A stretch of 64,000 bases of DNA from a bacterium (GTDB taxonomy: Bacteria > Hydrothermota > DG-26 > JAUXAN01): NCBI GenBank assembly GCA_030619885.1, contig JAUXAN010000004.1, positions 12,575 through 76,574 of the forward strand, given 5' to 3'. The translations under genes were made by a program, and so were the position numbers. Positions 1 to 64,000 of the stretch are shown piece by piece; the first letter of the stretch is position 1, and each line of letters begins with the position of its first letter. Below the pieces are notes generated by a model, which ran no database searches, had not been told where the DNA came from, and worked only from the letters and a program-made list of their open reading frames with translations.

Positions 1-88
1 ACTATGTTATAGTGCGAGGATGAATTTCGAAATTTGAATCGAGAGGAGGTAGAAAATAGAAAGCGATACTCAACCATAGGGATGTATT

Positions 89-114
89 CCGCACTTATGC
101 ATAAGTGTGGGATG
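89..114. repeat. Palindromic repeat CCGCACTTAT-N2-ATAAGTGYGGGATG (second copy at 51298-51326)
   Basis: ccgcacttatgcataagtgtgggatg read directly; near-identical hairpin 51 kb away. Confidence 0.6.
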
Positions 115-323
115 ACTCCAAAATGGGACAAGAAGAAGTTCGTATATAACAGGTTAGCCGAAATAAGCCCAATTTTATCAATGTTAAAAAAGATAGCCGT
201 GAATACGGGTATTATATTGGTGAAAATATTTGTTTTACTGACTCCTAATTCTCGAATTGCTACTGTAATTAGCATAAATGCTAAAGATGAACAAAAAATT
301 GAAAGAAAAATACGGGAGGAAAG

Positions 324-2894
324 ATGTTCAAAAATCGTTGGTTTTTAATAGTGTTTTCAGTATTCTTCTGGCAGGCATTTGTTTTAGCAGAAGAGAGTTC
401 TATCCCGGTTATCAACGCCGTTCGAACAGAAGAAGAAATCATTATTGATGGCCGTTTGAATGAATCTGTATGGCAAGGAGAAGGATATTCCGCACTTATT
501 CAGAAAGAACCCATAGAAGGTGCAGAACCAACAGCAAAAACAAACGTTTTAATTGCATATAATGAAAAGGGAATTTTTATTGCAGCAAGATGTTATCATA
601 CTGGTACCGATTCTATTATCGGAGGAATTGCCAGAAGAGATGAAATGGTTCAGTCCGATTGGTTCTGGTTCTGGATAGATCCTAATAAGGACGGTCATAA
701 TGGGTTTGGTTTTGCTGTCAATCCTGATGGCTCTATTATCGATAAAAAGCTTTATCAGGATATTTTAGACGATGAGGACTGGGATGGAGTTTGGGAAGCT
801 GCTGCAAAGAAATATAAAGATCATTGGACAGCGGAAATGTTTATACCCTATACCCAACTCCGGTTTGATAAAAAAGATGAATACGTAATGGGAATTAATT
901 TTATGCGCTATATTATTAAAAATGCTGAAGATGATTATTTTGTTATGGTACCCAAAAAAGAAACCGGCTTTGTTTCCAAATTCGGCTTTCTTGAAGGCAT
1001 CAAAGGAATTGAACCTCCATCAAGATTTCAAATTATGCCATATACTATGGCAAAAGCCAACGATATATCTGAAGGTAAAGACAGCCCTTTTTATGATGAT
1101 AATAAATATATGCAGAATATCGGTATTGATTTAAAATACGGATTAACAGGGAATTTAACCTTAGATTTGACCATGAATCCTGATTTTGGCCAGGCGGAAG
1201 TAGACCCGGCTGAGATTAATCTTTCTGCATTTGAAACTTATTATTCTGAAAAAAGAACTTTTTTTATTGAAGGTTCGGACATTTTCTCTTTTGGGGACAA
1301 TCCAGCCGGAGGGTTTTGGGGATGTTACTGGACTGGCCCGCAAATTTTCTACAGTAGAAGAATCGGAAGAAAACCTAAAGGGGATGCCTCTCATAGCGGA
1401 TTTGTAGACAAACCGGAGCAGACAACTATTTTGGGAGCTGCAAAAATAAGCGGCAGGATAGGAAATTGGTCGGTTGGTAGTATCAGTGCTGTTACCGATC
1501 GAGAATTTGCCAGAATTGATTCTTCCGGGATAAGATTTAAAGAGGAAATAGAACCTCTTACTTACTATGGGGTTTTAAGAAGCAGTAAAGAATTTGATAA
1601 AGGAAATCAGGGACTGGGGTTTATTCTGTCAGGACTCACAAGAGATTTAAGAACTCAGGGCCTAAAACAGATTTATAACCGGGATGCATTAGTTTTTGGA
1701 ATGGATGGATGGTCGTTCCTGAATAAAGAGAGAGAATGGGCGTTCATGGGAAAGTTCGCTTACTCTTATGCGGATGGGACAAAGGAAAGAATTCTGAACT
1801 TACAGCAGGAGTCAGTGCATTATTATCAAAGGCCTGATTTTGACTATGTTACTTTAGATTCTAACCGGACTTCACTATCCGGATATATGACAAGGGCTGG
1901 TCTGAAAAAAACAAAAGGGAATATTTCTTTTCAAACAGCTCTGGGAATCATTTCTCCCGGTTTTGAAACAAATGATTTAGGATTTACCTCGCGTACAAAT
2001 GTGATCAACATGCATGTTGTAGGAGGATATAACTGGTTTCAGCCCACTAAATGGTTCAGAAGGTCCAGTCTTTCTTTAATGACTTCAAGAAATTATGATT
2101 TCGAAAGGAATAGATTGTTTCAACAATATTATATTACGGGAGATATTACTTTTCTTAATTACTGGAGTATTAACTCCTGGTTACAAATTACACCAGATGG
2201 GTTGGACTTGTTTGAAACACGAGGCGGACCGGCTGTTGCATATCATGGATATAAGGATATTTATTTTGGAATCGGGTCAGACGACAGAAAAAAAATTAGA
2301 GTAAATGGAGGTATGCGTTATCAACTTGTTAATGATGGAGGATATTATAGAAGTTTCAATCTTGATTTTATTTATAACCCTTTCCCTTCCATAAAGTTGA
2401 CTCTTTCCGCTAACCTTGATAGAATGCTTACACATCAGCAATGGGTGACTAACCTTCCGGATTCCTCTGCGGTTTCTACTTATTACACAAAATATATTTT
2501 TTCAGACTTGGACCAAAAACGAAACTCAGGCACAATCCGACTTGATTGGGGATTCACTCCTAAAATATCATTTCAAATGTATATTCAACCTTATATTGCA
2601 GTAGGACAGTACTCTCATTTCAAGGAATTAACGGAAGAGGGCACCTATCATTTTAAAGAATATGATTATCAAGAGTCTAATCCGGATTTTAATTTTAAAT
2701 CTTTTAAGGCGAATATTGTTTTACGTTGGGAATATCGTCCCGGTTCTTTGATCTATTTAGTATGGACACAAAACCGGGAGAATTATGACAAACCCGGAGT
2801 TTATAATTTAAAGGATGATATCCAGTCTCTTTTAAAAGAAGATTCTGACAATATATTCCTGATTAAATTAACCTATTTATTCACTTTCCATTAA
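324..2894 (+). CDS. DUF5916-family exported protein with N-terminal CBM9-like domain; probable outer-membrane beta-barrel
   Basis: 856 aa, GGAGG RBS, signal peptide, IIIDGRLNESVW / NPDFGQAEVD / ETYYSEKRTFFIEG motifs, C-terminal KLTYLFTFH barrel-type end. Confidence 0.75.
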   Translation: MFKNRWFLIVFSVFFWQAFVLAEESSIPVINAVRTEEEIIIDGRLNESVWQGEGYSALIQKEPIEGAEPTAKTNVLIAYNEKGIFIAARCYHTGTDSIIGGIARRDEMVQSDWFWFWIDPNKDGHNGFGFAVNPDGSIIDKKLYQDILDDEDWDGVWEAAAKKYKDHWTAEMFIPYTQLRFDKKDEYVMGINFMRYIIKNAEDDYFVMVPKKETGFVSKFGFLEGIKGIEPPSRFQIMPYTMAKANDISEGKDSPFYDDNKYMQNIGIDLKYGLTGNLTLDLTMNPDFGQAEVDPAEINLSAFETYYSEKRTFFIEGSDIFSFGDNPAGGFWGCYWTGPQIFYSRRIGRKPKGDASHSGFVDKPEQTTILGAAKISGRIGNWSVGSISAVTDREFARIDSSGIRFKEEIEPLTYYGVLRSSKEFDKGNQGLGFILSGLTRDLRTQGLKQIYNRDALVFGMDGWSFLNKEREWAFMGKFAYSYADGTKERILNLQQESVHYYQRPDFDYVTLDSNRTSLSGYMTRAGLKKTKGNISFQTALGIISPGFETNDLGFTSRTNVINMHVVGGYNWFQPTKWFRRSSLSLMTSRNYDFERNRLFQQYYITGDITFLNYWSINSWLQITPDGLDLFETRGGPAVAYHGYKDIYFGIGSDDRKKIRVNGGMRYQLVNDGGYYRSFNLDFIYNPFPSIKLTLSANLDRMLTHQQWVTNLPDSSAVSTYYTKYIFSDLDQKRNSGTIRLDWGFTPKISFQMYIQPYIAVGQYSHFKELTEEGTYHFKEYDYQESNPDFNFKSFKANIVLRWEYRPGSLIYLVWTQNRENYDKPGVYNLKDDIQSLLKEDSDNIFLIKLTYLFTFH

Positions 2895-3471
2895 TGTAAT
2901 GAATAATCATTTCCACTCATTAAGAGGACTTTGAATATTCAAAAGAATATGATTCAAACGATTTTCTGGCAAATAGACATAAATATGCGAGGAATGTATA
3001 ACTTGGATTTTTGAGAGATTTAACTGGAATAATCCTCCAAGAGGTGTAATCCAAGAAATACAAAAGAAGTTTTTAGAAAAAAGAATATAGAATTACGTCG
3101 GCTAACGCCATTCAGAATTATTTTCTACTGAAAAAACTCCGACAGTCTTTATTGGAATGGAATATGCTCACTCTCACTTTAGCGTAGACCATCATGTAGA
3201 TATAGTGGGTGGAGATGTTCATTTTTTTCCAGTCGTCAAATTGACTATCTTGGGTGGTATTTCAAATTAAATATTCATTGCCCTTTCTCGAGAAATTTTG
3301 GTTATGGTTACACCCTGACTCTCGGTTACAAGACCACCAAACTTATCAACTCCTCCTCAAGTTATGAAGTGGAGGAAGGTGTTGAACTTTGGAAAATTAC
3401 ATAAAATGCTTGGGGAATTCTATTTTGGGGTTTCGTTTTTCAGTTAAATAAATCGAAGGGAGGTATGAAAA

Positions 3472-3606
3472 ATGAAAACTTTTTATAAATATATTCAATT
3501 ATTTACTATAGTTCCGTTGATTATCCTTGCTGAAGGAAGAGCGAATGGGCTTTTGCAATGCTCTAACCATCTCCGAGAGGATATATCCACTTTGCTGAAA
3601 TGTTGA
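3472..3606 (+). pseudogene. 44-aa ORF with strong RBS and signal-peptide-like start; likely 5' remnant of an exported-protein gene
   Basis: gggaggtatgaaaaATG then MKTFYKYIQLFTIVPLIILAEG...; translated by hand, below the ORF-track cutoff. Confidence 0.3.
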
Positions 3607-3691
3607 GTGAAGAATGAAGCTTTGAACCTAATTTATGTTTACTAACTCTATTGACAATCTTTAGTCTATTTATATCTTAAAAATTGAGCGA

Positions 3692-5971
3692 ATGAAGAGT
3701 TTTTTATCCACAATTAGAAGAAGAGTTGTAGTCTTCGACAGTCCGGTCCATACCCAATACAAAAGATATGGATTTCAGACTCTTCCCGATTCTCTCAACC
3801 TAACTCACCCCTCTTTTGTAAAGAAGATTCATACCGAATATTTAAAAGCGGGATGCGATGTGATTACTACAAATACCTTCAACAGTAACAGGGTCAAATT
3901 ATCAGAATTCAAACTGCAAGGGAGATTTGAAAAAATCAATAGAGAGGGCGTAAGACTTGCTAAAGAGGCTGCTAAGACTAAATTTGTTGCTGCATCTGTT
4001 GGTCCCACTGGAAAAGTGATTACCGATTCAGCAAAGAATGTCTACAAAGCCTTTGCTGAACAGGTGAAGATTTTTCAATCCGAAGATGTGGATGCGATCA
4101 TAATAGAAGCGATGGAGGATATAGTTGAGTTAAAAACCGCCATACTCGCATCAAAAGAGAACTCGACACTTCCAATAGTAGCCACGTTCTATTTTGAAAA
4201 AGCAGCAACTACCCCGGAAGTTGTGGCAGTAGTCACAGAGTCTATGGGAGTAGACGGAGTGGGTGTGGATTTTGAAGGGGATATAAATACTGCAAAAAGA
4301 ATACTTTCAAAGCTAATCCAATTTACTACCCTTCCCATACTCATTCGATTCGATTGGGAGAGGCTCTCTGTATCTGATTTGATAGACACTGGTGCAAATA
4401 TGATTGGGGGATGGTATGGCACCACCCCTGAACAGATCAGGAGCATCAAACCGAATATCCCTACAGGGAGAATAAAAAAGCGCACCCTCCCTTCTTGTAC
4501 ATATGTGAGTTCAAGAAAAAAGGTCGTCAAGATTGGTGATTTCCCAGTAGTCATCGGTGAGTCTATCAATCCGAGTGGCAAGAAAAGATTGCAGAAAGCG
4601 ATAAAAGATGGCGATTTCTCTCACATCGTTCAGCTTGCTGTTCGTGAGGCAAAAACAGGTGCAGATATACTCGATGTAAATTTGAGCGTTCCATCTACTG
4701 ATGAAACAGCAATTATGCCGAAAGTGGTTTCACTCCTGTCCAATTCAGTAGACCTTCCGCTATCCATCGATACGACCTCTATTAGAGTACTCGAGCAGAC
4801 GCTTCCTTTATATCCCGGTAAACTTCTGGTAAATTCCACCACCGGTGAAGAGAAAAAACTGAAAAGAATCCTTCCACTGATAAAAAGGTATGGTTCAGCC
4901 TTGATAGGATTAACCATAGATGAAGAAGGCATTCCGAAGAATGCAAAAAAGAGGGTTCAGATCGCAAAAAAAATCATAGAATGGTGTGCTGAGTATGGCA
5001 TCTCCAAATCGGATATAATAATCGACCCACTAACTTTAAGTATATCAACAGATACAGAAGCGGTTATGCAGACACTCGATGCCTTAAAAGAGATAAAAGA
5101 CAAATTATCTGTAGCCACAGTTCTTGGAATAAGCAATGTCTCCTATGGCTTACCGAATAGGAAGCTTCTAAACTCTATCCTCTTATCTATGGCAATTTCC
5201 CGTGGACTGGATGTTGCGTTTATGGACCCATTTGATAAAGCCATGTGGAACACCCTCTACTCCTCTGCCTTGCTCGCAAACAAAGACCCACACGTAAAGA
5301 GATTCCTCACATACTTTCAGCTCCTCTCTGTAAAAGAAACACACCACAGTCTGTACGATATAATTATCGAAGGGGATAAGGGGAAAGTACCATCTTTAGT
5401 AGAAGCATCACTCAAAGAAATGGAGCCCTTCTCTGTGGTGGATAAGGTGATTACACCCGCCTTAAAAGAGGTTGGCGAAAGATTCAACCGCGGTGAAGTT
5501 TTTATACCCCAGTTAATGCTATCGGCAGAGTCTGCAAAGATTGCTACAAACATAATCAGGGAAGAAATGGGTATGCACAGAGATAGTCTTTTTAATAAAG
5601 GAAAGATCGTATTTGCTACCGTGAGGGGAGACCTGCATGACATCGGGAAGAATATAGTGATTGCTGTGTTAGAAAATCACGGGTATGAGGTCATCGACCT
5701 TGGAAAAGATATCCCCTCGAAAAAAATCATCGAAGAAGCAATCTCAAGGAGAGCAGACATAATTGGACTTTCTGCTCTGATGACCACCACAATGTTGGAG
5801 ATGAAAAACCTGATCGAGGAGTTGCATAGGAGGAAAATCAATCTAAAGGTGCTGATTGGGGGCGCATGTGTTACCAGAAAATATGCAGACTCCATCGGTG
5901 CCAATGGCTACGCTAATGATGCGGTTGAGGCTGTAAAGATTGTTGAAAAACTGTTGGGGAGGAATGTATGA
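3692..5971 (+). CDS. metH: Cobalamin-dependent methionine synthase-like protein (degenerate Hcy-binding domain + pterin-binding MeTr domain + B12 cap/B12-binding domain; no reactivation domain)
   Basis: ASVGPTG, IGESINPSGKK, ISNVSYGLP, GDLHDIGKNIV (DxHxxG), SALMTTTM; the Zn-ligand Cys positions read GVDF and GGWYGTTP. Confidence 0.8.
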   Translation: MKSFLSTIRRRVVVFDSPVHTQYKRYGFQTLPDSLNLTHPSFVKKIHTEYLKAGCDVITTNTFNSNRVKLSEFKLQGRFEKINREGVRLAKEAAKTKFVAASVGPTGKVITDSAKNVYKAFAEQVKIFQSEDVDAIIIEAMEDIVELKTAILASKENSTLPIVATFYFEKAATTPEVVAVVTESMGVDGVGVDFEGDINTAKRILSKLIQFTTLPILIRFDWERLSVSDLIDTGANMIGGWYGTTPEQIRSIKPNIPTGRIKKRTLPSCTYVSSRKKVVKIGDFPVVIGESINPSGKKRLQKAIKDGDFSHIVQLAVREAKTGADILDVNLSVPSTDETAIMPKVVSLLSNSVDLPLSIDTTSIRVLEQTLPLYPGKLLVNSTTGEEKKLKRILPLIKRYGSALIGLTIDEEGIPKNAKKRVQIAKKIIEWCAEYGISKSDIIIDPLTLSISTDTEAVMQTLDALKEIKDKLSVATVLGISNVSYGLPNRKLLNSILLSMAISRGLDVAFMDPFDKAMWNTLYSSALLANKDPHVKRFLTYFQLLSVKETHHSLYDIIIEGDKGKVPSLVEASLKEMEPFSVVDKVITPALKEVGERFNRGEVFIPQLMLSAESAKIATNIIREEMGMHRDSLFNKGKIVFATVRGDLHDIGKNIVIAVLENHGYEVIDLGKDIPSKKIIEEAISRRADIIGLSALMTTTMLEMKNLIEELHRRKINLKVLIGGACVTRKYADSIGANGYANDAVEAVKIVEKLLGRNV

Positions 5972-6600
5972 TTGTAACAATAGAGAAAGATTTTGCAGAA
6001 GTCTTGAAAGTAACAAAAGAAGAAGATAACCTCTTTATATTTGGATGTGCAGGATGTGCTACACTATGTCAGACAGGGGGAGAAAAACAGGTGAAAGAAC
6101 TCGGAGTAAAATTGGAAAGCGAAGGTAAGGAGATCATCGGTTATTCAGTCTTGGATGTACCCTGTGATGAAAGAATAGTGCGAAAGGAGTTCAGAAATAA
6201 TAGTTCTATTCGGAATGCAGACTCTATTATTATAATGGCTTGCGGAGCAGGTATTCAATCTGTCCAGAAATTTTCTCCTATTCCAATCCATCCTGTGCTC
6301 GATTCTCTGTTTTTAGGCACCATAGAGAGGATAGGCAAATTTTATAACTACTGCTCCATCTGCGGTAACTGTGTGCTTGAAGATACGCAAAATCTCTGTC
6401 CTATTACCAGATGTGCTAAAGGTCTTTTAAACGGCCCATGCGGGGGTATGAATGAGGGAAAGTGTGAAGTAAATAGTGAATTAGATTGCGTATGGGTACT
6501 CATATACGAAGCGATGGAGAAAAAAGGTAATGTGAACAATCTAAAACTTTTCAGAGAACCGAGAAATTGGGTACAATCTTTCGTATTTAAATCTGAATGA
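5968..6600 (+). CDS. metV: Methylenetetrahydrofolate reductase Fe-S/Zn partner subunit (MetV, MTHFR C-terminal-like)
   Basis: GCAGCATLCQTGG, MACGAGIQ, CSICGNC...CPITRCAKGLLNGPCGG motifs; overlaps metH stop and metF start. Confidence 0.85.
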   Translation: MIVTIEKDFAEVLKVTKEEDNLFIFGCAGCATLCQTGGEKQVKELGVKLESEGKEIIGYSVLDVPCDERIVRKEFRNNSSIRNADSIIIMACGAGIQSVQKFSPIPIHPVLDSLFLGTIERIGKFYNYCSICGNCVLEDTQNLCPITRCAKGLLNGPCGGMNEGKCEVNSELDCVWVLIYEAMEKKGNVNNLKLFREPRNWVQSFVFKSE

Positions 6601-7448
6601 AATTTTGTGATATATTAAAGAGAAAAGAATTCGTTGTAACCTGCGAATTCTGTCCCCCTAAGGGAACGGATCTCACAGAAATGTTACAAAAAACAGAACT
6701 CGTTCGACCTTATGTAGACGCAATAAATGTAACTGACAATCAGAGAGCTCGACTTTACCCCTCATCCCTGGCAGTATCCCGCATCTTAAAAGAAAGAGGA
6801 TTTGAAGTTATCTGTCATCTAACCTGTCGTGATAGGAACAGGCTCTCCTTACAGTCAGACCTGCTCGGTGTTCATATTTTAGGGATAGAAAATATACTAT
6901 TTTTAAGTGGGGATCACCCCCTTTTAGGAGACCATCCCGAGTCTAAGCCTGTATATGACCTCGATGTCTCCCAATTGCTCCGCACAGCAAGCCATCTCAA
7001 GGAAGGGAAGACCCTGTCGGGAAAGAAATTGCAAAATAAGATCAGTCTTTGCACTGGTGCTGTGGTGAATCCAGAGGCAGAACCTCAGGAACTCCAGATT
7101 TTGATGATGGAAAAGAAGATAGTACTGGGTGCAGAGTTTTTTCAGACACAGCCGGTCTTTGATGTAGACAAGTATAGGAAATTCTATGATAGAGTGAAGG
7201 GGTTTGGTGCAAGGGTGTTGCCGAGCGTCCTGGTGATAAAATCGGCGAAATTTGCGAAAAATATGAGCAAGGTTCCAGGCATAAAAATCCCTGAAAAGTA
7301 TATAAAAAGATTGGAAAGAGCCCAAAACCCTTTAAAGGAAGGGCTAAAAATTGCAGATGAGATAATATTGGCTTTAAAAGAATTCAGCGGTGGAATTCAC
7401 ATAATGGCTCCTGGGATTGAGGAGAATATTCCACAACTTAAAATCTGA
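6597..7448 (+). CDS. metF: 5,10-methylenetetrahydrofolate reductase
   Basis: EFCPPKG, AINVTDNQ, HLTCRDRNRLSLQSDLLG, LSGDHP, FFQTQPVFD. Confidence 0.9.
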   Translation: MKFCDILKRKEFVVTCEFCPPKGTDLTEMLQKTELVRPYVDAINVTDNQRARLYPSSLAVSRILKERGFEVICHLTCRDRNRLSLQSDLLGVHILGIENILFLSGDHPLLGDHPESKPVYDLDVSQLLRTASHLKEGKTLSGKKLQNKISLCTGAVVNPEAEPQELQILMMEKKIVLGAEFFQTQPVFDVDKYRKFYDRVKGFGARVLPSVLVIKSAKFAKNMSKVPGIKIPEKYIKRLERAQNPLKEGLKIADEIILALKEFSGGIHIMAPGIEENIPQLKI

Positions 7449-7456
7449 ATTATGAC

Positions 7457-7771
7457 CTACAGAAGTTCCTCAGGGTCTATTAGTGCCTCTGTTCCATGCC
7501 TTATATCGGCAGGTTCGAGTTTAAACTTTCCCTGTTCCCATGATAAAATATGGCGGACAGTAGACTTTAACTTTTCTATAGTACTCTCATTTTGGCTCTC
7601 CGGAAGTGATCCCGATGGAACAGTGACAGATACTATCATCCCTCTTTTAAAAGTCACGCTCCCATGACCCATAGGGCTATCTATCGTTAATATCCCTGAA
7701 CGCTCGATTCTCTTGAGAAACTTTAAGAGGTCAAAATTTTTCATATCACGAAGATCTCCAACTAATGGCAT
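7457..7771 (-). CDS. DUF4388-like small protein
   Basis: GDLRDM...LK...RSGILTI...G.VTFKRGMIV...ILSWEQGKFKLEP pattern; GGAGG RBS. Confidence 0.65.
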   Translation of the reverse strand: MPLVGDLRDMKNFDLLKFLKRIERSGILTIDSPMGHGSVTFKRGMIVSVTVPSGSLPESQNESTIEKLKSTVRHILSWEQGKFKLEPADIRHGTEALIDPEELL

Positions 7772-7959
7772 AGGTATCCTCCAATACTACTTACGATTAT
7801 ACCTGGTGCTTTTTTCACCTTATCAACTATCGAAGAGAGACGGAATGGTTTCTCGAAGTATGCCAACGAACTCTTCTTAAAAAGCCCTTTTTATCAAGCA
7901 TTTTTCACCCTTTTTGGACAGCCCATACTTCTTTGTCCATTTTTATATGAAAATTTTTT

Positions 7960-9957
7960 CTATGTTGCTGTTGTTGTTCTATTTCTGAGTTCCTTCGATT
8001 TGTAGAGGGCATTGTCCGCCTTTTCTATCAAAGTTGACTTGTCGACCGCATCTTCTGGATAGGATGCAACACCTCCACTTATAGTGACTCTTATTTTTTT
8101 CGAATCTATCTTGAACCGTTTTTTCTCTACATCTTCTCTTGTTCTCTCGGCAAGGTTGGCTCCCCTCTCTTTTGAAAATCCAGGTAGTACCACGGCGAAT
8201 TCTTCACCCCCATATCTCACTGCAAAACCCATCCCTTTTGTCCATTTTTCTAGTATCTCTGCAATGCCCTTCAATATCACATCACCAGCAGGATGTCCAT
8301 AATTGTCATTCAATTCTTTGAAATGGTCTATGTCGAACATTACCAGAGAGAGGGATTTCCCCTTTGAGATTTCAGAAGATAGAATCTCCTGAAATCTTCT
8401 ATGATTAAAAAGCCCTGTAAGTCCATCTTTTATCGCTTGTTCTTCAACCTTTTCGTAACTCAACGCCTTCTCAATCGCTATACTTGCAAGGGAACCGATG
8501 GCAGAGAGTATCTCTCTGTCGCTGTCTCTGTATTTTGAAGAAAGTTTTGACTCAATCGTTAATGCACCAAAGACCCTTTCTTCATTTAGAAGTGGAACAC
8601 CTAAGAATGATTTAAATCTTCCTCCACCGAGATTGCCAAAGATATTTATGAATTTTTCCCTCTTTGTAAGATCGGTAAAATGTATAGAATTTCTGCTCTT
8701 TACTAAAACACCGATGAGACTTTCTTCCAGCGAGAAAGTAGCATTTTCCTCAAATACCCCTTCACCCTCACACCTTTGAATAGAGCCAAATCTGCCTTCT
8801 TCATCTATGAAGGATATGCAAATTCTGTCAAATGCAAAGATCTTCCCTATTGTATTGATTAGGAAATCAAAAATTTCTTTTTTCTTCAGTTTCTTATACA
8901 TCGTATTCGAGAGTTCATAAAGGGTGGATAGGTAAGATGCTGTGAGGTTCGATTGTATCCGAGCCCTTGCATAACTTAAAATAAAAGAGATCTGCCGAGA
9001 GAATCCCGAAAGCCTCTCCTTGTCGAGATACACAAATGCATCAGTCTCTTTGCTGTCTATAGCAAGAACACCTTCGCAGATGTCATTTATTCTCACAGGG
9101 GAAGCGAGGACTGAACCAACCTTCTCATTCAATGAATAATATCCTAACCCCTGTGAGCCTTCGGAGAAATTATTGTAAAGAATCGGTTTCTCAGTTTTAC
9201 CAACCCAGCCAACGAGAGTTCCTTCAGATATTAAAGTGCCGTCCTGTTTCATTTCCACTCTATCCGTTTTGTGCATTTTGAGTCTCAAGTTACCCTCTTC
9301 TTTAAGAAATAGACCGACTGTGTTACACCTGAAAGATTGATATACGAGATTTAAGAGTGTGCCCACAGCACTCTCGAAGGTATAGAATTCATCATGACTC
9401 GCTCCTTTCTCTTTAACAGACTTCAACAAAGCATCCTTATCAATATCGAATGGCTGTGGTCTTAAAATTTTTGTTCTCATCTTCATTGTGGAAATATGCT
9501 CAGTTTTATCCCTTCCTTTTAACATTCTCTCAAAAATGACTGTGAAAAACCCAAGTCCCGCTAATTTTAGAATAGGCATGAAAAGGTGTGTAGAATCGCG
9601 AGCAAATTGGGAAAGAAGTTCACAGGCTATGACGAGCGCAAAGATTCCAAAACCAATTTTAGAATTGGATAAAATAAATGTGAAAAGCATCAGGATGAAG
9701 TAAAATGGAAAAAGTTCTCCACCCGAGAGTTGTGTGAAGATAACGGTGAAGGTTGTCAGGATTAAGGGCAGTTTTATACCCACTTTAGTCCGTTCTCTAA
9801 TCAGTGATACATAGACCCCAGAATAGGTAGCAAAAAGTATAAAAAATGGGATGAAAGCTGGTTTGGCTGTGGTTTTGTAAAAAAGTCCAAAACAGGCAAG
9901 GACGAGGATAAGCAAGATTACGGAATAGAAGATCACATTGAACAATTTTTTTTTCAT
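7960..9957 (-). CDS. Membrane-anchored GAF-GAF-GGDEF diguanylate cyclase
   Basis: N-terminal TM helices, two GAF-like segments, DGLTGLFNHR, DIDHFKELND.YGH..GD, RYGGEEF. Confidence 0.92.
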   Translation of the reverse strand: MKKKLFNVIFYSVILLILVLACFGLFYKTTAKPAFIPFFILFATYSGVYVSLIRERTKVGIKLPLILTTFTVIFTQLSGGELFPFYFILMLFTFILSNSKIGFGIFALVIACELLSQFARDSTHLFMPILKLAGLGFFTVIFERMLKGRDKTEHISTMKMRTKILRPQPFDIDKDALLKSVKEKGASHDEFYTFESAVGTLLNLVYQSFRCNTVGLFLKEEGNLRLKMHKTDRVEMKQDGTLISEGTLVGWVGKTEKPILYNNFSEGSQGLGYYSLNEKVGSVLASPVRINDICEGVLAIDSKETDAFVYLDKERLSGFSRQISFILSYARARIQSNLTASYLSTLYELSNTMYKKLKKKEIFDFLINTIGKIFAFDRICISFIDEEGRFGSIQRCEGEGVFEENATFSLEESLIGVLVKSRNSIHFTDLTKREKFINIFGNLGGGRFKSFLGVPLLNEERVFGALTIESKLSSKYRDSDREILSAIGSLASIAIEKALSYEKVEEQAIKDGLTGLFNHRRFQEILSSEISKGKSLSLVMFDIDHFKELNDNYGHPAGDVILKGIAEILEKWTKGMGFAVRYGGEEFAVVLPGFSKERGANLAERTREDVEKKRFKIDSKKIRVTISGGVASYPEDAVDKSTLIEKADNALYKSKELRNRTTTAT

Positions 9958-9959
9958 CT

Positions 9960-11204
9960 TCAGCAGCCAATAATGTAGGCGTAGGGTGGGGTATCCATAC
10001 TTTCTCTGTCAAGAATCTTCAAAAAGGCGGCTACTACCTCAGGGTCAAACTGCGAACCTGAATTGTTTTTCAATATATTTTTTGCTTCGGCTCCAGATAC
10101 ACTGTCCCGAAATGCCCTCTTTTTTGTCATCGCATCGAATGAATCTGCAACGGTCAATATCCTCGCTTCAAGGGGTATGTTTTTTCCTTTTAGACCATCA
10201 GGAAATCCAGTTCCATCATAATATTCATGGTGGTGGCGCACCGCATTGGAAATTTCCCTGAGGAATCCTGTATCTTTTGTAATCTTCTCAGAGATTACCG
10301 CATGCTGTTTTATCTCTAAATACTCATCGTAACTCAGTCCATCTTTTTTTCGCAGTACAGACCTTTCCACATACATCCTTCCAAGGTCATGCAATTGTGA
10401 TGCAAAAGCAATCCTCTCTGCAAAAGAGGGTGGCAGGTTCAGCTCTTTTACCAACGCTATCCCATATCTTTTTACAGATTCGGAACGGCCCTTTGTAAAC
10501 TCATCTCTCGCATCCACCGCTTTGGTAAATGATGAGATCAAGCGATATTGAGCTATTTTGGTTCCGTTCACAGTGAGCAGAACTGTATGGTAAGCAAGTA
10601 TCAAAACAGAGGCGAAAACTGTTTCCATAAAGGAGAAGTTCACTGTAACGATGCAAAGAATGAATGCGAGAAGGGTGAAGATAATATATCTGGTTAACAG
10701 TTCAGTTGATATTTTGAGCCAGAATTTCAACTTGTTCTCTCTCATCAAAAAGAGCATATTGAAGGTACCAATAATGACATCTATGACTAAAAAAACTAAT
10801 AATGCGAGGAAAAATATGGCTGAATTATGTAAAAAACCATCTAACTTAAAATTTGGTTTCAATAGATACGAGGTAATACCAACTATGAAATATAATATGA
10901 GCATCTCAGACAATTTTCTATCTAAAAATTTTGTCTCTCTCTTAATAAGACTGACCACTCCTATAAGAATTACTGCAACTGAAGAGAAAATTGGACCAAA
11001 CAGAAGACTACCTGCAAAGATTGGGATAAAACTCGAATGGATTTTTCTATCAACGAAAGCTAATATAGGGAAAATTTCCATACAGAGGGCGAGTACAATG
11101 AATAGGGAAAAGGTATACATATTCTCTACTATCTGGAAATCATTGTAGAATGGGATAGAAAAAATCAGCGAAGCGACACCCAAGATTATAAGAACTGCCC
11201 TCAT
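9960..11204 (-). CDS. Membrane-anchored HD-GYP-type cyclic-dinucleotide phosphodiesterase
   Basis: multiple TM helices then LHDLGR, HHEYYDGTGFPDGLKG, ARILTVADSFDAM. Confidence 0.85.
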   Translation of the reverse strand: MRAVLIILGVASLIFSIPFYNDFQIVENMYTFSLFIVLALCMEIFPILAFVDRKIHSSFIPIFAGSLLFGPIFSSVAVILIGVVSLIKRETKFLDRKLSEMLILYFIVGITSYLLKPNFKLDGFLHNSAIFFLALLVFLVIDVIIGTFNMLFLMRENKLKFWLKISTELLTRYIIFTLLAFILCIVTVNFSFMETVFASVLILAYHTVLLTVNGTKIAQYRLISSFTKAVDARDEFTKGRSESVKRYGIALVKELNLPPSFAERIAFASQLHDLGRMYVERSVLRKKDGLSYDEYLEIKQHAVISEKITKDTGFLREISNAVRHHHEYYDGTGFPDGLKGKNIPLEARILTVADSFDAMTKKRAFRDSVSGAEAKNILKNNSGSQFDPEVVAAFLKILDRESMDTPPYAYIIGC

Positions 11205-11238
11205 TGCTATAATCTATTATATAAATTATTAAAAGATG

Positions 11239-12417
11239 TCAATATATTTTTTTCACTCTTGTGCCTTTATAATAGTGGCGGAGTATATTTTGATATTTAT
11301 ATCCACTTTTTGCCATCACGATTGCACCCCACTGGCACATCCCTATACCATGTCCATAACCTTTCCCTCTAATCTTGGCATAATTCGACCTCTTTATTAT
11401 CTCGAAATTTGTGCTCGGCAGTGAAAAAAGTCTTCTCATATCACTGCCAGATATTTCGTATGCACCACTTTCAGTTTTTATGGCCAAGTCCAATATCCTG
11501 CCTGTTCTACTTCTTTTGTTTATTTTTATTGTCCTTATTGCACCTACACTGTCAGGATGGATATTGAAGAAGTAGGATATACCATTTGTTAGGATTTCAT
11601 TAAAGGTCTTCAATATCCATAATCTCCTCCACACATACCACGGGGATTTAAAACAGAAAGGTTTACTGCTTCTAAAGAGTTTCCTTTTATTATCGCGAAC
11701 AGAGGTGAGGTAAGGAACCTTTTTATTAGTGAATCGGAAATGTATATCTTCAGTCTTCCCTCCGCAGGTTGAATGATACATCGCATTTATAATTTTCCCT
11801 TTATACATCAAAACCATTCCGGAAGTCTCTTCACATGCCTTATTGGTCAATTCCCTCTCGGCTTCTACGCCTCTGTATACCTGATCTTGAGAACTCGATT
11901 CAAGGTCATAACCTCTGCTCTTGTGTTTACCCAGGTTACTGATGGCATAAGTCCTTGCCGCAACTGCCTGTGCCTTTATCGCCTCGATTCTATTCTTGGA
12001 CAGACCACCGATTTCACAGGCGACGACGCCCTTTAGATAATCCTCAAGGTTCACTTCATTGACCGCAAGGTATCCATTTGATGTTTTATGTATACTTAAC
12101 GTTCCTCTGTATTCTCTGCCATTTATGAAAAATGTCTCTTTCGGAATAACAACCAATGGAAAGGAGATGTCTCTAATAAGTTTGTTCTCTTCTCTGTCTA
12201 CGAGTTTATCATCTAACAGTGTCCACTCTTTAAGGCTGGACTCATATTTTCCTTTACCACCCGATCTTAAAAGATATGGGTCAGGGGAGGATATTCTGAT
12301 CTCTTTTGCACCACTCAAAATTGCAACCTTTACCGTTGGGATTTCTTTTGGAGGTGGTATGTAGACATATCTTGCACAAGAACAGATTAAAAAAATGAGC
12401 AGGCAATTTTTTTTCAT
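11239..12417 (-). CDS. SpoIID/LytB-domain lytic transglycosylase-like lipoprotein
   Basis: lipobox-like LICSC; YLKGVVACE, EAIKAQAVAARTYA, YHSTCGG, GYGHGIGMCQWGA; ATG start taken one codon after the track's TTG. Confidence 0.85.
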   Translation of the reverse strand: MKKNCLLIFLICSCARYVYIPPPKEIPTVKVAILSGAKEIRISSPDPYLLRSGGKGKYESSLKEWTLLDDKLVDREENKLIRDISFPLVVIPKETFFINGREYRGTLSIHKTSNGYLAVNEVNLEDYLKGVVACEIGGLSKNRIEAIKAQAVAARTYAISNLGKHKSRGYDLESSSQDQVYRGVEAERELTNKACEETSGMVLMYKGKIINAMYHSTCGGKTEDIHFRFTNKKVPYLTSVRDNKRKLFRSSKPFCFKSPWYVWRRLWILKTFNEILTNGISYFFNIHPDSVGAIRTIKINKRSRTGRILDLAIKTESGAYEISGSDMRRLFSLPSTNFEIIKRSNYAKIRGKGYGHGIGMCQWGAIVMAKSGYKYQNILRHYYKGTRVKKIY

Positions 12418-12475
12418 CAAATAGAGTTATAAAAAAGATTTAACACAAGTCAAGAAAAAATTAACCACATATTAA

Positions 12476-12499
12476 TAGGGGCAACCCTTGTGGTTGCCC
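12476..12499. repeat. REP-like hairpin (T)AGGGGCAACC-CTTGT-GGTTGCCC
   Basis: gggcaacc/ggttgccc arms read directly; resembles GTAGGG-type REP palindromes. Confidence 0.55.
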
Positions 12500-12559
12500 A
12501 AAACATAAATGGTTTTTAAACACAAATGTTGAAACTCGATCCCCAAACGGCCCCTGTAT

Positions 12560-12583
12560 GTCATTGCGAGCCGAAGCAATCTC
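12560..12583. repeat. Shortened GTCATTGCGAG...GAAGCAATCTC-type intergenic repeat
   Basis: gtcattgcgagccgaagcaatctc; the family is recognised from memory, single copy in window. Confidence 0.4.
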
Positions 12584-12648
12584 TGATATAATAAAAGTTT
12601 TTCCACGATGTCAACAAGTTTTGGATTTTGGATGACTGAACTTCCCAT

Positions 12649-14589
12649 TTATTTGATTATCTTTTTTGCTGAACTTTTGTTGTCAAATAAATCCTCACCC
12701 TTTATGACTAATAGATTTTCACCCTTCCTACCTGATAGGTCGATCTTGAAGGAAAATTTCTCCTCTTTCGAATCGAATATATTGTCTTTAGGCGCCAGCA
12801 CCTGCCATATTCCCGCATTTATTGAATATTCGCAACTCTTTATGATACTTCCTCTGTCAGAAATAGTCGCCTCAATTAAAAATATATCCCCATCCATCTT
12901 CTTAATCTTTGAAATCTTTACATCTGGTGGTGTATTATCTATCTGAAAAACTTCACTTATCTTCTCTGCCTTCTGTGCCAGATTCACGGGGTTTGAAGGG
13001 ATATCGCTGGCAGTAACTTTTATTCTATATTTACCATCCGGGAAGAAATTCGTATCCAATGGATACTCGCTTTCAGTCAGTTTCTCCTTGAAAAGTTTCC
13101 AGTTCTTCTCATCTTCACCCTTGAAATAGAGGTTAAAGATGAGAGAGTCTCCATTCTCGTCAACCGCTTCCCAGACTATTTTTTTTATCCCTTTTTCCAA
13201 ATTTTTTTGTTGAAAAGGCTCTTCGTTATCGCCGGAGTTATCTATTTTGATGTAATTTATTATGGGTTTGAGATTCGTTTGGAGGTAGGCTATAGAAACT
13301 CTGTCCAAAACAGCCGTTTTTTTTCCATTCGATGAAAGCATAGCTTTCCACTGTATGAACCTTGCAGAGGGGGATTTTACAGACTCTCCTTTTTTATATC
13401 TGGATGACCATCCGCTCCATGTGTTATCAATAGATTCTGAATTACCCGTTCTCGTTGTGAATTCCATATCAGTTCCAGCAGGCAGAGCCGCATCCCAGTC
13501 GATCTTTCCCCATCTGGAGACAGTTTTAGTATCGTATGGCTTTGAAATTGTCTCACCACTGCGACTATACCCTTTTGATAGAAGATATACCCTTCCCGAA
13601 TTACCAGTTGAGAAGATGATCTCCTCCTTTGACTTCAATATAGAGAGTATCTCTTTTTCTTCACATCTATTCAGAAATGTGACATCGCCGTTTTCTGTAA
13701 GTTGATAGAGATTGCCTTTACTCCCTGTCCCAAGTATCAAACTACCATCTGAACCAAGTTCCATCGATAGAATCAGAGAATCTGGGACAGTCCATAATAT
13801 AGAAGCAACTCCTGTGCTGTCTATCTTATAGATGGACGGCATACCCTTTTTTTCTGATGGGTTTGCACCAACATATACGACCCCCTTTCTGTCAACCACC
13901 ATAGCCGCAATCTCTTCTTCGTCACAATCGTATATCACCCTTCCTTCTGCATTCTGTGATATTTTATAGACGAGCCCATTCCCTGAACTTCCTGCATAGA
14001 AATTTCTGTCGTGCAGAATTAGATGCGTTATATGGGGCTCGTCTGAATCATACCAGATAGTTCCCTCACCATTTTTATCTATCTTATAGATTTTCCCTCT
14101 ATCACCTGTGGCGGCATAAAGGTATCCATACCTATCGAATAGCAGACTCCAAACATAGTGGTCTTCCGTCTTGAAAAATTCTGTAGCCTTCCCCTTTCTA
14201 TCTATTTTATAGATGATTCCATTGGGTGATGTTCCTGCGAAGAGATTATTATTTTTGTCCAGAACTAAAGATTGTATCCCAACTTCCTCAGAGTCGTAAA
14301 GTAGGTCGATTTTTCCTTTTCGATCGACTTTAAAGACCTTCCCTTCGTTTCCACTCCCTACATAGATATTCTTAGCCTTATCCTGCGTAAGACTCCACAA
14401 GAATAACTCGTCTGTTTCACATAAAAGTTTCATCTCTGAAGATAGCCTCACTTCTCCTTCTGCGCTGACAGAGATATTCTTCAATTCACCTGCGAGAAAA
14501 TCCTGTTGACTCTTCAGTTCCCATATCCGAGTGGTAGAAGCAAAGAGCAGTACTGGAAAGAGGAGAATGCATACTAAAATATTTCTCAT
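12649..14589 (-). CDS. Secreted beta-propeller repeat protein with C-terminal Ig/FN3-like domains
   Basis: signal peptide; about 7-8 repeats of L..D..GN.Y.G.G..G.(V/I)YKI; beta-rich C-terminus (FPDGKYRIKVTASD, IDNTPP). Confidence 0.7.
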   Translation of the reverse strand: MRNILVCILLFPVLLFASTTRIWELKSQQDFLAGELKNISVSAEGEVRLSSEMKLLCETDELFLWSLTQDKAKNIYVGSGNEGKVFKVDRKGKIDLLYDSEEVGIQSLVLDKNNNLFAGTSPNGIIYKIDRKGKATEFFKTEDHYVWSLLFDRYGYLYAATGDRGKIYKIDKNGEGTIWYDSDEPHITHLILHDRNFYAGSSGNGLVYKISQNAEGRVIYDCDEEEIAAMVVDRKGVVYVGANPSEKKGMPSIYKIDSTGVASILWTVPDSLILSMELGSDGSLILGTGSKGNLYQLTENGDVTFLNRCEEKEILSILKSKEEIIFSTGNSGRVYLLSKGYSRSGETISKPYDTKTVSRWGKIDWDAALPAGTDMEFTTRTGNSESIDNTWSGWSSRYKKGESVKSPSARFIQWKAMLSSNGKKTAVLDRVSIAYLQTNLKPIINYIKIDNSGDNEEPFQQKNLEKGIKKIVWEAVDENGDSLIFNLYFKGEDEKNWKLFKEKLTESEYPLDTNFFPDGKYRIKVTASDIPSNPVNLAQKAEKISEVFQIDNTPPDVKISKIKKMDGDIFLIEATISDRGSIIKSCEYSINAGIWQVLAPKDNIFDSKEEKFSFKIDLSGRKGENLLVIKGEDLFDNKSSAKKIIK

Positions 14590-15617
14590 TTCAACCTCTC
14601 CTTCAAATAGTCTATTCTTTTTATCTCTGTTGGGTCTTTTTTGTTCAATATTGCAAGATAGAAACTGACCCAGTCACCCAGATAGATCAGAGAGAAGAGT
14701 TTTGAAAGGGCCGTCTTTCCCTTACTCCACACTTCAGTAATTCCAGAAACGAAAGGGAGTATGATCTCCTTTGTAATCTCGTATCTCTTCTGAATTCTAT
14801 CGAGGTCATATCTGTCCCTCAATAATATAACCTCACATAATTTGGAAACTTCGACAGGGGTTCCAATGCCAACAATCTCATTGTGGTCGAGTTCTGGTAG
14901 AATATTTATATGAGCCAACACTTCACTGTTCTCATTGAGCTGTGTCCTCCATCTATTTGCAACGAAATCGAGGGGATAAGAAGTATAAATGAGAGGAAAT
15001 TTACCGAATAGTTTGCTCGCAATCTTCTTTGCCTCATTCTTTCCTATTTCTCTATTTGGCGATAATTCTTTCTTCATCTCTTTTAAAAGATTTACCGTAT
15101 TTTCTAAATCTCTGTGGAGGTCAACTATTCCAAGTTTCTTCAATATGATAAAAAGAGGGGTTGAGAGATATCCGATAGCGCATCTTGGCTGCATTCCACC
15201 CGGTATCTGCACGAGGGGGAGTCTATCTTTTTGGGCGAATTCAGAAAGTTTACCACCACTTGAGATACAGAATATATTCGCATTCCGCTTTTTGGCATCC
15301 TCATAACTGGCAAGGGTCTCCTCAGTATTTCCAGAGTGACTTATAACGAAAAGCAGTGTTTTTGAACCTACAAATTCAGGTAGACTGTAGTACCTGTTCA
15401 CATAGACAGGCAGTTTCGATAAAGTTGCACGGAGTATATCCCCACCTATAGCAGACCCACCCATACCAGTAACTACTATATTATCTATTTCGAAGTTGGT
15501 TTTTATCTCTATTCTCTCTGTAATCTTTTTCGCCTCACTTATACTCTGGGGCAAGTTGAGTATGATGTCAACCATTCTGCTCTTATCAAAACTCTCTAAA
15601 TTAGTTATTTCTTTCAT
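14586..15617 (-). CDS. Bifunctional phosphoglucose/phosphomannose isomerase (SIS family)
   Basis: GMGGSAIGGD, ISHSGNTEET, RWRTQLNENS, PELDHNEIVG. Confidence 0.9.
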   Translation of the reverse strand: MKEITNLESFDKSRMVDIILNLPQSISEAKKITERIEIKTNFEIDNIVVTGMGGSAIGGDILRATLSKLPVYVNRYYSLPEFVGSKTLLFVISHSGNTEETLASYEDAKKRNANIFCISSGGKLSEFAQKDRLPLVQIPGGMQPRCAIGYLSTPLFIILKKLGIVDLHRDLENTVNLLKEMKKELSPNREIGKNEAKKIASKLFGKFPLIYTSYPLDFVANRWRTQLNENSEVLAHINILPELDHNEIVGIGTPVEVSKLCEVILLRDRYDLDRIQKRYEITKEIILPFVSGITEVWSKGKTALSKLFSLIYLGDWVSFYLAILNKKDPTEIKRIDYLKERLK

Positions 15618-15720
15618 TTCACTCCTCCTAAAATCCTATTAGATACAGTCAAATTTAACCATAGAGATTATTTAACATTATGGACTTGTGAGATATTTCA
15701 ATCTTTCCTCTCTGTGACCT

Positions 15721-15738
15721 CCCCTACGGGTCGTATGA
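15721..15738 (+). repeat. 18-bp unit 'A' (CCCMTACGGGTCGTATGA) inserted in a CTCTGTG...CTGTGG 9-mer repeat
   Basis: ctctgtgacct[cccctacgggtcgtatga]ctgtggtt. Confidence 0.6.
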
Positions 15739-15773
15739 CTGTGGTTTCTTTCATACTATTTTTGACATTACCT

Positions 15774-17534
15774 CTAATCGCATGCAAGTGTTTCGCTAAG
15801 ATGAGGAAGACGTTTTCTGATATCCTTTTTCATATGTTCCCTTATTTCTACTACCGTATTTAGATAAAACACTTTTTTCACAATCTCTTTTGCCTCTTTC
15901 ATACTCAAAGATCTTATTATATCTTTGGTTTGTAATAGCATTGAAGGACTGGTAGAGAGTTCATCTACTCCAAGTCCTATGAGGACAGGCACAGCAAGTG
16001 GATCACTTGCCATCTCCCCGCATACACCTACCCATATATTATTTTTATGTGCTTCATCTATAACCATTCTTATCAACCTCAATACTGCAGGATGTAAATG
16101 GTCGTATAGATTTGCAACCAGTTTATTTCCTCTATCCACAGCGAGTGTATATTGAGTCAGATCATTAGAACCGATACTGAAAAAATCTACCTCCTTTGCC
16201 AGAACTGGTGCAAGGATAGCGGCAGAAGGGATTTCGACCATCACCCCAACTTCGATACCCTCATCAAAACTTGTGCCTCTTTTCCGAAGATCTTGTTTTA
16301 CAGACTCTAAAATCTCTTTTGCCATTTTAACCTCTTCCACCGTAGATATCATTGGAAACATAATTTTAACATTCCTTTTTGAAGTTGTTCTGAGAATTGC
16401 TTTGAGTTGTGTCTTAAACTGGTCTTTTTTGTCAAGGGAAGATCTGATTGCTCTCCATCCTAAAAACGGATTAGATTCTTCTATTTTTTCCCCAGGGTAG
16501 AGTTTGTCACCACCGAGGTCAACAGTTCTTATAATTACAGGTTTAGGGTAGATACTATCTACTACATTTTTATAAAAATTGAACTGTTCATCCTCACTGG
16601 GTTCACCATCTTTGATCAAAAATATGAATTCTGTTCTGAAAAGTCCTATCCCTTCAGCACCGTGTGATTTCACGGATTTAATCTCTTCTGTGAATTCGAT
16701 GTTTGCTGAAAGTTCAATAGTATGACCATCAACCGTTGTAGTTGGCAAGTCTTTCAAGGCACAGAGTTGGCTAACAAGTTGCTCATACCTTATCTTTTCC
16801 GCCTCGTATGTACGGAGGGTTGACTCATCTGGATTGACAACTACAATCCCCTTTCTCCCATCGATGATTACGGTATCCCCATCTTCCACAGTTGTGGTCA
16901 AATTTTCAACTCCGACCACTGCAGGAATCTCGAGTGCCCTCGCCATTATTGATGTATGGGAAGTCTTGCCGCCTAAATCTGTTGCAAACCCGAGTAGATT
17001 ATCCTTCCTCATTTCCGCTGTATCGGATGGGGTAAGGCGGTGAGCTATTATGATTACTCTCTCACTCAATTCAGGAAGAGACGATGGATGTCCTGCAAGG
17101 TTTTTTAACAGCCTGCTCCTCACATCTTTAACATCTATGATTCTTTCTCTCAAGTAGGGATTTTCGATCTTCTCAAGGGTTCTCAGAAACTTTTCGGTGG
17201 TGAGTTGAAAAGAAGATTCTGCGCTTAGTTTTTTCCTCTTTATTATATCTTTTGTCTCTTCTATTATCCTGTCCTCTAGCAATAGAATTTGGGCATCTAA
17301 AAATCTCGCATGTTCATTTCCAACTTCCTGAGATAGTTTCTTTTTAATCTCTTCCACTTCCATTCTCGTGCGTTCGCACGCCTGTTCAAATCTTTCAATT
17401 TCAGTGGCCACTTCTTTGGTGTGCAAGAGTTTGTGTGTTATCGGATATTCGGCACTGATGAAAAAGAGCGCTTCACCAACTGTAATACCAGGTGAAGCAG
17501 GAATTCCCCTTAAAAAGATATTCTCACTCTTCAT
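15774..17534 (-). CDS. ptsI: Phosphoenolpyruvate-protein phosphotransferase (PTS enzyme I)
   Basis: GIPASPG, GGKTSHTSIMAR (phospho-His), GIGLFRTEF, NPFLGWRAIR, SIGSNDLTQY. Confidence 0.97.
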   Translation of the reverse strand: MKSENIFLRGIPASPGITVGEALFFISAEYPITHKLLHTKEVATEIERFEQACERTRMEVEEIKKKLSQEVGNEHARFLDAQILLLEDRIIEETKDIIKRKKLSAESSFQLTTEKFLRTLEKIENPYLRERIIDVKDVRSRLLKNLAGHPSSLPELSERVIIIAHRLTPSDTAEMRKDNLLGFATDLGGKTSHTSIMARALEIPAVVGVENLTTTVEDGDTVIIDGRKGIVVVNPDESTLRTYEAEKIRYEQLVSQLCALKDLPTTTVDGHTIELSANIEFTEEIKSVKSHGAEGIGLFRTEFIFLIKDGEPSEDEQFNFYKNVVDSIYPKPVIIRTVDLGGDKLYPGEKIEESNPFLGWRAIRSSLDKKDQFKTQLKAILRTTSKRNVKIMFPMISTVEEVKMAKEILESVKQDLRKRGTSFDEGIEVGVMVEIPSAAILAPVLAKEVDFFSIGSNDLTQYTLAVDRGNKLVANLYDHLHPAVLRLIRMVIDEAHKNNIWVGVCGEMASDPLAVPVLIGLGVDELSTSPSMLLQTKDIIRSLSMKEAKEIVKKVFYLNTVVEIREHMKKDIRKRLPHLSETLACD

Positions 17535-17790
17535 AGAATTTATCCTGTATCAATTTCTCCAATGCAGTAGCAGCCTCTCGTTCGTCCTCTCCTTCTGTTC
17601 TTATAGTTACTTCAGAACCTGGCTCACACGCCAATATCATAATATCCATTATACTCTTCCCATTCACTTCCATCCCGTCCTTTACGACAACTACATCGGA
17701 CTTGAACTTTGAGGCAGTCTGGACAAAGAGTGAAGCAGGACGTGCGTGAATGCCGAGTTTGTTCACTATCTTCGCTGTCACTTCAACCAT
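17524..17790 (-). CDS. ptsH: Phosphocarrier protein HPr
   Basis: GIHARPAS (His15 motif), NGKSIM (Ser46 motif). Confidence 0.97.
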   Translation of the reverse strand: MVEVTAKIVNKLGIHARPASLFVQTASKFKSDVVVVKDGMEVNGKSIMDIMILACEPGSEVTIRTEGEDEREAATALEKLIQDKFYEE

Positions 17791-17915
17791 TGTAACACTT
17801 GTATTGTACTAATACTATTATAAATAATTAAGATAATGTCAATAAAAAATTTGTTTTGCGATTTAGAGAAGGTCTCTGAAAAACCACAGAGATGATAAAA
17901 AGAGATTCACAGTCG

Positions 17916-17953
17916 CCCATACGGGTCCATACGGATCCGTATGGATCGTATGA
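17916..17953 (+). repeat. Nested repeat: 20-bp palindrome 'B' inserted in 18-bp unit 'A'
   Basis: cccatacgggt[ccatacggatccgtatggat]cgtatga. Confidence 0.7.
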
Positions 17954-17998
17954 CAGACCTGTATGGGGGAACTTTTTCAGATCTCTTCAGACAGGGTC

Positions 17999-18026
17999 TT
18001 GACAAACTATTAAATTTTTATTTAAT
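17999..18026 (+). promoter_or_regulatory. Putative sigma70 promoter of mtaB (near-leaderless)
   Basis: TTGACA-16nt-TTTAAT, ATG 6 nt downstream, no SD. Confidence 0.45.
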
Positions 18027-18032
18027 AGTTTT

Positions 18033-19340
18033 ATGAACACAGTTTCTTTTCATACGATAGGTTGCAAGCTGAACCAGTATGAGACCCAGACCCTGATCGA
18101 CACATTCCGTTCTGCTGGATTTTGCATCAAATCTCCAAAAGAAGTTGCCGATGTGTGCATCATCAATACCTGTTGCGTCACACACACAGCCGAACAGACA
18201 GCCAGAAATCTTGTAAGGAGAATAGTTAGATTATATCCGAAACCTTATGTGGTAGTGACAGGGTGTTATGCCAGATTGGACCACTCCTCTATAAAAAAAA
18301 TCAGAGGCGTTGACCTCATCGAGTATGACAAAGAGAAAATTTGCAGAGATATGATAAATGTAGGTTTAAAACCAACTATATCGAGTTTTTCAGGGCACAC
18401 ACGCGCTTTCGTGAAGATTCAGGATGGGTGCAACAATTTCTGCTCTTTCTGTATACTCCCATTTGTAAGGGGAAAACCGTTCTCGAGACCGCATAAGGAG
18501 ATATTACAGGAGGTGGAGACGATTGCGGAGCGAGGATACATGGAAGTGATTCTGACAGGTATTAATCTTGGAGATTATAGAGACAATGGATGCACTTTGA
18601 CAGATCTTTTACGTTCGATTGAAGTTCTTCCTGACTTGTACAGGTTAAGGATTAGTTCTATAGAACCACACAGCATAGGCGAACAGTTTGTAGACTTTCT
18701 TAAGGGTTCAAAAAAAATCTGCCGCCATCTTCACATTCCTCTACAGAGTGGAGATGATGAAATACTTAAAAAGATGAGAAGAAGGTATACCACAGAACAA
18801 TATGCAAGGATGATATCTCTCTTGAAGAGATCTATTTCAGATCTTACAATAGGCGCGGATGTGATCGTAGGTTTCCCTGGTGAAAGTGAGGAAAATTTTC
18901 AACGAACTTGCGATTTTATCCGACAGATACCCCTTTCGTATCTACACGTCTTCAGATATTCCACTCGTCCACGAACAGAAGCAACTACATTTAGACCTAA
19001 TGTATCTGAAGAAGTGAAGAAGATACGAAGTGGGAAGTTACGAGAGATAGGAAAGAAGAAATGGAGAGAATACAGAACTCGATTTCTTGGGAAGACACTC
19101 CAATGCCTCGTTGAAAATAAAAGAGATAGGGAGAGTAAAAAACTCGTTGGTATATCGGATAATTATATAAAGGTCCTTTTTGAAGGACAGGATTCCCTTA
19201 TGGGAGAGTTCGTTCCGATTCAAATAGAGAACATAACCGATAAATTTTGCATTGGAACCCTTGACAAGAGAAAAGAAACCACAGAGAACACAAAGTTAAC
19301 ACAGAAAAAAAGAAAAACCCAACCACCCGCCGGTCTGTGA
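18033..19340 (+). CDS. mtaB: tRNA N6-threonylcarbamoyladenosine methylthiotransferase (radical SAM)
   Basis: HTIGCKLNQYET, INTCCVT, VKIQDGCNNFCSFC (CxxxCxxC), HIPLQSG, TRAM-like C-terminus. Confidence 0.9.
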   Translation: MNTVSFHTIGCKLNQYETQTLIDTFRSAGFCIKSPKEVADVCIINTCCVTHTAEQTARNLVRRIVRLYPKPYVVVTGCYARLDHSSIKKIRGVDLIEYDKEKICRDMINVGLKPTISSFSGHTRAFVKIQDGCNNFCSFCILPFVRGKPFSRPHKEILQEVETIAERGYMEVILTGINLGDYRDNGCTLTDLLRSIEVLPDLYRLRISSIEPHSIGEQFVDFLKGSKKICRHLHIPLQSGDDEILKKMRRRYTTEQYARMISLLKRSISDLTIGADVIVGFPGESEENFQRTCDFIRQIPLSYLHVFRYSTRPRTEATTFRPNVSEEVKKIRSGKLREIGKKKWREYRTRFLGKTLQCLVENKRDRESKKLVGISDNYIKVLFEGQDSLMGEFVPIQIENITDKFCIGTLDKRKETTENTKLTQKKRKTQPPAGL

Positions 19341-19462
19341 ACGAATACCTATCTGCAAAAAATGGTTGACAAGGAACTTTTTATTTGTTAAATTATTATG
19401 GATGAAAGAATAACCGTATACGGAATCTGCATGAGTTCGTGTCCCAAAAGGGGGTGAATGAG

Positions 19463-19651
19463 ATGAAGATAGTATTTAAAATAATCTTTGTAATTGCGAT
19501 GGGCTCACTTTTTTTCGGCACCTTGATGAGAGCAGGAGTTATGCCCTGTTTTATCTTTGGACTCACACCGAGTGCGTATCTACGATTTACAAATACTGCA
19601 CTGTTGATTATAATTGCACTGTGGGTAATGAAGAAGGAGATGAAGGGCTAA
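19463..19651 (+). CDS. Small two-TM membrane protein of unknown function (62 aa)
   Basis: GGGGTG RBS before ATG at 19463; stop abuts the glycosyltransferase start. Confidence 0.55.
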   Translation: MKIVFKIIFVIAMGSLFFGTLMRAGVMPCFIFGLTPSAYLRFTNTALLIIIALWVMKKEMKG

Positions 19652-20770
19652 ATGGATCTAAAAGTTGCGATAGTTCACGACTATCTCAATCAGTATGGTG
19701 GTGCGGAAAGAGTTTTAGTAGAGGTCCATTCAATCTTTCCGAAAGCGCCGATTTATACGCTCATTTATGATAGAAAAAAGATGCCAAGGCGATTTGCAGA
19801 ATGGGATATACGCACATCTTTTCTGCAAAAGATGCCTCTTGTGAGGAGACATTATGAGAAATATTTCTTGCTGATGCCCATGGCAGTTGAGCAGTTCGAT
19901 CTTTCAGATTATAACCTCGTTTTGAGTCTCTCGAGTGCATGGGCGAAAGGGGTGTTGACTTCAATGAATGTCTGCCATATCTGTTACTGCCACAACCCGA
20001 TGCGATTTGCATGGGAAGATTTCTACAACAGATTGCAAAGGGAGAAAAACCCAATCTACAAACTTGGCCTCAGGTTCTTTTTACATAATATAAGAATCTG
20101 GGATACGGTCAATTCGAATAGGGTTGATTATTTCATAGCGAACTCCACTCGCGTGAAAAACAGGATCAGGAAATACTACGGGAAGGAGGCGGAAGTAATT
20201 CCTCCACCCTGCAAGTGTGATTTCTTCTATCCAGAAGATAATGTTAGAGACGATGGTTTCTACCTTACCGTATCCAGATTGAGACCCTATAAGAGAATAG
20301 ACCTCGCTATAAAGGCTTTCAATAGGCTTGATCAACCACTTGTAATAATCGGTGATGGAGATGAAAGAGAAAGACTCGAAGCTATGGCGAATGAGAATAT
20401 AAAATTCTTGGGGAGGTTATCAGATACCCAAATTAGAGATTATTATCAGAGATGCAAGGCATTTATCTTTCCATGTCTTGAAGATTTTGGCATCGCTCCG
20501 ATAGAAGCGCAGTCCTGTGGAAAGCCTGTAATTGCCTACAGCAAAGGGGGAATAAGAGAATCGGTTATAGACGGGGAGACAGGTGTTCTTTTCTATCTTC
20601 AAACTGAGCAGGCATTAATTGACGCTGTGTTAAAATTCGAGCAGAAAAAATTCAATCCCCAAAACATACGACAAAATGCGATGAGATTTTCAGAACAAAG
20701 ATTTAGAGAGAGACTGTTAAGTTTTGTGCACAAATGTGCAAATGAATACTTTGGAGTGATGGATGCTTAG
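19652..20770 (+). CDS. Glycosyltransferase family 4
   Basis: HDYLNQYGGAERV, YCHNPMRFAW, VSRLRPYKRIDLAI, EDFGIAPIEAQSCGKPVIA. Confidence 0.92.
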   Translation: MDLKVAIVHDYLNQYGGAERVLVEVHSIFPKAPIYTLIYDRKKMPRRFAEWDIRTSFLQKMPLVRRHYEKYFLLMPMAVEQFDLSDYNLVLSLSSAWAKGVLTSMNVCHICYCHNPMRFAWEDFYNRLQREKNPIYKLGLRFFLHNIRIWDTVNSNRVDYFIANSTRVKNRIRKYYGKEAEVIPPPCKCDFFYPEDNVRDDGFYLTVSRLRPYKRIDLAIKAFNRLDQPLVIIGDGDERERLEAMANENIKFLGRLSDTQIRDYYQRCKAFIFPCLEDFGIAPIEAQSCGKPVIAYSKGGIRESVIDGETGVLFYLQTEQALIDAVLKFEQKKFNPQNIRQNAMRFSEQRFRERLLSFVHKCANEYFGVMDA

Positions 20771-22145
20771 AGAAAGAGCACATATTTTTAAAAATTTTGA
20801 CCGCGCAGCGGATGGAGTTGTAATTATAATTTCCTATCTTCTTGCCTACATAATAAGAGCGAACCTTCCAAGTCTTTCGAGCCTTTCCCCTCTCATCTAT
20901 TACCTGTGGCTGCTCGTTCTTATCGTTCCGATATGGCTCGTCCTTTTTACCCATTTTGGACTATATGAATCTCAAAGAATGAAATCTATATCCGACCAGT
21001 TTGTCTCTGTCTTAAAAGGCGTACTTATAGGTGGAGTCGCGGTGGTGTCTATTTTCTTCCTTTTCAAATATACCAGAATATCGAGAATTTTTCTTTTTAT
21101 CTTTCTGTTTTTAGATATAACCTTTTTATGGATCGAAAAGGCTATTGTTAGAGAATGTTTATGGAGAATAAGGAGGAGGGGGCGTAATTTCAGAAATATT
21201 TTTTTGGTGAGTGAAGGAGATGATAAGGGGTCTTTCTACAATTTAGTTGAAAAACATCCTGAATGGGGACTAAAAGTAGTTCATAGATTGAGATTCAATC
21301 CAGATTCTAAGAAGATAACTAAAAAATTTACCCGTTATTTAAAAGAAAATGTGGTTGATTCTGTCTTTTTTGACCTTTCATCTGAGAATCTGGGAAAGAT
21401 AGCACCAATGCTCCAATTTTGTGAGGAGATGGGGATCGAGTCGCATACCCTCGTTGATATTCATACCCCTGTAATTGCCAAACCTTATGTAGAGAATTTT
21501 TTCGATATGCCGGTGATTACATTCTCCACCACTACCCAGCGATTTATCCCACTCCTTGTGAAAAATATCTCTGACAGAATTTTATCTCTCTTTAGTTTGG
21601 CCATCTTATCTCCACTCTTTATTTTAATTTCTATCCTTATTAAGGTCACATCCAGAGGACCGGTTCTATTCAGACAGAAACGCGTGAGTAAAAATGGTAG
21701 AATTTTTACTTTCTATAAATTCAGGACTATGGTTGAGGATGCCGACAAGATAAAGGATAACTTCGAGCATCTTGATGAGACAATAGGTCCCATTTTTAAA
21801 ATAAGGCGAGACCCGAGGGTAACAGAGGTCGGGCGAATTTTGAGAAGATTTTCTCTCGATGAGCTACCCCAGTTATTCAATGTTATAATTGGTGATATGA
21901 GTATTGTCGGCCCACGCCCGCCAATACCGGAGGAAGTAGAACTTTACAAGACATGGCAGAGGAGAAGACTCTCAATGAAGCCCGGTATCACATGCCTGTG
22001 GCAGGTAAGTGGAAGAAGCAGCTTAGATTTCGAGAATTGGGTAGAACTCGACCTCTGGTATATAGATAACTGGTCTTTGAGCATCGATTTGGAAATACTA
22101 TTAAGAACTATTCCTGCTGTGCTGACAGGGAAAGGAGCATGGTAA
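20763..22145 (+). CDS. Polyprenyl-phosphate sugar transferase (WcaJ/CpsE-like priming glycosyltransferase)
   Basis: N-terminal TM helices; KFRTM, DPRVTEVGRILRRFSLDELPQLFNV, SIVGPRP, KPGITCLWQVSGRS. Confidence 0.92.
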   Translation: MLRERAHIFKNFDRAADGVVIIISYLLAYIIRANLPSLSSLSPLIYYLWLLVLIVPIWLVLFTHFGLYESQRMKSISDQFVSVLKGVLIGGVAVVSIFFLFKYTRISRIFLFIFLFLDITFLWIEKAIVRECLWRIRRRGRNFRNIFLVSEGDDKGSFYNLVEKHPEWGLKVVHRLRFNPDSKKITKKFTRYLKENVVDSVFFDLSSENLGKIAPMLQFCEEMGIESHTLVDIHTPVIAKPYVENFFDMPVITFSTTTQRFIPLLVKNISDRILSLFSLAILSPLFILISILIKVTSRGPVLFRQKRVSKNGRIFTFYKFRTMVEDADKIKDNFEHLDETIGPIFKIRRDPRVTEVGRILRRFSLDELPQLFNVIIGDMSIVGPRPPIPEEVELYKTWQRRRLSMKPGITCLWQVSGRSSLDFENWVELDLWYIDNWSLSIDLEILLRTIPAVLTGKGAW

Positions 22146-22777
22146 TGAAAGATTACTATTCGATTCTTGGGGTGGAGAGAGAGGCGAGTAAATCGGAGAT
22201 CAGAGCTTCGTATATAAGACTGGCAAGACTTTACCATCCTGATAAACAAGCCAAGGTTGGCAACTGGAAGATTACGAACGAACGATTTTCTGCTATTACA
22301 GTTGCCTACAGGACACTTGTAGACGATAAAAAGAGACAAGATTACGACAATAAACTACGCACTGGATGGGTTGAGGAGGTGGATGCCAAAAATATTCAGT
22401 CCGAGAATATATTCAAACTCGGCATCGAGGCATATAGAGAGAAGAATTATCGCAGGGCGATGAGTTATTTTAGGTCTGCATGTAAATTGAGGCCGAAGGT
22501 GGCCAAATACTACAGTTTTTTGGGCCTCGCTGCTTCCAATCTTGACAATTTAGAGATGGCAGAATTCAACTGTAAAAAGTCTATCGAACTTGAACCGAAC
22601 AAACCTGACTTTTATATAAATCTCGGTATAGTTTATAAAAATGGAGGGAAGGAAACTGAATCGAGGAGACAGTTTAAGAAAACCCTCAAGTTGGATCCGA
22701 AGAATTTGAAGGCAAGAAAATTGTTAGATATGTCAGGTTCGAAAAAAGGGTTCTTCAGTTCACTATTTAAAAAGTGA
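22139..22777 (+). CDS. DnaJ-domain / TPR-repeat protein
   Basis: DYYSILGV, YHPD J-domain motif, following TPR helices. Confidence 0.85.
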   Translation: MVMKDYYSILGVEREASKSEIRASYIRLARLYHPDKQAKVGNWKITNERFSAITVAYRTLVDDKKRQDYDNKLRTGWVEEVDAKNIQSENIFKLGIEAYREKNYRRAMSYFRSACKLRPKVAKYYSFLGLAASNLDNLEMAEFNCKKSIELEPNKPDFYINLGIVYKNGGKETESRRQFKKTLKLDPKNLKARKLLDMSGSKKGFFSSLFKK

Positions 22778-22779
22778 AT

Positions 22780-23052
22780 CTATTTTACAAGATCTTTGAA
22801 TTCCTGTCCTGGAACAAAAATGGGAACCCTTTTTGCAGGAATACTTATAAGATCACCTGTTTTAATATTGTGAACTTTCCTTTCCTTTCTATTTTTGGTC
22901 AAAAAGGTCCCGAATTTCGACAATTTCACCTGGTCCCCGTTCTTCAACGCAGTTTTGATTATACTCAAAAAACAGTTAATGGAGCGGCCTGCTTGAACTT
23001 TTGGCAAATCTAATGCCGTGGCTAATTCTTCTATAATATCCTGTCTATTCAT
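22780..23052 (-). CDS. HU/IHF-family histone-like DNA-binding protein
   Basis: MNRQDII, KFGTF...RKERKVHNIKTG..I.IPAKRVP.F.PG; AAGGAGGT RBS. Confidence 0.92.
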   Translation of the reverse strand: MNRQDIIEELATALDLPKVQAGRSINCFLSIIKTALKNGDQVKLSKFGTFLTKNRKERKVHNIKTGDLISIPAKRVPIFVPGQEFKDLVK

Positions 23053-23171
23053 ATCCCCTTACCTCCTTAGATATTATATGAATTATCAAAAAATACAAAG
23101 AAAATGTCAAGGAAAAAATTAACCACAGAGAACACAAATTAATACACAAGAGAATTTTTCCCTTTCTCATT

Positions 23172-23191
23172 TCCATACGGATCCGTATGGA
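23172..23191. repeat. Perfect 20-bp palindrome 'B' TCCATACGGATCCGTATGGA
   Basis: read directly; identical copy at 17926-17945. Confidence 0.75.
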
Positions 23192-23272
23192 CGGATCTGC
23201 GACCTGCGGAAAATTTATACTTCCTTATAGATCAAGAAAAAAACTACAGTCATACCCTACGGATAATAATCT

Positions 23273-24295
23273 TTACAGACCCAATCCGTAGAGAATGCCT
23301 CCTAAAGTTAATCCAATTACAAGATTTAATGTTTTGATGAGAATAGAATCCTTTACCGTATAAGATAAAAGAGGAAGCATCCCATGTCCATCCTGCACTA
23401 TGGAAGAGGTGAGGAGTACAGAAAATGGGACGAGACCTCTGGCAAACATTGTTACGAAAATAAAATGCGGTCCTGATTCTGGAATTATACCGATGAAACC
23501 GCTGAGTAGAAGCACCCAGATTATATGGACTTTGACAAAACCCTCTAAATTCCAGTATTTCAATCCAATGTGGATGAAAAGAAGGGCAAAGAATGTCCAC
23601 AGGAATACTCGCCATATATGCTCCTTGACTATGTGATTGAAGATATGCTCTTTAAGGTAGTGCTGTGGGACCGTGGCAATGATATATATAGTGATTATGA
23701 GGAGCGTGAAGAGTGTGGTTCTTGCCCAGCCCCAGGTATGCGGCCCAAGTATACCTGTACCGATGATAACTATGAGTGCAACGAGTGAAAGCAGCAGAAT
23801 GTATCTCATTGATGATATGTGTGGAAACTTTTTCCAGACCATAGCATCGAAACACCGACATTTCTCATCGTCGGGGTGGAGAGGGCTCAATTCACACTCT
23901 GCACAGGGCACTATCCTTAAAAGAGGAACAATCTTATCGGTTATCCATGCAAAGATTACCCCAATGATGAAGAGGAGTCCGAAAAGTAAGAGGGCGGTCC
24001 TGGGAAAAAGGGCAATCATCACATATGCCTCGTCACCGGATGTGGCAATCATACCACCAACCATTGCACCGAAACTAAGCAATCCACGCACATAAAAGGA
24101 GACATTCATAAATGCACCAAGACATCCAGGTGTGGCGCCCAACAGGGAGGCTATACTGTACTGTCTCCACCTTCCACCTCTGATTAAAGTTGTTAGCTTA
24201 CCCCTGCTCAATACATTGATGTAATCGGTGATGAGCATCATTACAAAAACAAATAGAGTGATTTCTACTGAATAGACCAATACACTCGCTATCAT
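23273..24295 (-). CDS. Putative manganese/metal transporter (DUF2899-like)
   Basis: LLGATPGCLGAF, IATSGDEA, GIIPESGPH, QDGHGMLPLL; multi-TM; downstream of feoB. Confidence 0.75.
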   Translation of the reverse strand: MIASVLVYSVEITLFVFVMMLITDYINVLSRGKLTTLIRGGRWRQYSIASLLGATPGCLGAFMNVSFYVRGLLSFGAMVGGMIATSGDEAYVMIALFPRTALLLFGLLFIIGVIFAWITDKIVPLLRIVPCAECELSPLHPDDEKCRCFDAMVWKKFPHISSMRYILLLSLVALIVIIGTGILGPHTWGWARTTLFTLLIITIYIIATVPQHYLKEHIFNHIVKEHIWRVFLWTFFALLFIHIGLKYWNLEGFVKVHIIWVLLLSGFIGIIPESGPHFIFVTMFARGLVPFSVLLTSSIVQDGHGMLPLLSYTVKDSILIKTLNLVIGLTLGGILYGLGL

Positions 24296-24321
24296 AATAT
24301 ATTACTCTTTCTGAAGATTAT

Positions 24322-24490
24322 TTGACAGGATTAACAGGATTTTTATTCAATAGGACGTAGATTTCCGCCTATATGGGTCGTACGACAGATAACCGCAGAT
24401 TTAGTAGGGAACAGGCATGCCTGTTCCCTACATTTTCATAATATTTAATCCTGTTCATCCTGTCAAATGTTCAATCCTGTCTATCCTGTC
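24322..24490. repeat. Composite intergenic repeat: GACAGGATT/ATCCTGTC inverted 9-mer arms enclosing a CGCAGAT tract, unit 'A' (24368-24385) and a REP hairpin
   Basis: gacaggattaacaggat ... atcctgttcatcctgtc; gatttccg[cctatatgggtcgtacga]cagataaccgcagattt. Confidence 0.65.
24404..24431. repeat. Perfect 28-bp REP-like palindrome GTAGGGAACAGGCATGCCTGTTCCCTAC
   Basis: read directly; identical copy inside hdrA at 46573-46600. Confidence 0.8.
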
Positions 24491-24493
24491 AGA

Positions 24494-26215
24494 TTACTTC
24501 AGAATTGAATTCAGTATTCCTCCTACTAAGATTGCAGAAGCGACCATAATCACCGCTGATTTCAACATATCCTTCACACCGAGTTCTTTTACCAGAATTG
24601 CAAATGTAGCCACACAGGGGAAATACATCGTTAAAACTACCGATGCCACAACAAGTTGATTCATTGAAAGACCGAGAGGCGAAAGCATACCCACTGCCAC
24701 ATCTTTGCGTAAAAATCCAATTATCAAAGCACTCACCGCTTCTTTTGGAAGCCCGAGGATACCCCTTACAACCGGTGCAGCAAGTTTGCCAATGAACTCG
24801 ATTATATGGAGTGCATAGAGAATATTTACGATGAGGACACCAAGTAAAACATAGGGAACAGCTTCTTTCAGAAATCCTAAAGTCCTCATCCACAACTTTT
24901 TGAGAAGTGCTCCAAAATAGGGGAGACGGTAGGGTGGAATCTCAACGAATATCTCAGGACTCTCTCCTTTTAAAATAAGGTTCAGAAGGATTCCAATCGC
25001 TATCCAGACAATAAATAGTGTTCCGAAAACGAGCCAAAGTCCTCTTGCCCCAGCTTTTCCAACAAGTCCTACGATCATCGCAATCTGTGCCATACAGGGA
25101 ACCGCTATCGCCATCAATGTTGCCCCAATGAACCGTTCTCTCCTTGTTTCTAATACCCTCGTTGCCAGTGCTCCTGGTACATTACAACCAAGACCCAATA
25201 GCATCGGAATTATTGCCAGACCATGCAGACCCACCTTATGCATCAGATTGTCTATCAATATACCGAGTCGCGGTAGATACCCTGAATCTTCAAGAAAACT
25301 CAGCACCAAATAGAAGGCAAATACATAAGGCAAGACCATAGCAAAGGGAACGAATAAGCCCGTGGTTAAAAGCCCCATCGATTCTACAAAATCTATCTCC
25401 CCATCTACCAGTTTTCCAATCAATATATTATGAACGAGTCCTGAAGAACCTAATAGCGAAGAACCTTTCATCATCAAATTTGCCCATAAATCGAATATAG
25501 GTTCAAAGACATACCCGATGAGTCCTTCCCCAACAAATCTTATGAGTTTGAAAGTGAGATACATAATTCCAACAGCGATAGGGACCCCGGTCAGTGGTCT
25601 TATCGAAGCATCCCCAAGTCTCTCAAGGAATGTATGATGGCGATGGGTTACTTTCTGTACCTTCTCTACAATCCTACCTATCTCATGCCACCTCTCTTCT
25701 TCTTCGTATTGGTAAGTATTCGCCCTTGCATCTTTTAATCTCGAGATGAGTCTTCTAATTCCCTCACCAGTTATGGCACAGGTGGGAACAACCGGTATAC
25801 CCAAGATTTCCTCTAATCTTTTCACATCTATCTCGATTCCAGTATGCTTTGTCTCGTCGTAGAGGTTCAAACATACAACGACCGGTATACCTTTTTTGAG
25901 TAACTGTAGTGTCAAATTGAGGTTGCGCTCTAAATTTGTAGCGTCTACGATATTTACAACTAAATCCCCTTCTTCCTTTATAGCCTCGGTCAACATTTCC
26001 ATCGCTACTTCTTCAGCCCTCGAGGTCGGCTCAAGGGTATAGGTGCCAGGGACATCGATTATCTCAAATTTTTCTTCGCCCAATCTCATATACCCCTTGA
26101 TGAACTCTACTGTTGTTCCGGGATAGTTTGAAGCGATAACATGGACACCTGTCAACCTCGAAAAAACTACGCTCTTTCCCACATTTGGATTTCCCATCAA
26201 AAGTATCTTATTCAT
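24494..26215 (-). CDS. feoB: Ferrous iron transporter B
   Basis: GNPNVGKS, NYPGTTVE, DVPGTY, DATNLERNL, EDSGYLPR, GLGCNVPG. Confidence 0.95.
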   Translation of the reverse strand: MNKILLMGNPNVGKSVVFSRLTGVHVIASNYPGTTVEFIKGYMRLGEEKFEIIDVPGTYTLEPTSRAEEVAMEMLTEAIKEEGDLVVNIVDATNLERNLNLTLQLLKKGIPVVVCLNLYDETKHTGIEIDVKRLEEILGIPVVPTCAITGEGIRRLISRLKDARANTYQYEEEERWHEIGRIVEKVQKVTHRHHTFLERLGDASIRPLTGVPIAVGIMYLTFKLIRFVGEGLIGYVFEPIFDLWANLMMKGSSLLGSSGLVHNILIGKLVDGEIDFVESMGLLTTGLFVPFAMVLPYVFAFYLVLSFLEDSGYLPRLGILIDNLMHKVGLHGLAIIPMLLGLGCNVPGALATRVLETRRERFIGATLMAIAVPCMAQIAMIVGLVGKAGARGLWLVFGTLFIVWIAIGILLNLILKGESPEIFVEIPPYRLPYFGALLKKLWMRTLGFLKEAVPYVLLGVLIVNILYALHIIEFIGKLAAPVVRGILGLPKEAVSALIIGFLRKDVAVGMLSPLGLSMNQLVVASVVLTMYFPCVATFAILVKELGVKDMLKSAVIMVASAILVGGILNSILK

Positions 26216-26456
26216 TAGCGACTCCTTTGCATTCTACTATGACCTTTCTCGCCATCCCAAAGCCCAAAGCCACTTCTGTATTACCTACCCTGATGGTTAC
26301 CGGACCACGCATAAACTGGGCAGAGATTTTTTTAGCAGATACACCCACTCTGAGCCCTAACGATTCTAATTTCCTCAAAAGACCATGTCCCCCATAGATA
26401 TCCACGACTATCCCTTCTTCTCCTTCTCTCATTTGAGTTAAATCTATCCTTTCCAT
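26208..26456 (-). CDS. feoA: Ferrous iron transport protein A
   Basis: 82 aa, RKLESLGLRVG...GPVTIRVGNTEVALG..MA..V.V. Confidence 0.92.
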   Translation of the reverse strand: MERIDLTQMREGEEGIVVDIYGGHGLLRKLESLGLRVGVSAKKISAQFMRGPVTIRVGNTEVALGFGMARKVIVECKGVANE

Positions 26457-26458
26457 TT

Positions 26459-26911
26459 TTACCTCTCTTTCTTTCTACATTTGTCGCAATATCCATACAA
26501 TTCCAGTTTATGCCTTATGATTCTGAAATTGTATTTCCTTCCAACCTGTTGTTGAAGTTTTTCTATCTGGTCGTTCGTAAACTCGATGATTCTACCGCAT
26601 TTAATACATATAAGATGGTCATGATGTTCTTCAGGATGGATAGGTTCAAACCTGGCACTTTTATCTCCAAATTTGCGTTCAGTTGCCAGTCTTGCATCCA
26701 CAAGTAATTTCAAGGTACGGTAAACCGTGGAATAACCTATCTCTGGGTTGGTTTCTTTTATCTCTCGGTACAATTCATCGACACTGAGATGCAGGTCTTT
26801 TTTCAAGAAAAACTTCACGATGGCTCTCCTCTTTTTGGAATGCTTCAATCCCTTTGCTCTGATGTAATCCGTAAATTTTCTGCTGTCTAATTTTTTGACT
26901 TTGCATTTCAT
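26459..26911 (-). CDS. fur: Ferric uptake regulator family repressor
   Basis: IGYSTVYRTLKLL, HHDHLICIKCG, GYCDKC; ATG at 26911 preferred over the track's TTG. Confidence 0.93.
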   Translation of the reverse strand: MKCKVKKLDSRKFTDYIRAKGLKHSKKRRAIVKFFLKKDLHLSVDELYREIKETNPEIGYSTVYRTLKLLVDARLATERKFGDKSARFEPIHPEEHHDHLICIKCGRIIEFTNDQIEKLQQQVGRKYNFRIIRHKLELYGYCDKCRKKER

Positions 26912-26918
26912 ATTCAAA

Positions 26919-26946
26919 ATTGTAGGAAAGTATTTTCGCTTGTCAA
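26919..26946 (-). promoter_or_regulatory. Putative sigma70 promoter of fur-feoAB (leaderless)
   Basis: minus strand TTGACA-16nt-TACAAT-7nt-ATG. Confidence 0.6.
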
Positions 26947-26974
26947 GAGAAATCGACCTAATGGTCAGATTTTC

Positions 26975-27011
26975 TCCATACGGATCCCATACGGGTCTAC
27001 GACCGTATGGA
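26975..27011 (+). repeat. Nested repeat: 17-bp unit 'A' variant inserted at the centre of palindrome 'B'
   Basis: tccatacggat[cccatacgggtctacga]ccgtatgga. Confidence 0.7.
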
Positions 27012-27196
27012 CTGACACCGAGTCTTATAGTTCTTTGATGGGGTCAAGAAAAAAGTGTGGAGTACTTATACTTTTATAAGGAAAATCGTCTTAAAAATAA
27101 GATTGCACTCTGTAAATACGTAAATATGGGAAGGTGAATATTGAGGGCGCTGAAAAGGTGGATTTGTCAGTTTTTAAATAATACATTTTAATTTTT

Positions 27197-28123
27197 TTAG
27201 ATTAGGAAAAAATCTCTTATCAGGTCTTTCCATTCCTTTTCATCAATTTTTCGGAGTGTGCGTATAAGAGTGACATAACAACCTACTGAAACCCCGAGAT
27301 CACTCTCAATTCTGTGTGATAATCTATTTACTTCCTCCATAAGCCAATCCTTGGCTTTGTTTCCTTTCAAAAGCCCCTCCAAATCAACTTCAATATTAAA
27401 TGACTTTAATTCAAGGACCCACCCTTTCCCATAAGGGTCGGCATTTAATAAAGAACTGTCCTTGGAAAGCTCCTTGTTCATCTTCTTCACTGTACCATCG
27501 ATTGGAGAAAGTAGTTGAGCATTTCCCATCTTGCTCCTGACTTCCCAGCCAATTTCTCCTCGCTTCACTTCTTCTTTATGAACAAACTCTATCCCTTTTA
27601 TCTTCCCTAACAACCGTTGAGCAAAGTCATCCAATCCTATCCTCACAGTGTCTTCGTTTATTCTTCTAACCCAAGTGTGTTTCTTGTAAAAGTAGAGAGA
27701 ACCCGAAATTAAGAAACCATTCACTTTTATCCGGTTTACTTTTGTCATTTGAGCCAAAACTTTTGGATGCCCATAAATAGCATCTTGCATCATTTGGTCA
27801 TACTCACAGGAACCGCATTGATAGTTATTGGGGCAGAGTTTATAAGATACCTCTCCAACCAACATATATCTACACTTTCGTTCCAAAGCTGGCAGATTTC
27901 TCAACCGAGTAATAATATTAAACATCTCTGGTGTTTCCGCATATTTACCATTCACATCCATCAGAGATTGATTAAATTGGCACTTGGCACAATTGTAATT
28001 GAGAGTGCAAAGGCGATAAGAGATCACACCCAGCTTTACCCATATACATAGGCGTTCTTTACCAGGAAGCTCTTTCATTGTCTCCTTCATTGCTTTTATA
28101 TCTTCCTCTTTTGCAACAGTCAT
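27197..28123 (-). CDS. GcvH-like protein with two N-terminal Cys-rich repeats; lipoyl-Lys position not conserved
   Basis: 2x C-x12-C-x5-C-x2-C, then HTWV...VRIGLDDFAQRLLG...LSPIDG...NADPYGKGW. Confidence 0.8.
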   Translation of the reverse strand: MTVAKEEDIKAMKETMKELPGKERLCIWVKLGVISYRLCTLNYNCAKCQFNQSLMDVNGKYAETPEMFNIITRLRNLPALERKCRYMLVGEVSYKLCPNNYQCGSCEYDQMMQDAIYGHPKVLAQMTKVNRIKVNGFLISGSLYFYKKHTWVRRINEDTVRIGLDDFAQRLLGKIKGIEFVHKEEVKRGEIGWEVRSKMGNAQLLSPIDGTVKKMNKELSKDSSLLNADPYGKGWVLELKSFNIEVDLEGLLKGNKAKDWLMEEVNRLSHRIESDLGVSVGCYVTLIRTLRKIDEKEWKDLIRDFFLI

Positions 28124-28256
28124 TTTTTACTCACCTCCTTTGATTATTATTCATCTTCTTTCGCAACACTTCGGTACTGAAAACACTTAACAAAATCATC
28201 GCCTAATAAGAAAATAGCGTCTCCACAAAACATCCTTCTTACGATACTATGTAATG

Positions 28257-29200
28257 TCACTTTTTCCCCTGTCCAAATTCAAAGGTATCGATCGCATTTT
28301 TGACCACTGAAGCAGAGCGATCGAATGCTTCTTTCTCCTGTAAGGTAAGTTCGAGTTCGATGACTTTTTCTATTCCTTTGACTCCCAATTGTACTGGAAC
28401 ACCGAGACAGATATCTTTGTGTCCATACTCACTGTTTATATATGCAGGGCAGCATATAATCCTGTGGTCATTTCTGACTATAGCCTCAACCATCTCTGCG
28501 ACAGAGGCTGCAGGGGCACAGGATGCACTTCCGGTTTTCAAGTCCGCAACGATTTCTGCGCCTGCATTTCTCGTCCTCTCTATCAATTTATCTATCTTTT
28601 CTTTTGGGAGAAGTTCTGTTATAGGGATACCCTCTACCCTTGCATATCTCGGCAGAATGACCATATAGTCATGATGCCCTCCGAGAACAATTGCCGTAGT
28701 ATTGGCTGTAGAAACATTCAACTCCTCGGCGATGAATTCGCGTAGACGTGTAGAATCGAGGACACCAGCTACTCCCATAACTTTCGGGTTTGAAACCACT
28801 TGTCTTCAGCGTATAATAAGTAAGTGAATCAACAGGTTCGGTAAGAATTATGATAATCGAATTGGGTGCATTAGTGACTATTTCTTTGACGATTGAGCCT
28901 ATCACTTTAACATTTAGTTCGAGCAGGTCAAGGCGCAACATCCCTGGTCTTCTCATCTTTCCTGCCGCTATGGCCACAATTTTAGAACCTTTCGTATCTT
29001 TGTAATCATTCGAACCCTCAATAACTATCTATGTCATAACCCCTTATAGGTGCTGCTTCCATAAGGTCCAATGCCTTCCCCCTCGCTTTCCCCTTCACAT
29101 TATCAATCAACATCACATTGGCGAGTTTCTTCTCTGCTATATAGAAGGCTGTATCTGTTCCAACATTCCCTGCCCCTATTAAACTTACTTTCTCCATCAT
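28257..29200 (-). pseudogene. mdh: Malate dehydrogenase (LDH-like MDH) broken by two frameshifts
   Basis: three track ORFs join up: IGAGNVG; AGKMRRPGMLRLDLL; GVLDSTR, GGHHD, LKTGSA; ATAG duplication near 29025 and ~2-nt deletion near 28785. Confidence 0.85.
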
Positions 29201-29262
29201 CCACCTCCTGAGTTCTTTTTTATCTCTTCTATTGCAACCATCTTACCTCTCCCACACCAAAC

Positions 29263-32200
29263 TTACGATACTAAGCATGCTTTGACCATTTCAGAGATTT
29301 GTTTTGATTTAAATCCGAGTTGTTGCATTGCTCCTGATGGACAGGCACCCACACAACTCCCACAACCTTTACATAATGCTTTGTTGACCTGTGAAACTCT
29401 TTTCCTATCTTTTATAACAATCTCTAAAGCACCATAAGCACATACACTCTCACATACTCCACAACCTGAACAAATGTCTTCATTTACACTCGCAACAATG
29501 GCTTCTGCCTCGTACTTATCTTTTGAGATAATGGTACAAGCCCTTGAAGCTGCAGCGCAGGCTTGTGAAATTGTTTCATCGATAGTCTTTGGTGAGTGTG
29601 CCATTCCTGCTACGAATATTCCTTCTGTGGCAAAATCCACAGGCCGCAGCTTCACATGTGCTTCAAGGAAGAAGTTGTCGCTCCCTAAAGGCACTTTAAG
29701 TAATTTGGCAATCTCTTCATTACCGTGCTCTGGATGGATGCCTGCACTCAGGACGAGGAGATCCGCATCAATAATTAGCTGCTCCTTGAGAATTGGGTCA
29801 AGAAGGGATACTTTAATTGAACCATCTTGGACTATAAGCTCAGGTTTTTGATTCTCATCATAGCGGATGAAAGTAACCCCTCTGTCACGTGCTTCCCGAT
29901 AATAAATTTCACGCGTTCCGTAAGTCCTGATATCACGATATAAGATAAATATGTTAACTTGAGGATTGAGTTCAAGCAACTTGAGTGAATTTTTTATTGC
30001 CTGAGTGCAACATACCCTACTACAATAAGGATGTTCATTATCCCGTGAACCCACACACTGAATCATCACCACAGATTGGTAATTGTTGATTGGTGATTGG
30101 TGATTAGAAAGGAGTTCTTCCAGTTCGTGTTGTGTTATTACCTGGGTGTGCTTGTCATATAAATATTCATTGGGCTTGTATTCACGGGCTCCTGTAGCTA
30201 CAATTACAATACCGTGCTCTAATTCGTTATTCGTTATTCGTGATTCGTGATTCGTAGTGATACTGGTTTTGTAGTTTCCAATGTAGCCCTCGATGTTCTC
30301 AATACTTGTTCCTTTGTAAACTTTGATTCGTGGATGATTTTCTACCGCATCAATTAATGAGTCCAGGTATTTTTGAACATTCTCACCTTTGATTGTATAG
30401 TGCAGATTTCTCAGGTTTCCGCCAAGTTCAGATTCTTTCTCAACAAGAAACACTTCAAATCCTTGATTGGCAATGGATAAAGCAGAAACCACCCCAGCAA
30501 GTCCACCACCAATAATTAATCCCTTTTGTATCACATCAAGTTCTATTGTAGGCAGCGGTTCTAATAGTTTTACCTTGGCAACTGCCATTCTTACTAAATC
30601 TTTTGCCTTTCTGGTAGCTTCTTCTGGTTCATTCATATGAACCCAGGAGCATTGGTCTCTAATGTTTGCCATCTCAAAGAGATGTGGATTTAGACCTGCT
30701 TCCCTTATCGTTTCCTGGAACAGAGGCTCGTGGGTTCTTGGTGTACAGGAGGCAACAATTACTCGGTTAAGGTTATGCTCTTTTATTTTCTCCACAATTT
30801 TTCTCTGTGTATCTTGTGAGCAGGTAAACAGGTTTTCCTCTGCATATACGACATTGGGCAGAGTTTTTGCATACTCGACTACCAATGGCACATCTACATA
30901 AGCACCTATGTTAATACCACATCTACAGATAAAGACACCAATTCTTGGTGGTTTTCCTGTAACATCAATCTCCTCTGGGTATTCCTTCCTGGTTATCAAA
31001 GTATTTCTTGCAACTGCAAGTAGCGAAGCAACCTCGGATGCTGCACCTGATGCCTGAGTTACTGTCTCGGGTATGTCCTTGGGTCCCTGAAATACACCTG
31101 AGACAAATATACCCGGTCTTGAAGTCTGCGTGGGATGAAATTCATCAGTTTCACAGAAACCGTATTCATTCAGGTCAATACCTATTCTTTTACTCAACTC
31201 CATTGCTTCTTCTGATGGGACAAGTCCTACAGAAAGAACTACAAGATGAAATTCTTCTTGCTTAAGTTCTCCTTCTTCGGTTTCATACTTTAGATAAAGG
31301 TTATGGGTTTCTGGGTCTTCTTCTATAGATGAGATTCTTGCCCGTATATATCTCACTCCATATTCACTTTTTGATCTTTCATAGTATTTATCGAAATCTT
31401 TGCCATAAGCTCTCATATCCATAAAGAATATTGTGGGATCAACTTCTGGTGAGTGCTCTTTTGTAATTATTGCCTCTTTTGTAGCATACATACAACATAC
31501 TGATGAGCAATACGGCTTGCCTTTTCTATTTTCTCTTGAGCCAACACATTGGATCCAGGCGATCCTTTTCGGTGGCTTCTTATCCGAAGGTCTCAGTGTA
31601 TGTCCTTCATATGGACCTGCTGCTGATAGAATGCGCTCAAATTGCAAAGATGTGATAACATTTGAAAAGCGTTTGTATCCATATTCGCCTTTAATTTCAG
31701 GCGAGAATATTTGTGAGCCAAGCGATAGAAGAACTGCTCCTACTTCAATTTCCATGTCTTCTTCTACCATATCATGCAAGATTGCATCTGCTTCGCAATT
31801 CTTGACGCATTGGAGACATTCAGAACATACTCCACAATTAAGACATCTTTCTGCTTCTTTAATTGCTGTCTCTTTACTTTCATAGCCTAATTCAACCTTT
31901 TCCCAATCTTTGCGCCTTACATCGGGTGGCCGTTTTGGTAAATCAATCCTTTTCTCTTTCTTGACTTCCTTCTCTGGGAGTTCTGCTACCTTTACCTCTT
32001 TTTTTTCTCTATCAACCTTTATGTCTATTCCTTGGAGATACCTATCTATAGAGATAGCCGCCTCATGAGCCTGTCCTACTGCTTCAACTACTGAAGCAGG
32101 ACCCTTTACAATATCACCACCTGCAAAGACCCACGGAATATTTGTCTGAAGAGTAATTTCATCAACTTTGAATGTCTTCCATGAAGTGGTCTCCAGTTTT

Positions 32201-33711
32201 TCAAATCCAGTGAAATCTGGCTCCTGCCCTATAGCAATTATAATTGTATCTCCATTTAGGGTGGCATCTGTGCCTTCCTCAAGTTTTGGCCTAAATCTAC
32301 CTTGGGCATCAAACACAGAAGAGCACACCAATGTCTCGAGTCCTACAACCTTTCCGTCCTCACTAAAAATTCTCTTCGGGCCTCGACAAGGATGAAAAAT
32401 TACCCCTTCCTCATCTGCCTCTTCAATCTCCCAATTATGGGCAGGCATCCTATCTTTAGAAGATAAATCCCTTGTTTCAAGGCAGACAAGATGAACTTCT
32501 TTAGCACCCAATCTGAGGGAACTTTTTGCACAATCGATCGCTACATTACCACCTCCTATAACTATTACCTTCTCACCAATTCTTACTTCTTGCTTTGCCT
32601 TTACTGACTTCAGGAATGGAATCCCGTAGAGCACTCCATCGGCATCTGTGCCTTCAATAGGTAATCGTTTTGGATTCTGTGCCCCAATAGCAACAAAAAC
32701 TGCTTTGTATCCTTGATTTTTTATATCCTCCAGAGATAAGTTTCTTCCAATGGTAATGCCTGTTTTTAGTTCTATGCCGTGAGCAAGCATTCTCTCGATA
32801 TCATATTTTGCAATATCTTCAGGGATTCTATATTCTGGTAAGCATGATGTAATCATCCCTCCTGGTTTGCCCATTGATTCGAAGACAGTGACTGGGTAGC
32901 CTATTTTTAAAAGTTCAAGTGAACAGGCGAGTCCAGCAGGTCCAGCTCCGATGATTGCTATTTTCTCTTTCTTGTCAGGCTTTATTGGATTTACTGGCTC
33001 ATCTCCTTCGGTTCTTGCCCAATCACTCACAAACCTTTTTAATAGTCTGATTGCGATAGGTTCATCAATTTCTTTACGGTTACATTCTTCCTCACACGGG
33101 TGATGACATGCTCTTCCACAAACAGAGGGGAGCGGCATGTTTTCCCTTACGAGTTCTATAGCCTCTTTGAACTTTCCTTGTGAAATTAGTGCTACATAAC
33201 CTTGCGTATGGACTCTTGCTGGACAAGCATTTGTGCAAGGTGGCACCCCTGCTTTTTCTATAGCAAAGGCATTTGGCACAGCTTGTGGGTATAGCTTATA
33301 TATTGCCTTTCTCGTTGTAAGCTCTTGTTCGTATTCGTTCAACACCTCTACAGGACAAGACTCAACACATTCACCACAACCTGTACATTTGTTTATATCA
33401 ATATATCTGGGGTGTTTCTTTAACTTGGTTTTGAAATTACCTGCCTCTCCTGTTAGTTCTTCTACTTCTGCATTGGTTATGAGTTCAATGTTTGGATGTC
33501 TACCTGTGGCTACTAACTTTGGTGCAAGAATGCACATAGAACAGTCGTTGGTAGGAAAAGTTTTATCCAGTTGCGCCATTACACCACCAATGCTGGGATT
33601 CTTGTCCACAAGATAGACCTTGAAACCTGAGTCTGCCAAATCCAGAGATGCTTGAATGCCGCCTATCCCACCGCCGACGACTAATACGGCACCAACTTTT
33701 TTATTATCCAT
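29263..33711 (-). CDS. hdrA: Large HdrA-like flavoprotein (HdrL type: HdrA module + NfnB/GltD-like NAD(P)H module + second HdrA module)
   Basis: GGGIGGIQASLDLA, LDKTFPTNDCSMC, CGRACHHPCEEEC, IIGAGPAG, IQCVGSR, CSSVCC, LRPVDF, terminal ferredoxin motifs. Confidence 0.92.
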   Translation of the reverse strand: MDNKKVGAVLVVGGGIGGIQASLDLADSGFKVYLVDKNPSIGGVMAQLDKTFPTNDCSMCILAPKLVATGRHPNIELITNAEVEELTGEAGNFKTKLKKHPRYIDINKCTGCGECVESCPVEVLNEYEQELTTRKAIYKLYPQAVPNAFAIEKAGVPPCTNACPARVHTQGYVALISQGKFKEAIELVRENMPLPSVCGRACHHPCEEECNRKEIDEPIAIRLLKRFVSDWARTEGDEPVNPIKPDKKEKIAIIGAGPAGLACSLELLKIGYPVTVFESMGKPGGMITSCLPEYRIPEDIAKYDIERMLAHGIELKTGITIGRNLSLEDIKNQGYKAVFVAIGAQNPKRLPIEGTDADGVLYGIPFLKSVKAKQEVRIGEKVIVIGGGNVAIDCAKSSLRLGAKEVHLVCLETRDLSSKDRMPAHNWEIEEADEEGVIFHPCRGPKRIFSEDGKVVGLETLVCSSVFDAQGRFRPKLEEGTDATLNGDTIIIAIGQEPDFTGFEKLETTSWKTFKVDEITLQTNIPWVFAGGDIVKGPASVVEAVGQAHEAAISIDRYLQGIDIKVDREKKEVKVAELPEKEVKKEKRIDLPKRPPDVRRKDWEKVELGYESKETAIKEAERCLNCGVCSECLQCVKNCEADAILHDMVEEDMEIEVGAVLLSLGSQIFSPEIKGEYGYKRFSNVITSLQFERILSAAGPYEGHTLRPSDKKPPKRIAWIQCVGSRENRKGKPYCSSVCCMYATKEAIITKEHSPEVDPTIFFMDMRAYGKDFDKYYERSKSEYGVRYIRARISSIEEDPETHNLYLKYETEEGELKQEEFHLVVLSVGLVPSEEAMELSKRIGIDLNEYGFCETDEFHPTQTSRPGIFVSGVFQGPKDIPETVTQASGAASEVASLLAVARNTLITRKEYPEEIDVTGKPPRIGVFICRCGINIGAYVDVPLVVEYAKTLPNVVYAEENLFTCSQDTQRKIVEKIKEHNLNRVIVASCTPRTHEPLFQETIREAGLNPHLFEMANIRDQCSWVHMNEPEEATRKAKDLVRMAVAKVKLLEPLPTIELDVIQKGLIIGGGLAGVVSALSIANQGFEVFLVEKESELGGNLRNLHYTIKGENVQKYLDSLIDAVENHPRIKVYKGTSIENIEGYIGNYKTSITTNHESRITNNELEHGIVIVATGAREYKPNEYLYDKHTQVITQHELEELLSNHQSPINNYQSVVMIQCVGSRDNEHPYCSRVCCTQAIKNSLKLLELNPQVNIFILYRDIRTYGTREIYYREARDRGVTFIRYDENQKPELIVQDGSIKVSLLDPILKEQLIIDADLLVLSAGIHPEHGNEEIAKLLKVPLGSDNFFLEAHVKLRPVDFATEGIFVAGMAHSPKTIDETISQACAAASRACTIISKDKYEAEAIVASVNEDICSGCGVCESVCAYGALEIVIKDRKRVSQVNKALCKGCGSCVGACPSGAMQQLGFKSKQISEMVKACLVS

Positions 33712-33713
33712 GG

Positions 33714-34631
33714 CTAACTGCTAAACTTACACTGCTCATTTTGCATTGATTTCGTTTCTATCCTTTCAAGCAGGCTATCTGCTTTTACTTTGTTGAGATT
33801 AAATCCGAGTAGCTTTCGGTTGATTCCAAGTGCCAACCCCAGAAGCTGTGGATAATAAAGTACAGGTAAGTTGTAACTTGTTTGAAACTTTGTTCCAATT
33901 CGCTTTTGGTTTTCATCATACATTGCACCACAAAATGGACACATAAGGACAATTGCATCTGCGCCACTTACTTTCACACTATCCAACTTCTTTTGTGCTA
34001 TAGAGAGGGCGATATCTTCATTTATGGCTAACACACCAGCTCCACAACAATGTTCCTTTTCCAGATAATCAATAGACTTGGCAGCCGTTATTTCAATGAG
34101 TTCATCAAGTGAATGAGGGTTTTCAGAGTCATCATAATTGTCATATATATCTGATGGTTTAAGGTAATGGCATCCATAATGAGGTGCAACAGTGATACCA
34201 GATAGTTTCCTTTTTATCTTTGAACTTATCTTTTCGGATCCCAAATCTTCATGCAAAATCCTGATCAAGTGTTTTACTTTGATATTTTGGGCGAACCCAT
34301 ACTTGCCATCTTCCTTGCCCAATTTTGACAGTACTTTCTGTCTTGCCTTATCATTGCTTGCAAGATAGCGACTGACCTCTACTAAGGTCCCAGCACAGGC
34401 ACTGCAAAGCACACAGATATTAAGACCAGCATCTTCAGCAGCAATAAGGTTACGAGCTGCTATAAGAATGAAACTTTCATAATGCACGGATTTCACAGGA
34501 AAGCCACAACACTCAAACTCAGGTAAGTCAATAAGTTCGATTCCAATAGCTTCAGCTACCCTGCGGGTTGATAGCTCATAATTTCTTGCTTTAGTTGGTG
34601 CTGTACAGCCTAAGAATAGAGCATATTTCAT
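33714..34631 (-). CDS. hdrB: Heterodisulfide reductase subunit B-like (two CCG domains)
   Basis: FLGC, CCGFP, CSAC, HYGCHYLKP, CCGAG, CPFC. Confidence 0.9.
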   Translation of the reverse strand: MKYALFLGCTAPTKARNYELSTRRVAEAIGIELIDLPEFECCGFPVKSVHYESFILIAARNLIAAEDAGLNICVLCSACAGTLVEVSRYLASNDKARQKVLSKLGKEDGKYGFAQNIKVKHLIRILHEDLGSEKISSKIKRKLSGITVAPHYGCHYLKPSDIYDNYDDSENPHSLDELIEITAAKSIDYLEKEHCCGAGVLAINEDIALSIAQKKLDSVKVSGADAIVLMCPFCGAMYDENQKRIGTKFQTSYNLPVLYYPQLLGLALGINRKLLGFNLNKVKADSLLERIETKSMQNEQCKFSS

Positions 34632-34638
34632 ATTAAAT

Positions 34639-35961
34639 TTATTTCTTCAGAATATCCAGTAGTCCTGAAGTCTCAAATATTTTGGCCGCTGATCCTTCAC
34701 CGGTCCATAATTTAGGCAAACCAAGTTTTTCCCTTCTGCGATTATCAAACTCATCTATCTCATATAGCCTACCGTGTTTTGCTAATAAATCTACTTGAGC
34801 AGTAAAGACTGGGTGAGTGTAGCCCTCTTTGACAGCTATATTTTTAATGGCATTGACAATGTTAGTGAACTTCACATCCTGGGGACAGCGCTCAGTGCAA
34901 GCATAACAGGTTGAACATAGCCAGATGAAGTCACTCTTAAGAATCCTTTCCTTCATACCAAGCAATGCCATACGGATAATTTTTCTTGGATTGTATTTAC
35001 TGTCTATTTCCCTTACAGGACAGGTAGCAGTGCATATACCACAACCAAAGCAGACCTTAATATTTTCGCCACCGGGCTCTCTGGCTATCTCGTGCTTAAA
35101 ATTTGGATTAAGTGCACTTATTTGGACGTATCTGTCAGTTTTCCGTTCCACTATTTCGCGCCTGAGCCACCACCTTATCATTGCATCACCAGATAGTAGA
35201 TTGGCAAGTTCTTTGGCAAAGTCAGAGGTTCTAATTCTAGCAATCCAGCCTTTACCATACGGGTCACTATTCAACAAAGAACTATCTTTTTTTAGCAATT
35301 CATTAACCTCTGCGATCTGTCCATTTACAGGTGCCAATAACTTGTATACACGCCCTGCTGCGCCATAAATTTCAGCACAAGGATTACCTTGCTCAATTAT
35401 AGTGTCTTTTGATGGGATCTTTATATCAGTTATAACACCGATGGTTTTCTGAAAAACATCGTCTATTCCAATATCTACTGTATTTTCAGTCACCACTTTT
35501 ACCCAACTGTGTTCTGGCAGATAATAAAGGTCGGCTGGCATATTGTATTCAAAGGCGACACGATTTTTTGTAGCTCTCAATCTCTCTTCACGGAGAAGTC
35601 TGCGACGCTCAATTGCCCTATCCACAACGCTACGAAGCTCATCTGGGGTAAATGGTTTGGATATGTAATCAAAAGCACCGAGCTTCATTGCCTCAACTGC
35701 GGTCTGAACCGTGGCATAACCGGTAATCATTATTATATCTGTCTCAGGTTCTTTATCTTTCACAATTTTCAATAGTTGAATCCCACTCAAACCGGGTAGC
35801 TTGAGGTCAGTTACTATAGCATCGTATCTGCCTGCCTCTATCTTATCGAGAGCCTCTTCTGCATTCAGGGTTGTTTCCACTTCATAGCCAGTTTTTGTCA
35901 AAGTTGCTTCACACCCATCAAGCACAACAGGCTCATCGTCAACAACTAAAATACAAGACAT
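34639..35961 (-). CDS. hdrC: Fusion: response-regulator receiver + GcvH-like domain + HdrC (2x[4Fe-4S])
   Basis: VVDDE...DLKLPG...KPF; HSWV...IGIDD...NSDPYGKGW; CFGCGICTATCP...CSTCYACTERCP. Confidence 0.88.
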   Translation of the reverse strand: MSCILVVDDEPVVLDGCEATLTKTGYEVETTLNAEEALDKIEAGRYDAIVTDLKLPGLSGIQLLKIVKDKEPETDIIMITGYATVQTAVEAMKLGAFDYISKPFTPDELRSVVDRAIERRRLLREERLRATKNRVAFEYNMPADLYYLPEHSWVKVVTENTVDIGIDDVFQKTIGVITDIKIPSKDTIIEQGNPCAEIYGAAGRVYKLLAPVNGQIAEVNELLKKDSSLLNSDPYGKGWIARIRTSDFAKELANLLSGDAMIRWWLRREIVERKTDRYVQISALNPNFKHEIAREPGGENIKVCFGCGICTATCPVREIDSKYNPRKIIRMALLGMKERILKSDFIWLCSTCYACTERCPQDVKFTNIVNAIKNIAVKEGYTHPVFTAQVDLLAKHGRLYEIDEFDNRRREKLGLPKLWTGEGSAAKIFETSGLLDILKK

Positions 35962-35990
35962 AAGTTAAAAATCAAAATGAATATAAAATT

Positions 35991-36419
35991 CTATTTCTTC
36001 TTCTCCACCTCTTTTATCTTCTGTTTAAGCCATGGTTCAACTGCATCACCATGATATAACTTTTTAAGCTCTTCCTCTAATTTAGATAGTTTCACAATCA
36101 TTATCCAACCTTCTCCATAAGGGTCTTTGTTTATAAGTGTGCAGTTATCCTCGAGTTTCTCGTTTACTTCAACTATATTGCCTGATACAGGTGAGACAAA
36201 TTTTCCAACCCACTTGGCAGATTGAATCTTACCACAAGTCTCTCCTTGTACTATCTTATCTCCTTCAAATGGTAAATCAACATAAGTTGTATCTCCTGCT
36301 AACTTCTGATAGAAGTCAGTCATCCCAACCCTAACATTGTCACCCTCTACTTTTACCCATGTATCTTCTTCATGGTAGTAGAGTTCATCTGGCATGTTAT
36401 AATCTTCTATCACTGCCAT
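35991..36419 (-). CDS. gcvH: Glycine cleavage H-family lipoyl carrier (LbpA-like SAKWVG motif)
   Basis: EDTWV...VGMTDF...IQSAKWVGKFVSPVSG...NKDPYGEGW; Lys at the canonical lipoylation position. Confidence 0.88.
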   Translation of the reverse strand: MAVIEDYNMPDELYYHEEDTWVKVEGDNVRVGMTDFYQKLAGDTTYVDLPFEGDKIVQGETCGKIQSAKWVGKFVSPVSGNIVEVNEKLEDNCTLINKDPYGEGWIMIVKLSKLEEELKKLYHGDAVEPWLKQKIKEVEKKK

Positions 36420-36442
36420 AATACCTCCTTTCCATTTACCTC

Positions 36443-37492
36443 CTATTTTGCTATCACAATTGCATTTGTGAAATCCTCAGGCTCTACTTTAGGGGTCTCT
36501 ATTTTGTGCTTATCGTAAAACTTTTCAATTTTTAGATTTATTAGACTATCTTTGCGTTTTGTATTTGCGAGGTTTTGCTCCATAGCCTCAAGTTCAGCCT
36601 TTGGATAGAACTGGAAATCGCCAGATATGATAATATCTTCAATTATCTCTTCTTCTACTTCCTGCGAAGTTCGTATAAGCCCTCCATGGGCTTTGTATAT
36701 ACTATACAAGATCTCAACACCTTCCTTTATCCTTACTCCTTTCGGGATTCTTGGTGTCTTTTTAAATAAAAACTCTTTAGATGTAAACCATCGCTCAAGT
36801 TCAAACATCTTATTTAAAGTCTCAGATGTTAAACTAATGAGATCTAACTTGCCAAGTATCTTTTCGTATTTTTCAACAAGAACCTTCACAATGGATTCGC
36901 TTTCTGGAACAGTACCAAGTTCGCGCTTCATAGTAGTCAAGTTTTCTTTCATTGACTTGTAAATCTTATCTCTGAATTTTTCATCAGGCACTTTAAGTAT
37001 TTTGCCCATAGTTTCATAATCAAAATCCATTAGTATTCCACCAACAAGTACCATTGAATCTTCAATATCGCCGCCTCCTTCTCCTGCAATTTTTTTGCCT
37101 TCTCTTGTCACTATGTCATTTGCAGGTCTGAAATATGTATCTATGCCAAACTCTTTGTAAGTATCGCAAGGTGGCTGAGAGAGAAATTCAAATATTTCCG
37201 TAACTTTTTTAGGGAATTTAGGATTTCTTTTTTTCCATATAACTTGATAGAAGATTTGGTTTTTATCAAGATATGTTGCACCACCACCTACTTCACGACG
37301 CATAATGGGGATGCCTGCCTTTTTACAGTAGTCCAAATCTATTTCCTTTTCTGCGTCCTGAAAATATCCTACCGATGCCAGTGGAATTTTTGGTGATACA
37401 ATCACAAGCCCTTCAAATCCAAGTCTTGCGAGTGCGTGGAACCCGAGCATTGATTGCTGACCGGGAAGTTTGCCAAGATTTAGAATCTGCAT
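36443..37492 (-). CDS. lplA: Lipoate-protein ligase family protein (catalytic + C-terminal accessory domain)
   Basis: RREVGGGATYLD, RPANDI...KKIAG, KAHGGLIR...ISGDFQFYP; start refined after GGGGGAG RBS. Confidence 0.85.
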   Translation of the reverse strand: MQILNLGKLPGQQSMLGFHALARLGFEGLVIVSPKIPLASVGYFQDAEKEIDLDYCKKAGIPIMRREVGGGATYLDKNQIFYQVIWKKRNPKFPKKVTEIFEFLSQPPCDTYKEFGIDTYFRPANDIVTREGKKIAGEGGGDIEDSMVLVGGILMDFDYETMGKILKVPDEKFRDKIYKSMKENLTTMKRELGTVPESESIVKVLVEKYEKILGKLDLISLTSETLNKMFELERWFTSKEFLFKKTPRIPKGVRIKEGVEILYSIYKAHGGLIRTSQEVEEEIIEDIIISGDFQFYPKAELEAMEQNLANTKRKDSLINLKIEKFYDKHKIETPKVEPEDFTNAIVIAK

Positions 37493-37503
37493 TTCTCCCC
37501 CTT

Positions 37504-38562
37504 TCACTTTATTGCCTTCCAGATAAGGTCACTTATATTTCTCACTGTAATACTTCCATTACCACTTTCCGAGGCTGATGCAGCAGCTTTTTTAAGCACC
37601 TGTTCACAGGTTGGACACGGAGTTACAAGCATAGAGACTCCGATATCTATCGCCTGATGGATTCTTGTTTTGCCTAACTCATCTGAGAGTTCAATATCTG
37701 ACATAAGAATTCCACCTCCACCACCACAACATTGAGATTCTTTCTTGTTTCTTTCCATTTCCACAATCTCAACACCAATCTTTTTTAGAATCTCGCGTGG
37801 CTCCTCAATTATATTCATAACACGGGAAAGGTCGCATGGGTCATGATAAGTAGCCTTTATACCAAGATTTGCCGTAGGGAGATGCTCCATGATGGTCTGT
37901 GTCATATGCGTAACCTTTTTACCATATCCTTCATGCAAGAAAGCGGCACAAGTGGGACAAAGAGCCATAATTTCTTTATAGGGGAAAATCTCAAGGAACT
38001 TCTCTTTCCATTGGGCAAGTTCTTTTCTAAACCCAAGTGCATACAGTGGGAATCCACAACATATTTCTTCCTTGATTAACGGCTTTACACCGAGTTTCTC
38101 AAGGATTCTTATGTAGAGTTTTGTCTGATTGGGTCTGGCAAGATACTGGCATCCTATAAATACAGGCATTTCACCTTCCTGAATAGGTACTTTCACTTCT
38201 TCGTCTCCAAAGATATTACCCGTTCTCTTAACATTTTCTACTATAGTCTTATGTGTATCATAGGCGAAACCAGATTTAACAAGGTCTGCTCTTGCAGCAG
38301 AGATGACTCCTGGGATATCAACGTTGGCTGAACATCGTTCAACACAATCCCTGCAATAGGTACACTGAAACATACTATCTGCAATACGCTGGGAAGGCTT
38401 AAGTTCACCCGTGAGTAATCCATAAGAAAGGACGAGTTTTCCTCTGGCAGTATCAGATTCCCAACCAAGTTGTTTAAAAACAGGACAGCCTTCAAAACAA
38501 TAAGCACATCTTATGCATATACTTAACTCAGTTTCCCATTCCTTTAAATATTTGGTTTCCAT
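37504..38562 (-). CDS. Fe-S oxidoreductase with 2x[4Fe-4S] and two CCG domains (GlpC/HdrD-like)
   Basis: CIRCAYCFEGCP, CTYCRDCVERC, CCGFP, YHDPCDLSR, CCGGGGG, CPTC. Confidence 0.85.
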   Translation of the reverse strand: METKYLKEWETELSICIRCAYCFEGCPVFKQLGWESDTARGKLVLSYGLLTGELKPSQRIADSMFQCTYCRDCVERCSANVDIPGVISAARADLVKSGFAYDTHKTIVENVKRTGNIFGDEEVKVPIQEGEMPVFIGCQYLARPNQTKLYIRILEKLGVKPLIKEEICCGFPLYALGFRKELAQWKEKFLEIFPYKEIMALCPTCAAFLHEGYGKKVTHMTQTIMEHLPTANLGIKATYHDPCDLSRVMNIIEEPREILKKIGVEIVEMERNKKESQCCGGGGGILMSDIELSDELGKTRIHQAIDIGVSMLVTPCPTCEQVLKKAAASASESGNGSITVRNISDLIWKAIK

Positions 38563-38573
38563 TTTTCCTCCAA

Positions 38574-38607
38574 GATTAAGAATTAAGCATTAAGGATTAA
38601 GAATTAG
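38574..38607. repeat. Heptamer tandem tract (NATTAAG)x5
   Basis: gattaag aattaag cattaag gattaag aattag. Confidence 0.7.
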
Positions 38608-38611
38608 ATAA

Positions 38612-39400
38612 CTATATATACTGTTGTATCTTTTTTAACAGATGTTCAGGCTTTATAGGCTTAGTAATGAACTCATCCACTTTGTGCGTATCTGCCATAG
38701 TACGGGCAAAATTTTGCTTTCTAAATTGCTTGTCAAGTGCTGTTACCATAAGAATGGGTATATTGTATGTCTGAGCATCTGTTTTCAATTCACGAGATAC
38801 CGTAAAACCATCTTTGTCGGGAAGTATAGCATCCATCACAATAAGATCAGGAGACATTGCCTTTACCATTCTAATTCCGCCTTTTGCAGTATCTGTAGTT
38901 TGCACTTCATACCCGTTTGATTCCAATACCTGTCGCATTGAACGTACGAAATCCCAATCGCTATCAATAATAAGGACTTTCTTCTTCTTTGTCGGTTCAG
39001 AAACAGTGAATTTTCTGCGAGTAATCAATCCATAGACCCTGGCAAGCAACTCCTTGGGTTCAATAGGCTTCTCTGCATAGTCGTCTGCTTTGTGATGAAG
39101 AGCAATCTTCTGTGCATATTTATCCTTAGCAGTTTCAGCACTGACAGAAGTTAAGACAAGAATGGGTATATCGAAAAAGTTAGTTCTTTCCTTGAACTCA
39201 CTACAGAGTGAAAACCCATCCTGCCCAGGAAGCATTATATCCAGAATAATTAGGTCGGGTTTTTCCTTTTTAAAACTCTGTCTTGCTTCTCTGCTGTCAG
39301 ATGCTGTAACTACTTCATATCCCTTACTTTTCAATATCTTAGTTGTGGCTTTGCAGAAATCGGCATCATCGTCTACAAGTAAAATCTTTGCTCTTTCCAT
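38612..39400 (-). CDS. Tandem receiver (REC-REC) protein with no output domain
   Basis: LLVDDD...ILDIMLPG...EKP and LIIDSD...VMDAILPD...TKP. Confidence 0.88.
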   Translation of the reverse strand: MERAKILLVDDDADFCKATTKILKSKGYEVVTASDSREARQSFKKEKPDLIILDIMLPGQDGFSLCSEFKERTNFFDIPILVLTSVSAETAKDKYAQKIALHHKADDYAEKPIEPKELLARVYGLITRRKFTVSEPTKKKKVLIIDSDWDFVRSMRQVLESNGYEVQTTDTAKGGIRMVKAMSPDLIVMDAILPDKDGFTVSRELKTDAQTYNIPILMVTALDKQFRKQNFARTMADTHKVDEFITKPIKPEHLLKKIQQYI

Positions 39401-39474
39401 TTCTTACCTCCTGTTTTAGCCACGGAATACACAGATTTTTCCAAGTTCTTAAAATATCAGTGTTAATCTCTATG

Positions 39475-40602
39475 TTAATCCGTGTAATCTGTGGCTTCAT
39501 TTCTAAACACCTCTTTGGGTAGAAGCACTGTAAAGGTGCTTCCTTTTTCAGTTTCACTTGTCACTCTGATAGTGCCAGAGTGTGCATCTACTATCTTCTT
39601 TACAATTGATAAGCCCAGACCTGTACCATCAATTCCTTGTGTTTTCTTATTCTTGATTTGATAAAATTGCTCAAAGATGAAAGGCAACTCCTCTTTTGGA
39701 ATCCCTATCCCTGTATCAGAAATATCCACCGCTACATACCCATCTTCTGCTTTTGCCTTTACTGTGATACTCCCTCCGTTTTTATTATACCTTATCCCAT
39801 TGTCCAGCAGGTTTAAGAACGCCTGTTCCAGAGTTTCCTTATTACCAAGAATCATTGGTAAATTCTCAGGGATATCCGTTTTCAAGGTAATATTTTTTTG
39901 TTTCGCCAATGTCTGCATCAAATCTGAAGTCTTAGTGATAATCTCGGTTAAACTTATCGGCTTTAATTTATTTACAATCTTGTCAGCATCTATTTTAGAT
40001 AGGTCGAGCCAATCCTTGATTAATCTCAAAAGTTCATCAATGCGAGTTTTTGACCGCTCCAGCATTTTCCTTTGTTCTTCCGTAACTTCTCCCGCCAACC
40101 CTTCCAGAATTACCTCGAAATATTCCTGGACAGCAACAAGTGGCGTTCTAAGTTGATGCGACACCATACTGATGAAATTTTCTCTCATCTTATCCTTCTC
40201 TTGTCGCAGACGATTGGATTCGATAATCAATCTCCTTCTCTCGAGGGCTCTTTTTGTGATTAGTCTGAGTTCATCAGGTGTAAATGGTTTGGGTAAAAAA
40301 TCGTATGCACCATTTTTCATTGATTCCACTGCTGAGTCTATCGTCCCATAACCTGTTATCACCACAGAAATAATATTTGGATCAATCGTTTTAATCTCTT
40401 CAAGAACTTCCATACCACTCATCCCTGGCATTTTGAGGTCAACAAGTACAAGGTCTGGATTTAGTTCTTTTACCTTTTGCAAGCCAGTGGCCCCATCTCT
40501 CGCAATATCTACTCTATAACCGTCTTTAGCATATACCTTACAACATGAGTCACACATAAATTCTTCATCATCAATTACCAGTATAGTAACAAGTTTTGCC
40601 AT
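39475..40602 (-). CDS. Receiver-histidine kinase (REC-HisKA-HATPase)
   Basis: VIDDE...DLKMPG; SHQLRTPL, NLLDNGIRYN, DTGIGIP, GTGLGLSIVK; ATG at 40602 preferred. Confidence 0.92.
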   Translation of the reverse strand: MAKLVTILVIDDEEFMCDSCCKVYAKDGYRVDIARDGATGLQKVKELNPDLVLVDLKMPGMSGMEVLEEIKTIDPNIISVVITGYGTIDSAVESMKNGAYDFLPKPFTPDELRLITKRALERRRLIIESNRLRQEKDKMRENFISMVSHQLRTPLVAVQEYFEVILEGLAGEVTEEQRKMLERSKTRIDELLRLIKDWLDLSKIDADKIVNKLKPISLTEIITKTSDLMQTLAKQKNITLKTDIPENLPMILGNKETLEQAFLNLLDNGIRYNKNGGSITVKAKAEDGYVAVDISDTGIGIPKEELPFIFEQFYQIKNKKTQGIDGTGLGLSIVKKIVDAHSGTIRVTSETEKGSTFTVLLPKEVFRNEATDYTD

Positions 40603-40738
40603 TTTTACACCTTTACTCAAATCCTTCAATTAGACACAGATTAACACAGATATTCGTTGATTTTAAACCTCTATTGAATTTAAGAAATGTTCTATTTTTC
40701 ATAATCTGTGGCATCTGGGTAACTCGATGTTTTTATTT

Positions 40739-41908
40739 CTAAACAGCCTCCGATTTGGAGTATATCCTCTCCAGAGGATTTTCTTCATCAATAATTTTAC
40801 TCAGTCTTTCTTCTCCTCTCTTCCTTTTTCTTTCCGCAAATGCTTCGATTAGTGATAGCAGTCTTGATTTTTCAGCTTTACTCTTCCCGATAGTTTTTTC
40901 GACCTTTTTCTCAAGGTAGCCCTGGCGTAATGCTTCAGTATATATTCTCTTTCCCTGAATAGTTCTTATCAAAACCGTAGTGTATACGTCTGGAGAACCA
41001 AGTCCACCCACTGAAATATCAGCGTAATTATTAGCAAAGTCTTCACAGGCTAAACACGCCGGTCTTGCTATTTCTTCGATCTCTTCCATGGGAATGTGCA
41101 CGGTTATGCCGGAATTCTTAGTAAGAATGAAATCCTCCTTAACATTTAATTTCACAATATCTTTCAAATTTATCTGATGTTTTTTGGTAAACTTTTTCTT
41201 CATAAGGTCGTCAAGAGCAAAACTCTGCATGCAAAATAAACCAATAGTAAATGTAATTACATCTGCTGGTAAGATCTTCAATATTTGCATTTTTCTGATG
41301 GCTTCAATTTGACACGGTGTTCCTACTAGAGCTAATCTGAGAAAAGATTTTGGGGCGTATTCTCTAATTATTGGTATCGTAGGAACGAATGTTGTATATT
41401 CAGCACCCATTTCTTGAAGATGGGAAGACTCTGAAAATTGAGAGCCAGCAGCTTGCATAAGTTCGCTGCGAGCAGTAGCTACTATCGGCTTACGGCTAAA
41501 TAAACCCACCCTTTTAGAAACAACTGCTCCATCAATAAGGTTGTTTTCCAACATATATAAAAGAAGTGAAGTTACTACACCACCATCAGTGCAGACTTTC
41601 AAAATTTCCTCATCTGTTGTCCTTGCTGAAAAAATGTCCTGGTAACGTCCTATCGGGGGGCGCCATCCAAATTCCTCTCTCACCTCTTCTTTAAGGATAG
41701 AGGTTTGGGGGCATATAAGGTAACATATTCCGCACTCCAGGCATTTTTCTTTATCAGCATATCTTGGAAAGTTATCTTCTCCTATTTCTAACGCTCCGAT
41801 TCTATCTGCTGAACAGAAGGATACACATCCTCCGCATCTGTTACAGAGCCCTTTTTCTATCACTTCTTGCACAAGGTTATCGAAACTCGTCTTTTCTTTT
41901 AATTTCAT
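40739..41908 (-). CDS. Coenzyme F420 hydrogenase/dehydrogenase beta-subunit-like (FrhB/FdhB) Fe-S flavoprotein
   Basis: CNRCGGC..FC / CLECGIC..ICP, DGGVVTSLL, VGTPCQI, IGLFC, CLACEDF...ADISVGG; GGAGG RBS before ATG at 41908. Confidence 0.85.
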   Translation of the reverse strand: MKLKEKTSFDNLVQEVIEKGLCNRCGGCVSFCSADRIGALEIGEDNFPRYADKEKCLECGICYLICPQTSILKEEVREEFGWRPPIGRYQDIFSARTTDEEILKVCTDGGVVTSLLLYMLENNLIDGAVVSKRVGLFSRKPIVATARSELMQAAGSQFSESSHLQEMGAEYTTFVPTIPIIREYAPKSFLRLALVGTPCQIEAIRKMQILKILPADVITFTIGLFCMQSFALDDLMKKKFTKKHQINLKDIVKLNVKEDFILTKNSGITVHIPMEEIEEIARPACLACEDFANNYADISVGGLGSPDVYTTVLIRTIQGKRIYTEALRQGYLEKKVEKTIGKSKAEKSRLLSLIEAFAERKRKRGEERLSKIIDEENPLERIYSKSEAV

Positions 41909-41981
41909 CTGTTTATCCTCCATGGCCCAAGACAGTATCTCCTCGCAGTGATAGCGGCTTTGATACCTGCCTTTGACTATT

Positions 41982-42350
41982 CTACATATCTGTTGTATTA
42001 AGCATTTGATTGTCAATGTAACACACGAAGTTATTCTGCTTTAGTTCTTCCACCAATTTTCTGGTCTTCTCTTTTGAGTACCATGAGAGTCTGACTGGGA
42101 GATTCTTCAAATCCTTGCCAAGTTCCCTCTCAATTTCCCATACTGTCGGCTCTTTACCATCAAGAAGAAGTGCAGAATAACAGTTGGTTGTCTCTCTGAT
42201 TTTGAAAATTATAACTTTTGTGTCATCTTTTATCTCCATTTTTTCCTTATTAGCTTTTATTTCAGCGAAGATACGTAAAGAAGGGGGCAGGTCCTGTATC
42301 TCTGAAAAGGCAGCTAAATCTGCCGTATATGTATGTGAAAAGTTCTCCAT
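41982..42350 (-). CDS. Hypothetical protein, paralogue of 47328-47693, directly after mvhD
   Basis: 122 aa, AGAGGTG RBS; shares TADL.AF.E.QDLPPSL...DDTK...FKIR with its paralogue. Confidence 0.8.
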   Translation of the reverse strand: MENFSHTYTADLAAFSEIQDLPPSLRIFAEIKANKEKMEIKDDTKVIIFKIRETTNCYSALLLDGKEPTVWEIERELGKDLKNLPVRLSWYSKEKTRKLVEELKQNNFVCYIDNQMLNTTDM

Positions 42351-42352
42351 TT

Positions 42353-42778
42353 TTACACCTCTCCATACGGATATTGAGACTGAGGCCCAAGTTTTGTGAT
42401 TTCATCAATGAAATTATTTATAGTTTGCTGAAACTTTGTAGCCTCACTCGCTGAGATCCATTCTAACCTTAATCTTTGTGGATTTATACCAAGTTGTGCA
42501 ATCATTTGTTTGAGAAGGAGATAGCGTCTTCTCGTCTTATAATTGCCGTTAATGTAATGACAATCTCCCGGGTGGCAGCCCGCTATCATAACTCCATCTG
42601 CCCCTTTAGTAAACGCATTAAGCACAAATTCTGGGTCAACTCTGCCAGAACACATCGTCCGAATTACCCTAAAATAAGGCTTCATCTGCAATCTTGATAC
42701 TCCAGCAAGGTCTGCTCCCGCATAAGAACACCAATTGCAACAAAAGACTATAATTTTAGGTTTAAAATCCTTGTTCAT
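42353..42778 (-). CDS. mvhD: Methyl-viologen-reducing hydrogenase delta subunit ([2Fe-2S])
   Basis: FCCNWCSYAGADLAG, MCSGRVDP, GCHPGDCHY, WISASE. Confidence 0.95.
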   Translation of the reverse strand: MNKDFKPKIIVFCCNWCSYAGADLAGVSRLQMKPYFRVIRTMCSGRVDPEFVLNAFTKGADGVMIAGCHPGDCHYINGNYKTRRRYLLLKQMIAQLGINPQRLRLEWISASEATKFQQTINNFIDEITKLGPQSQYPYGEV

Positions 42779-43314
42779 TTTAGTGCTGCATCTGTCATTG
42801 CAAAAAGTTGCTGGGATTTAAATCCGAGTTGCTGCATTGCTCCTGATGGGCAAGATGATACACAACTCCCACAACCCTTGCAAAGTGCTTCGTTAACCTG
42901 AGAAATTCTCTTGCCTTCTTTTAAAACGATTTCTGGTGCACCATAAGCACAAACACTCTCACATACTCCACAGCCTGAACAAATGTCTTCATTTACACTC
43001 GCAATAATGGCTTCTGCTTCATACTTATCTTTTGAGATAATTGTACACGCCCTTGCAGCAGCAGCTTTAGCCTGAGAAATACTTTCGTCAATAGTCTTTG
43101 GCGAATGTGCCAGACCTGCCAGGAAAACACCTTCTGTGGCAAAATCGACCGGTCTTAACTTAACATGTGCCTCTAAGAAAAATTTATTCTCATTCAAAGG
43201 AACCTTTAGCATTTGCGATATCTGGGGAGCATCAGTTCGAGGAACCATTGCAGGTGAGAGCACAACAAGATCTGGATTTATTACAAGATGGCGGTTTAGA
43301 ATTGGGTCTTTCAC
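42775..43314 (-). CDS. hdrA: C-terminal fragment of the frameshifted HdrL-type hdrA (continues 43323-47327)
   Basis: DPIL...DLVVLS...FFLEAHVKLRPVDF...CSGCGVCESVC; collinear with the C-terminus of 29263-33711. Confidence 0.85.
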   Translation of the reverse strand: MKDPILNRHLVINPDLVVLSPAMVPRTDAPQISQMLKVPLNENKFFLEAHVKLRPVDFATEGVFLAGLAHSPKTIDESISQAKAAAARACTIISKDKYEAEAIIASVNEDICSGCGVCESVCAYGAPEIVLKEGKRISQVNEALCKGCGSCVSSCPSGAMQQLGFKSQQLFAMTDAALK

Positions 43315-43322
43315 TTTTACAA

Positions 43323-46300
43323 CTAAATTGGTTTTTGATTTTTGGTTTTCGACGATAGCCGATCACCGATAACGGCTCGACTGAGCTCGCCGAAGTCCGA
43401 TAACCGACTTACAATTGGTTTTTCATCTTTTTCGTATCTAATGAAAATAATTCCATCATCTCGTGCCTTCTGATAATACTTTTCAAAAAATCCATAAGTC
43501 CTGACATCTCTGTGTAATATGTATATACTTACTTCAGGATTAAGTTCTTCCAATTTAAGTGCATTCTTAACAGCTTCCTGGCAACATACTCTTGAACAAT
43601 ACGGATGTTCATCATCTCTTGAGCCAACACACTGAATCATAACCACGGATTTCAGTTTTTGGATCTGAGATACAGGCTTCTTACCTTTTATTTCTAGAAT
43701 CTTCTCAGCTTCTACGAGTCTTTTTCCCAGCTCAAGCTGTGTTATTACTCTTGCATCCTCTCCATAGAGATATTCTTTTGGTTTTGATTCTTCTGCCCCA
43801 GTAGACACGATTACAATACCGTGCTCTAATTCGTTATTCGTTATTCGTGATTCGTGATTCGTAGTGATACTGGTTTTGTAGTTTCCAATGTAGCCCTCAA
43901 TATTTTCAATATTTGCTCCTTTATATACTTTGATTCGTGGATGATTTTCTACTTTCTCAATTAGCGAGTTTAAATATTCCTGTACATCATCTCCTTGTGT
44001 GGTGTAGTAAAGATTTCTTAGGTTTCCACCGAGTTCTTGTTCCCGCTCAACAAGTGTAACCTCAAATCCCTGGCGAGCAATGGAGAAGGCGGAAACCATT
44101 CCTGCAAGTCCACCACCAATAACTAATGCTTTTTGTATAACCGGAAGCTCTATCTTGGGTAATGACTCTAATAATCTTGCTTTTGTAACAGCCATCCTGA
44201 CAAGTTCTTTTGATTTTCTTGTAGCTTCCTCGGGCTCATTCATATGAACCCAACTGCACTGGTCTCGTATATTTGCCATCTCAAATAGATAAGAATTTAG
44301 TCCTGATTCCCTCAAAGTTTCTTGAAACAATGGTTCATGAGTTCTTGGCGAACAGGATGCAACTACTACTCGATTTAAATTATGCTCTTCTATTACTTGT
44401 TTCATACGCTCTATTGTATCCTGTGCACAGGTGAAGAGATTATCTTCTACATTTACTACATCAAGCAATGTTTTGGCATAAGCCACCACCTGTGGAACAT
44501 CTACAACACCCGCAATATTTATTCCACAGTGGCACACGAATACACCGATCCTTGGAGGCTCGTCGTTAACATCCCGTTCCGGTGGATATACCTTTTCAAT
44601 GACCTCTGTTCCCCGGACATCTGAAAGCAGTTCAGCTGCCGAGGCTACTGCCCCAGATGCCTCCATTACTGTTTCCGGAATGTCTTTTGGACCCGATGCA
44701 GGTCCACAGACAAATATTCCTGGAAGGGTTGTTTGTAGGGGAGAGAATACAGAAGTTCGGAAGAATTCATGGGCGTTCAACCTAATTCCAAGCTTGTCAG
44801 AAAGATCCGCAATTTTTTGTGAAGGCTTTAACCCAACGGAGAGAACTACAAGATCGAACTCATCTGCTAACTGTTTCCCATCTTCTGTAGTATAGTAAAC
44901 TAAAAGATTATTAGAATCTTCTACTTCTTCAATTTTCCCCACTCTTGATCTGATGAACCTTACACCATATTCTTGTTCTGCTCTTTCATAATATTTGTCA
45001 AAGTCCTTTCCATAAGCTCGAATATCCATAAAAAATATGCTGGATTCAATATCCTTTACATGTTCTTGGGTAATTATCGCTTCTTTTATAGCATACATAC
45101 AACAGACAGAGGAGCAGTAAGTACTATTCGATTCTTCGTCTCTTGAACCAACACACTGAATCCATGCTATTCTCTTTGGTTCTTTACTATCCGATGGTCG
45201 TAATATATGTCCCTGATATGGGCCTGAAGGAGCTAAAATTCGTTCAAACTGAATACTGGTAACAACATTTGGATATTTTTTATATCCAAACTCATACTTC
45301 ATTGATGGATCAAATTTATCTAATCCAGGGGCTAAGATAATGGAGCCGACATCGATATTTAGATGTTCACCAACCATTGAATGGGAAACTGCATCAGCTT
45401 CACATACTCTTACGCATTCCATACATTCAGAACAGAGGCCACATTCAAGACATCTCTTTGCCTCCTCCACTGCCATTTCTTCTGTAAATCCTAAATCAAC
45501 TTCTTCAAAATTCTTTATCCGTTCTTCCACGGCCAGCGTGAGGATAATCTGTCTCTCTTTTCTTTCTACAAATTCAGGGAACTGTTTTGGAGGAAGTTCA
45601 TCAATTTCCAATTCTCTTCCCTCTTTAAGGTCTTCGCCTCTTATGTATCTATCAATTGATATAGCAGTCTTGCGTCCAGTAGCTATAGCTTCAATCACTG
45701 TTGCCGGGCCACTCTCCACATCTCCACCAGCAAAGATACCTGACTCATCTGTTTCAAAAGTTTTTTTATTCGCTTTAATGGTCCCCCATCTTGTGACTTC
45801 AATGTTCTTATTACCTGAAATAAAAGATATATTCGGTTTTTGAGTTATTGCGTAAATCAATGCATCACGTTCTATTAAAAAATCTGAACCTTCTATCGGA
45901 ACTGGTCGCCTTCTTCCACTTGCATCAAGCTCACCCAGTTTCATTTTCGTACATTTAATGCATTTTACTCTCCCATTTTCACATACAATTTCACTGGGAT
46001 TAACGAGAAATATGGTATCAACCCCTTCTTCGAGAGCATTTTCAACTTCTCTATCCTCTGCAGGCATTTCTACTTTCGTCCTTCTATATAGGAGGGTCAC
46101 TTCACAACCCATCCTCTTCGCTGTTCTCGCAGCATCAATCGCCGTGTTTCCTCCTCCCACAACTGCTACTTTTTTACCCAGCTCAACTTTTTTCCCAAGA
46201 TTAACAGACCTCAAAAAGTCCACAGCATCCACTACTCCAATTCCATCGCATCCAGGTATGTCTGGTTTCACTCCTATATGCGCTCCCGTTGCAATATATA

Positions 46301-47327
46301 TCGCATCGTATCCCTCTTGTTTAAGGCGACCAATGCTATCTACACAAGTATTTGTTCTAATTTCCACCCCAGCTTTTTCGATTGCCTTGATTTCGTAATC
46401 AAGAATATCTTTCGGTAGTCTATATTCTGGTATTCCCACAGCAAGCATCCCACCTGGAACTGGTAGTTCTTCAAAAACGGTAACTCGGTAGCCCATTTTT
46501 GCTAAGAAATAGCCTGCTGTTAATCCAGAGGGTCCAGAACCTATAATAGCAACTTTCTCTTTTTTGGGTTCTGTAGGGAACAGGCATGCCTGTTCCCTAC
46601 CTTCGAATTCATCTTTATGTTGTATAACATAATCGGCAATAAATCTTTTCAGGTCTTTTATAGCAACAGGGCTATCATACTCTCCCCTTCTGCAATTTTG
46701 TTCACATGGATGAGTGCATATTCTTCCACAAACCGAAGGAAAGGGATTATTTTCTCTTATTAAATCATAGGCTTCCTTATATTTCTTTTCTTTTATGAGA
46801 GCAATATAACCCTGGACATGTACTCCTGCGGGACATGCTTGCTGACAGGGTGGCCTTTGTTTTTTGTCTATAGCAAAAGCATTAGGATAGGCTTGTGCGA
46901 AAGGTCTATATACTGCTTTTCGCTCTACGAGTCCCTCATTAAATTCAGAAACTGCTTCAATTGGACATACCTTTTCGCATTCACCACAGCCTGTGCACTT
47001 ATCGAGGTCGATAAATCTCGGGTGTTTAAAGACTCTTACATTAAAGTTTCCCGGTTTACCACTTACTTCTTCTATTTCAGAACAAGTTAAAAGTTCAATA
47101 TTGGGATGTCTTCCGCATTCAACTAATTTAGGCGCCATAATACACATTGCACAGTCGTTGGTTGGAAAAGTTTTATCAAGTTGTGCCATAGTTCCACCAA
47201 TAGCAGGAGAGTTTTCAAGAAGGTAAACCTTATATCCTGAATTTGCTAAATCGAGTGATGCCTGGATTCCTGCTATCCCGCCACCAATGATAAGGACGCT
47301 GCCAATTTTATGATTATTCTTTTCCAT
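43323..47327 (-). CDS. hdrA: Second HdrL-type HdrA, N-terminal 1334 aa, ending at a repeat-associated frameshift
   Basis: same domain order as 29263-33711; homology stops after FIRYEKDEKPIVS and a repeat-derived tail follows. Confidence 0.88.
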   Translation of the reverse strand: MEKNNHKIGSVLIIGGGIAGIQASLDLANSGYKVYLLENSPAIGGTMAQLDKTFPTNDCAMCIMAPKLVECGRHPNIELLTCSEIEEVSGKPGNFNVRVFKHPRFIDLDKCTGCGECEKVCPIEAVSEFNEGLVERKAVYRPFAQAYPNAFAIDKKQRPPCQQACPAGVHVQGYIALIKEKKYKEAYDLIRENNPFPSVCGRICTHPCEQNCRRGEYDSPVAIKDLKRFIADYVIQHKDEFEGREQACLFPTEPKKEKVAIIGSGPSGLTAGYFLAKMGYRVTVFEELPVPGGMLAVGIPEYRLPKDILDYEIKAIEKAGVEIRTNTCVDSIGRLKQEGYDAIYIATGAHIGVKPDIPGCDGIGVVDAVDFLRSVNLGKKVELGKKVAVVGGGNTAIDAARTAKRMGCEVTLLYRRTKVEMPAEDREVENALEEGVDTIFLVNPSEIVCENGRVKCIKCTKMKLGELDASGRRRPVPIEGSDFLIERDALIYAITQKPNISFISGNKNIEVTRWGTIKANKKTFETDESGIFAGGDVESGPATVIEAIATGRKTAISIDRYIRGEDLKEGRELEIDELPPKQFPEFVERKERQIILTLAVEERIKNFEEVDLGFTEEMAVEEAKRCLECGLCSECMECVRVCEADAVSHSMVGEHLNIDVGSIILAPGLDKFDPSMKYEFGYKKYPNVVTSIQFERILAPSGPYQGHILRPSDSKEPKRIAWIQCVGSRDEESNSTYCSSVCCMYAIKEAIITQEHVKDIESSIFFMDIRAYGKDFDKYYERAEQEYGVRFIRSRVGKIEEVEDSNNLLVYYTTEDGKQLADEFDLVVLSVGLKPSQKIADLSDKLGIRLNAHEFFRTSVFSPLQTTLPGIFVCGPASGPKDIPETVMEASGAVASAAELLSDVRGTEVIEKVYPPERDVNDEPPRIGVFVCHCGINIAGVVDVPQVVAYAKTLLDVVNVEDNLFTCAQDTIERMKQVIEEHNLNRVVVASCSPRTHEPLFQETLRESGLNSYLFEMANIRDQCSWVHMNEPEEATRKSKELVRMAVTKARLLESLPKIELPVIQKALVIGGGLAGMVSAFSIARQGFEVTLVEREQELGGNLRNLYYTTQGDDVQEYLNSLIEKVENHPRIKVYKGANIENIEGYIGNYKTSITTNHESRITNNELEHGIVIVSTGAEESKPKEYLYGEDARVITQLELGKRLVEAEKILEIKGKKPVSQIQKLKSVVMIQCVGSRDDEHPYCSRVCCQEAVKNALKLEELNPEVSIYILHRDVRTYGFFEKYYQKARDDGIIFIRYEKDEKPIVSRLSDFGELSRAVIGDRLSSKTKNQKPI
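46573..46600. repeat. 28-bp REP-like palindrome inside the hdrA reading frame
   Basis: identical to 24404-24431; translated as GREQACLFPT. Confidence 0.8.
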
Positions 47328-47693
47328 TTAATGTCTATATGGATACTTTTCGTTGTTGACTTTATGGTTCAGGAAATATGCAAATTCTCCCCGGCGAAAT
47401 TTCTCAAGAAGTTCTTTTAAAGTTTTTCTTGTTTCGTTTGAAAGTCTAATAGGTCCTAAATCTTTCTGGATTTTGTTTTCGACTTGCTCTATGTTCATAG
47501 CGTGATTAATAATAATTGCATGGCAGGAGTCTACTGTTCCCCTGATTTTGAAAACTATAAACCGTGTGTCTATTTCTACCTTAGTATCATCTTTCCAGCT
47601 TGCTGACTTGACAAATGAATATAAAGAGGGGGGTAAATCCTGTTTCTCTACGAAAGCAACAAGGTCAGCAGTAAATATATAATTATTGTCCAT
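47328..47693 (-). CDS. Hypothetical protein, paralogue of 41982-42350, directly after mvhD
   Basis: 121 aa; FTADLVAFVEKQDLPPSL...KDDTK...FKIRGT. Confidence 0.8.
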   Translation of the reverse strand: MDNNYIFTADLVAFVEKQDLPPSLYSFVKSASWKDDTKVEIDTRFIVFKIRGTVDSCHAIIINHAMNIEQVENKIQKDLGPIRLSNETRKTLKELLEKFRRGEFAYFLNHKVNNEKYPYRH

Positions 47694-47700
47694 TACTGAT

Positions 47701-48117
47701 CTATACTTTTAACTTTCCAAGTGAGCGTACCTCTTCAATAAACTCATCCATCACCTGCGTAAATCTTTTCCCCTCACTCGCGGAAATCCACTCGAGCCTT
47801 AATCGCTCGGGTTCAATCCCAAAATCTTTCAGTACTTGCTTCAAAAGAAAAACTCTTCTCCTCGTCTTATAATTCCCACTCTGATAATGGCAATCACCAG
47901 GATGACACCCACCAATAAAAACACCATCTGCACCTCGCTTGAACGCCCAAAGGACATGTTCTGGGTCTACCCTTGATGAGCACATAACGCAGATGGGGAT
48001 ACCATTTGGCAAATATTGCATCCTCGATGTCCCAGCAAGGTCAGCACCTGCAGAGGTACACCACTTACAGAAAAAGCAGACAATCCTGGGCTCGAAAATA
48101 TTAGATATTTTAGCCAT
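47701..48117 (-). CDS. mvhD: Second MvhD [2Fe-2S] subunit
   Basis: FFCKWCTSAGADLAG, MCSSRVDP, GCHPGDCHY, WISASE; ATG at 48117 preferred. Confidence 0.93.
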   Translation of the reverse strand: MAKISNIFEPRIVCFFCKWCTSAGADLAGTSRMQYLPNGIPICVMCSSRVDPEHVLWAFKRGADGVFIGGCHPGDCHYQSGNYKTRRRVFLLKQVLKDFGIEPERLRLEWISASEGKRFTQVMDEFIEEVRSLGKLKV

Positions 48118-48124
48118 ATTTTTA

Positions 48125-50086
48125 CTATGAGAGTATTGCATCTACCATCTTAAATATTTGGTTATCCTTGAAATTTCTCTGTTGGACTGCCGCTGACGGA
48201 CAAGCGGATATACATGAGCCACAACCTTCGCATAAAATCTCATTTACTTTTGCTATTCTCTTTTCATCTTTTATTTCTAATTCTCTGGCATCATAAGGGC
48301 ACAGTGGAACACATATACCACAGCCGCTGCACAAATCTTCATCTACAGCTGCTACTATGGGCTCATGTTTCAACTCCTCTTCAGCAAATAAATCAGTAAC
48401 CTTCGATGCTGCCCCAGATGCTTGAGCCACAGTCTCAGGAATATCCTTAGGAGCCTGTGTACATCCAGCAAGATAGAATCCAGCTGATATACTCTCTACT
48501 GGCCTTAATTTTGGATGTGCCTCATTCACAAATCCATACGCATCAGAGGGAATTTTCAGCTTACTGATTAAATCTTTAGCTCCATTACTTGGAACCATTG
48601 CCATCGAAAGAACTACCATATCGCATTCAACTTCAACCTGCTTTCCCAGAAGTGTATCTGCACCCCAGACAATAAGTTTGCCGTTACCATTTTTGAAAAT
48701 CTTTGATGCCTTTCCTCGGATATAGATTACTTTGTCTTCTTCTTGAGTTCTTGTAACGAATTCCTCATATCCTTTTCCTCCTGCTCTTGTATCGATATAG
48801 AATACTATAGCTTCACCGTCAGGAACTTTGTGTTTATATAGCATTGCGTGCTTTGCCATATACATACAGCATATCTTTGAGCAGTATGGGAGATGATGCT
48901 CTGTATCCCTTGACCCAACACAACTGACAAAGACTACTCTTTTTGGTACTTTATTATCAGAGAGTCTCCTGACCTCGCCACCAGTGGGACCAGTTGCAGA
49001 CAAAAGACGCTCAAATTGCATTCCATCCATTACATCCTCATATTTCCCGTTTCCATATTCGCCAATGTTCTTTGGGGAATACAAATCGTATCCTGTTGCC
49101 ACCACAATAGCTCCTACTTTTTCTTCTATTATTTCAGGCCTCATATCAAAGTCTATAGCCTGTGGTTCACAAACATCTGCACATTTACCACAGGCTATGG
49201 GTAAAAATCCTGGGCAGTGTTCAATATCTATTGTGTAAGTAGCTGGAATCGCTTGAGGAAACGGTAAATATATAGCCTTGCGGGCTGCAAGATTGTTGTC
49301 AAACTCACTGGGTGCTGCTACAGGACATACATCAACGCATTTTCCACAGAGATTGCACTTATCCTCAATTACATATCTTGGTTTTTTGAGAATCTTTACA
49401 TTGAAGTTACCTACATAGCCTGATATTTCCTGAACTTCGCTATACGCCAGAACTCGTATTTTTGGATGCCGTGATACTTCTACCATTTTGGGAGTCAAAA
49501 TGCATTGCGAACAGTCGAGAGTAGGAAAGGTTTCAGATAACTGAATCATATGACCACCTATTGATGGATTCCTTTCAACAAGTAAGACTTCGTATCCTGC
49601 ATTTGCAATATCTAATGATGCCTGTATCCCAGCTATTCCTCCACCTATAACAAGAGCTTGTCTGGTGACAGGAGTGCTGATCGGCTCGAGAGACTCGTTT
49701 TGATTTGCTTTCTCAACTATGGTTCTTATTATCTTTATAGCCTTGCGTGTAGCTTCTTCCTTGTTATCCTTATGAACCCAGCTACACTGCTCTCGGATAT
49801 TCGCAATCTCACATTGATATGGATTAAGCCCGGTTAACCGAGATAGGTCTCGAAAAGTAGTCTCGTGCAAGGTAGGAGAACAACAAGCGATGACTAGACT
49901 ATCTAATCTCTTCTCTTTGATAGTCTCCTGGACCAACTTCTGTCCTGGGTTAGAGCACACAAATATATAATCTTCTGCATGTGCAACTCCCGGGTATTTC
50001 TTAATAACTTCTACTACTTTTTTTACATCCACTGTTTCCGCAATATTTGAGCCGCACCAGCAGACAAAGACACCTATTCGTTTCAT
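48125..50086 (-). CDS. hdrA: Standard-size heterodisulfide reductase subunit A
   Basis: GVFVCWCGSNI, ACCSP, NIREQCSWVH, GGGIAG, ETFPTLDCSQC, CSKICC, HPKLRPVE. Confidence 0.95.
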   Translation of the reverse strand: MKRIGVFVCWCGSNIAETVDVKKVVEVIKKYPGVAHAEDYIFVCSNPGQKLVQETIKEKRLDSLVIACCSPTLHETTFRDLSRLTGLNPYQCEIANIREQCSWVHKDNKEEATRKAIKIIRTIVEKANQNESLEPISTPVTRQALVIGGGIAGIQASLDIANAGYEVLLVERNPSIGGHMIQLSETFPTLDCSQCILTPKMVEVSRHPKIRVLAYSEVQEISGYVGNFNVKILKKPRYVIEDKCNLCGKCVDVCPVAAPSEFDNNLAARKAIYLPFPQAIPATYTIDIEHCPGFLPIACGKCADVCEPQAIDFDMRPEIIEEKVGAIVVATGYDLYSPKNIGEYGNGKYEDVMDGMQFERLLSATGPTGGEVRRLSDNKVPKRVVFVSCVGSRDTEHHLPYCSKICCMYMAKHAMLYKHKVPDGEAIVFYIDTRAGGKGYEEFVTRTQEEDKVIYIRGKASKIFKNGNGKLIVWGADTLLGKQVEVECDMVVLSMAMVPSNGAKDLISKLKIPSDAYGFVNEAHPKLRPVESISAGFYLAGCTQAPKDIPETVAQASGAASKVTDLFAEEELKHEPIVAAVDEDLCSGCGICVPLCPYDARELEIKDEKRIAKVNEILCEGCGSCISACPSAAVQQRNFKDNQIFKMVDAILS

Positions 50087-50853
50087 TTATCTACAAATCT
50101 CCCCATTATGATTTTATCCTGAAGCCTGATATCTAAATTCTCTGTGGGTTCGCCATGTTTTATTACTGTGTTATTATGAAAGAATCTCATCCTATCTATC
50201 GTTTCCCCAATTTTCCCATCAGTTGCATAATACATTAAGCAAGGCGAAATGACTTCAATCACAGCAAGGCCCGGGTTTTCAAGAGCATCAGTTATAGAAT
50301 ACATTAACCTTCGGACATGGAGTGTTGTCCATCTTGCTACATACCGGGCACCACATAATTTTGCCAGATGAGGAATATTAAATGGCAGTTCAAGATTTTC
50401 ATCATCTAAAGTTCTTACAAATGGAGTTGTCGGGGTGACTTTACATTCCGAGATTATATAAATAAAGTTATTGATATATATCACAAGAAGCTCTACCCCC
50501 TTTTTCCCTGCTTCAATAAAATCATCTGCTCCGGATGCAATGAAATCAGCATCATTCAAGAAGACAACCACCTTTGTCTCTGGATTTTCAAGCTTAAACT
50601 TTACTGCACACTTAATTGCATTGTCATGACTCTCGTTGCAGCAATTAATCTTTAAGTAATCAGCAACTTTTCCTGTGCAACCAATTCCTGAACTGACGCA
50701 TACTTTGCCTAAATCAATCTTTACTTTCTCGAGCGTTTCAACAAAAGTATTGACGACTGTTCCAATCCCACACCCTGGACACCAAACAAAAGGGATTGAT
50801 CCTTCGCGAAGCAAAGAATCGATTGGATGAGTTCCTTCAATATTTTCTATCAT
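50083..50853 (-). CDS. 2-oxoacid:ferredoxin oxidoreductase beta-subunit-like protein with degenerate TPP motif
   Basis: WCPGCGIG, SSGIGCTG, INNFIY, PTTP, EVISPC kept; GDGD reads NDAD, GMTGGQ reads IISECK. Confidence 0.8.
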   Translation of the reverse strand: MIENIEGTHPIDSLLREGSIPFVWCPGCGIGTVVNTFVETLEKVKIDLGKVCVSSGIGCTGKVADYLKINCCNESHDNAIKCAVKFKLENPETKVVVFLNDADFIASGADDFIEAGKKGVELLVIYINNFIYIISECKVTPTTPFVRTLDDENLELPFNIPHLAKLCGARYVARWTTLHVRRLMYSITDALENPGLAVIEVISPCLMYYATDGKIGETIDRMRFFHNNTVIKHGEPTENLDIRLQDKIIMGRFVDK

Positions 50854-50889
50854 TTCTTCTTTTCTATCCCCGCCATAGGCGGGAGGGTT

Positions 50890-51159
50890 TTAGGTTAAAA
50901 CTTCAATTACTTCTTTCTCTTCTTTTAAAGTAGACCAAATTGCAAAATCTGGGCAAAGCATCTCGCATAATCCACAATTAATACAATTTTCTGGATTTTT
51001 AACCTCAGGAAAATGATATCCCTTAGTATTAAACTCATCAGACAACTCCAAAACATCCATCGGGCAATATGTTACACAGAAACCACATCCCTTACACCTA
51101 TCCTTTACTATGTGGATTTCCCCACACGGGGTTTTCATTCCATTATTAAAGAACTTCAT
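50890..51159 (-). CDS. 2x[4Fe-4S] ferredoxin (OFOR delta-subunit-like)
   Basis: CKGCGFCVTYCP and CINCGLCEMLCPDFAI; AGGAGG RBS. Confidence 0.9.
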   Translation of the reverse strand: MKFFNNGMKTPCGEIHIVKDRCKGCGFCVTYCPMDVLELSDEFNTKGYHFPEVKNPENCINCGLCEMLCPDFAIWSTLKEEKEVIEVLT

Positions 51160-51265
51160 CTCTCCTCCTATTTTTTTTTGGCGCCTCAGTCTTATAATTT
51201 TCTTTATATTTAAAATCCTGCAAATCTGCGTTCCTATTTTTAAAATGACTTACATATTACCTAAT

Positions 51266-51281
51266 AGCAGAATCTATGCCA
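51266..51281 (-). promoter_or_regulatory. Sigma54 (-24/-12) promoter for the hdr/lipoate gene run
   Basis: minus strand TGGCATAGATTCTGCT with exact GG-N10-GC spacing, next to a sigma54 activator gene. Confidence 0.75.
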
Positions 51282-51283
51282 AA

Positions 51284-51331
51284 TAAAAAAACAGCCACCC
51301 CGCACTTATACATAAGTGCGGGATGGTTGTT
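51284..51331 (-). terminator. Intrinsic terminator after the histidine kinase/bEBP genes
   Basis: minus strand stem ccatcccgcacttat/ataagtgcggggtgg followed by a T7 tract. Confidence 0.65.
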
Positions 51332-51397
51332 ATTCAATAACTTGCTTCAGGAAATTTTTATTGTAAGGGTAGTTTTTGGTTAGCGGGTTTTATTCAA

Positions 51398-52786
51398 TTA
51401 TGGAGAGTTTTTCGCCAGGTGTGGGGAATTATTCCCCAGTTCTATTCCGTATTTTTTCATCTTTGTACGAAGGGTTTTACGGTCAATTTTGAGTAATCTT
51501 GCTGCCTTACTTTTATTCCAATTGCACTTCTTCAGAGTTCTAATTATATGCTCTCTTTCTGCCGATGTTAGAGTGAAGTCTACCTCGTACATAGAAGCAC
51601 TCTCCCTATCTACAGGTGAGTAGCAAGGAAAATCAACGGGTTCAACAACATTTCCCTTTGCCAGCACCACTGCACGCTCTATTGCATTTTGCAATTCTCT
51701 CACATTACCTGGCCAGTCATATTCAATCAGTCCTTGCATCGCCTTTTCAGAGATAGCTTTTATTCTTTTGTTCCTCTTCCGATTATATTTGTCCAGAAAG
51801 TAGTTTGCTAATATGGGTATATCATCTCTCCGCTCTCGGAGTGGAGGGAGGTGAATGGGTATCACGCTCAATCGGTAAAATAGGTCTTCACGAAATGTCC
51901 CGTCACTTGTACCTTTTACGAGATCCTTATTCGTAGCGGAGATAATCCTGACATCCACCTTAATCGTCTTTGTGCTCCCAACTTTTGTTATCTCCCGTTC
52001 CTGTATTGCACGCAGTAGTTTGCCCTGAATGTTTATTCCGATATTTGCTATTTCATCAAAGAATATGGTCCCACTGTTGGCAAGTTCAAACTTCCCGTGT
52101 CTGGTAGTAATTGCGCCTGTGAAAGAACCCTTAACATGCCCGAACAGTTCACTCTCAAAAAGATTTTCTACAAGACTGCCGCAGTCTACAGTGACGAAAG
52201 GTTTGTCTTTTCGATCACTATAGCGATGAATCGCCCTCGCTACAAGTTCTTTTCCTGTGCCACTTTCACCTGAAATTAGAATAGTACTGTCTGTAGGACC
52301 TACCCTTCTTATCAACTCCTTTATCTTTATCATTGGTTCACTTTCACTAATTATCTCGTCCATCCCTAAATATTTATTTAACTGTTCACGAAGGTAGATG
52401 TTTTCCATTGTCAATTTTCTTCTCTCTTTTGCCCGCTGGATAATTGCACGCAGCTCATCCGGAGTAAAAGGCTTTGGAACAAAGTCGTATGCTCCTAACT
52501 TCATTGCCTCAACAGCCGACTCAACAGTTGCATATCCAGTGATGACAATCACAATAGTTTCGGGGGTGTCACTTTTTATCTTCTTCAAGACCTCCATACC
52601 GCTTATGTCGGGCATTTTCAAATCCAGAAGCACTATATCAAAATTTCCATCTTTTACAAGTTCAAGTCCCTTATACCCATCTTCGGCAACCGCTACATTA
52701 TATCTACTTCGAGAAAGTATCTGGTGGCAAGAATCACGCATAGCCTCTTCGTCATCAATGACCAATATGTTTAAATTTTCGACCAT
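51398..52786 (-). CDS. Sigma54-dependent NtrC-type response regulator (REC-AAA+-HTH)
   Basis: DLKMPD, GESGTGKELVA, ESELFGHVKGSFTGA, FFDEIA, WPGNVRELQN, C-terminal HTH. Confidence 0.96.
   Translation of the reverse strand: MVENLNILVIDDEEAMRDSCHQILSRSRYNVAVAEDGYKGLELVKDGNFDIVLLDLKMPDISGMEVLKKIKSDTPETIVIVITGYATVESAVEAMKLGAYDFVPKPFTPDELRAIIQRAKERRKLTMENIYLREQLNKYLGMDEIISESEPMIKIKELIRRVGPTDSTILISGESGTGKELVARAIHRYSDRKDKPFVTVDCGSLVENLFESELFGHVKGSFTGAITTRHGKFELANSGTIFFDEIANIGINIQGKLLRAIQEREITKVGSTKTIKVDVRIISATNKDLVKGTSDGTFREDLFYRLSVIPIHLPPLRERRDDIPILANYFLDKYNRKRNKRIKAISEKAMQGLIEYDWPGNVRELQNAIERAVVLAKGNVVEPVDFPCYSPVDRESASMYEVDFTLTSAEREHIIRTLKKCNWNKSKAARLLKIDRKTLRTKMKKYGIELGNNSPHLAKNSP
51401..51438. 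promoter_or_regulatory. Tandem 17-bp dyad sites; candidate upstream activator sequences
   Basis: tggagagtttttcgcca and tggggaattattcccca, 21 bp apart, 120-160 bp upstream of the sigma54 site. Confidence 0.55.
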
Positions 52787-52978
52787 TTAAAAATCCTCAA
52801 CCACAGATGAACACAGATTTTCATCTCAAGATCCGTATGGACAAGATATTGAAAAATAGAATGTCAGAACATCAGCAAATTAGAATGAGATTTCAGACAT
52901 CAGAGTACCAAATATATGTGCTTCTGACTTCTGATATCTGACTTCTCCATCTGGTAATCTGATATCCGCTTATCTGTG

Positions 52979-54952
52979 TTAATCTCGTGTAATCTTGTGG
53001 TTTGTGCTTTCATAATCTGCTGGCAATCTTATTGTAAAAGTAGACCCTTTCCCAACTTCACTATTTACATTTATCTCGCCATTATGCTTCTTGATGATTC
53101 CATAACTTATTGCCAAGCCAAGCCCTGTCCCATGACCTGTCTTTTTATTTGAAAAAAATGGTTCAAACAGTTTCCCCACGTTCTCTTCAGAAATGCCGCA
53201 ACCTGTATCGGTAAATTTTGTCTCAACAAATTTTTCGTCAGATGAAGTTTCAATGGTCAATTCACCCTGCCCATCCATCGCCTCAGCTCCATTCAGAATA
53301 ATATTCATAAATACCTGCTGAATTTGAGCCTTGTCCAGCATAACCGGAGGAAGGGGTTGAGAAATTTTTTTGGTTATTTTAATATTCTGAAAAATCGCCT
53401 GGTTTTCAATAAGTGATAGAACCTCATCAACTATTTTATTTATATCTGAGACTTTTATCTCAGGCTCAGTTTGACGAGCGAAATCGAGAAGTCCTTTTAC
53501 TATTTCCTTACACCGGGTTGCTTGATTAACTATTTTCTCCAAATTTTCTCTACGAGGATCTTTTTCTTCTAAATCCTCAAGCAGAAGGTGGCTGTATATC
53601 AAAATGCCCCCAAGCGGATTATTTATTTCATGAGCAACACCTGCTGCAAGTTGTCCTATTATAGCCAACCTCTCTGACTTCATTATTTCCTGCTGTGCGT
53701 ATTCTTTCAGTCTTTCGTCTCTCTTCTTTATTGAATCTGCCATATAGTTAAAGGTCCTTCCTAACTCACCAATCTCGTCTTTGGTTCCATATTCAACCCT
53801 CTGCTCCAAGTCTCCCTTTGCTAATTTATTAGAGGCAGAGACAAGAGAGCGAATAGGTTTTACTATGCTATTCCCAAGGATGTATGAAATAACAAAAGCA
53901 ATAGCCATTCCAGCAAGTGTTATCCCCAAAAATGTCCATAAAGTCTGTCTTTTCATATCCACAAATTTCTCTTCAAGGATTCCAACATATAGAATACCGA
54001 TGACTTCATCTTTGATATTTCTTATCGGTTCATAGGCTGTTATATACCAATCGTTGACTACAAATGCTCTATCGACCCAGGGTTTCCCTTTTGCCAATAC
54101 TTGATTGTTTACTTCTTTGGATACCCGTGTCCCAATGGCTCTATTTCCATCCTTTGTCTTTACATTAGTTGAGATACGCAAATCACCTTGAAAAATGGTG
54201 GCAGTGCCAATGTCTTTTCCCTTGTATGTTTCTCCCCTATATACTATATCCTTTATCTTATCAACAATTTCATAGTTTCTGTTGAGCAGAATTCCGCCAT
54301 ATAATACACCGATTAAGTTACCATTGCGATCAAGGACAGGCGCTGCTGCTTTTATCATCATTCCTGAGATCTCCTCTTTTTCAGGCCTAAGTTTTGCTTT
54401 AGGGGTCGGAATAAACTTTATATGAGCTTGTTCAGCAAGGTCTTCTCCTTCTTTCACTAATTCATCTCTTACAACTATCTGAGTTGATGCTACTATTACT
54501 TTTTGGAGTGCAGTATCCGTGATACTGCGTGCATTGACGCGGTCAATGCACGCCATAACCAGTTCATCATCCACTTGGTGGTCTCCAAAAACTGCAGGAT
54601 TTCGCGCTCTAACAAGAACTATACCATTCCTGTCAGTGAGAGTGAGTATATCCAGTGATTCTCTTTCTCTTACTTTTCTTAGTTCTGGTTTCAGGTTCTC
54701 TATATTATTTTTCAAGATTGCGTCTTTCAAAAAGAACCTCAAAGCAGTCAAACGTGTACAAGTCCTGACTTCTCTGATTCTCTCTCTGTATATCTCTCTC
54801 GCTGAATTAAGGTCCAATTTTACCTTCTCCTGAGCTTGCTTCACTATTCTATCGCCAATTAAGTGTACCCCTACTATAGTGACTGTAATGCCAGCAATGG
54901 CAATTACTGATAGAAAGCTCAGGATCAACTTCAATCTTAGTGAACTCTTCAT
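52979..54952 (-). CDS. Sensor histidine kinase (periplasmic Cache-like domain, HAMP, HisKA, HATPase)
   Basis: two TM helices, ATIFQGDLRISTNV...RAIGT, AHEINNPL, NIILNGAEAM, GTGLGLAISYGII. Confidence 0.94.
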   Translation of the reverse strand: MKSSLRLKLILSFLSVIAIAGITVTIVGVHLIGDRIVKQAQEKVKLDLNSAREIYRERIREVRTCTRLTALRFFLKDAILKNNIENLKPELRKVRERESLDILTLTDRNGIVLVRARNPAVFGDHQVDDELVMACIDRVNARSITDTALQKVIVASTQIVVRDELVKEGEDLAEQAHIKFIPTPKAKLRPEKEEISGMMIKAAAPVLDRNGNLIGVLYGGILLNRNYEIVDKIKDIVYRGETYKGKDIGTATIFQGDLRISTNVKTKDGNRAIGTRVSKEVNNQVLAKGKPWVDRAFVVNDWYITAYEPIRNIKDEVIGILYVGILEEKFVDMKRQTLWTFLGITLAGMAIAFVISYILGNSIVKPIRSLVSASNKLAKGDLEQRVEYGTKDEIGELGRTFNYMADSIKKRDERLKEYAQQEIMKSERLAIIGQLAAGVAHEINNPLGGILIYSHLLLEDLEEKDPRRENLEKIVNQATRCKEIVKGLLDFARQTEPEIKVSDINKIVDEVLSLIENQAIFQNIKITKKISQPLPPVMLDKAQIQQVFMNIILNGAEAMDGQGELTIETSSDEKFVETKFTDTGCGISEENVGKLFEPFFSNKKTGHGTGLGLAISYGIIKKHNGEINVNSEVGKGSTFTIRLPADYESTNHKITRD

Positions 54953-55090
54953 AAGTATTCAGAAGAAATTGCGAACTAAGGTAGTCCTCTCATTTTAAAA
55001 CTCATCTACAGTAAATATAATGAAAAAATTTTGTCAAGGAGAAAAATGCAAATGCAGAGAACGCAGAGTTCACAGAGAAAAGCACAGAAG

Positions 55091-55127
55091 TCCCTACGGA
55101 TTCCATACGGGGATTAGACCGTATGGG
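55091..55127 (+). repeat. Nested repeat: 17-bp 'A'-like unit at the centre of a 'B'-like palindrome, inside CACAGA 9-mer arms
   Basis: tccctacggat[tccatacggggattaga]ccgtatggg; half-B at 55162-55175. Confidence 0.6.
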
Positions 55128-55212
55128 CAAGTTTTAGGGATTCCCTGTTCTGTGTTTATCCGTCCATACGGATCCTGAGATGTCAGCATCCGTGGTACTC
55201 CATGTTTTTCTC

Positions 55213-55240
55213 TTGACCTTTCTCTTTTTTTCATTAGAAT
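55213..55240 (+). promoter_or_regulatory. Putative sigma70 promoter of ispA (near-leaderless)
   Basis: TTGACC-16nt-TAGAAT-8nt-ATG. Confidence 0.5.
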
Positions 55241-55248
55241 ATTATTCG

Positions 55249-56130
55249 ATGCGAGTTGACAAATATCTTTCAGAAAAGAAGAAACTAATTGAAAAAAAAC
55301 TGGATACGCTTCTCCCTCCGGAGAGTGAATATCCTGAAATAATTCATCGTGCTATGAGATATAGCGTCTTTGCTGGGGGAAAGAGGATAAGACCTATTCT
55401 TGCAATTGCCGGGTTCGAGGCATGCGGAGGTAAAACGCTGAATCGTATTTTGCCCTGCGCATGTACAATAGAACTAATTCATACATTCTCTTTTATTCAC
55501 GATGACCTCCCCTGTATTGATAATGATGACTATAGAAGAGGTAAACTCACTTCTCATAAGGTCTTTGGCGAGGCGATTGCTGTGCTCACCGGTGATGCGT
55601 TGTTGAATCTATCCTTCGAAATTATAGCCAATACTAATTTAAAAGTTAGGACAAAAGTCGATATCTTGAAAGAGATAACAAAAGCCATAGGAACTGACGG
55701 CGTATTGGGAGGAGAGGTTGTTGATATAATATCAGAAGGAAAAAAGTTAGACCCAGAAAAGTTAGAATATATCCATACCAAAAAGACGGGCGCCTTGATA
55801 AGTGCATCGTTGAAAATAGGTGGATTATGTGCAGAGGCATCTCCAAAGAAATTAAAGGCATTGAAAGATGCAGGGTCCAAACTCGGATATGCATTTCAGA
55901 TAGTTGACGACATACTCGATGTTGAAGGGGATGATAGCAGAGTTGGTAAAAAGACCGGAAAAGATGCAGAGAGTGGAAAGATTACTTATCCGGGTCTGTA
56001 TGGTATAGAAGGGTCGAAGAGTAAGGTAAAAGAACTTTGCAGTGGTGCAAAGGGAATTTTTGATAGGTTTGGCGTCAAAGGAGAGATACTAAAAGATATA
56101 ACAGATTTCATCGGAGAAAGAACTTGGTAG
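55249..56130 (+). CDS. ispA: Polyprenyl diphosphate synthase (FPP/GGPP synthase)
   Basis: GGKRIRP, HDDLPCIDNDDYRRG, KTGALI, FQIVDDILD; ATG 55249 preferred because the track's start lies in repeat DNA. Confidence 0.92.
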   Translation: MRVDKYLSEKKKLIEKKLDTLLPPESEYPEIIHRAMRYSVFAGGKRIRPILAIAGFEACGGKTLNRILPCACTIELIHTFSFIHDDLPCIDNDDYRRGKLTSHKVFGEAIAVLTGDALLNLSFEIIANTNLKVRTKVDILKEITKAIGTDGVLGGEVVDIISEGKKLDPEKLEYIHTKKTGALISASLKIGGLCAEASPKKLKALKDAGSKLGYAFQIVDDILDVEGDDSRVGKKTGKDAESGKITYPGLYGIEGSKSKVKELCSGAKGIFDRFGVKGEILKDITDFIGERTW

Positions 56131-56286
56131 CAGATATACACGGATTCGGATTCGTTAAAAGTTTAACGGTAACGAAGCCTGTATCGTGGAGCGGTTAACG
56201 GTTACGGACCCCATTACCGAAGGACGAAACGGGCATTGTAACCGATTAATATAAACGAGCGACTGTTATCTGCGTCCTATTAAATT

Positions 56287-58140
56287 ATGGGTCTAAAAAG
56301 AGAACTTGGTCTTATTGATGTCTTTTGCATAGCATCGGGTGCTATGATAAGTTCTGGACTGTTCATTTTGCCCGGACTCGCATACGCCAAGGCAGGGCCC
56401 GCAGTAATCTTCTCATATATCCTGGCAGGTATCTTGGTTATACCCGCTATGCTTTCCAAGGCCGAACTTACTACCGCTATGCCAAAGGCAGGAGGAGTTT
56501 ACTTTTTCATTGAACGGAGTATGGGGGCTCCTTCGGGGGTTTTAGGTGGGTTTGCGGCTTGGTTTTCGCTCAGTTTTAAGACTGCATTCGCCCTTGTAGG
56601 AATGGGAGCATTCGCAGTACTGCTCAGCCCGGATATTACTCCCATACAGATGAAACTGATCGCAGTTGGATGCTGCCTCTTCTTTATGTGGGTCAATCTC
56701 GCTGGCGTTAAACTTGCAGGGAGGTTCCAGGTATCTCTGGTTCTCTTTCTTTTATCTATACTCATTTTATATATCTTTCGAGGTTCTCTCTCTATTCAAC
56801 CCGAAAGGTATACTCCTTTTATGCCTTTTGGTGCTGGTTCGGTCCTTGCAACGGCAGGTCTTGTCTTCGTCTCCTACGGTGGGCTGACAAAGGTTGCGAG
56901 TGTTGCTGAAGAGGTAAAGAATCCAGGACGTAATATCCCGTTAGGGATGTTTCTTGCCTTCGGCGTTATACTGTTGCTCTATATTATGGTTATCTTTACA
57001 ACCATAGGGTTGGTCACTCCTCAAGAACTTTCAAACTCACTCACCCCAATCTCACTTGGAGCCAGCAGTTTCTTTGGAACTCCCGGAATTATATTGATGG
57101 CAGTCGGTGCACTCCTGGCATTCATCTCTACCGCAAATGCAGGAATTATGGCAGCCTCTCGTAACCCGATGGCTATGAGCAGGGACCGACTTCTCCCTTC
57201 TTTCTTTCAAAAAGTGAATTCCAAATTTGGCACACCACATTTTTCTATAATTTTCACCACTGCTTTTATGATTTGCGTTATCCTATTTTTAGACCTTGAA
57301 AATCTGGTCAAGACCGCCTCAACTTTGAAGATTCTCCTTTTTACATTTGCAAATCTTTCCGTTATCATTATGCGAGAGAGTAGGATACGGAGTTATCAGC
57401 CAAAATTTCGTTCTCCCCTCTATCCATGGATTCAGATTATTGGAATAGTTGGATATGGATTCCTCATCTTTGAAATGGGCACAGTCCCAATTATGATAAC
57501 TACCGTATTCATTATTTGTGGCTTGGGTTGGTATCTCGCTTATGTTCGGATTGGTGTTACAAGAAAATCTGCTATCGTACATATCGTTGAGAGGGTTACG
57601 GATAAAAAACTGGCTACCGATTCTCTCGGAGAAGAGTTGAAGGGAATTTTAAGAGAGCGGGACGATATTATTGAAGATAGGTTCGACCATTTGATAAAAG
57701 AATCCAAGGTTCTCGACCTTAAAGGACAGCACTCGCTTGACAAGTTTCTTAAAATAGCCTCAGAGACCCTGTCTAAACGGCTGGATGTTAGTGCAGAGGA
57801 GCTTTTCAATCTATTCGTAGAGCGGGAAAAGGAGTCCACTACAGCCCTCCATCCAGGGCTTGCAATTCCACACATTATCGTTGATGGGAAGGGTAAATTT
57901 GAAATTCTTTTGGTCAGGTGTAAAGAAGGTATCATTTTCTCTTCCTCAGTTCCGCCTGTTAATATCGTATTTGTGCTCGCTGGTACGAGGGATGAGAGAA
58001 ATTTTCATCTCCGCAGTCTTATGTCAATTGCCCAGATTGCACAAGAGGTTGATTTCGATAGGCATTGGTTAGAAGCCAGAAATACTGAAGAACTGCGAGA
58101 TATCGTCTTATTGGCTAAAAGAAAGCGTGATATAGGATGA
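56287..58140 (+). CDS. APC-family amino acid permease fused to a C-terminal PTS EIIA-type domain
   Basis: GAMISSGLFILPG, PKAGG, SYGG..KVASVAEE; C-terminal TTALHPGLAIPH...HLRSLMSIAQ. Confidence 0.9.
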   Translation: MGLKRELGLIDVFCIASGAMISSGLFILPGLAYAKAGPAVIFSYILAGILVIPAMLSKAELTTAMPKAGGVYFFIERSMGAPSGVLGGFAAWFSLSFKTAFALVGMGAFAVLLSPDITPIQMKLIAVGCCLFFMWVNLAGVKLAGRFQVSLVLFLLSILILYIFRGSLSIQPERYTPFMPFGAGSVLATAGLVFVSYGGLTKVASVAEEVKNPGRNIPLGMFLAFGVILLLYIMVIFTTIGLVTPQELSNSLTPISLGASSFFGTPGIILMAVGALLAFISTANAGIMAASRNPMAMSRDRLLPSFFQKVNSKFGTPHFSIIFTTAFMICVILFLDLENLVKTASTLKILLFTFANLSVIIMRESRIRSYQPKFRSPLYPWIQIIGIVGYGFLIFEMGTVPIMITTVFIICGLGWYLAYVRIGVTRKSAIVHIVERVTDKKLATDSLGEELKGILRERDDIIEDRFDHLIKESKVLDLKGQHSLDKFLKIASETLSKRLDVSAEELFNLFVEREKESTTALHPGLAIPHIIVDGKGKFEILLVRCKEGIIFSSSVPPVNIVFVLAGTRDERNFHLRSLMSIAQIAQEVDFDRHWLEARNTEELRDIVLLAKRKRDIG

Positions 58141-59201
58141 AGCTCCTCCATACAGCAGACATACATTTAAGGGAATACGGGGATGAAAGGTGGGAAGCCC
58201 TCCAGAAACTGATTGAAATCGGTAAGAATGAAAAAATCACTTATTTTATAATAAGCGGTGACCTCTTCGATAGTGGTATCGATGCTGAAACCCTCCGTCC
58301 CCAGATACGGGATGCATTCTCAAATAATGGCTTTAAAATTTTTATAATTCCCGGGAATCATGATAAGGACTCGTATGGAAGCGGATTGTATTTTGGTGAT
58401 GATACGGTCATTTTAAACGACCCATCGCCTTTTGAGTATGAAAATATAAGGATTGTTGGATTGCCTTTTGAAGATATAGAAGGGGAAGAGATTCTTAATA
58501 AATTGCACTCGCTTAAAAAAGTCTTCTCTCCTAACAAAAAGAATATCCTGCTATACCATGGAGAATTGCTCGATGCCTTCTTTTCGAGAAAGGATTTTGG
58601 TGATGAGGAAGAGAAGAGATATATGCCTATCAGACTCTCTTACTTTGATGATTTGAATATCAACTATGTGCTTGGAGGACATTTCCATTCCAACTTCGAT
58701 CTGAGGAGATTAAAAAACGGCGGATATTTTGTCTATCCTGGCTCACCTGTTTCGATTACTAAAAGAGAGATAGGGGAGAGGAAGGTCAATATTTTTGAAG
58801 TTGGCAAACCACCAAGAGAATATCCACTCGATACCCCTCATTTTGAAGAGATAACCGTAGGACTCGACCCATTCAAAGCCACAGACCCTCAAAAACTTGT
58901 AAAAATGCATTTTGAAAAACTCCATCCACAAGCGAAAGCCATTCTAACCGTTACAGGGTATATCAATGGTAAAGAGATTAACGAGACCGAACTCAAAAAT
59001 CAGATAAAAAAAATAATTAAAAGTAGATGTGCTGAAGAAGATTACCATTACCTTATCAGTGACATTCAGGCAGTCCTCGAAGACGACCTGTTCAAAAGTT
59101 TTATGCAGAAACTCGAGGGAAGGTATGATAAAGAGAAGAAGAATTCGATGCGAACCATTGCAATCAAAGCAATGATGAAAACAAGTTATGAGAATAGATG
59201 A
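58137..59201 (+). CDS. Mre11/SbcD-like metallophosphoesterase (YhaO-like)
   Basis: HTADIH, SGDLFD, PGNHD, LYHG, LGGHFH, YPGSP. Confidence 0.9.
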   Translation: MKLLHTADIHLREYGDERWEALQKLIEIGKNEKITYFIISGDLFDSGIDAETLRPQIRDAFSNNGFKIFIIPGNHDKDSYGSGLYFGDDTVILNDPSPFEYENIRIVGLPFEDIEGEEILNKLHSLKKVFSPNKKNILLYHGELLDAFFSRKDFGDEEEKRYMPIRLSYFDDLNINYVLGGHFHSNFDLRRLKNGGYFVYPGSPVSITKREIGERKVNIFEVGKPPREYPLDTPHFEEITVGLDPFKATDPQKLVKMHFEKLHPQAKAILTVTGYINGKEINETELKNQIKKIIKSRCAEEDYHYLISDIQAVLEDDLFKSFMQKLEGRYDKEKKNSMRTIAIKAMMKTSYENR

Positions 59202-61518
59202 ATTTTCGATAAGGCGTTACGGACCCCTAAAAGATACAGGAAAGATTAAACTTGGTGATTTCACGCTATTTTTCGGAAGAAATGAAGAGGGCAAGACACT
59301 CACCATAGATGCGATGGTAAAGTTATTGTTGGGACGGAATTTGAAGGGTCTGCGTAACATAGATAGGGTAGAGGAGAATCCAGATGGGTACTTGATCATA
59401 AAATCTGACGAAGGGAAAGGGATAAAACTTCCAGAGAAAGGGAATTTAACGAAAATTGCCGATACAAGTCCATCGGAGTGTCGTAATATATTCATAATAA
59501 GAAATAGCGACCTATCCATTGAAGGTGAGAGTGAATTTTACCGAGATGTAACGGATCGGCTCACAGGATTAAAAAGCAAAACAATCCTTTCTGTAAAAAA
59601 AGAACTTCACAATATAGGAAAGATCACCCCTACCGGTGAATTTATTGATACAAAACCAGAAAAGATAAAGACGAGAATAAAATCTGCAGAGGAATTAGTT
59701 AAGAAAATTGCTAATTTGAACAAAAAAATCAAAGCCGAGAATCTTGATAAGATAGAAGAAGAAATTTCCCAAAAAAGAGAAGATATAGTGGAAGTTGAGA
59801 ACAAACTCAATAAGCTTGACCTTGCGCGGAAAAGGAAGAAATACGAAGAAGGGGAGAGGGCTCTAAAATCCATCGAATCCGCACTGAAAGAACTGAAGGC
59901 ATTGGAGGTGTACACAGAAGAGAATGAACAGGCATGGAGGGATTGCGAAAGGGATATTAAAACCGGTGCAGAACAGAGGGAAAAACTTTCATTAGAAGTT
60001 GATAGGAAGGAGAAAAGATTTGTGATGGAAGGAGGAGAACTTAAGAAAAAGGGGAGGGATTTTAACCTTCTTAAAGAGAGAAAAACAAAGTTAGATGAGG
60101 AATTGAAACCTGAAATAAAGAACTATACAAAGTTAGAAAAAGATTTGGCATCTAAAAAAGGCAAAGACAGATTCTATACATACACTACAATAATTTTGGC
60201 AATCTTATTGGCAATCTCTCTGTTTGGATATGTCGTAAGACCGTCTTCTCTATTTATTACATTCTCCATAATATTTGCAGTCTCGGCAGCCATTTCAACA
60301 ATACTCAAATTTCTCTTTGCGAGGGAAAAAGCCAAATCTGCAAGGCTATTTGAGTGGATTAAGCTAAACAGTTCAAGATTTGAACTGGCTGGAGAGAGTA
60401 TTGAAGAAGTTTTAGCAAATATCGAAAAATTCAACGAGGATTATTCTAAAAAGGAAGAAGAGTTGAAGGAACTCGAAAAAGATGTGACCGTATTGGAAAG
60501 CAGCATCGAAGACATACAAAGAAAAAGATTGCCTGAGATAGCAGACAAAATTAACAATGCTGAAAGGAAAGTAGAAAGTTTAAAAAGAAAATCAATGGTA
60601 GAGACCATCAAGGAATACACATCGAAGTTAAAGTTAAAACTCAAGTATGAAAAGTCGATAAAAGAACAGGCTGGTATATTGAAGAGCCATTTCGGCACGG
60701 ATACGAAAACATTGGAAGGAAATGTATTGCACTGGAGCAAGGAAGTGGGTGCACTAAAAGAATATGAGGGCAAAGCTAAAGAGATAGAGTATGACGAAAA
60801 AACTGTTACTCGATTGAAAGGGAAACAAAAATCGTTCTCAATTGAGGAAGAAGAAATGAGAAAAAAGATGGTTGGTCTCCGTGATGAATTAAAAGCCATA
60901 GAAAGAAGGGCAAACAATATTTTACGATTGCCCGAGAGGGAGGAAGATTATTTGCACTGCGATACATCTGTAGATTTAGACGCAATTAAAAATAAACTGC
61001 GAGACTTTGGCAAGGAAATGAACGACAAAAAGGACGATGTTATAGAAGTAATTAAAATTTTTGAAGAACTCGAGAGAGAAGAGGAAGAAAAAGTTTCGAG
61101 TCTTTTTGGTAAAGAGAGTTCTGTATCAAAATATTTTTCTGAGGTAACGGGTGGTATTTATGAGAAAATAGAATTTCTATCCGATGAGAAGAAGATAAAG
61201 GTTCACTTAAAAGATGGAGGTACTCTGGATGCTGAAAAACTATCCGGTGGTGCGTATGACCAGTTATATCTCTCCATTCGGCTCGCACTTGGAGAAAAAC
61301 TTTTGAAAGGGGAGAAGGGGTTTTTCATTATGGACGACCCGTTCATAAAATCTGATATAGAAAGGTTGAAAAGGCAACTTGTCATATTAAAAAGAATCGC
61401 TAAATTGGGCTGGCAGATTATATACTTCACAGCAAAAGATGAGGTAAAGGATATTTTAAAAAGGGATATAGAAAGCCGCAAAGTCAACTATACTGAAATT
61501 CACGCCATATTCTCTTAA
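59188..61518 (+). CDS. Rad50/SbcC-like coiled-coil ABC ATPase (YhaN-like) with two central TM helices
   Basis: GRNEEGKT Walker A, long coiled coil, LSGGAYDQLYLSIRLA signature, MDDPF Walker B. Confidence 0.88.
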   Translation: MRIDEFSIRRYGPLKDTGKIKLGDFTLFFGRNEEGKTLTIDAMVKLLLGRNLKGLRNIDRVEENPDGYLIIKSDEGKGIKLPEKGNLTKIADTSPSECRNIFIIRNSDLSIEGESEFYRDVTDRLTGLKSKTILSVKKELHNIGKITPTGEFIDTKPEKIKTRIKSAEELVKKIANLNKKIKAENLDKIEEEISQKREDIVEVENKLNKLDLARKRKKYEEGERALKSIESALKELKALEVYTEENEQAWRDCERDIKTGAEQREKLSLEVDRKEKRFVMEGGELKKKGRDFNLLKERKTKLDEELKPEIKNYTKLEKDLASKKGKDRFYTYTTIILAILLAISLFGYVVRPSSLFITFSIIFAVSAAISTILKFLFAREKAKSARLFEWIKLNSSRFELAGESIEEVLANIEKFNEDYSKKEEELKELEKDVTVLESSIEDIQRKRLPEIADKINNAERKVESLKRKSMVETIKEYTSKLKLKLKYEKSIKEQAGILKSHFGTDTKTLEGNVLHWSKEVGALKEYEGKAKEIEYDEKTVTRLKGKQKSFSIEEEEMRKKMVGLRDELKAIERRANNILRLPEREEDYLHCDTSVDLDAIKNKLRDFGKEMNDKKDDVIEVIKIFEELEREEEEKVSSLFGKESSVSKYFSEVTGGIYEKIEFLSDEKKIKVHLKDGGTLDAEKLSGGAYDQLYLSIRLALGEKLLKGEKGFFIMDDPFIKSDIERLKRQLVILKRIAKLGWQIIYFTAKDEVKDILKRDIESRKVNYTEIHAIFS

Positions 61519-61576
61519 TAGGACGCAGATTTAACCTATATTATGCGTTAATCTGGGAAATCCCTGAAATTACAGC

Positions 61577-61605
61577 TTGACAAATCCAATTCTATACTTT
61601 ATAAT
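61577..61605 (+). promoter_or_regulatory. Consensus sigma70 promoter of the abiE module
   Basis: TTGACA-17nt-TATAAT. Confidence 0.8.
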
Positions 61606-61645
61606 CATTTCTGTAAATCTTGGAAAAGGAAGAATTACAGAAATG
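61606..61645. promoter_or_regulatory. 16-bp inverted repeat; candidate AbiEi operator
   Basis: catttctgtaaatctt-ggaaaagg-aagaattacagaaatg (1 mismatch); covers the TSS region, RBS and ATG. Confidence 0.6.
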
Positions 61646-62278
61646 AAATATTTGGAGTTTAAAGATATTTTTGCCGAGTTTCCTCTTATTTCGTCGAGCC
61701 ACATTTTTAATGTTACTTCAAAACCCCATGCTCTAAGAGATCGCCTGACCGTGTGGCAGAAAAGAGGACTAGTTATTAAGCTAAGAAAAGGACTGTATAT
61801 TTTAAATGAAAAGGACAGAAAAATTCACCCATCCAGAATTTTTTTAGCCAACTCACTATATTCTCCTTCTTATGTAAGCACTGAATATGCTCTTGGCTAC
61901 TATGATTTAATTCCTGAAAAGGTTGAGGATGTCACATCTATTACTACAAAAAAGACTGCTAAATTTACGAATTCTTTTGGTACATTTCTTTATCAGCATC
62001 TGAAGACCAGTTTATTTTTTGGCTTCACAGAGATAGAAGATGAAAATGAGCTTCCAGTATTCGTTGCAGAACCCGAGAAAGCAGTGCTTGACTTTATTTA
62101 CTTGAATTTACAAGATCTTAAGGATAAAGGGAAGGACATTTTTAGTCTATCATATCGGTTTCAAAATCTGGATATCTTGAAAAGGAAAAAACTAACTGAT
62201 TATGCCAGAAAATATGAAAACAAAAGATTTGCTGATGTGGTGTCGAACTTGATAAGCTTTATAAAAGAATGGAGATAA
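61643..62278 (+). CDS. abiEi: AbiEi-like type IV antitoxin / transcriptional regulator
   Basis: LTVWQKRGLVIKLRKGLY, PSYVSTEYALGYYDLIPE, AEPEKAVLDFIY; the track's TTG start is the -35 box. Confidence 0.85.
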   Translation: MKYLEFKDIFAEFPLISSSHIFNVTSKPHALRDRLTVWQKRGLVIKLRKGLYILNEKDRKIHPSRIFLANSLYSPSYVSTEYALGYYDLIPEKVEDVTSITTKKTAKFTNSFGTFLYQHLKTSLFFGFTEIEDENELPVFVAEPEKAVLDFIYLNLQDLKDKGKDIFSLSYRFQNLDILKRKKLTDYARKYENKRFADVVSNLISFIKEWR

Positions 62279-62282
62279 TTCC

Positions 62283-63074
62283 ATGTTGAATTTGATTAAA
62301 AAAACTATTTCAAAAATCCCGAGCCATGAAGCAAAGATCCATACTACGAGAGAATTTCTACAATTACTTATATTGAAAATTCTCTATGACAAGGGTTATT
62401 TTAAAAATCTCTCTTTTGTTGGAGGAACAGCATTAAGATTTCTATACGGCTTACGAAGGTTCTCAGAAAATCTTGATTTTTCACTCATTAATAGAGAGAG
62501 CTATGAGTTTGATGTTTTTTTAAAGAGGGTAGTTTACGAGTTAGAAAAGAGGGGATTTTCTTTACAAGTTAAAAAGAGTATAGAGAAACCTATCCAATCG
62601 GGTATGTTTAAATTCAAGGATATTTTATTTAACTCGGGGCTATCTAATCAAAGAAGCCAAAAACTCTTTATCAAAATTGAGGTAGATTCAAAGCCACCAA
62701 AAGGGTGGAATACAGAAATTTCTTTAGTGAACAAGCATTTTGTTTTTACCGTAACGCATTTTGACATTCCCTCTCTTTATGCTACGAAACTCCACGCTTG
62801 TTTTTTTAGAAAATACACTAAAGGAAGAGACTTTTACGACCTTCTATGGTATCTCGGAAAAAAGGTACTTCCCAATTTTAAACTTCTCAATAATGCTATA
62901 AAACAGACAGAGTATAAGAAAGCAAATGTAGATGCGGAAAACTTCAATGACTTTTTAAGAGAAAGATTATTCACCATTGATTTTGTAAAAGTCAGAAAAG
63001 ATGTGGAGAGGTTTATAGAAGACAAGAACGAACTCAAACTGCTGGATAAGGATTTGATTCTGAAACTTGTCTAA
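62283..63074 (+). CDS. abiEii: AbiEii-family nucleotidyltransferase toxin (first catalytic Asp appears as Asn)
   Basis: FVGGTALRFLYGLRRFSENLDF, KLHAC, KGRDFYDL. Confidence 0.88.
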   Translation: MLNLIKKTISKIPSHEAKIHTTREFLQLLILKILYDKGYFKNLSFVGGTALRFLYGLRRFSENLDFSLINRESYEFDVFLKRVVYELEKRGFSLQVKKSIEKPIQSGMFKFKDILFNSGLSNQRSQKLFIKIEVDSKPPKGWNTEISLVNKHFVFTVTHFDIPSLYATKLHACFFRKYTKGRDFYDLLWYLGKKVLPNFKLLNNAIKQTEYKKANVDAENFNDFLRERLFTIDFVKVRKDVERFIEDKNELKLLDKDLILKLV

Positions 63075-63121
63075 ATGTTTAACCCCATTGGATGGATACC
63101 GTTGAGACATTGGTCTCAATT

Positions 63122-63277
63122 TTACTTTTCTATTTCGTATACCTTGGTGAAGGCATATTTGGTGCAGAGCGGACCCACAAGTTCATATACGACTGTGCAG
63201 CCTATTATCACCGATAGAATGGTGGCACCTGCTTCTACAAAAGTCAAGATTGGGATCAGGTCTTGAATCGTGCTTAA
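63122..63277 (-). pseudogene. 3' remnant of a cation:proton antiporter-like gene
   Basis: hand translation: ...GATILSVIIGCTVVYELVGPLCTKYAFTKVYEIEK*; in-frame stop upstream, no start. Confidence 0.55.
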
Positions 63278-63457
63278 CTACAGAATTCTTATTTAATAGA
63301 ACGCAGATTTACGCAGATAACCACAGATTTATTCAATACTTTCAAGAACCGTCCCCAATGGCCGTCTCATATTTCATATTTGATACTGATTAGATGTTTT
63401 GATAATTATCTAAATGTCTAACAGCAGAACCTGATTCCAACCTTGTCTTCAAATATT

Positions 63458-64000
63458 TCAATAATATTTTTCAAAAACCTTTCGAAAATGGAAACCATAA
63501 ATCGTAAGTGTTATTGCCAGTGGGAAAAGTCGCGGGCGTGTGAACATAGTCTCAAAAAAGAGTCTCCAATAATGAAACCTTTCTTTTTCTATTATACCTA
63601 AAAACAATATAGATATAAAGAATGCCACAAGATGGCTGAAACGGAATCGCTTTCCTTTTTGTAACGGCTTATAATTTTTTAGAAACCCCCTAACCCGTTC
63701 ATAATAATAGTCGGGAGAATAGATTGTTTTGAGAATCTTTTTATATCCGTCGATAAGTGTTTTATAACGCATTTTAGGGATAAAGTTGATTGAACAGTCT
63801 GTGTTATCACCAGAAATATCTTTCAGCAATCGATTCTCTTTTTCAAGACGCTGGTGCAATCTTGTGCCACGGAGAGCATTTAATAGACCAACCATAGCAG
63901 TGACAATTCCACTTTTTTGAATGAACTTAATTTGTGTTTCAAAAATTGAAAGTGGATCGTTATCAAAACCAACAATAAATCCTCCCTGCACCTGCAAGCC
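63458..64000 (-). CDS. B12-binding radical SAM protein with DUF4070-like C-terminus (5' part outside the window)
   Basis: GGFIVGFDND, AMVGLLNALRGTRLHQRL, NFIPKM, IYGFHFRK. Confidence 0.8.
   Translation of the reverse strand, partial: GLQVQGGFIVGFDNDPLSIFETQIKFIQKSGIVTAMVGLLNALRGTRLHQRLEKENRLLKDISGDNTDCSINFIPKMRYKTLIDGYKKILKTIYSPDYYYERVRGFLKNYKPLQKGKRFRFSHLVAFFISILFLGIIEKERFHYWRLFFETMFTRPRLFPLAITLTIYGFHFRKVFEKYY

Follow-up and report, generated by a model that had tools for sequence, protein, structure and literature searches.

A receiver, a lysine-less H domain and HdrC in one frame

The 64,000-nt stretch of bacterial DNA analysed here (the window) carries on its minus strand, at 34639..35961, a single open reading frame of 440 aa plus stop that runs as one continuous frame without an internal stop. 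Pfam assigned Response_reg to residues 4-113 (E 3e-32), GCV_H to residues 145-259 (E 2e-24) and a 4Fe-4S dicluster domain to residues 302-363, and the NCBIfam HdrC model TIGR03290 matched residues 301-418 (E 9e-34, 117 bits). We refer to this gene as the REC-GcvHx-HdrC fusion, where GcvHx denotes an H-protein-like domain without the lipoyl lysine. An earlier note on this DNA had described an intact receiver, an H domain with glycine at the lipoyl-lysine position and an HdrC part with two cysteine motifs, encoded directly upstream of hdrB, and this description held in every part.

The receiver and the long alpha-5/linker helix that follows it take up residues 1-129 (35575..35961, minus strand) and scored 111 bits against PF00072, for which the cut-off is 30.2 bits. 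D8, D9 and E10, the phospho-acceptor D52 (35806-35808) within TDLKLPG and K102 within KPF were all found, and in an alignment of 45 sequences of the fusion family D8, D9, D52, T80, Y99 and K102 were invariant. The closest sequence matches of the receiver in the PDB were to NtrC1 (1zy2/1ny5), with the alignment reaching residue 139, and the model of the fusion places a helix at residues 106-129, after the receiver.

GcvHx (residues 139-271, 35149..35547, minus strand) scored 86 bits against PF01597. The segment at residues 197-211, EIYGAAGRVYKLLAP, places G203 (35353-35355) in the lipoyl-lysine column, and the fusion reached 82 bits against TIGR00527, under the cut-off of 115.85 bits. Across 44 fusions this column held Gly in 26, Arg in 11, Glu in four, Lys in two and Asp in one, and it was Lys in 24/24 short GcvH proteins and in 0/39 REC-GcvHx proteins. 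The two fusions with Lys (P0021 and P0023) both fall within an otherwise Arg-bearing subgroup, so this Lys is not conserved. We also considered K207 as an alternative lipoylation site and rejected it, as it lies in a strand, four residues past the hairpin tip; it is common in GcvHx domains, and the same position is Lys or Arg in the related lysine-bearing clade. Within GcvHx, conservation is lowest in the lipoyl hairpin, which contains a one-residue insertion and is followed by an H-K-x-W motif specific to GcvHx; Cys195 is partly conserved.

The HdrC domain (residues 280-440, 34642..35124, minus strand) contains the C-x2-C-x2-C-x3-C-P motif twice, at residues 304 and 349 (C304-P315, 35017-35052; C349-P360, 34882-34917), and the eight cluster cysteines and both prolines were invariant in the 45-sequence alignment. 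Its scores are below the equivalog cut-offs for the CoB-CoM enzyme, at 117 versus 160 bits for TIGR03290 and 64 versus 350 bits for NF041779, and by this NCBI criterion the domain classifies as an HdrC-like protein and not as a CoB-CoM enzyme subunit. As the host is a bacterium, CoM-S-S-CoB is unlikely to be the substrate of the Hdr to which the fusion would belong.

AlphaFold modelled residues 1-272 as a compact unit with defined packing between receiver and GcvHx (pLDDT 89, pTM 0.85), a pTM that was obtained with an alignment of 42 sequences and may exaggerate how rigid the unit is. The full-length model had a pTM of 0.37 and left the orientation of REC-GcvHx relative to HdrC undefined; only about 10 residues link GcvHx to HdrC. 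A Foldseek search returned no solved single-chain structure with both receiver and H-protein domains, the top TMq being 0.47.

The fusion gene lies in an hdrC-hdrB-hdrL operon within a long gene run

Downstream of the fusion, hdrB (33714..34631, minus strand, 305 aa, two CCG domains) begins 7 nt past the fusion stop; its product aligned full length with 5odc_B (230 bits) and keeps 10/10 CCG-motif cysteines, those of the noncubane clusters. It is followed by hdrL (29263..33711, minus strand), which encodes a 1482-aa protein combining HdrA with a GltD/NfnB-like NAD(P)H module. HdrL residues 151-657 matched GltD, PRK12771 and Fer4_20 plus Pyr_redox_2, and the flanking parts matched HdrA2 and HdrA, an arrangement corresponding to the HdrL type as defined in PMC2702500. 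In nearly all related loci hdrL comes after hdrB. The ORF past hdrL is a broken mdh gene split over three frames, and the scan of ORFs surrounding the two hdrL copies gave no match to PF02662 (FlpD/MvhD). A second lysine-less GcvHx protein is encoded further downstream (27197..28123, minus strand; GCV_H at residues 143-261), with a cysteine-rich N-terminal half where the receiver would be and Met at the lipoyl column. In the tree its GcvHx forms a long branch within the REC-GcvHx clade.

Upstream of the fusion and separated from it by 29 nt lies a gene for a lysine-bearing, Hdr-linked GcvH paralogue of 142 aa (35991..36419, minus strand; IQSAKWVGK; PF01597, 130 bits). It is preceded on the same strand by genes for an LplA-type lipoate-protein ligase with LplA-B_cat and Lip_prot_lig_C domains (36443..37507) and an HdrD-like protein with a 4Fe-4S dicluster and two CCG domains (37504..38562). 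Of the other genes that mark the sHdr-LbpA system, those for LipS1/S2 and the sulfur transferases DsrE and TusA were not found among the window ORFs scanned; DsrE and TusA come after hdrL in a related locus (L004). The signalling genes noted earlier, a REC-REC gene without an output domain (38612..39400, two Response_reg domains) and a REC-HisKA-HATPase kinase gene (39475..40629), belong to the same minus-strand run. Genes for a sigma-54-dependent response regulator (51398..52786; REC, Sigma54_activat and HTH_8) and an sCache_3-HAMP-HisKA-HATPase sensor kinase (52979..54952) lie further upstream, both also on the minus strand. The sequence immediately before the fusion showed no sigma-54 promoter, and we found no credible minus-strand terminator between the genes of the long run; the sole convincing minus-strand GG-N10-GC site (51266-51281) lies where this run begins.

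The architecture is rare and conserved across phyla

A search for the architecture, as the earlier note had proposed, recovered uninterrupted REC-GcvHx-HdrC proteins in independent assemblies, forming about 45 sequence clusters at 46-100% identity. Homologues came from WOR-3, a Deltaproteobacteria MAG, a Cloacimonas-labelled MAG and Planctomycetota, and in the fusion loci the fusion was always at the hdrC position of an hdrC-hdrB-hdrL operon, replacing the hdrC gene. The fusion was present in 3/151 sampled genomes of the phylum. Together these data identify the joining of a receiver, a lysine-less H domain and HdrC as a rare, conserved and genuine architecture. Close relatives of the fusion-bearing organisms have a standalone HdrC, indicating that the enzyme can do without the tether. 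In the tree of HdrC domains 40 of about 50 fusions grouped with standalone HdrCs of WOR-3/Stahlbacteria that lie behind REC-kinase and REC-REC genes (SH-aLRT 92), and the remaining fusions were scattered on poorly supported branches.

Free-standing REC-GcvHx proteins, likewise without the lipoyl lysine, are numerous and widespread. In most loci one adjoins the fusion, and they also lie beside Hdr operons and head operons that have neither Hdr nor a lipoyl carrier and encode [NiFe] hydrogenases of the group-3 type or multihaem cytochrome complexes. The module within the fusion is a tethered copy of this free-standing regulator family. Since the free-standing proteins adjoin both the fusion and redox-enzyme operons, the fusion serves as a Rosetta stone by which their target can be read, and their presence at hydrogenase and cytochrome operons lacking Hdr and carrier makes GcvHx look like a general protein-contact output and not a specific competitor of lipoyl-GcvH.

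Sister fusions were also found, in which HdrC is joined to a receiver only (REC-HdrC) or to a PAS-type kinase. The PAS-HisKA-HATPase-HdrC fusions form about 16 clusters and sit at the hdrC position in Hdr operons; a kinase-HdrC protein also takes the place of hdrC in an hdrB-frhB-hdrA-mvhD operon. These kinase-HdrC fusions suggest that information may flow from enzyme to signalling as well.

GcvHx descends from lipoyl carriers linked to Hdr

In the tree of H domains GcvHx nested inside a clade of Hdr-linked, lysine-bearing GcvH proteins with the motif SxKW[VI]G (SH-aLRT 96 and 89), pointing to an origin of GcvHx from Hdr-linked lipoyl-carrier GcvH paralogues. The GcvH encoded at 35991..36419 belongs to the closest lysine-bearing relatives of GcvHx and is 42% identical to GcvHx domains. 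The canonical gcvH of the genome (EAVKAVS) is located elsewhere, with gcvPA on contig C37, and both a canonical and an Hdr-type GcvH were present in 3/3 fusion-bearing genomes checked (G000, G002 and G028).

Linkage of the carrier to Hdr extends beyond the window. Of 80 loci in this HdrC clade, spanning many phyla, 24 encoded a lysine-bearing GcvH or LplA within 10 kb, and the HdrD-like/LplA pair recurred upstream of hdrC in L019, L035, L040, L042 and L006. Most fusion loci (L001, L003, L004, L005 and L007) had no lysine-bearing GcvH or ligase within 10 kb. Apparent receiver-less GcvH-HdrC fusions, returned by tblastn as hits over residues 139-438 in Bacillota, Syntrophaceae and Acidobacteriota, were rejected, as the frames proved to be two adjacent genes; the order there, a lysine-bearing gcvH (ESGKWVGR) and then hdrC, is itself evidence of linkage in these groups. 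The descent of GcvHx from Hdr-linked carriers lends circumstantial weight to the idea that HdrBC enzymes of bacteria and archaea outside the methanogens have protein-bound lipoate as their thiol/disulfide partner.

A Cache-HAMP kinase is the more likely phosphodonor

The earlier note had put forward the REC-kinase (39475-40602) as the source of phosphate for the fusion. This assignment fared poorly, as the REC-kinase was missing from most fusion loci. The conserved partner was the pair of Cache-HAMP kinase and sigma-54 regulator, found upstream of the fusion in L001, L004, L005, L006 and L007, with a HAMP kinase in L003. Among the receivers of the window that of the sigma-54 regulator is closest to the fusion receiver (49% identity); the receiver of the REC-kinase is 45% identical to the fusion receiver and 61% identical to that of the sigma-54 regulator. 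Based on gene neighbourhood and receiver similarity, the Cache-HAMP kinase is more likely than the REC-kinase to be the cognate kinase. The REC-REC gene also precedes standalone hdrC in WOR-3/Stahlbacteria (L018, L020, L022, L024, L025 and L027).

A proposed phospho-controlled HdrC subunit and its alternatives

An intact receiver, kept cluster ligands, the hdrC position and a lysine-less H domain of Hdr-linked descent make direct phospho-control with a docking H domain the most economical reading. We give roughly even chances to the proposal that the fusion is the HdrC subunit in a soluble HdrL-HdrB-HdrC complex, where it would hold two [4Fe-4S] clusters, and that its tethered response regulator puts this complex under post-translational two-component control. 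In such a mechanism D52 would be phosphorylated by a histidine kinase, most likely the sCache-HAMP kinase that would also serve the sigma-54 regulator of the operon, with the neighbouring REC-kinase as a possible alternative or relay. The T80/Y99 switch would then alter the alpha4-beta5-alpha5 face of the receiver, changing its hold on GcvHx or its dimerisation, and GcvHx would bind or free a surface of the Hdr complex and so change electron flow, partner access or assembly. The earlier note had suggested that phosphorylation gates Hdr assembly or activity. The invariant receiver residues, the ligands kept in HdrC and HdrB and the hdrC position speak for this suggestion, while the phosphorylation, the kinase responsible and the effect on the enzyme, and with them the gating itself, are what we infer from these sequences. 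The same note had offered two roles for the H domain, and here the role as a docking module fits the most economical reading while that of a competitor of the lipoyl carrier was weakened by the presence of the module at Hdr-less operons and by the poor conservation of the hairpin.

A more specific version of that competitor role is a phospho-controlled pseudo-substrate, in which the lysine-less H domain sits in the HdrB/HdrC docking site of the carrier and is moved by phosphorylation, the partner of HdrB being lipoyl on the adjacent GcvH. The nesting of GcvHx in the Hdr-linked lysine-bearing clade, its identity to the GcvH of the window, the carrier or ligase genes near a portion of the loci, the second GcvH of the genomes checked and the short linker to HdrC are all consistent with this explanation, as is LbpA, a published GcvH homologue serving the Hdr-like enzyme sHdr (PMC10332631). 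However, REC-GcvHx also heads hydrogenase and cytochrome operons that lack Hdr and carrier, GcvHx varies most in the hairpin with its inserted residue, the five fusion loci named above have no carrier or ligase gene nearby, and lipoyl-GcvH is itself no more than a candidate substrate of such an HdrB. We regard the pseudo-substrate explanation as unlikely.

The signal could also run in reverse, with the Hdr complex as the sensor and the HdrC-borne receiver as a phosphate sink or relay whose rate is set by the redox state of the HdrC/HdrB clusters, so that the branch of REC-kinase, REC-REC and sigma-54 regulator would be informed of electron flux. Receivers without an output domain often serve as sinks, the window encodes a multi-receiver relay made up of these three proteins, and the PAS-HisKA-HATPase-HdrC fusions at the hdrC position point in the same direction. 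Receivers usually take in signals, however, GcvHx and the receiver are kept together as one conserved unit in the manner of an output domain, and the partly conserved Cys195 is the only evident candidate for a redox-sensing ligand in REC/GcvHx, which together leave the reverse direction rather improbable. More doubtful still is a purely structural role, with REC-GcvHx as a scaffold for dimerisation or assembly without phospho-control. Receivers of the NtrC1/DctD type dimerise via alpha4-beta5-alpha5 and the linker helix, and related lineages make do with a standalone HdrC, but the phospho-acceptor and switch residues are all invariant down to 46% identity, which would be unexpected for a pseudo-receiver, and kinase genes are always adjacent. 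Lastly, a merger of three genes by sequencing or gene-calling errors has next to no chance of being correct: broken genes do occur in this MAG, as the mdh gene shows, but the occurrence of this architecture, unbroken, in about 45 clusters of independent assemblies (NCBI, ENA, JGI and Logan, including a 3.4-Mb closed MAG chromosome) rules out local mis-assembly, and the interdomain segments are conserved too, for example at W264, W265, E269 and Y278.

The proposal of direct phospho-control can be extended to the regulator family as a whole. We put forward, as a long shot in its full form, that REC-GcvHx is an undescribed and widespread class of response regulators whose output is direct contact with cytoplasmic redox enzymes (HdrL-HdrBC, group-3 [NiFe] hydrogenases and multihaem cytochromes), that the HdrC-type subunit is the contact point and that the Hdr case is a phospho-controlled pseudo-substrate of an enzyme using lipoyl-GcvH. 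If so, two-component systems would gate flavin-based electron bifurcation post-translationally and the long-sought disulfide of non-methanogen Hdr enzymes would be named. Electron-bifurcating enzymes of the heterodisulfide-reductase type are central to energy conservation in anaerobes, and to our knowledge the control described for them acts on gene expression and not through phosphorylation; the literature searched contained no description of phosphorylation control of Hdr-type enzymes and none of the REC-GcvHx-HdrC architecture. A receiver inside a subunit of a catalytic complex, kept in several phyla, would link an environmental sensor, the Cache-domain kinase, directly to enzyme activity. 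Because the module is also free-standing beside hydrogenases and cytochrome complexes, the fusion yields a testable target hypothesis for the whole uncharacterised regulator family.

Comparison with known systems

Fusion residues 280-418 aligned with residues 12-148 of HdrC from methanogen HdrABC complexes (8rvu_c/8rvv_C; further structures 5odc, 7bkb and 9sfi), including both CxxCxxCxxxCP motifs. Methanogen HdrC is a standalone protein of 180-190 aa without signalling domains, whereas the HdrC of the fusion carries REC-GcvHx, and the HdrA partner of the fusion is the 1482-aa HdrL with its NAD(P)H module, unlike the HdrA of methanogen HdrABC. In this respect the operon resembles the HdrABC/HdrL sets of Desulfobacterota (Desulfobacterium autotrophicum, PMC2702500; Syntrophobacter fumaroxidans Sfum_0819-0824, PMC5947623), where an HdrA/glutamate-synthase-like fusion is likewise encoded with HdrB and HdrC. 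For those complexes, bifurcation or confurcation linked to NAD(P)H has been proposed, with an unknown disulfide substrate (PMC2702500, PMC5947623). The published descriptions of their HdrC mention no receiver or GcvH-like domain, and an MvhD gene adjoins their hdrL whereas none was found beside the hdrL of the window among the ORFs scanned.

In the sHdr-LbpA sulfur-oxidation system of Hyphomicrobium denitrificans and others, the Hdr-like enzyme depends on a lipoate-binding GcvH homologue and on a dedicated lipoate-protein ligase with a nearby gene (PMC10332631), and the window similarly has a lysine-bearing GcvH paralogue and LplA directly upstream of the fusion. The gene sets differ, as shdrC1B1AHC2B2 provides two HdrC, two HdrB and a short HdrA whereas the operon here provides one HdrC, one HdrB and HdrL. 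The GcvH at 35991-36419 is also without the terminal Cys pair that is the hallmark of LbpA (bioRxiv 10.64898/2026.10.01.755906), its only Cys being internal (ETCGK, DNCTL). Control of sHdr is transcriptional, through the ArsR-type sHdrR, and there is no subunit-borne receiver.

The H protein of glycine cleavage (3hgb, 1onl, 3a7a and 3ab9) matched GcvHx in fold over the whole domain at a TMt of about 0.9 and an rmsd of 1.4-1.8 A (Foldseek TMt against GcvH structures, 0.85-0.92); compared with it GcvHx has G203 in place of the lipoyl lysine, a hairpin longer by one residue and the extra H-K-x-W. For the receiver, NtrC1/DctD-type proteins (1ny5, 1zy2, 4l4u, 1qkk and 1l5y) were the top matches in both sequence and fold, over fusion residues 4-139, and the match also covers the alpha-5/linker helix used in NtrC1/DctD dimer switching. 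The output of NtrC1/DctD is an AAA+ sigma-54 activator, whereas in the fusion an H-protein fold takes that place, with an iron-sulfur enzyme subunit behind it.

Architecture of the fusion protein

The gene at 34639-35961 (-) is one open frame of 440 amino acids with no interruption, and Pfam matched three domains in its product: a receiver (REC, residues 4-113, E 3e-32), a glycine-cleavage H-protein domain (residues 145-259, E 2e-24) and a 4Fe-4S dicluster domain (residues 302-363). The motifs claimed in the earlier note were all found, namely D8-D9-E10, D52 in TDLKLPG and K102 in KPF in the receiver, EIYGAAGRVYKLLAP at residues 197-211 in the H domain, and two C-x2-C-x2-C-x3-C-P motifs at residues 304 and 349. 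The N-terminal domain is a receiver; its best matches were the NtrC1, DctD and NtrX receivers and the alignment extended across the alpha-5/linker helix up to residue 139. The second domain (GcvHx) has the H-protein fold but is not a lipoyl carrier, since the lysine is absent. The C-terminal part aligned with residues 12-148 of methanogen HdrC and scored 117 bits over residues 301-418 with the NCBIfam HdrC model TIGR03290, short of the 160 bits required of a true CoB-CoM HdrC, making it an HdrC-like subunit and not a CoB-CoM HdrC equivalog.

AlphaFold modelled the domains of the full-length protein confidently (pTM 0.37 overall, low confidence at residues 130-137 and 273-282), with the placement of REC-GcvHx against HdrC undefined in a model built without HdrB, HdrL and clusters. 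Residues 1-272 alone (42-sequence alignment) gave pLDDT 89.4 and pTM 0.85, so REC and GcvHx are predicted to pack as a single compact unit. Superposing the modelled H part on solved structures of H proteins gave TMt ~0.9 and rmsd 1.4-1.8 A. Among solved structures no chain with both REC and H-protein domains was found.

Conservation and rarity of the fusion

The triple fusion described in the earlier note recurred when 5.8 billion protein clusters were searched: ~45 clusters from NCBI, ENA, JGI and Logan assemblies had the same three domains and length (436-459 aa, 46-100% identity). Named carriers were candidate division WOR-3, a closed 3.4-Mb Deltaproteobacteria MAG chromosome and a Cloacimonas-labelled MAG, and the fusion was also present on a Planctomycetota MAG contig. 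In the 45-member alignment the receiver residues D8, D9, D52, T80, Y99 and K102 were invariant, as were all eight cluster cysteines with their prolines and, among others, W264, W265, E269 and Y278 in the stretch between the H domain and HdrC. Only one protein matched over the full length among 1.84 billion 50%-identity representatives, and the fusion was found in 3 of 151 genomes sampled evenly across the phylum, a sample in which a sister lineage of the same class had a standalone HdrC. Judged by the names given to relatives 56-59% identical to the fusion, this phylum is probably WOR-3 (Caldifarciminota in the NCBI taxonomy). The architecture is a conserved, tight and rare family. This conservation makes a local mis-join untenable, though broken genes occur in the same MAG. 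The malate/lactate dehydrogenase gene (mdh, 28257-29200 (-)), right after hdrL, lies in three reading frames as pieces matching Ldh_1_N positions 2-52, Ldh_1_N positions 75-137 and Ldh_1_C, and is either a pseudogene or carries assembly indel errors.

Operon around the fusion gene

The fusion gene belongs to a long series of minus-strand genes that overlap or lie close together, and no convincing terminator was found inside this run. First in order of transcription is an sCache-HAMP histidine kinase gene (52979-54952 (-)), followed by a sigma-54 response regulator gene (51398-52786 (-)). A sigma-54-type -24/-12 site that is a good match, TGGCATAGATTCTGCT (51266-51281 (-)), lies after the regulator gene and ahead of the first redox gene of the run. 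After this site, all on the minus strand, come ferredoxin-like and HdrA-like genes with a second large HdrL paralogue, an FrhB-like gene, and the two signalling genes that had been placed in the same run as the fusion, for a REC-HisKA-HATPase kinase (39475-40629 (-)) and a REC-REC protein (38612-39400 (-)). An HdrD-like gene and then an LplA-type ligase gene (both (-)) follow, and a Lys-bearing GcvH gene (35991-36419 (-)) is the last ahead of the fusion. The gene directly after the fusion is indeed hdrB, across a gap of 7 nt, and next on the same strand is a 1482-aa HdrA/GltD fusion of the type named HdrL in Desulfobacterium autotrophicum (PMC2702500). Two DUF749 (PF05370) paralogues of ~120 aa (41982-42350 (-) and 47328-47693 (-)) each adjoin one of the window's two Hdr gene sets.

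The window's HdrB aligned over its full length with M. wolfeii HdrB (5odc_B, 230 bits) and retained ten of the ten cysteines of both CCG motifs. The sole other HdrB-type gene of the genome is paired with a small HdrC of its own on a different contig, so by gene content the fusion is the cognate HdrC of the adjacent HdrB. That second HdrC/HdrB pair is on contig C61, a further small HdrC-like gene is on C29, and two more HdrD-like genes are on C14 and C61.

Layouts of the HdrC-HdrB-HdrL core

ORFs of 86 fetched loci were classified with HMMs made from the fusion family, and five recurrent layouts of the HdrC-HdrB-HdrL core were found, described here by the genes ahead of hdrB-hdrL. Type A, in WOR-3, Deltaproteobacteria, Cloacimonas-labelled and Planctomycetota MAGs, has the Cache-HAMP kinase, the sigma-54 regulator, a free REC-GcvHx and the REC-GcvHx-HdrC fusion. 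Type B (WOR-3, Stahlbacteria) has the REC-kinase, REC-REC and a standalone HdrC, and type C, seen in the window and its 87%-identical relative L006, has both regulator sets and the fusion. Type D (Bacillota, Syntrophaceae, Acidobacteriota) has a Lys-bearing gcvH followed by hdrC as its own gene, and type E (Thermoplasmata and others) has HdrD-like, LplA and hdrC genes. The gcvH genes directly 5' of hdrC-hdrB-hdrL (ESGKWVGR or IQSRKWIGK) lay at about 9950-11000 in each of ten loci from Bacillota, Syntrophaceae and Acidobacteriota MAGs (L010-L015, L021, L023, L053 and L054); in Thermoplasmata the HdrD-like and LplA genes stand at the place of gcvH ahead of hdrC. A Lys-bearing GcvH or LplA was encoded within 10 kb in 24 of 80 genome loci, far more than expected by chance from one or two such genes per genome.

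Probable origin of the lysine-less H domain

The lipoyl-lysine column held G in 26, R in 11, E in 4, D in 1 and K in 2 of the 44 fusions analysed, both K-bearing proteins falling within a subgroup that otherwise has Arg. It was never K in 39 free-standing REC-GcvH proteins and was K in all 24 short GcvH proteins of the same data set. GcvHx shares the fold-defining motifs of real H proteins and has a new H-K-x-W motif after the hairpin; no other part of the domain varies as much as this hairpin, which is also one residue longer through an insertion. The canonical gcvH of the genome (EAVKAVS) adjoins gcvPA on another contig, so the GcvH beside the fusion (IQSAKWVGK) is a second, Hdr-linked paralogue. 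Likewise, each of the two further genomes of the phylum sample that have the fusion encodes both a canonical GcvH and an Hdr-type GcvH with the lysine.

When 108 H domains were placed in a tree with the canonical one as root, all GcvHx domains fell in a single group (SH-aLRT 89) nested within the Hdr-linked, Lys-bearing SxKW[VI]G clade (SH-aLRT 96), with the subgroup containing the window's own GcvH as nearest neighbour. GcvHx thus likely descends from Hdr-linked Lys-bearing carriers, a descent not proven because the domain is short and support moderate. A 308-aa protein at 27197-28123 (-) has another Lys-less GcvHx (Met at the lipoyl column) as its C-terminal half and two Cys-rich repeats in place of its relatives' receiver; in the tree its long branch lay within the REC-GcvHx clade.

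REC-GcvHx and HdrC in other combinations

Free-standing REC-GcvHx numbered dozens of 50%-identity representatives and also adjoins the fusion. It was found directly 5' of four-gene group-3-type [NiFe] hydrogenase operons (L101 7001-12721, L102 7001-11988), in one context ahead of a multihaem cytochrome and then hdrCBA-mvhD, and in another ahead of a cytochrome/NrfD/Rieske cluster; one copy adjoins a WD40 protein with redox genes absent. The hydrogenase operons encode a Fer4_22 subunit, a FAD/NAD subunit and the small and large subunits, and L101 has two REC-GcvHx genes in tandem. HdrC of the fusion's clade was also joined straight to REC with no H domain (P0129, 347 aa), to a degenerate REC-PAS (P0051), and, C-terminally, to PAS-HisKA-HATPase in ~16 clusters of ~650 aa (P0052-P0057, P0063, P0065-P0069 and others). 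One such kinase-HdrC (L091 6241-8190) replaces hdrC ahead of hdrB, frhB-like, hdrA genes and mvhD. A 1391-aa protein (P0219) combines three GCV_H domains, a GlcD-like FAD oxidase and an HdrD-like module (4Fe-4S, two CCG domains).

Proposed regulation of the complex

In the most economical reading, to which we give about an even chance, the fusion joins a response regulator permanently to its own target, the HdrC of the HdrL-HdrBC complex. Two-component signals would then reach the enzyme itself through the HdrC subunit carrying REC-GcvHx, and the sigma-54 regulator would form a parallel transcriptional branch of the same signalling. Within the window, identity of the fusion receiver was 49% with the sigma-54 regulator's receiver, 45% with the REC-kinase's and 39% and 27% with the two of REC-REC. 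The Cache-HAMP kinase and sigma-54 regulator pair is the neighbour kept across fusion loci and the REC-kinase is limited to the window's own lineage and type B loci, suggesting that the Cache-HAMP kinase is the better candidate to phosphorylate the fusion, possibly via the REC-kinase.

The sharper idea of the earlier note, in which the H domain without its lysine would compete with the genuine lipoyl carrier, fits a GcvHx descended from Hdr-linked carriers and the presence of such carriers alongside the fusion in the genomes checked, but seems unlikely to us given that REC-GcvHx also lies beside hydrogenases and cytochromes, that its hairpin is variable and that most fusion loci have no nearby carrier. 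Reversed information flow with the enzyme as sensor, suggested by the kinase-HdrC fusions, we regard as improbable. Control of HdrC by a tethered receiver is, judged from sequence, a plausible mechanism.

Comparison with known systems

In the literature searched, no report was found of an HdrC that carries a receiver or a GcvH-like domain. Assignment to the sHdr-LbpA sulfur-oxidation system was rejected: unlike that system, the complex has one HdrC, one HdrB and an HdrL, and the GcvH adjoining the fusion is without the Cys pair of LbpA, the GcvH-homologous lipoate-binding protein. The complex is instead similar to the Desulfobacterota HdrABC/HdrL complexes, enzymes with no known substrate (PMC5947623). 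The fusion is a real, conserved and rare architecture, undescribed in that literature, made from kinds of parts that are already known.
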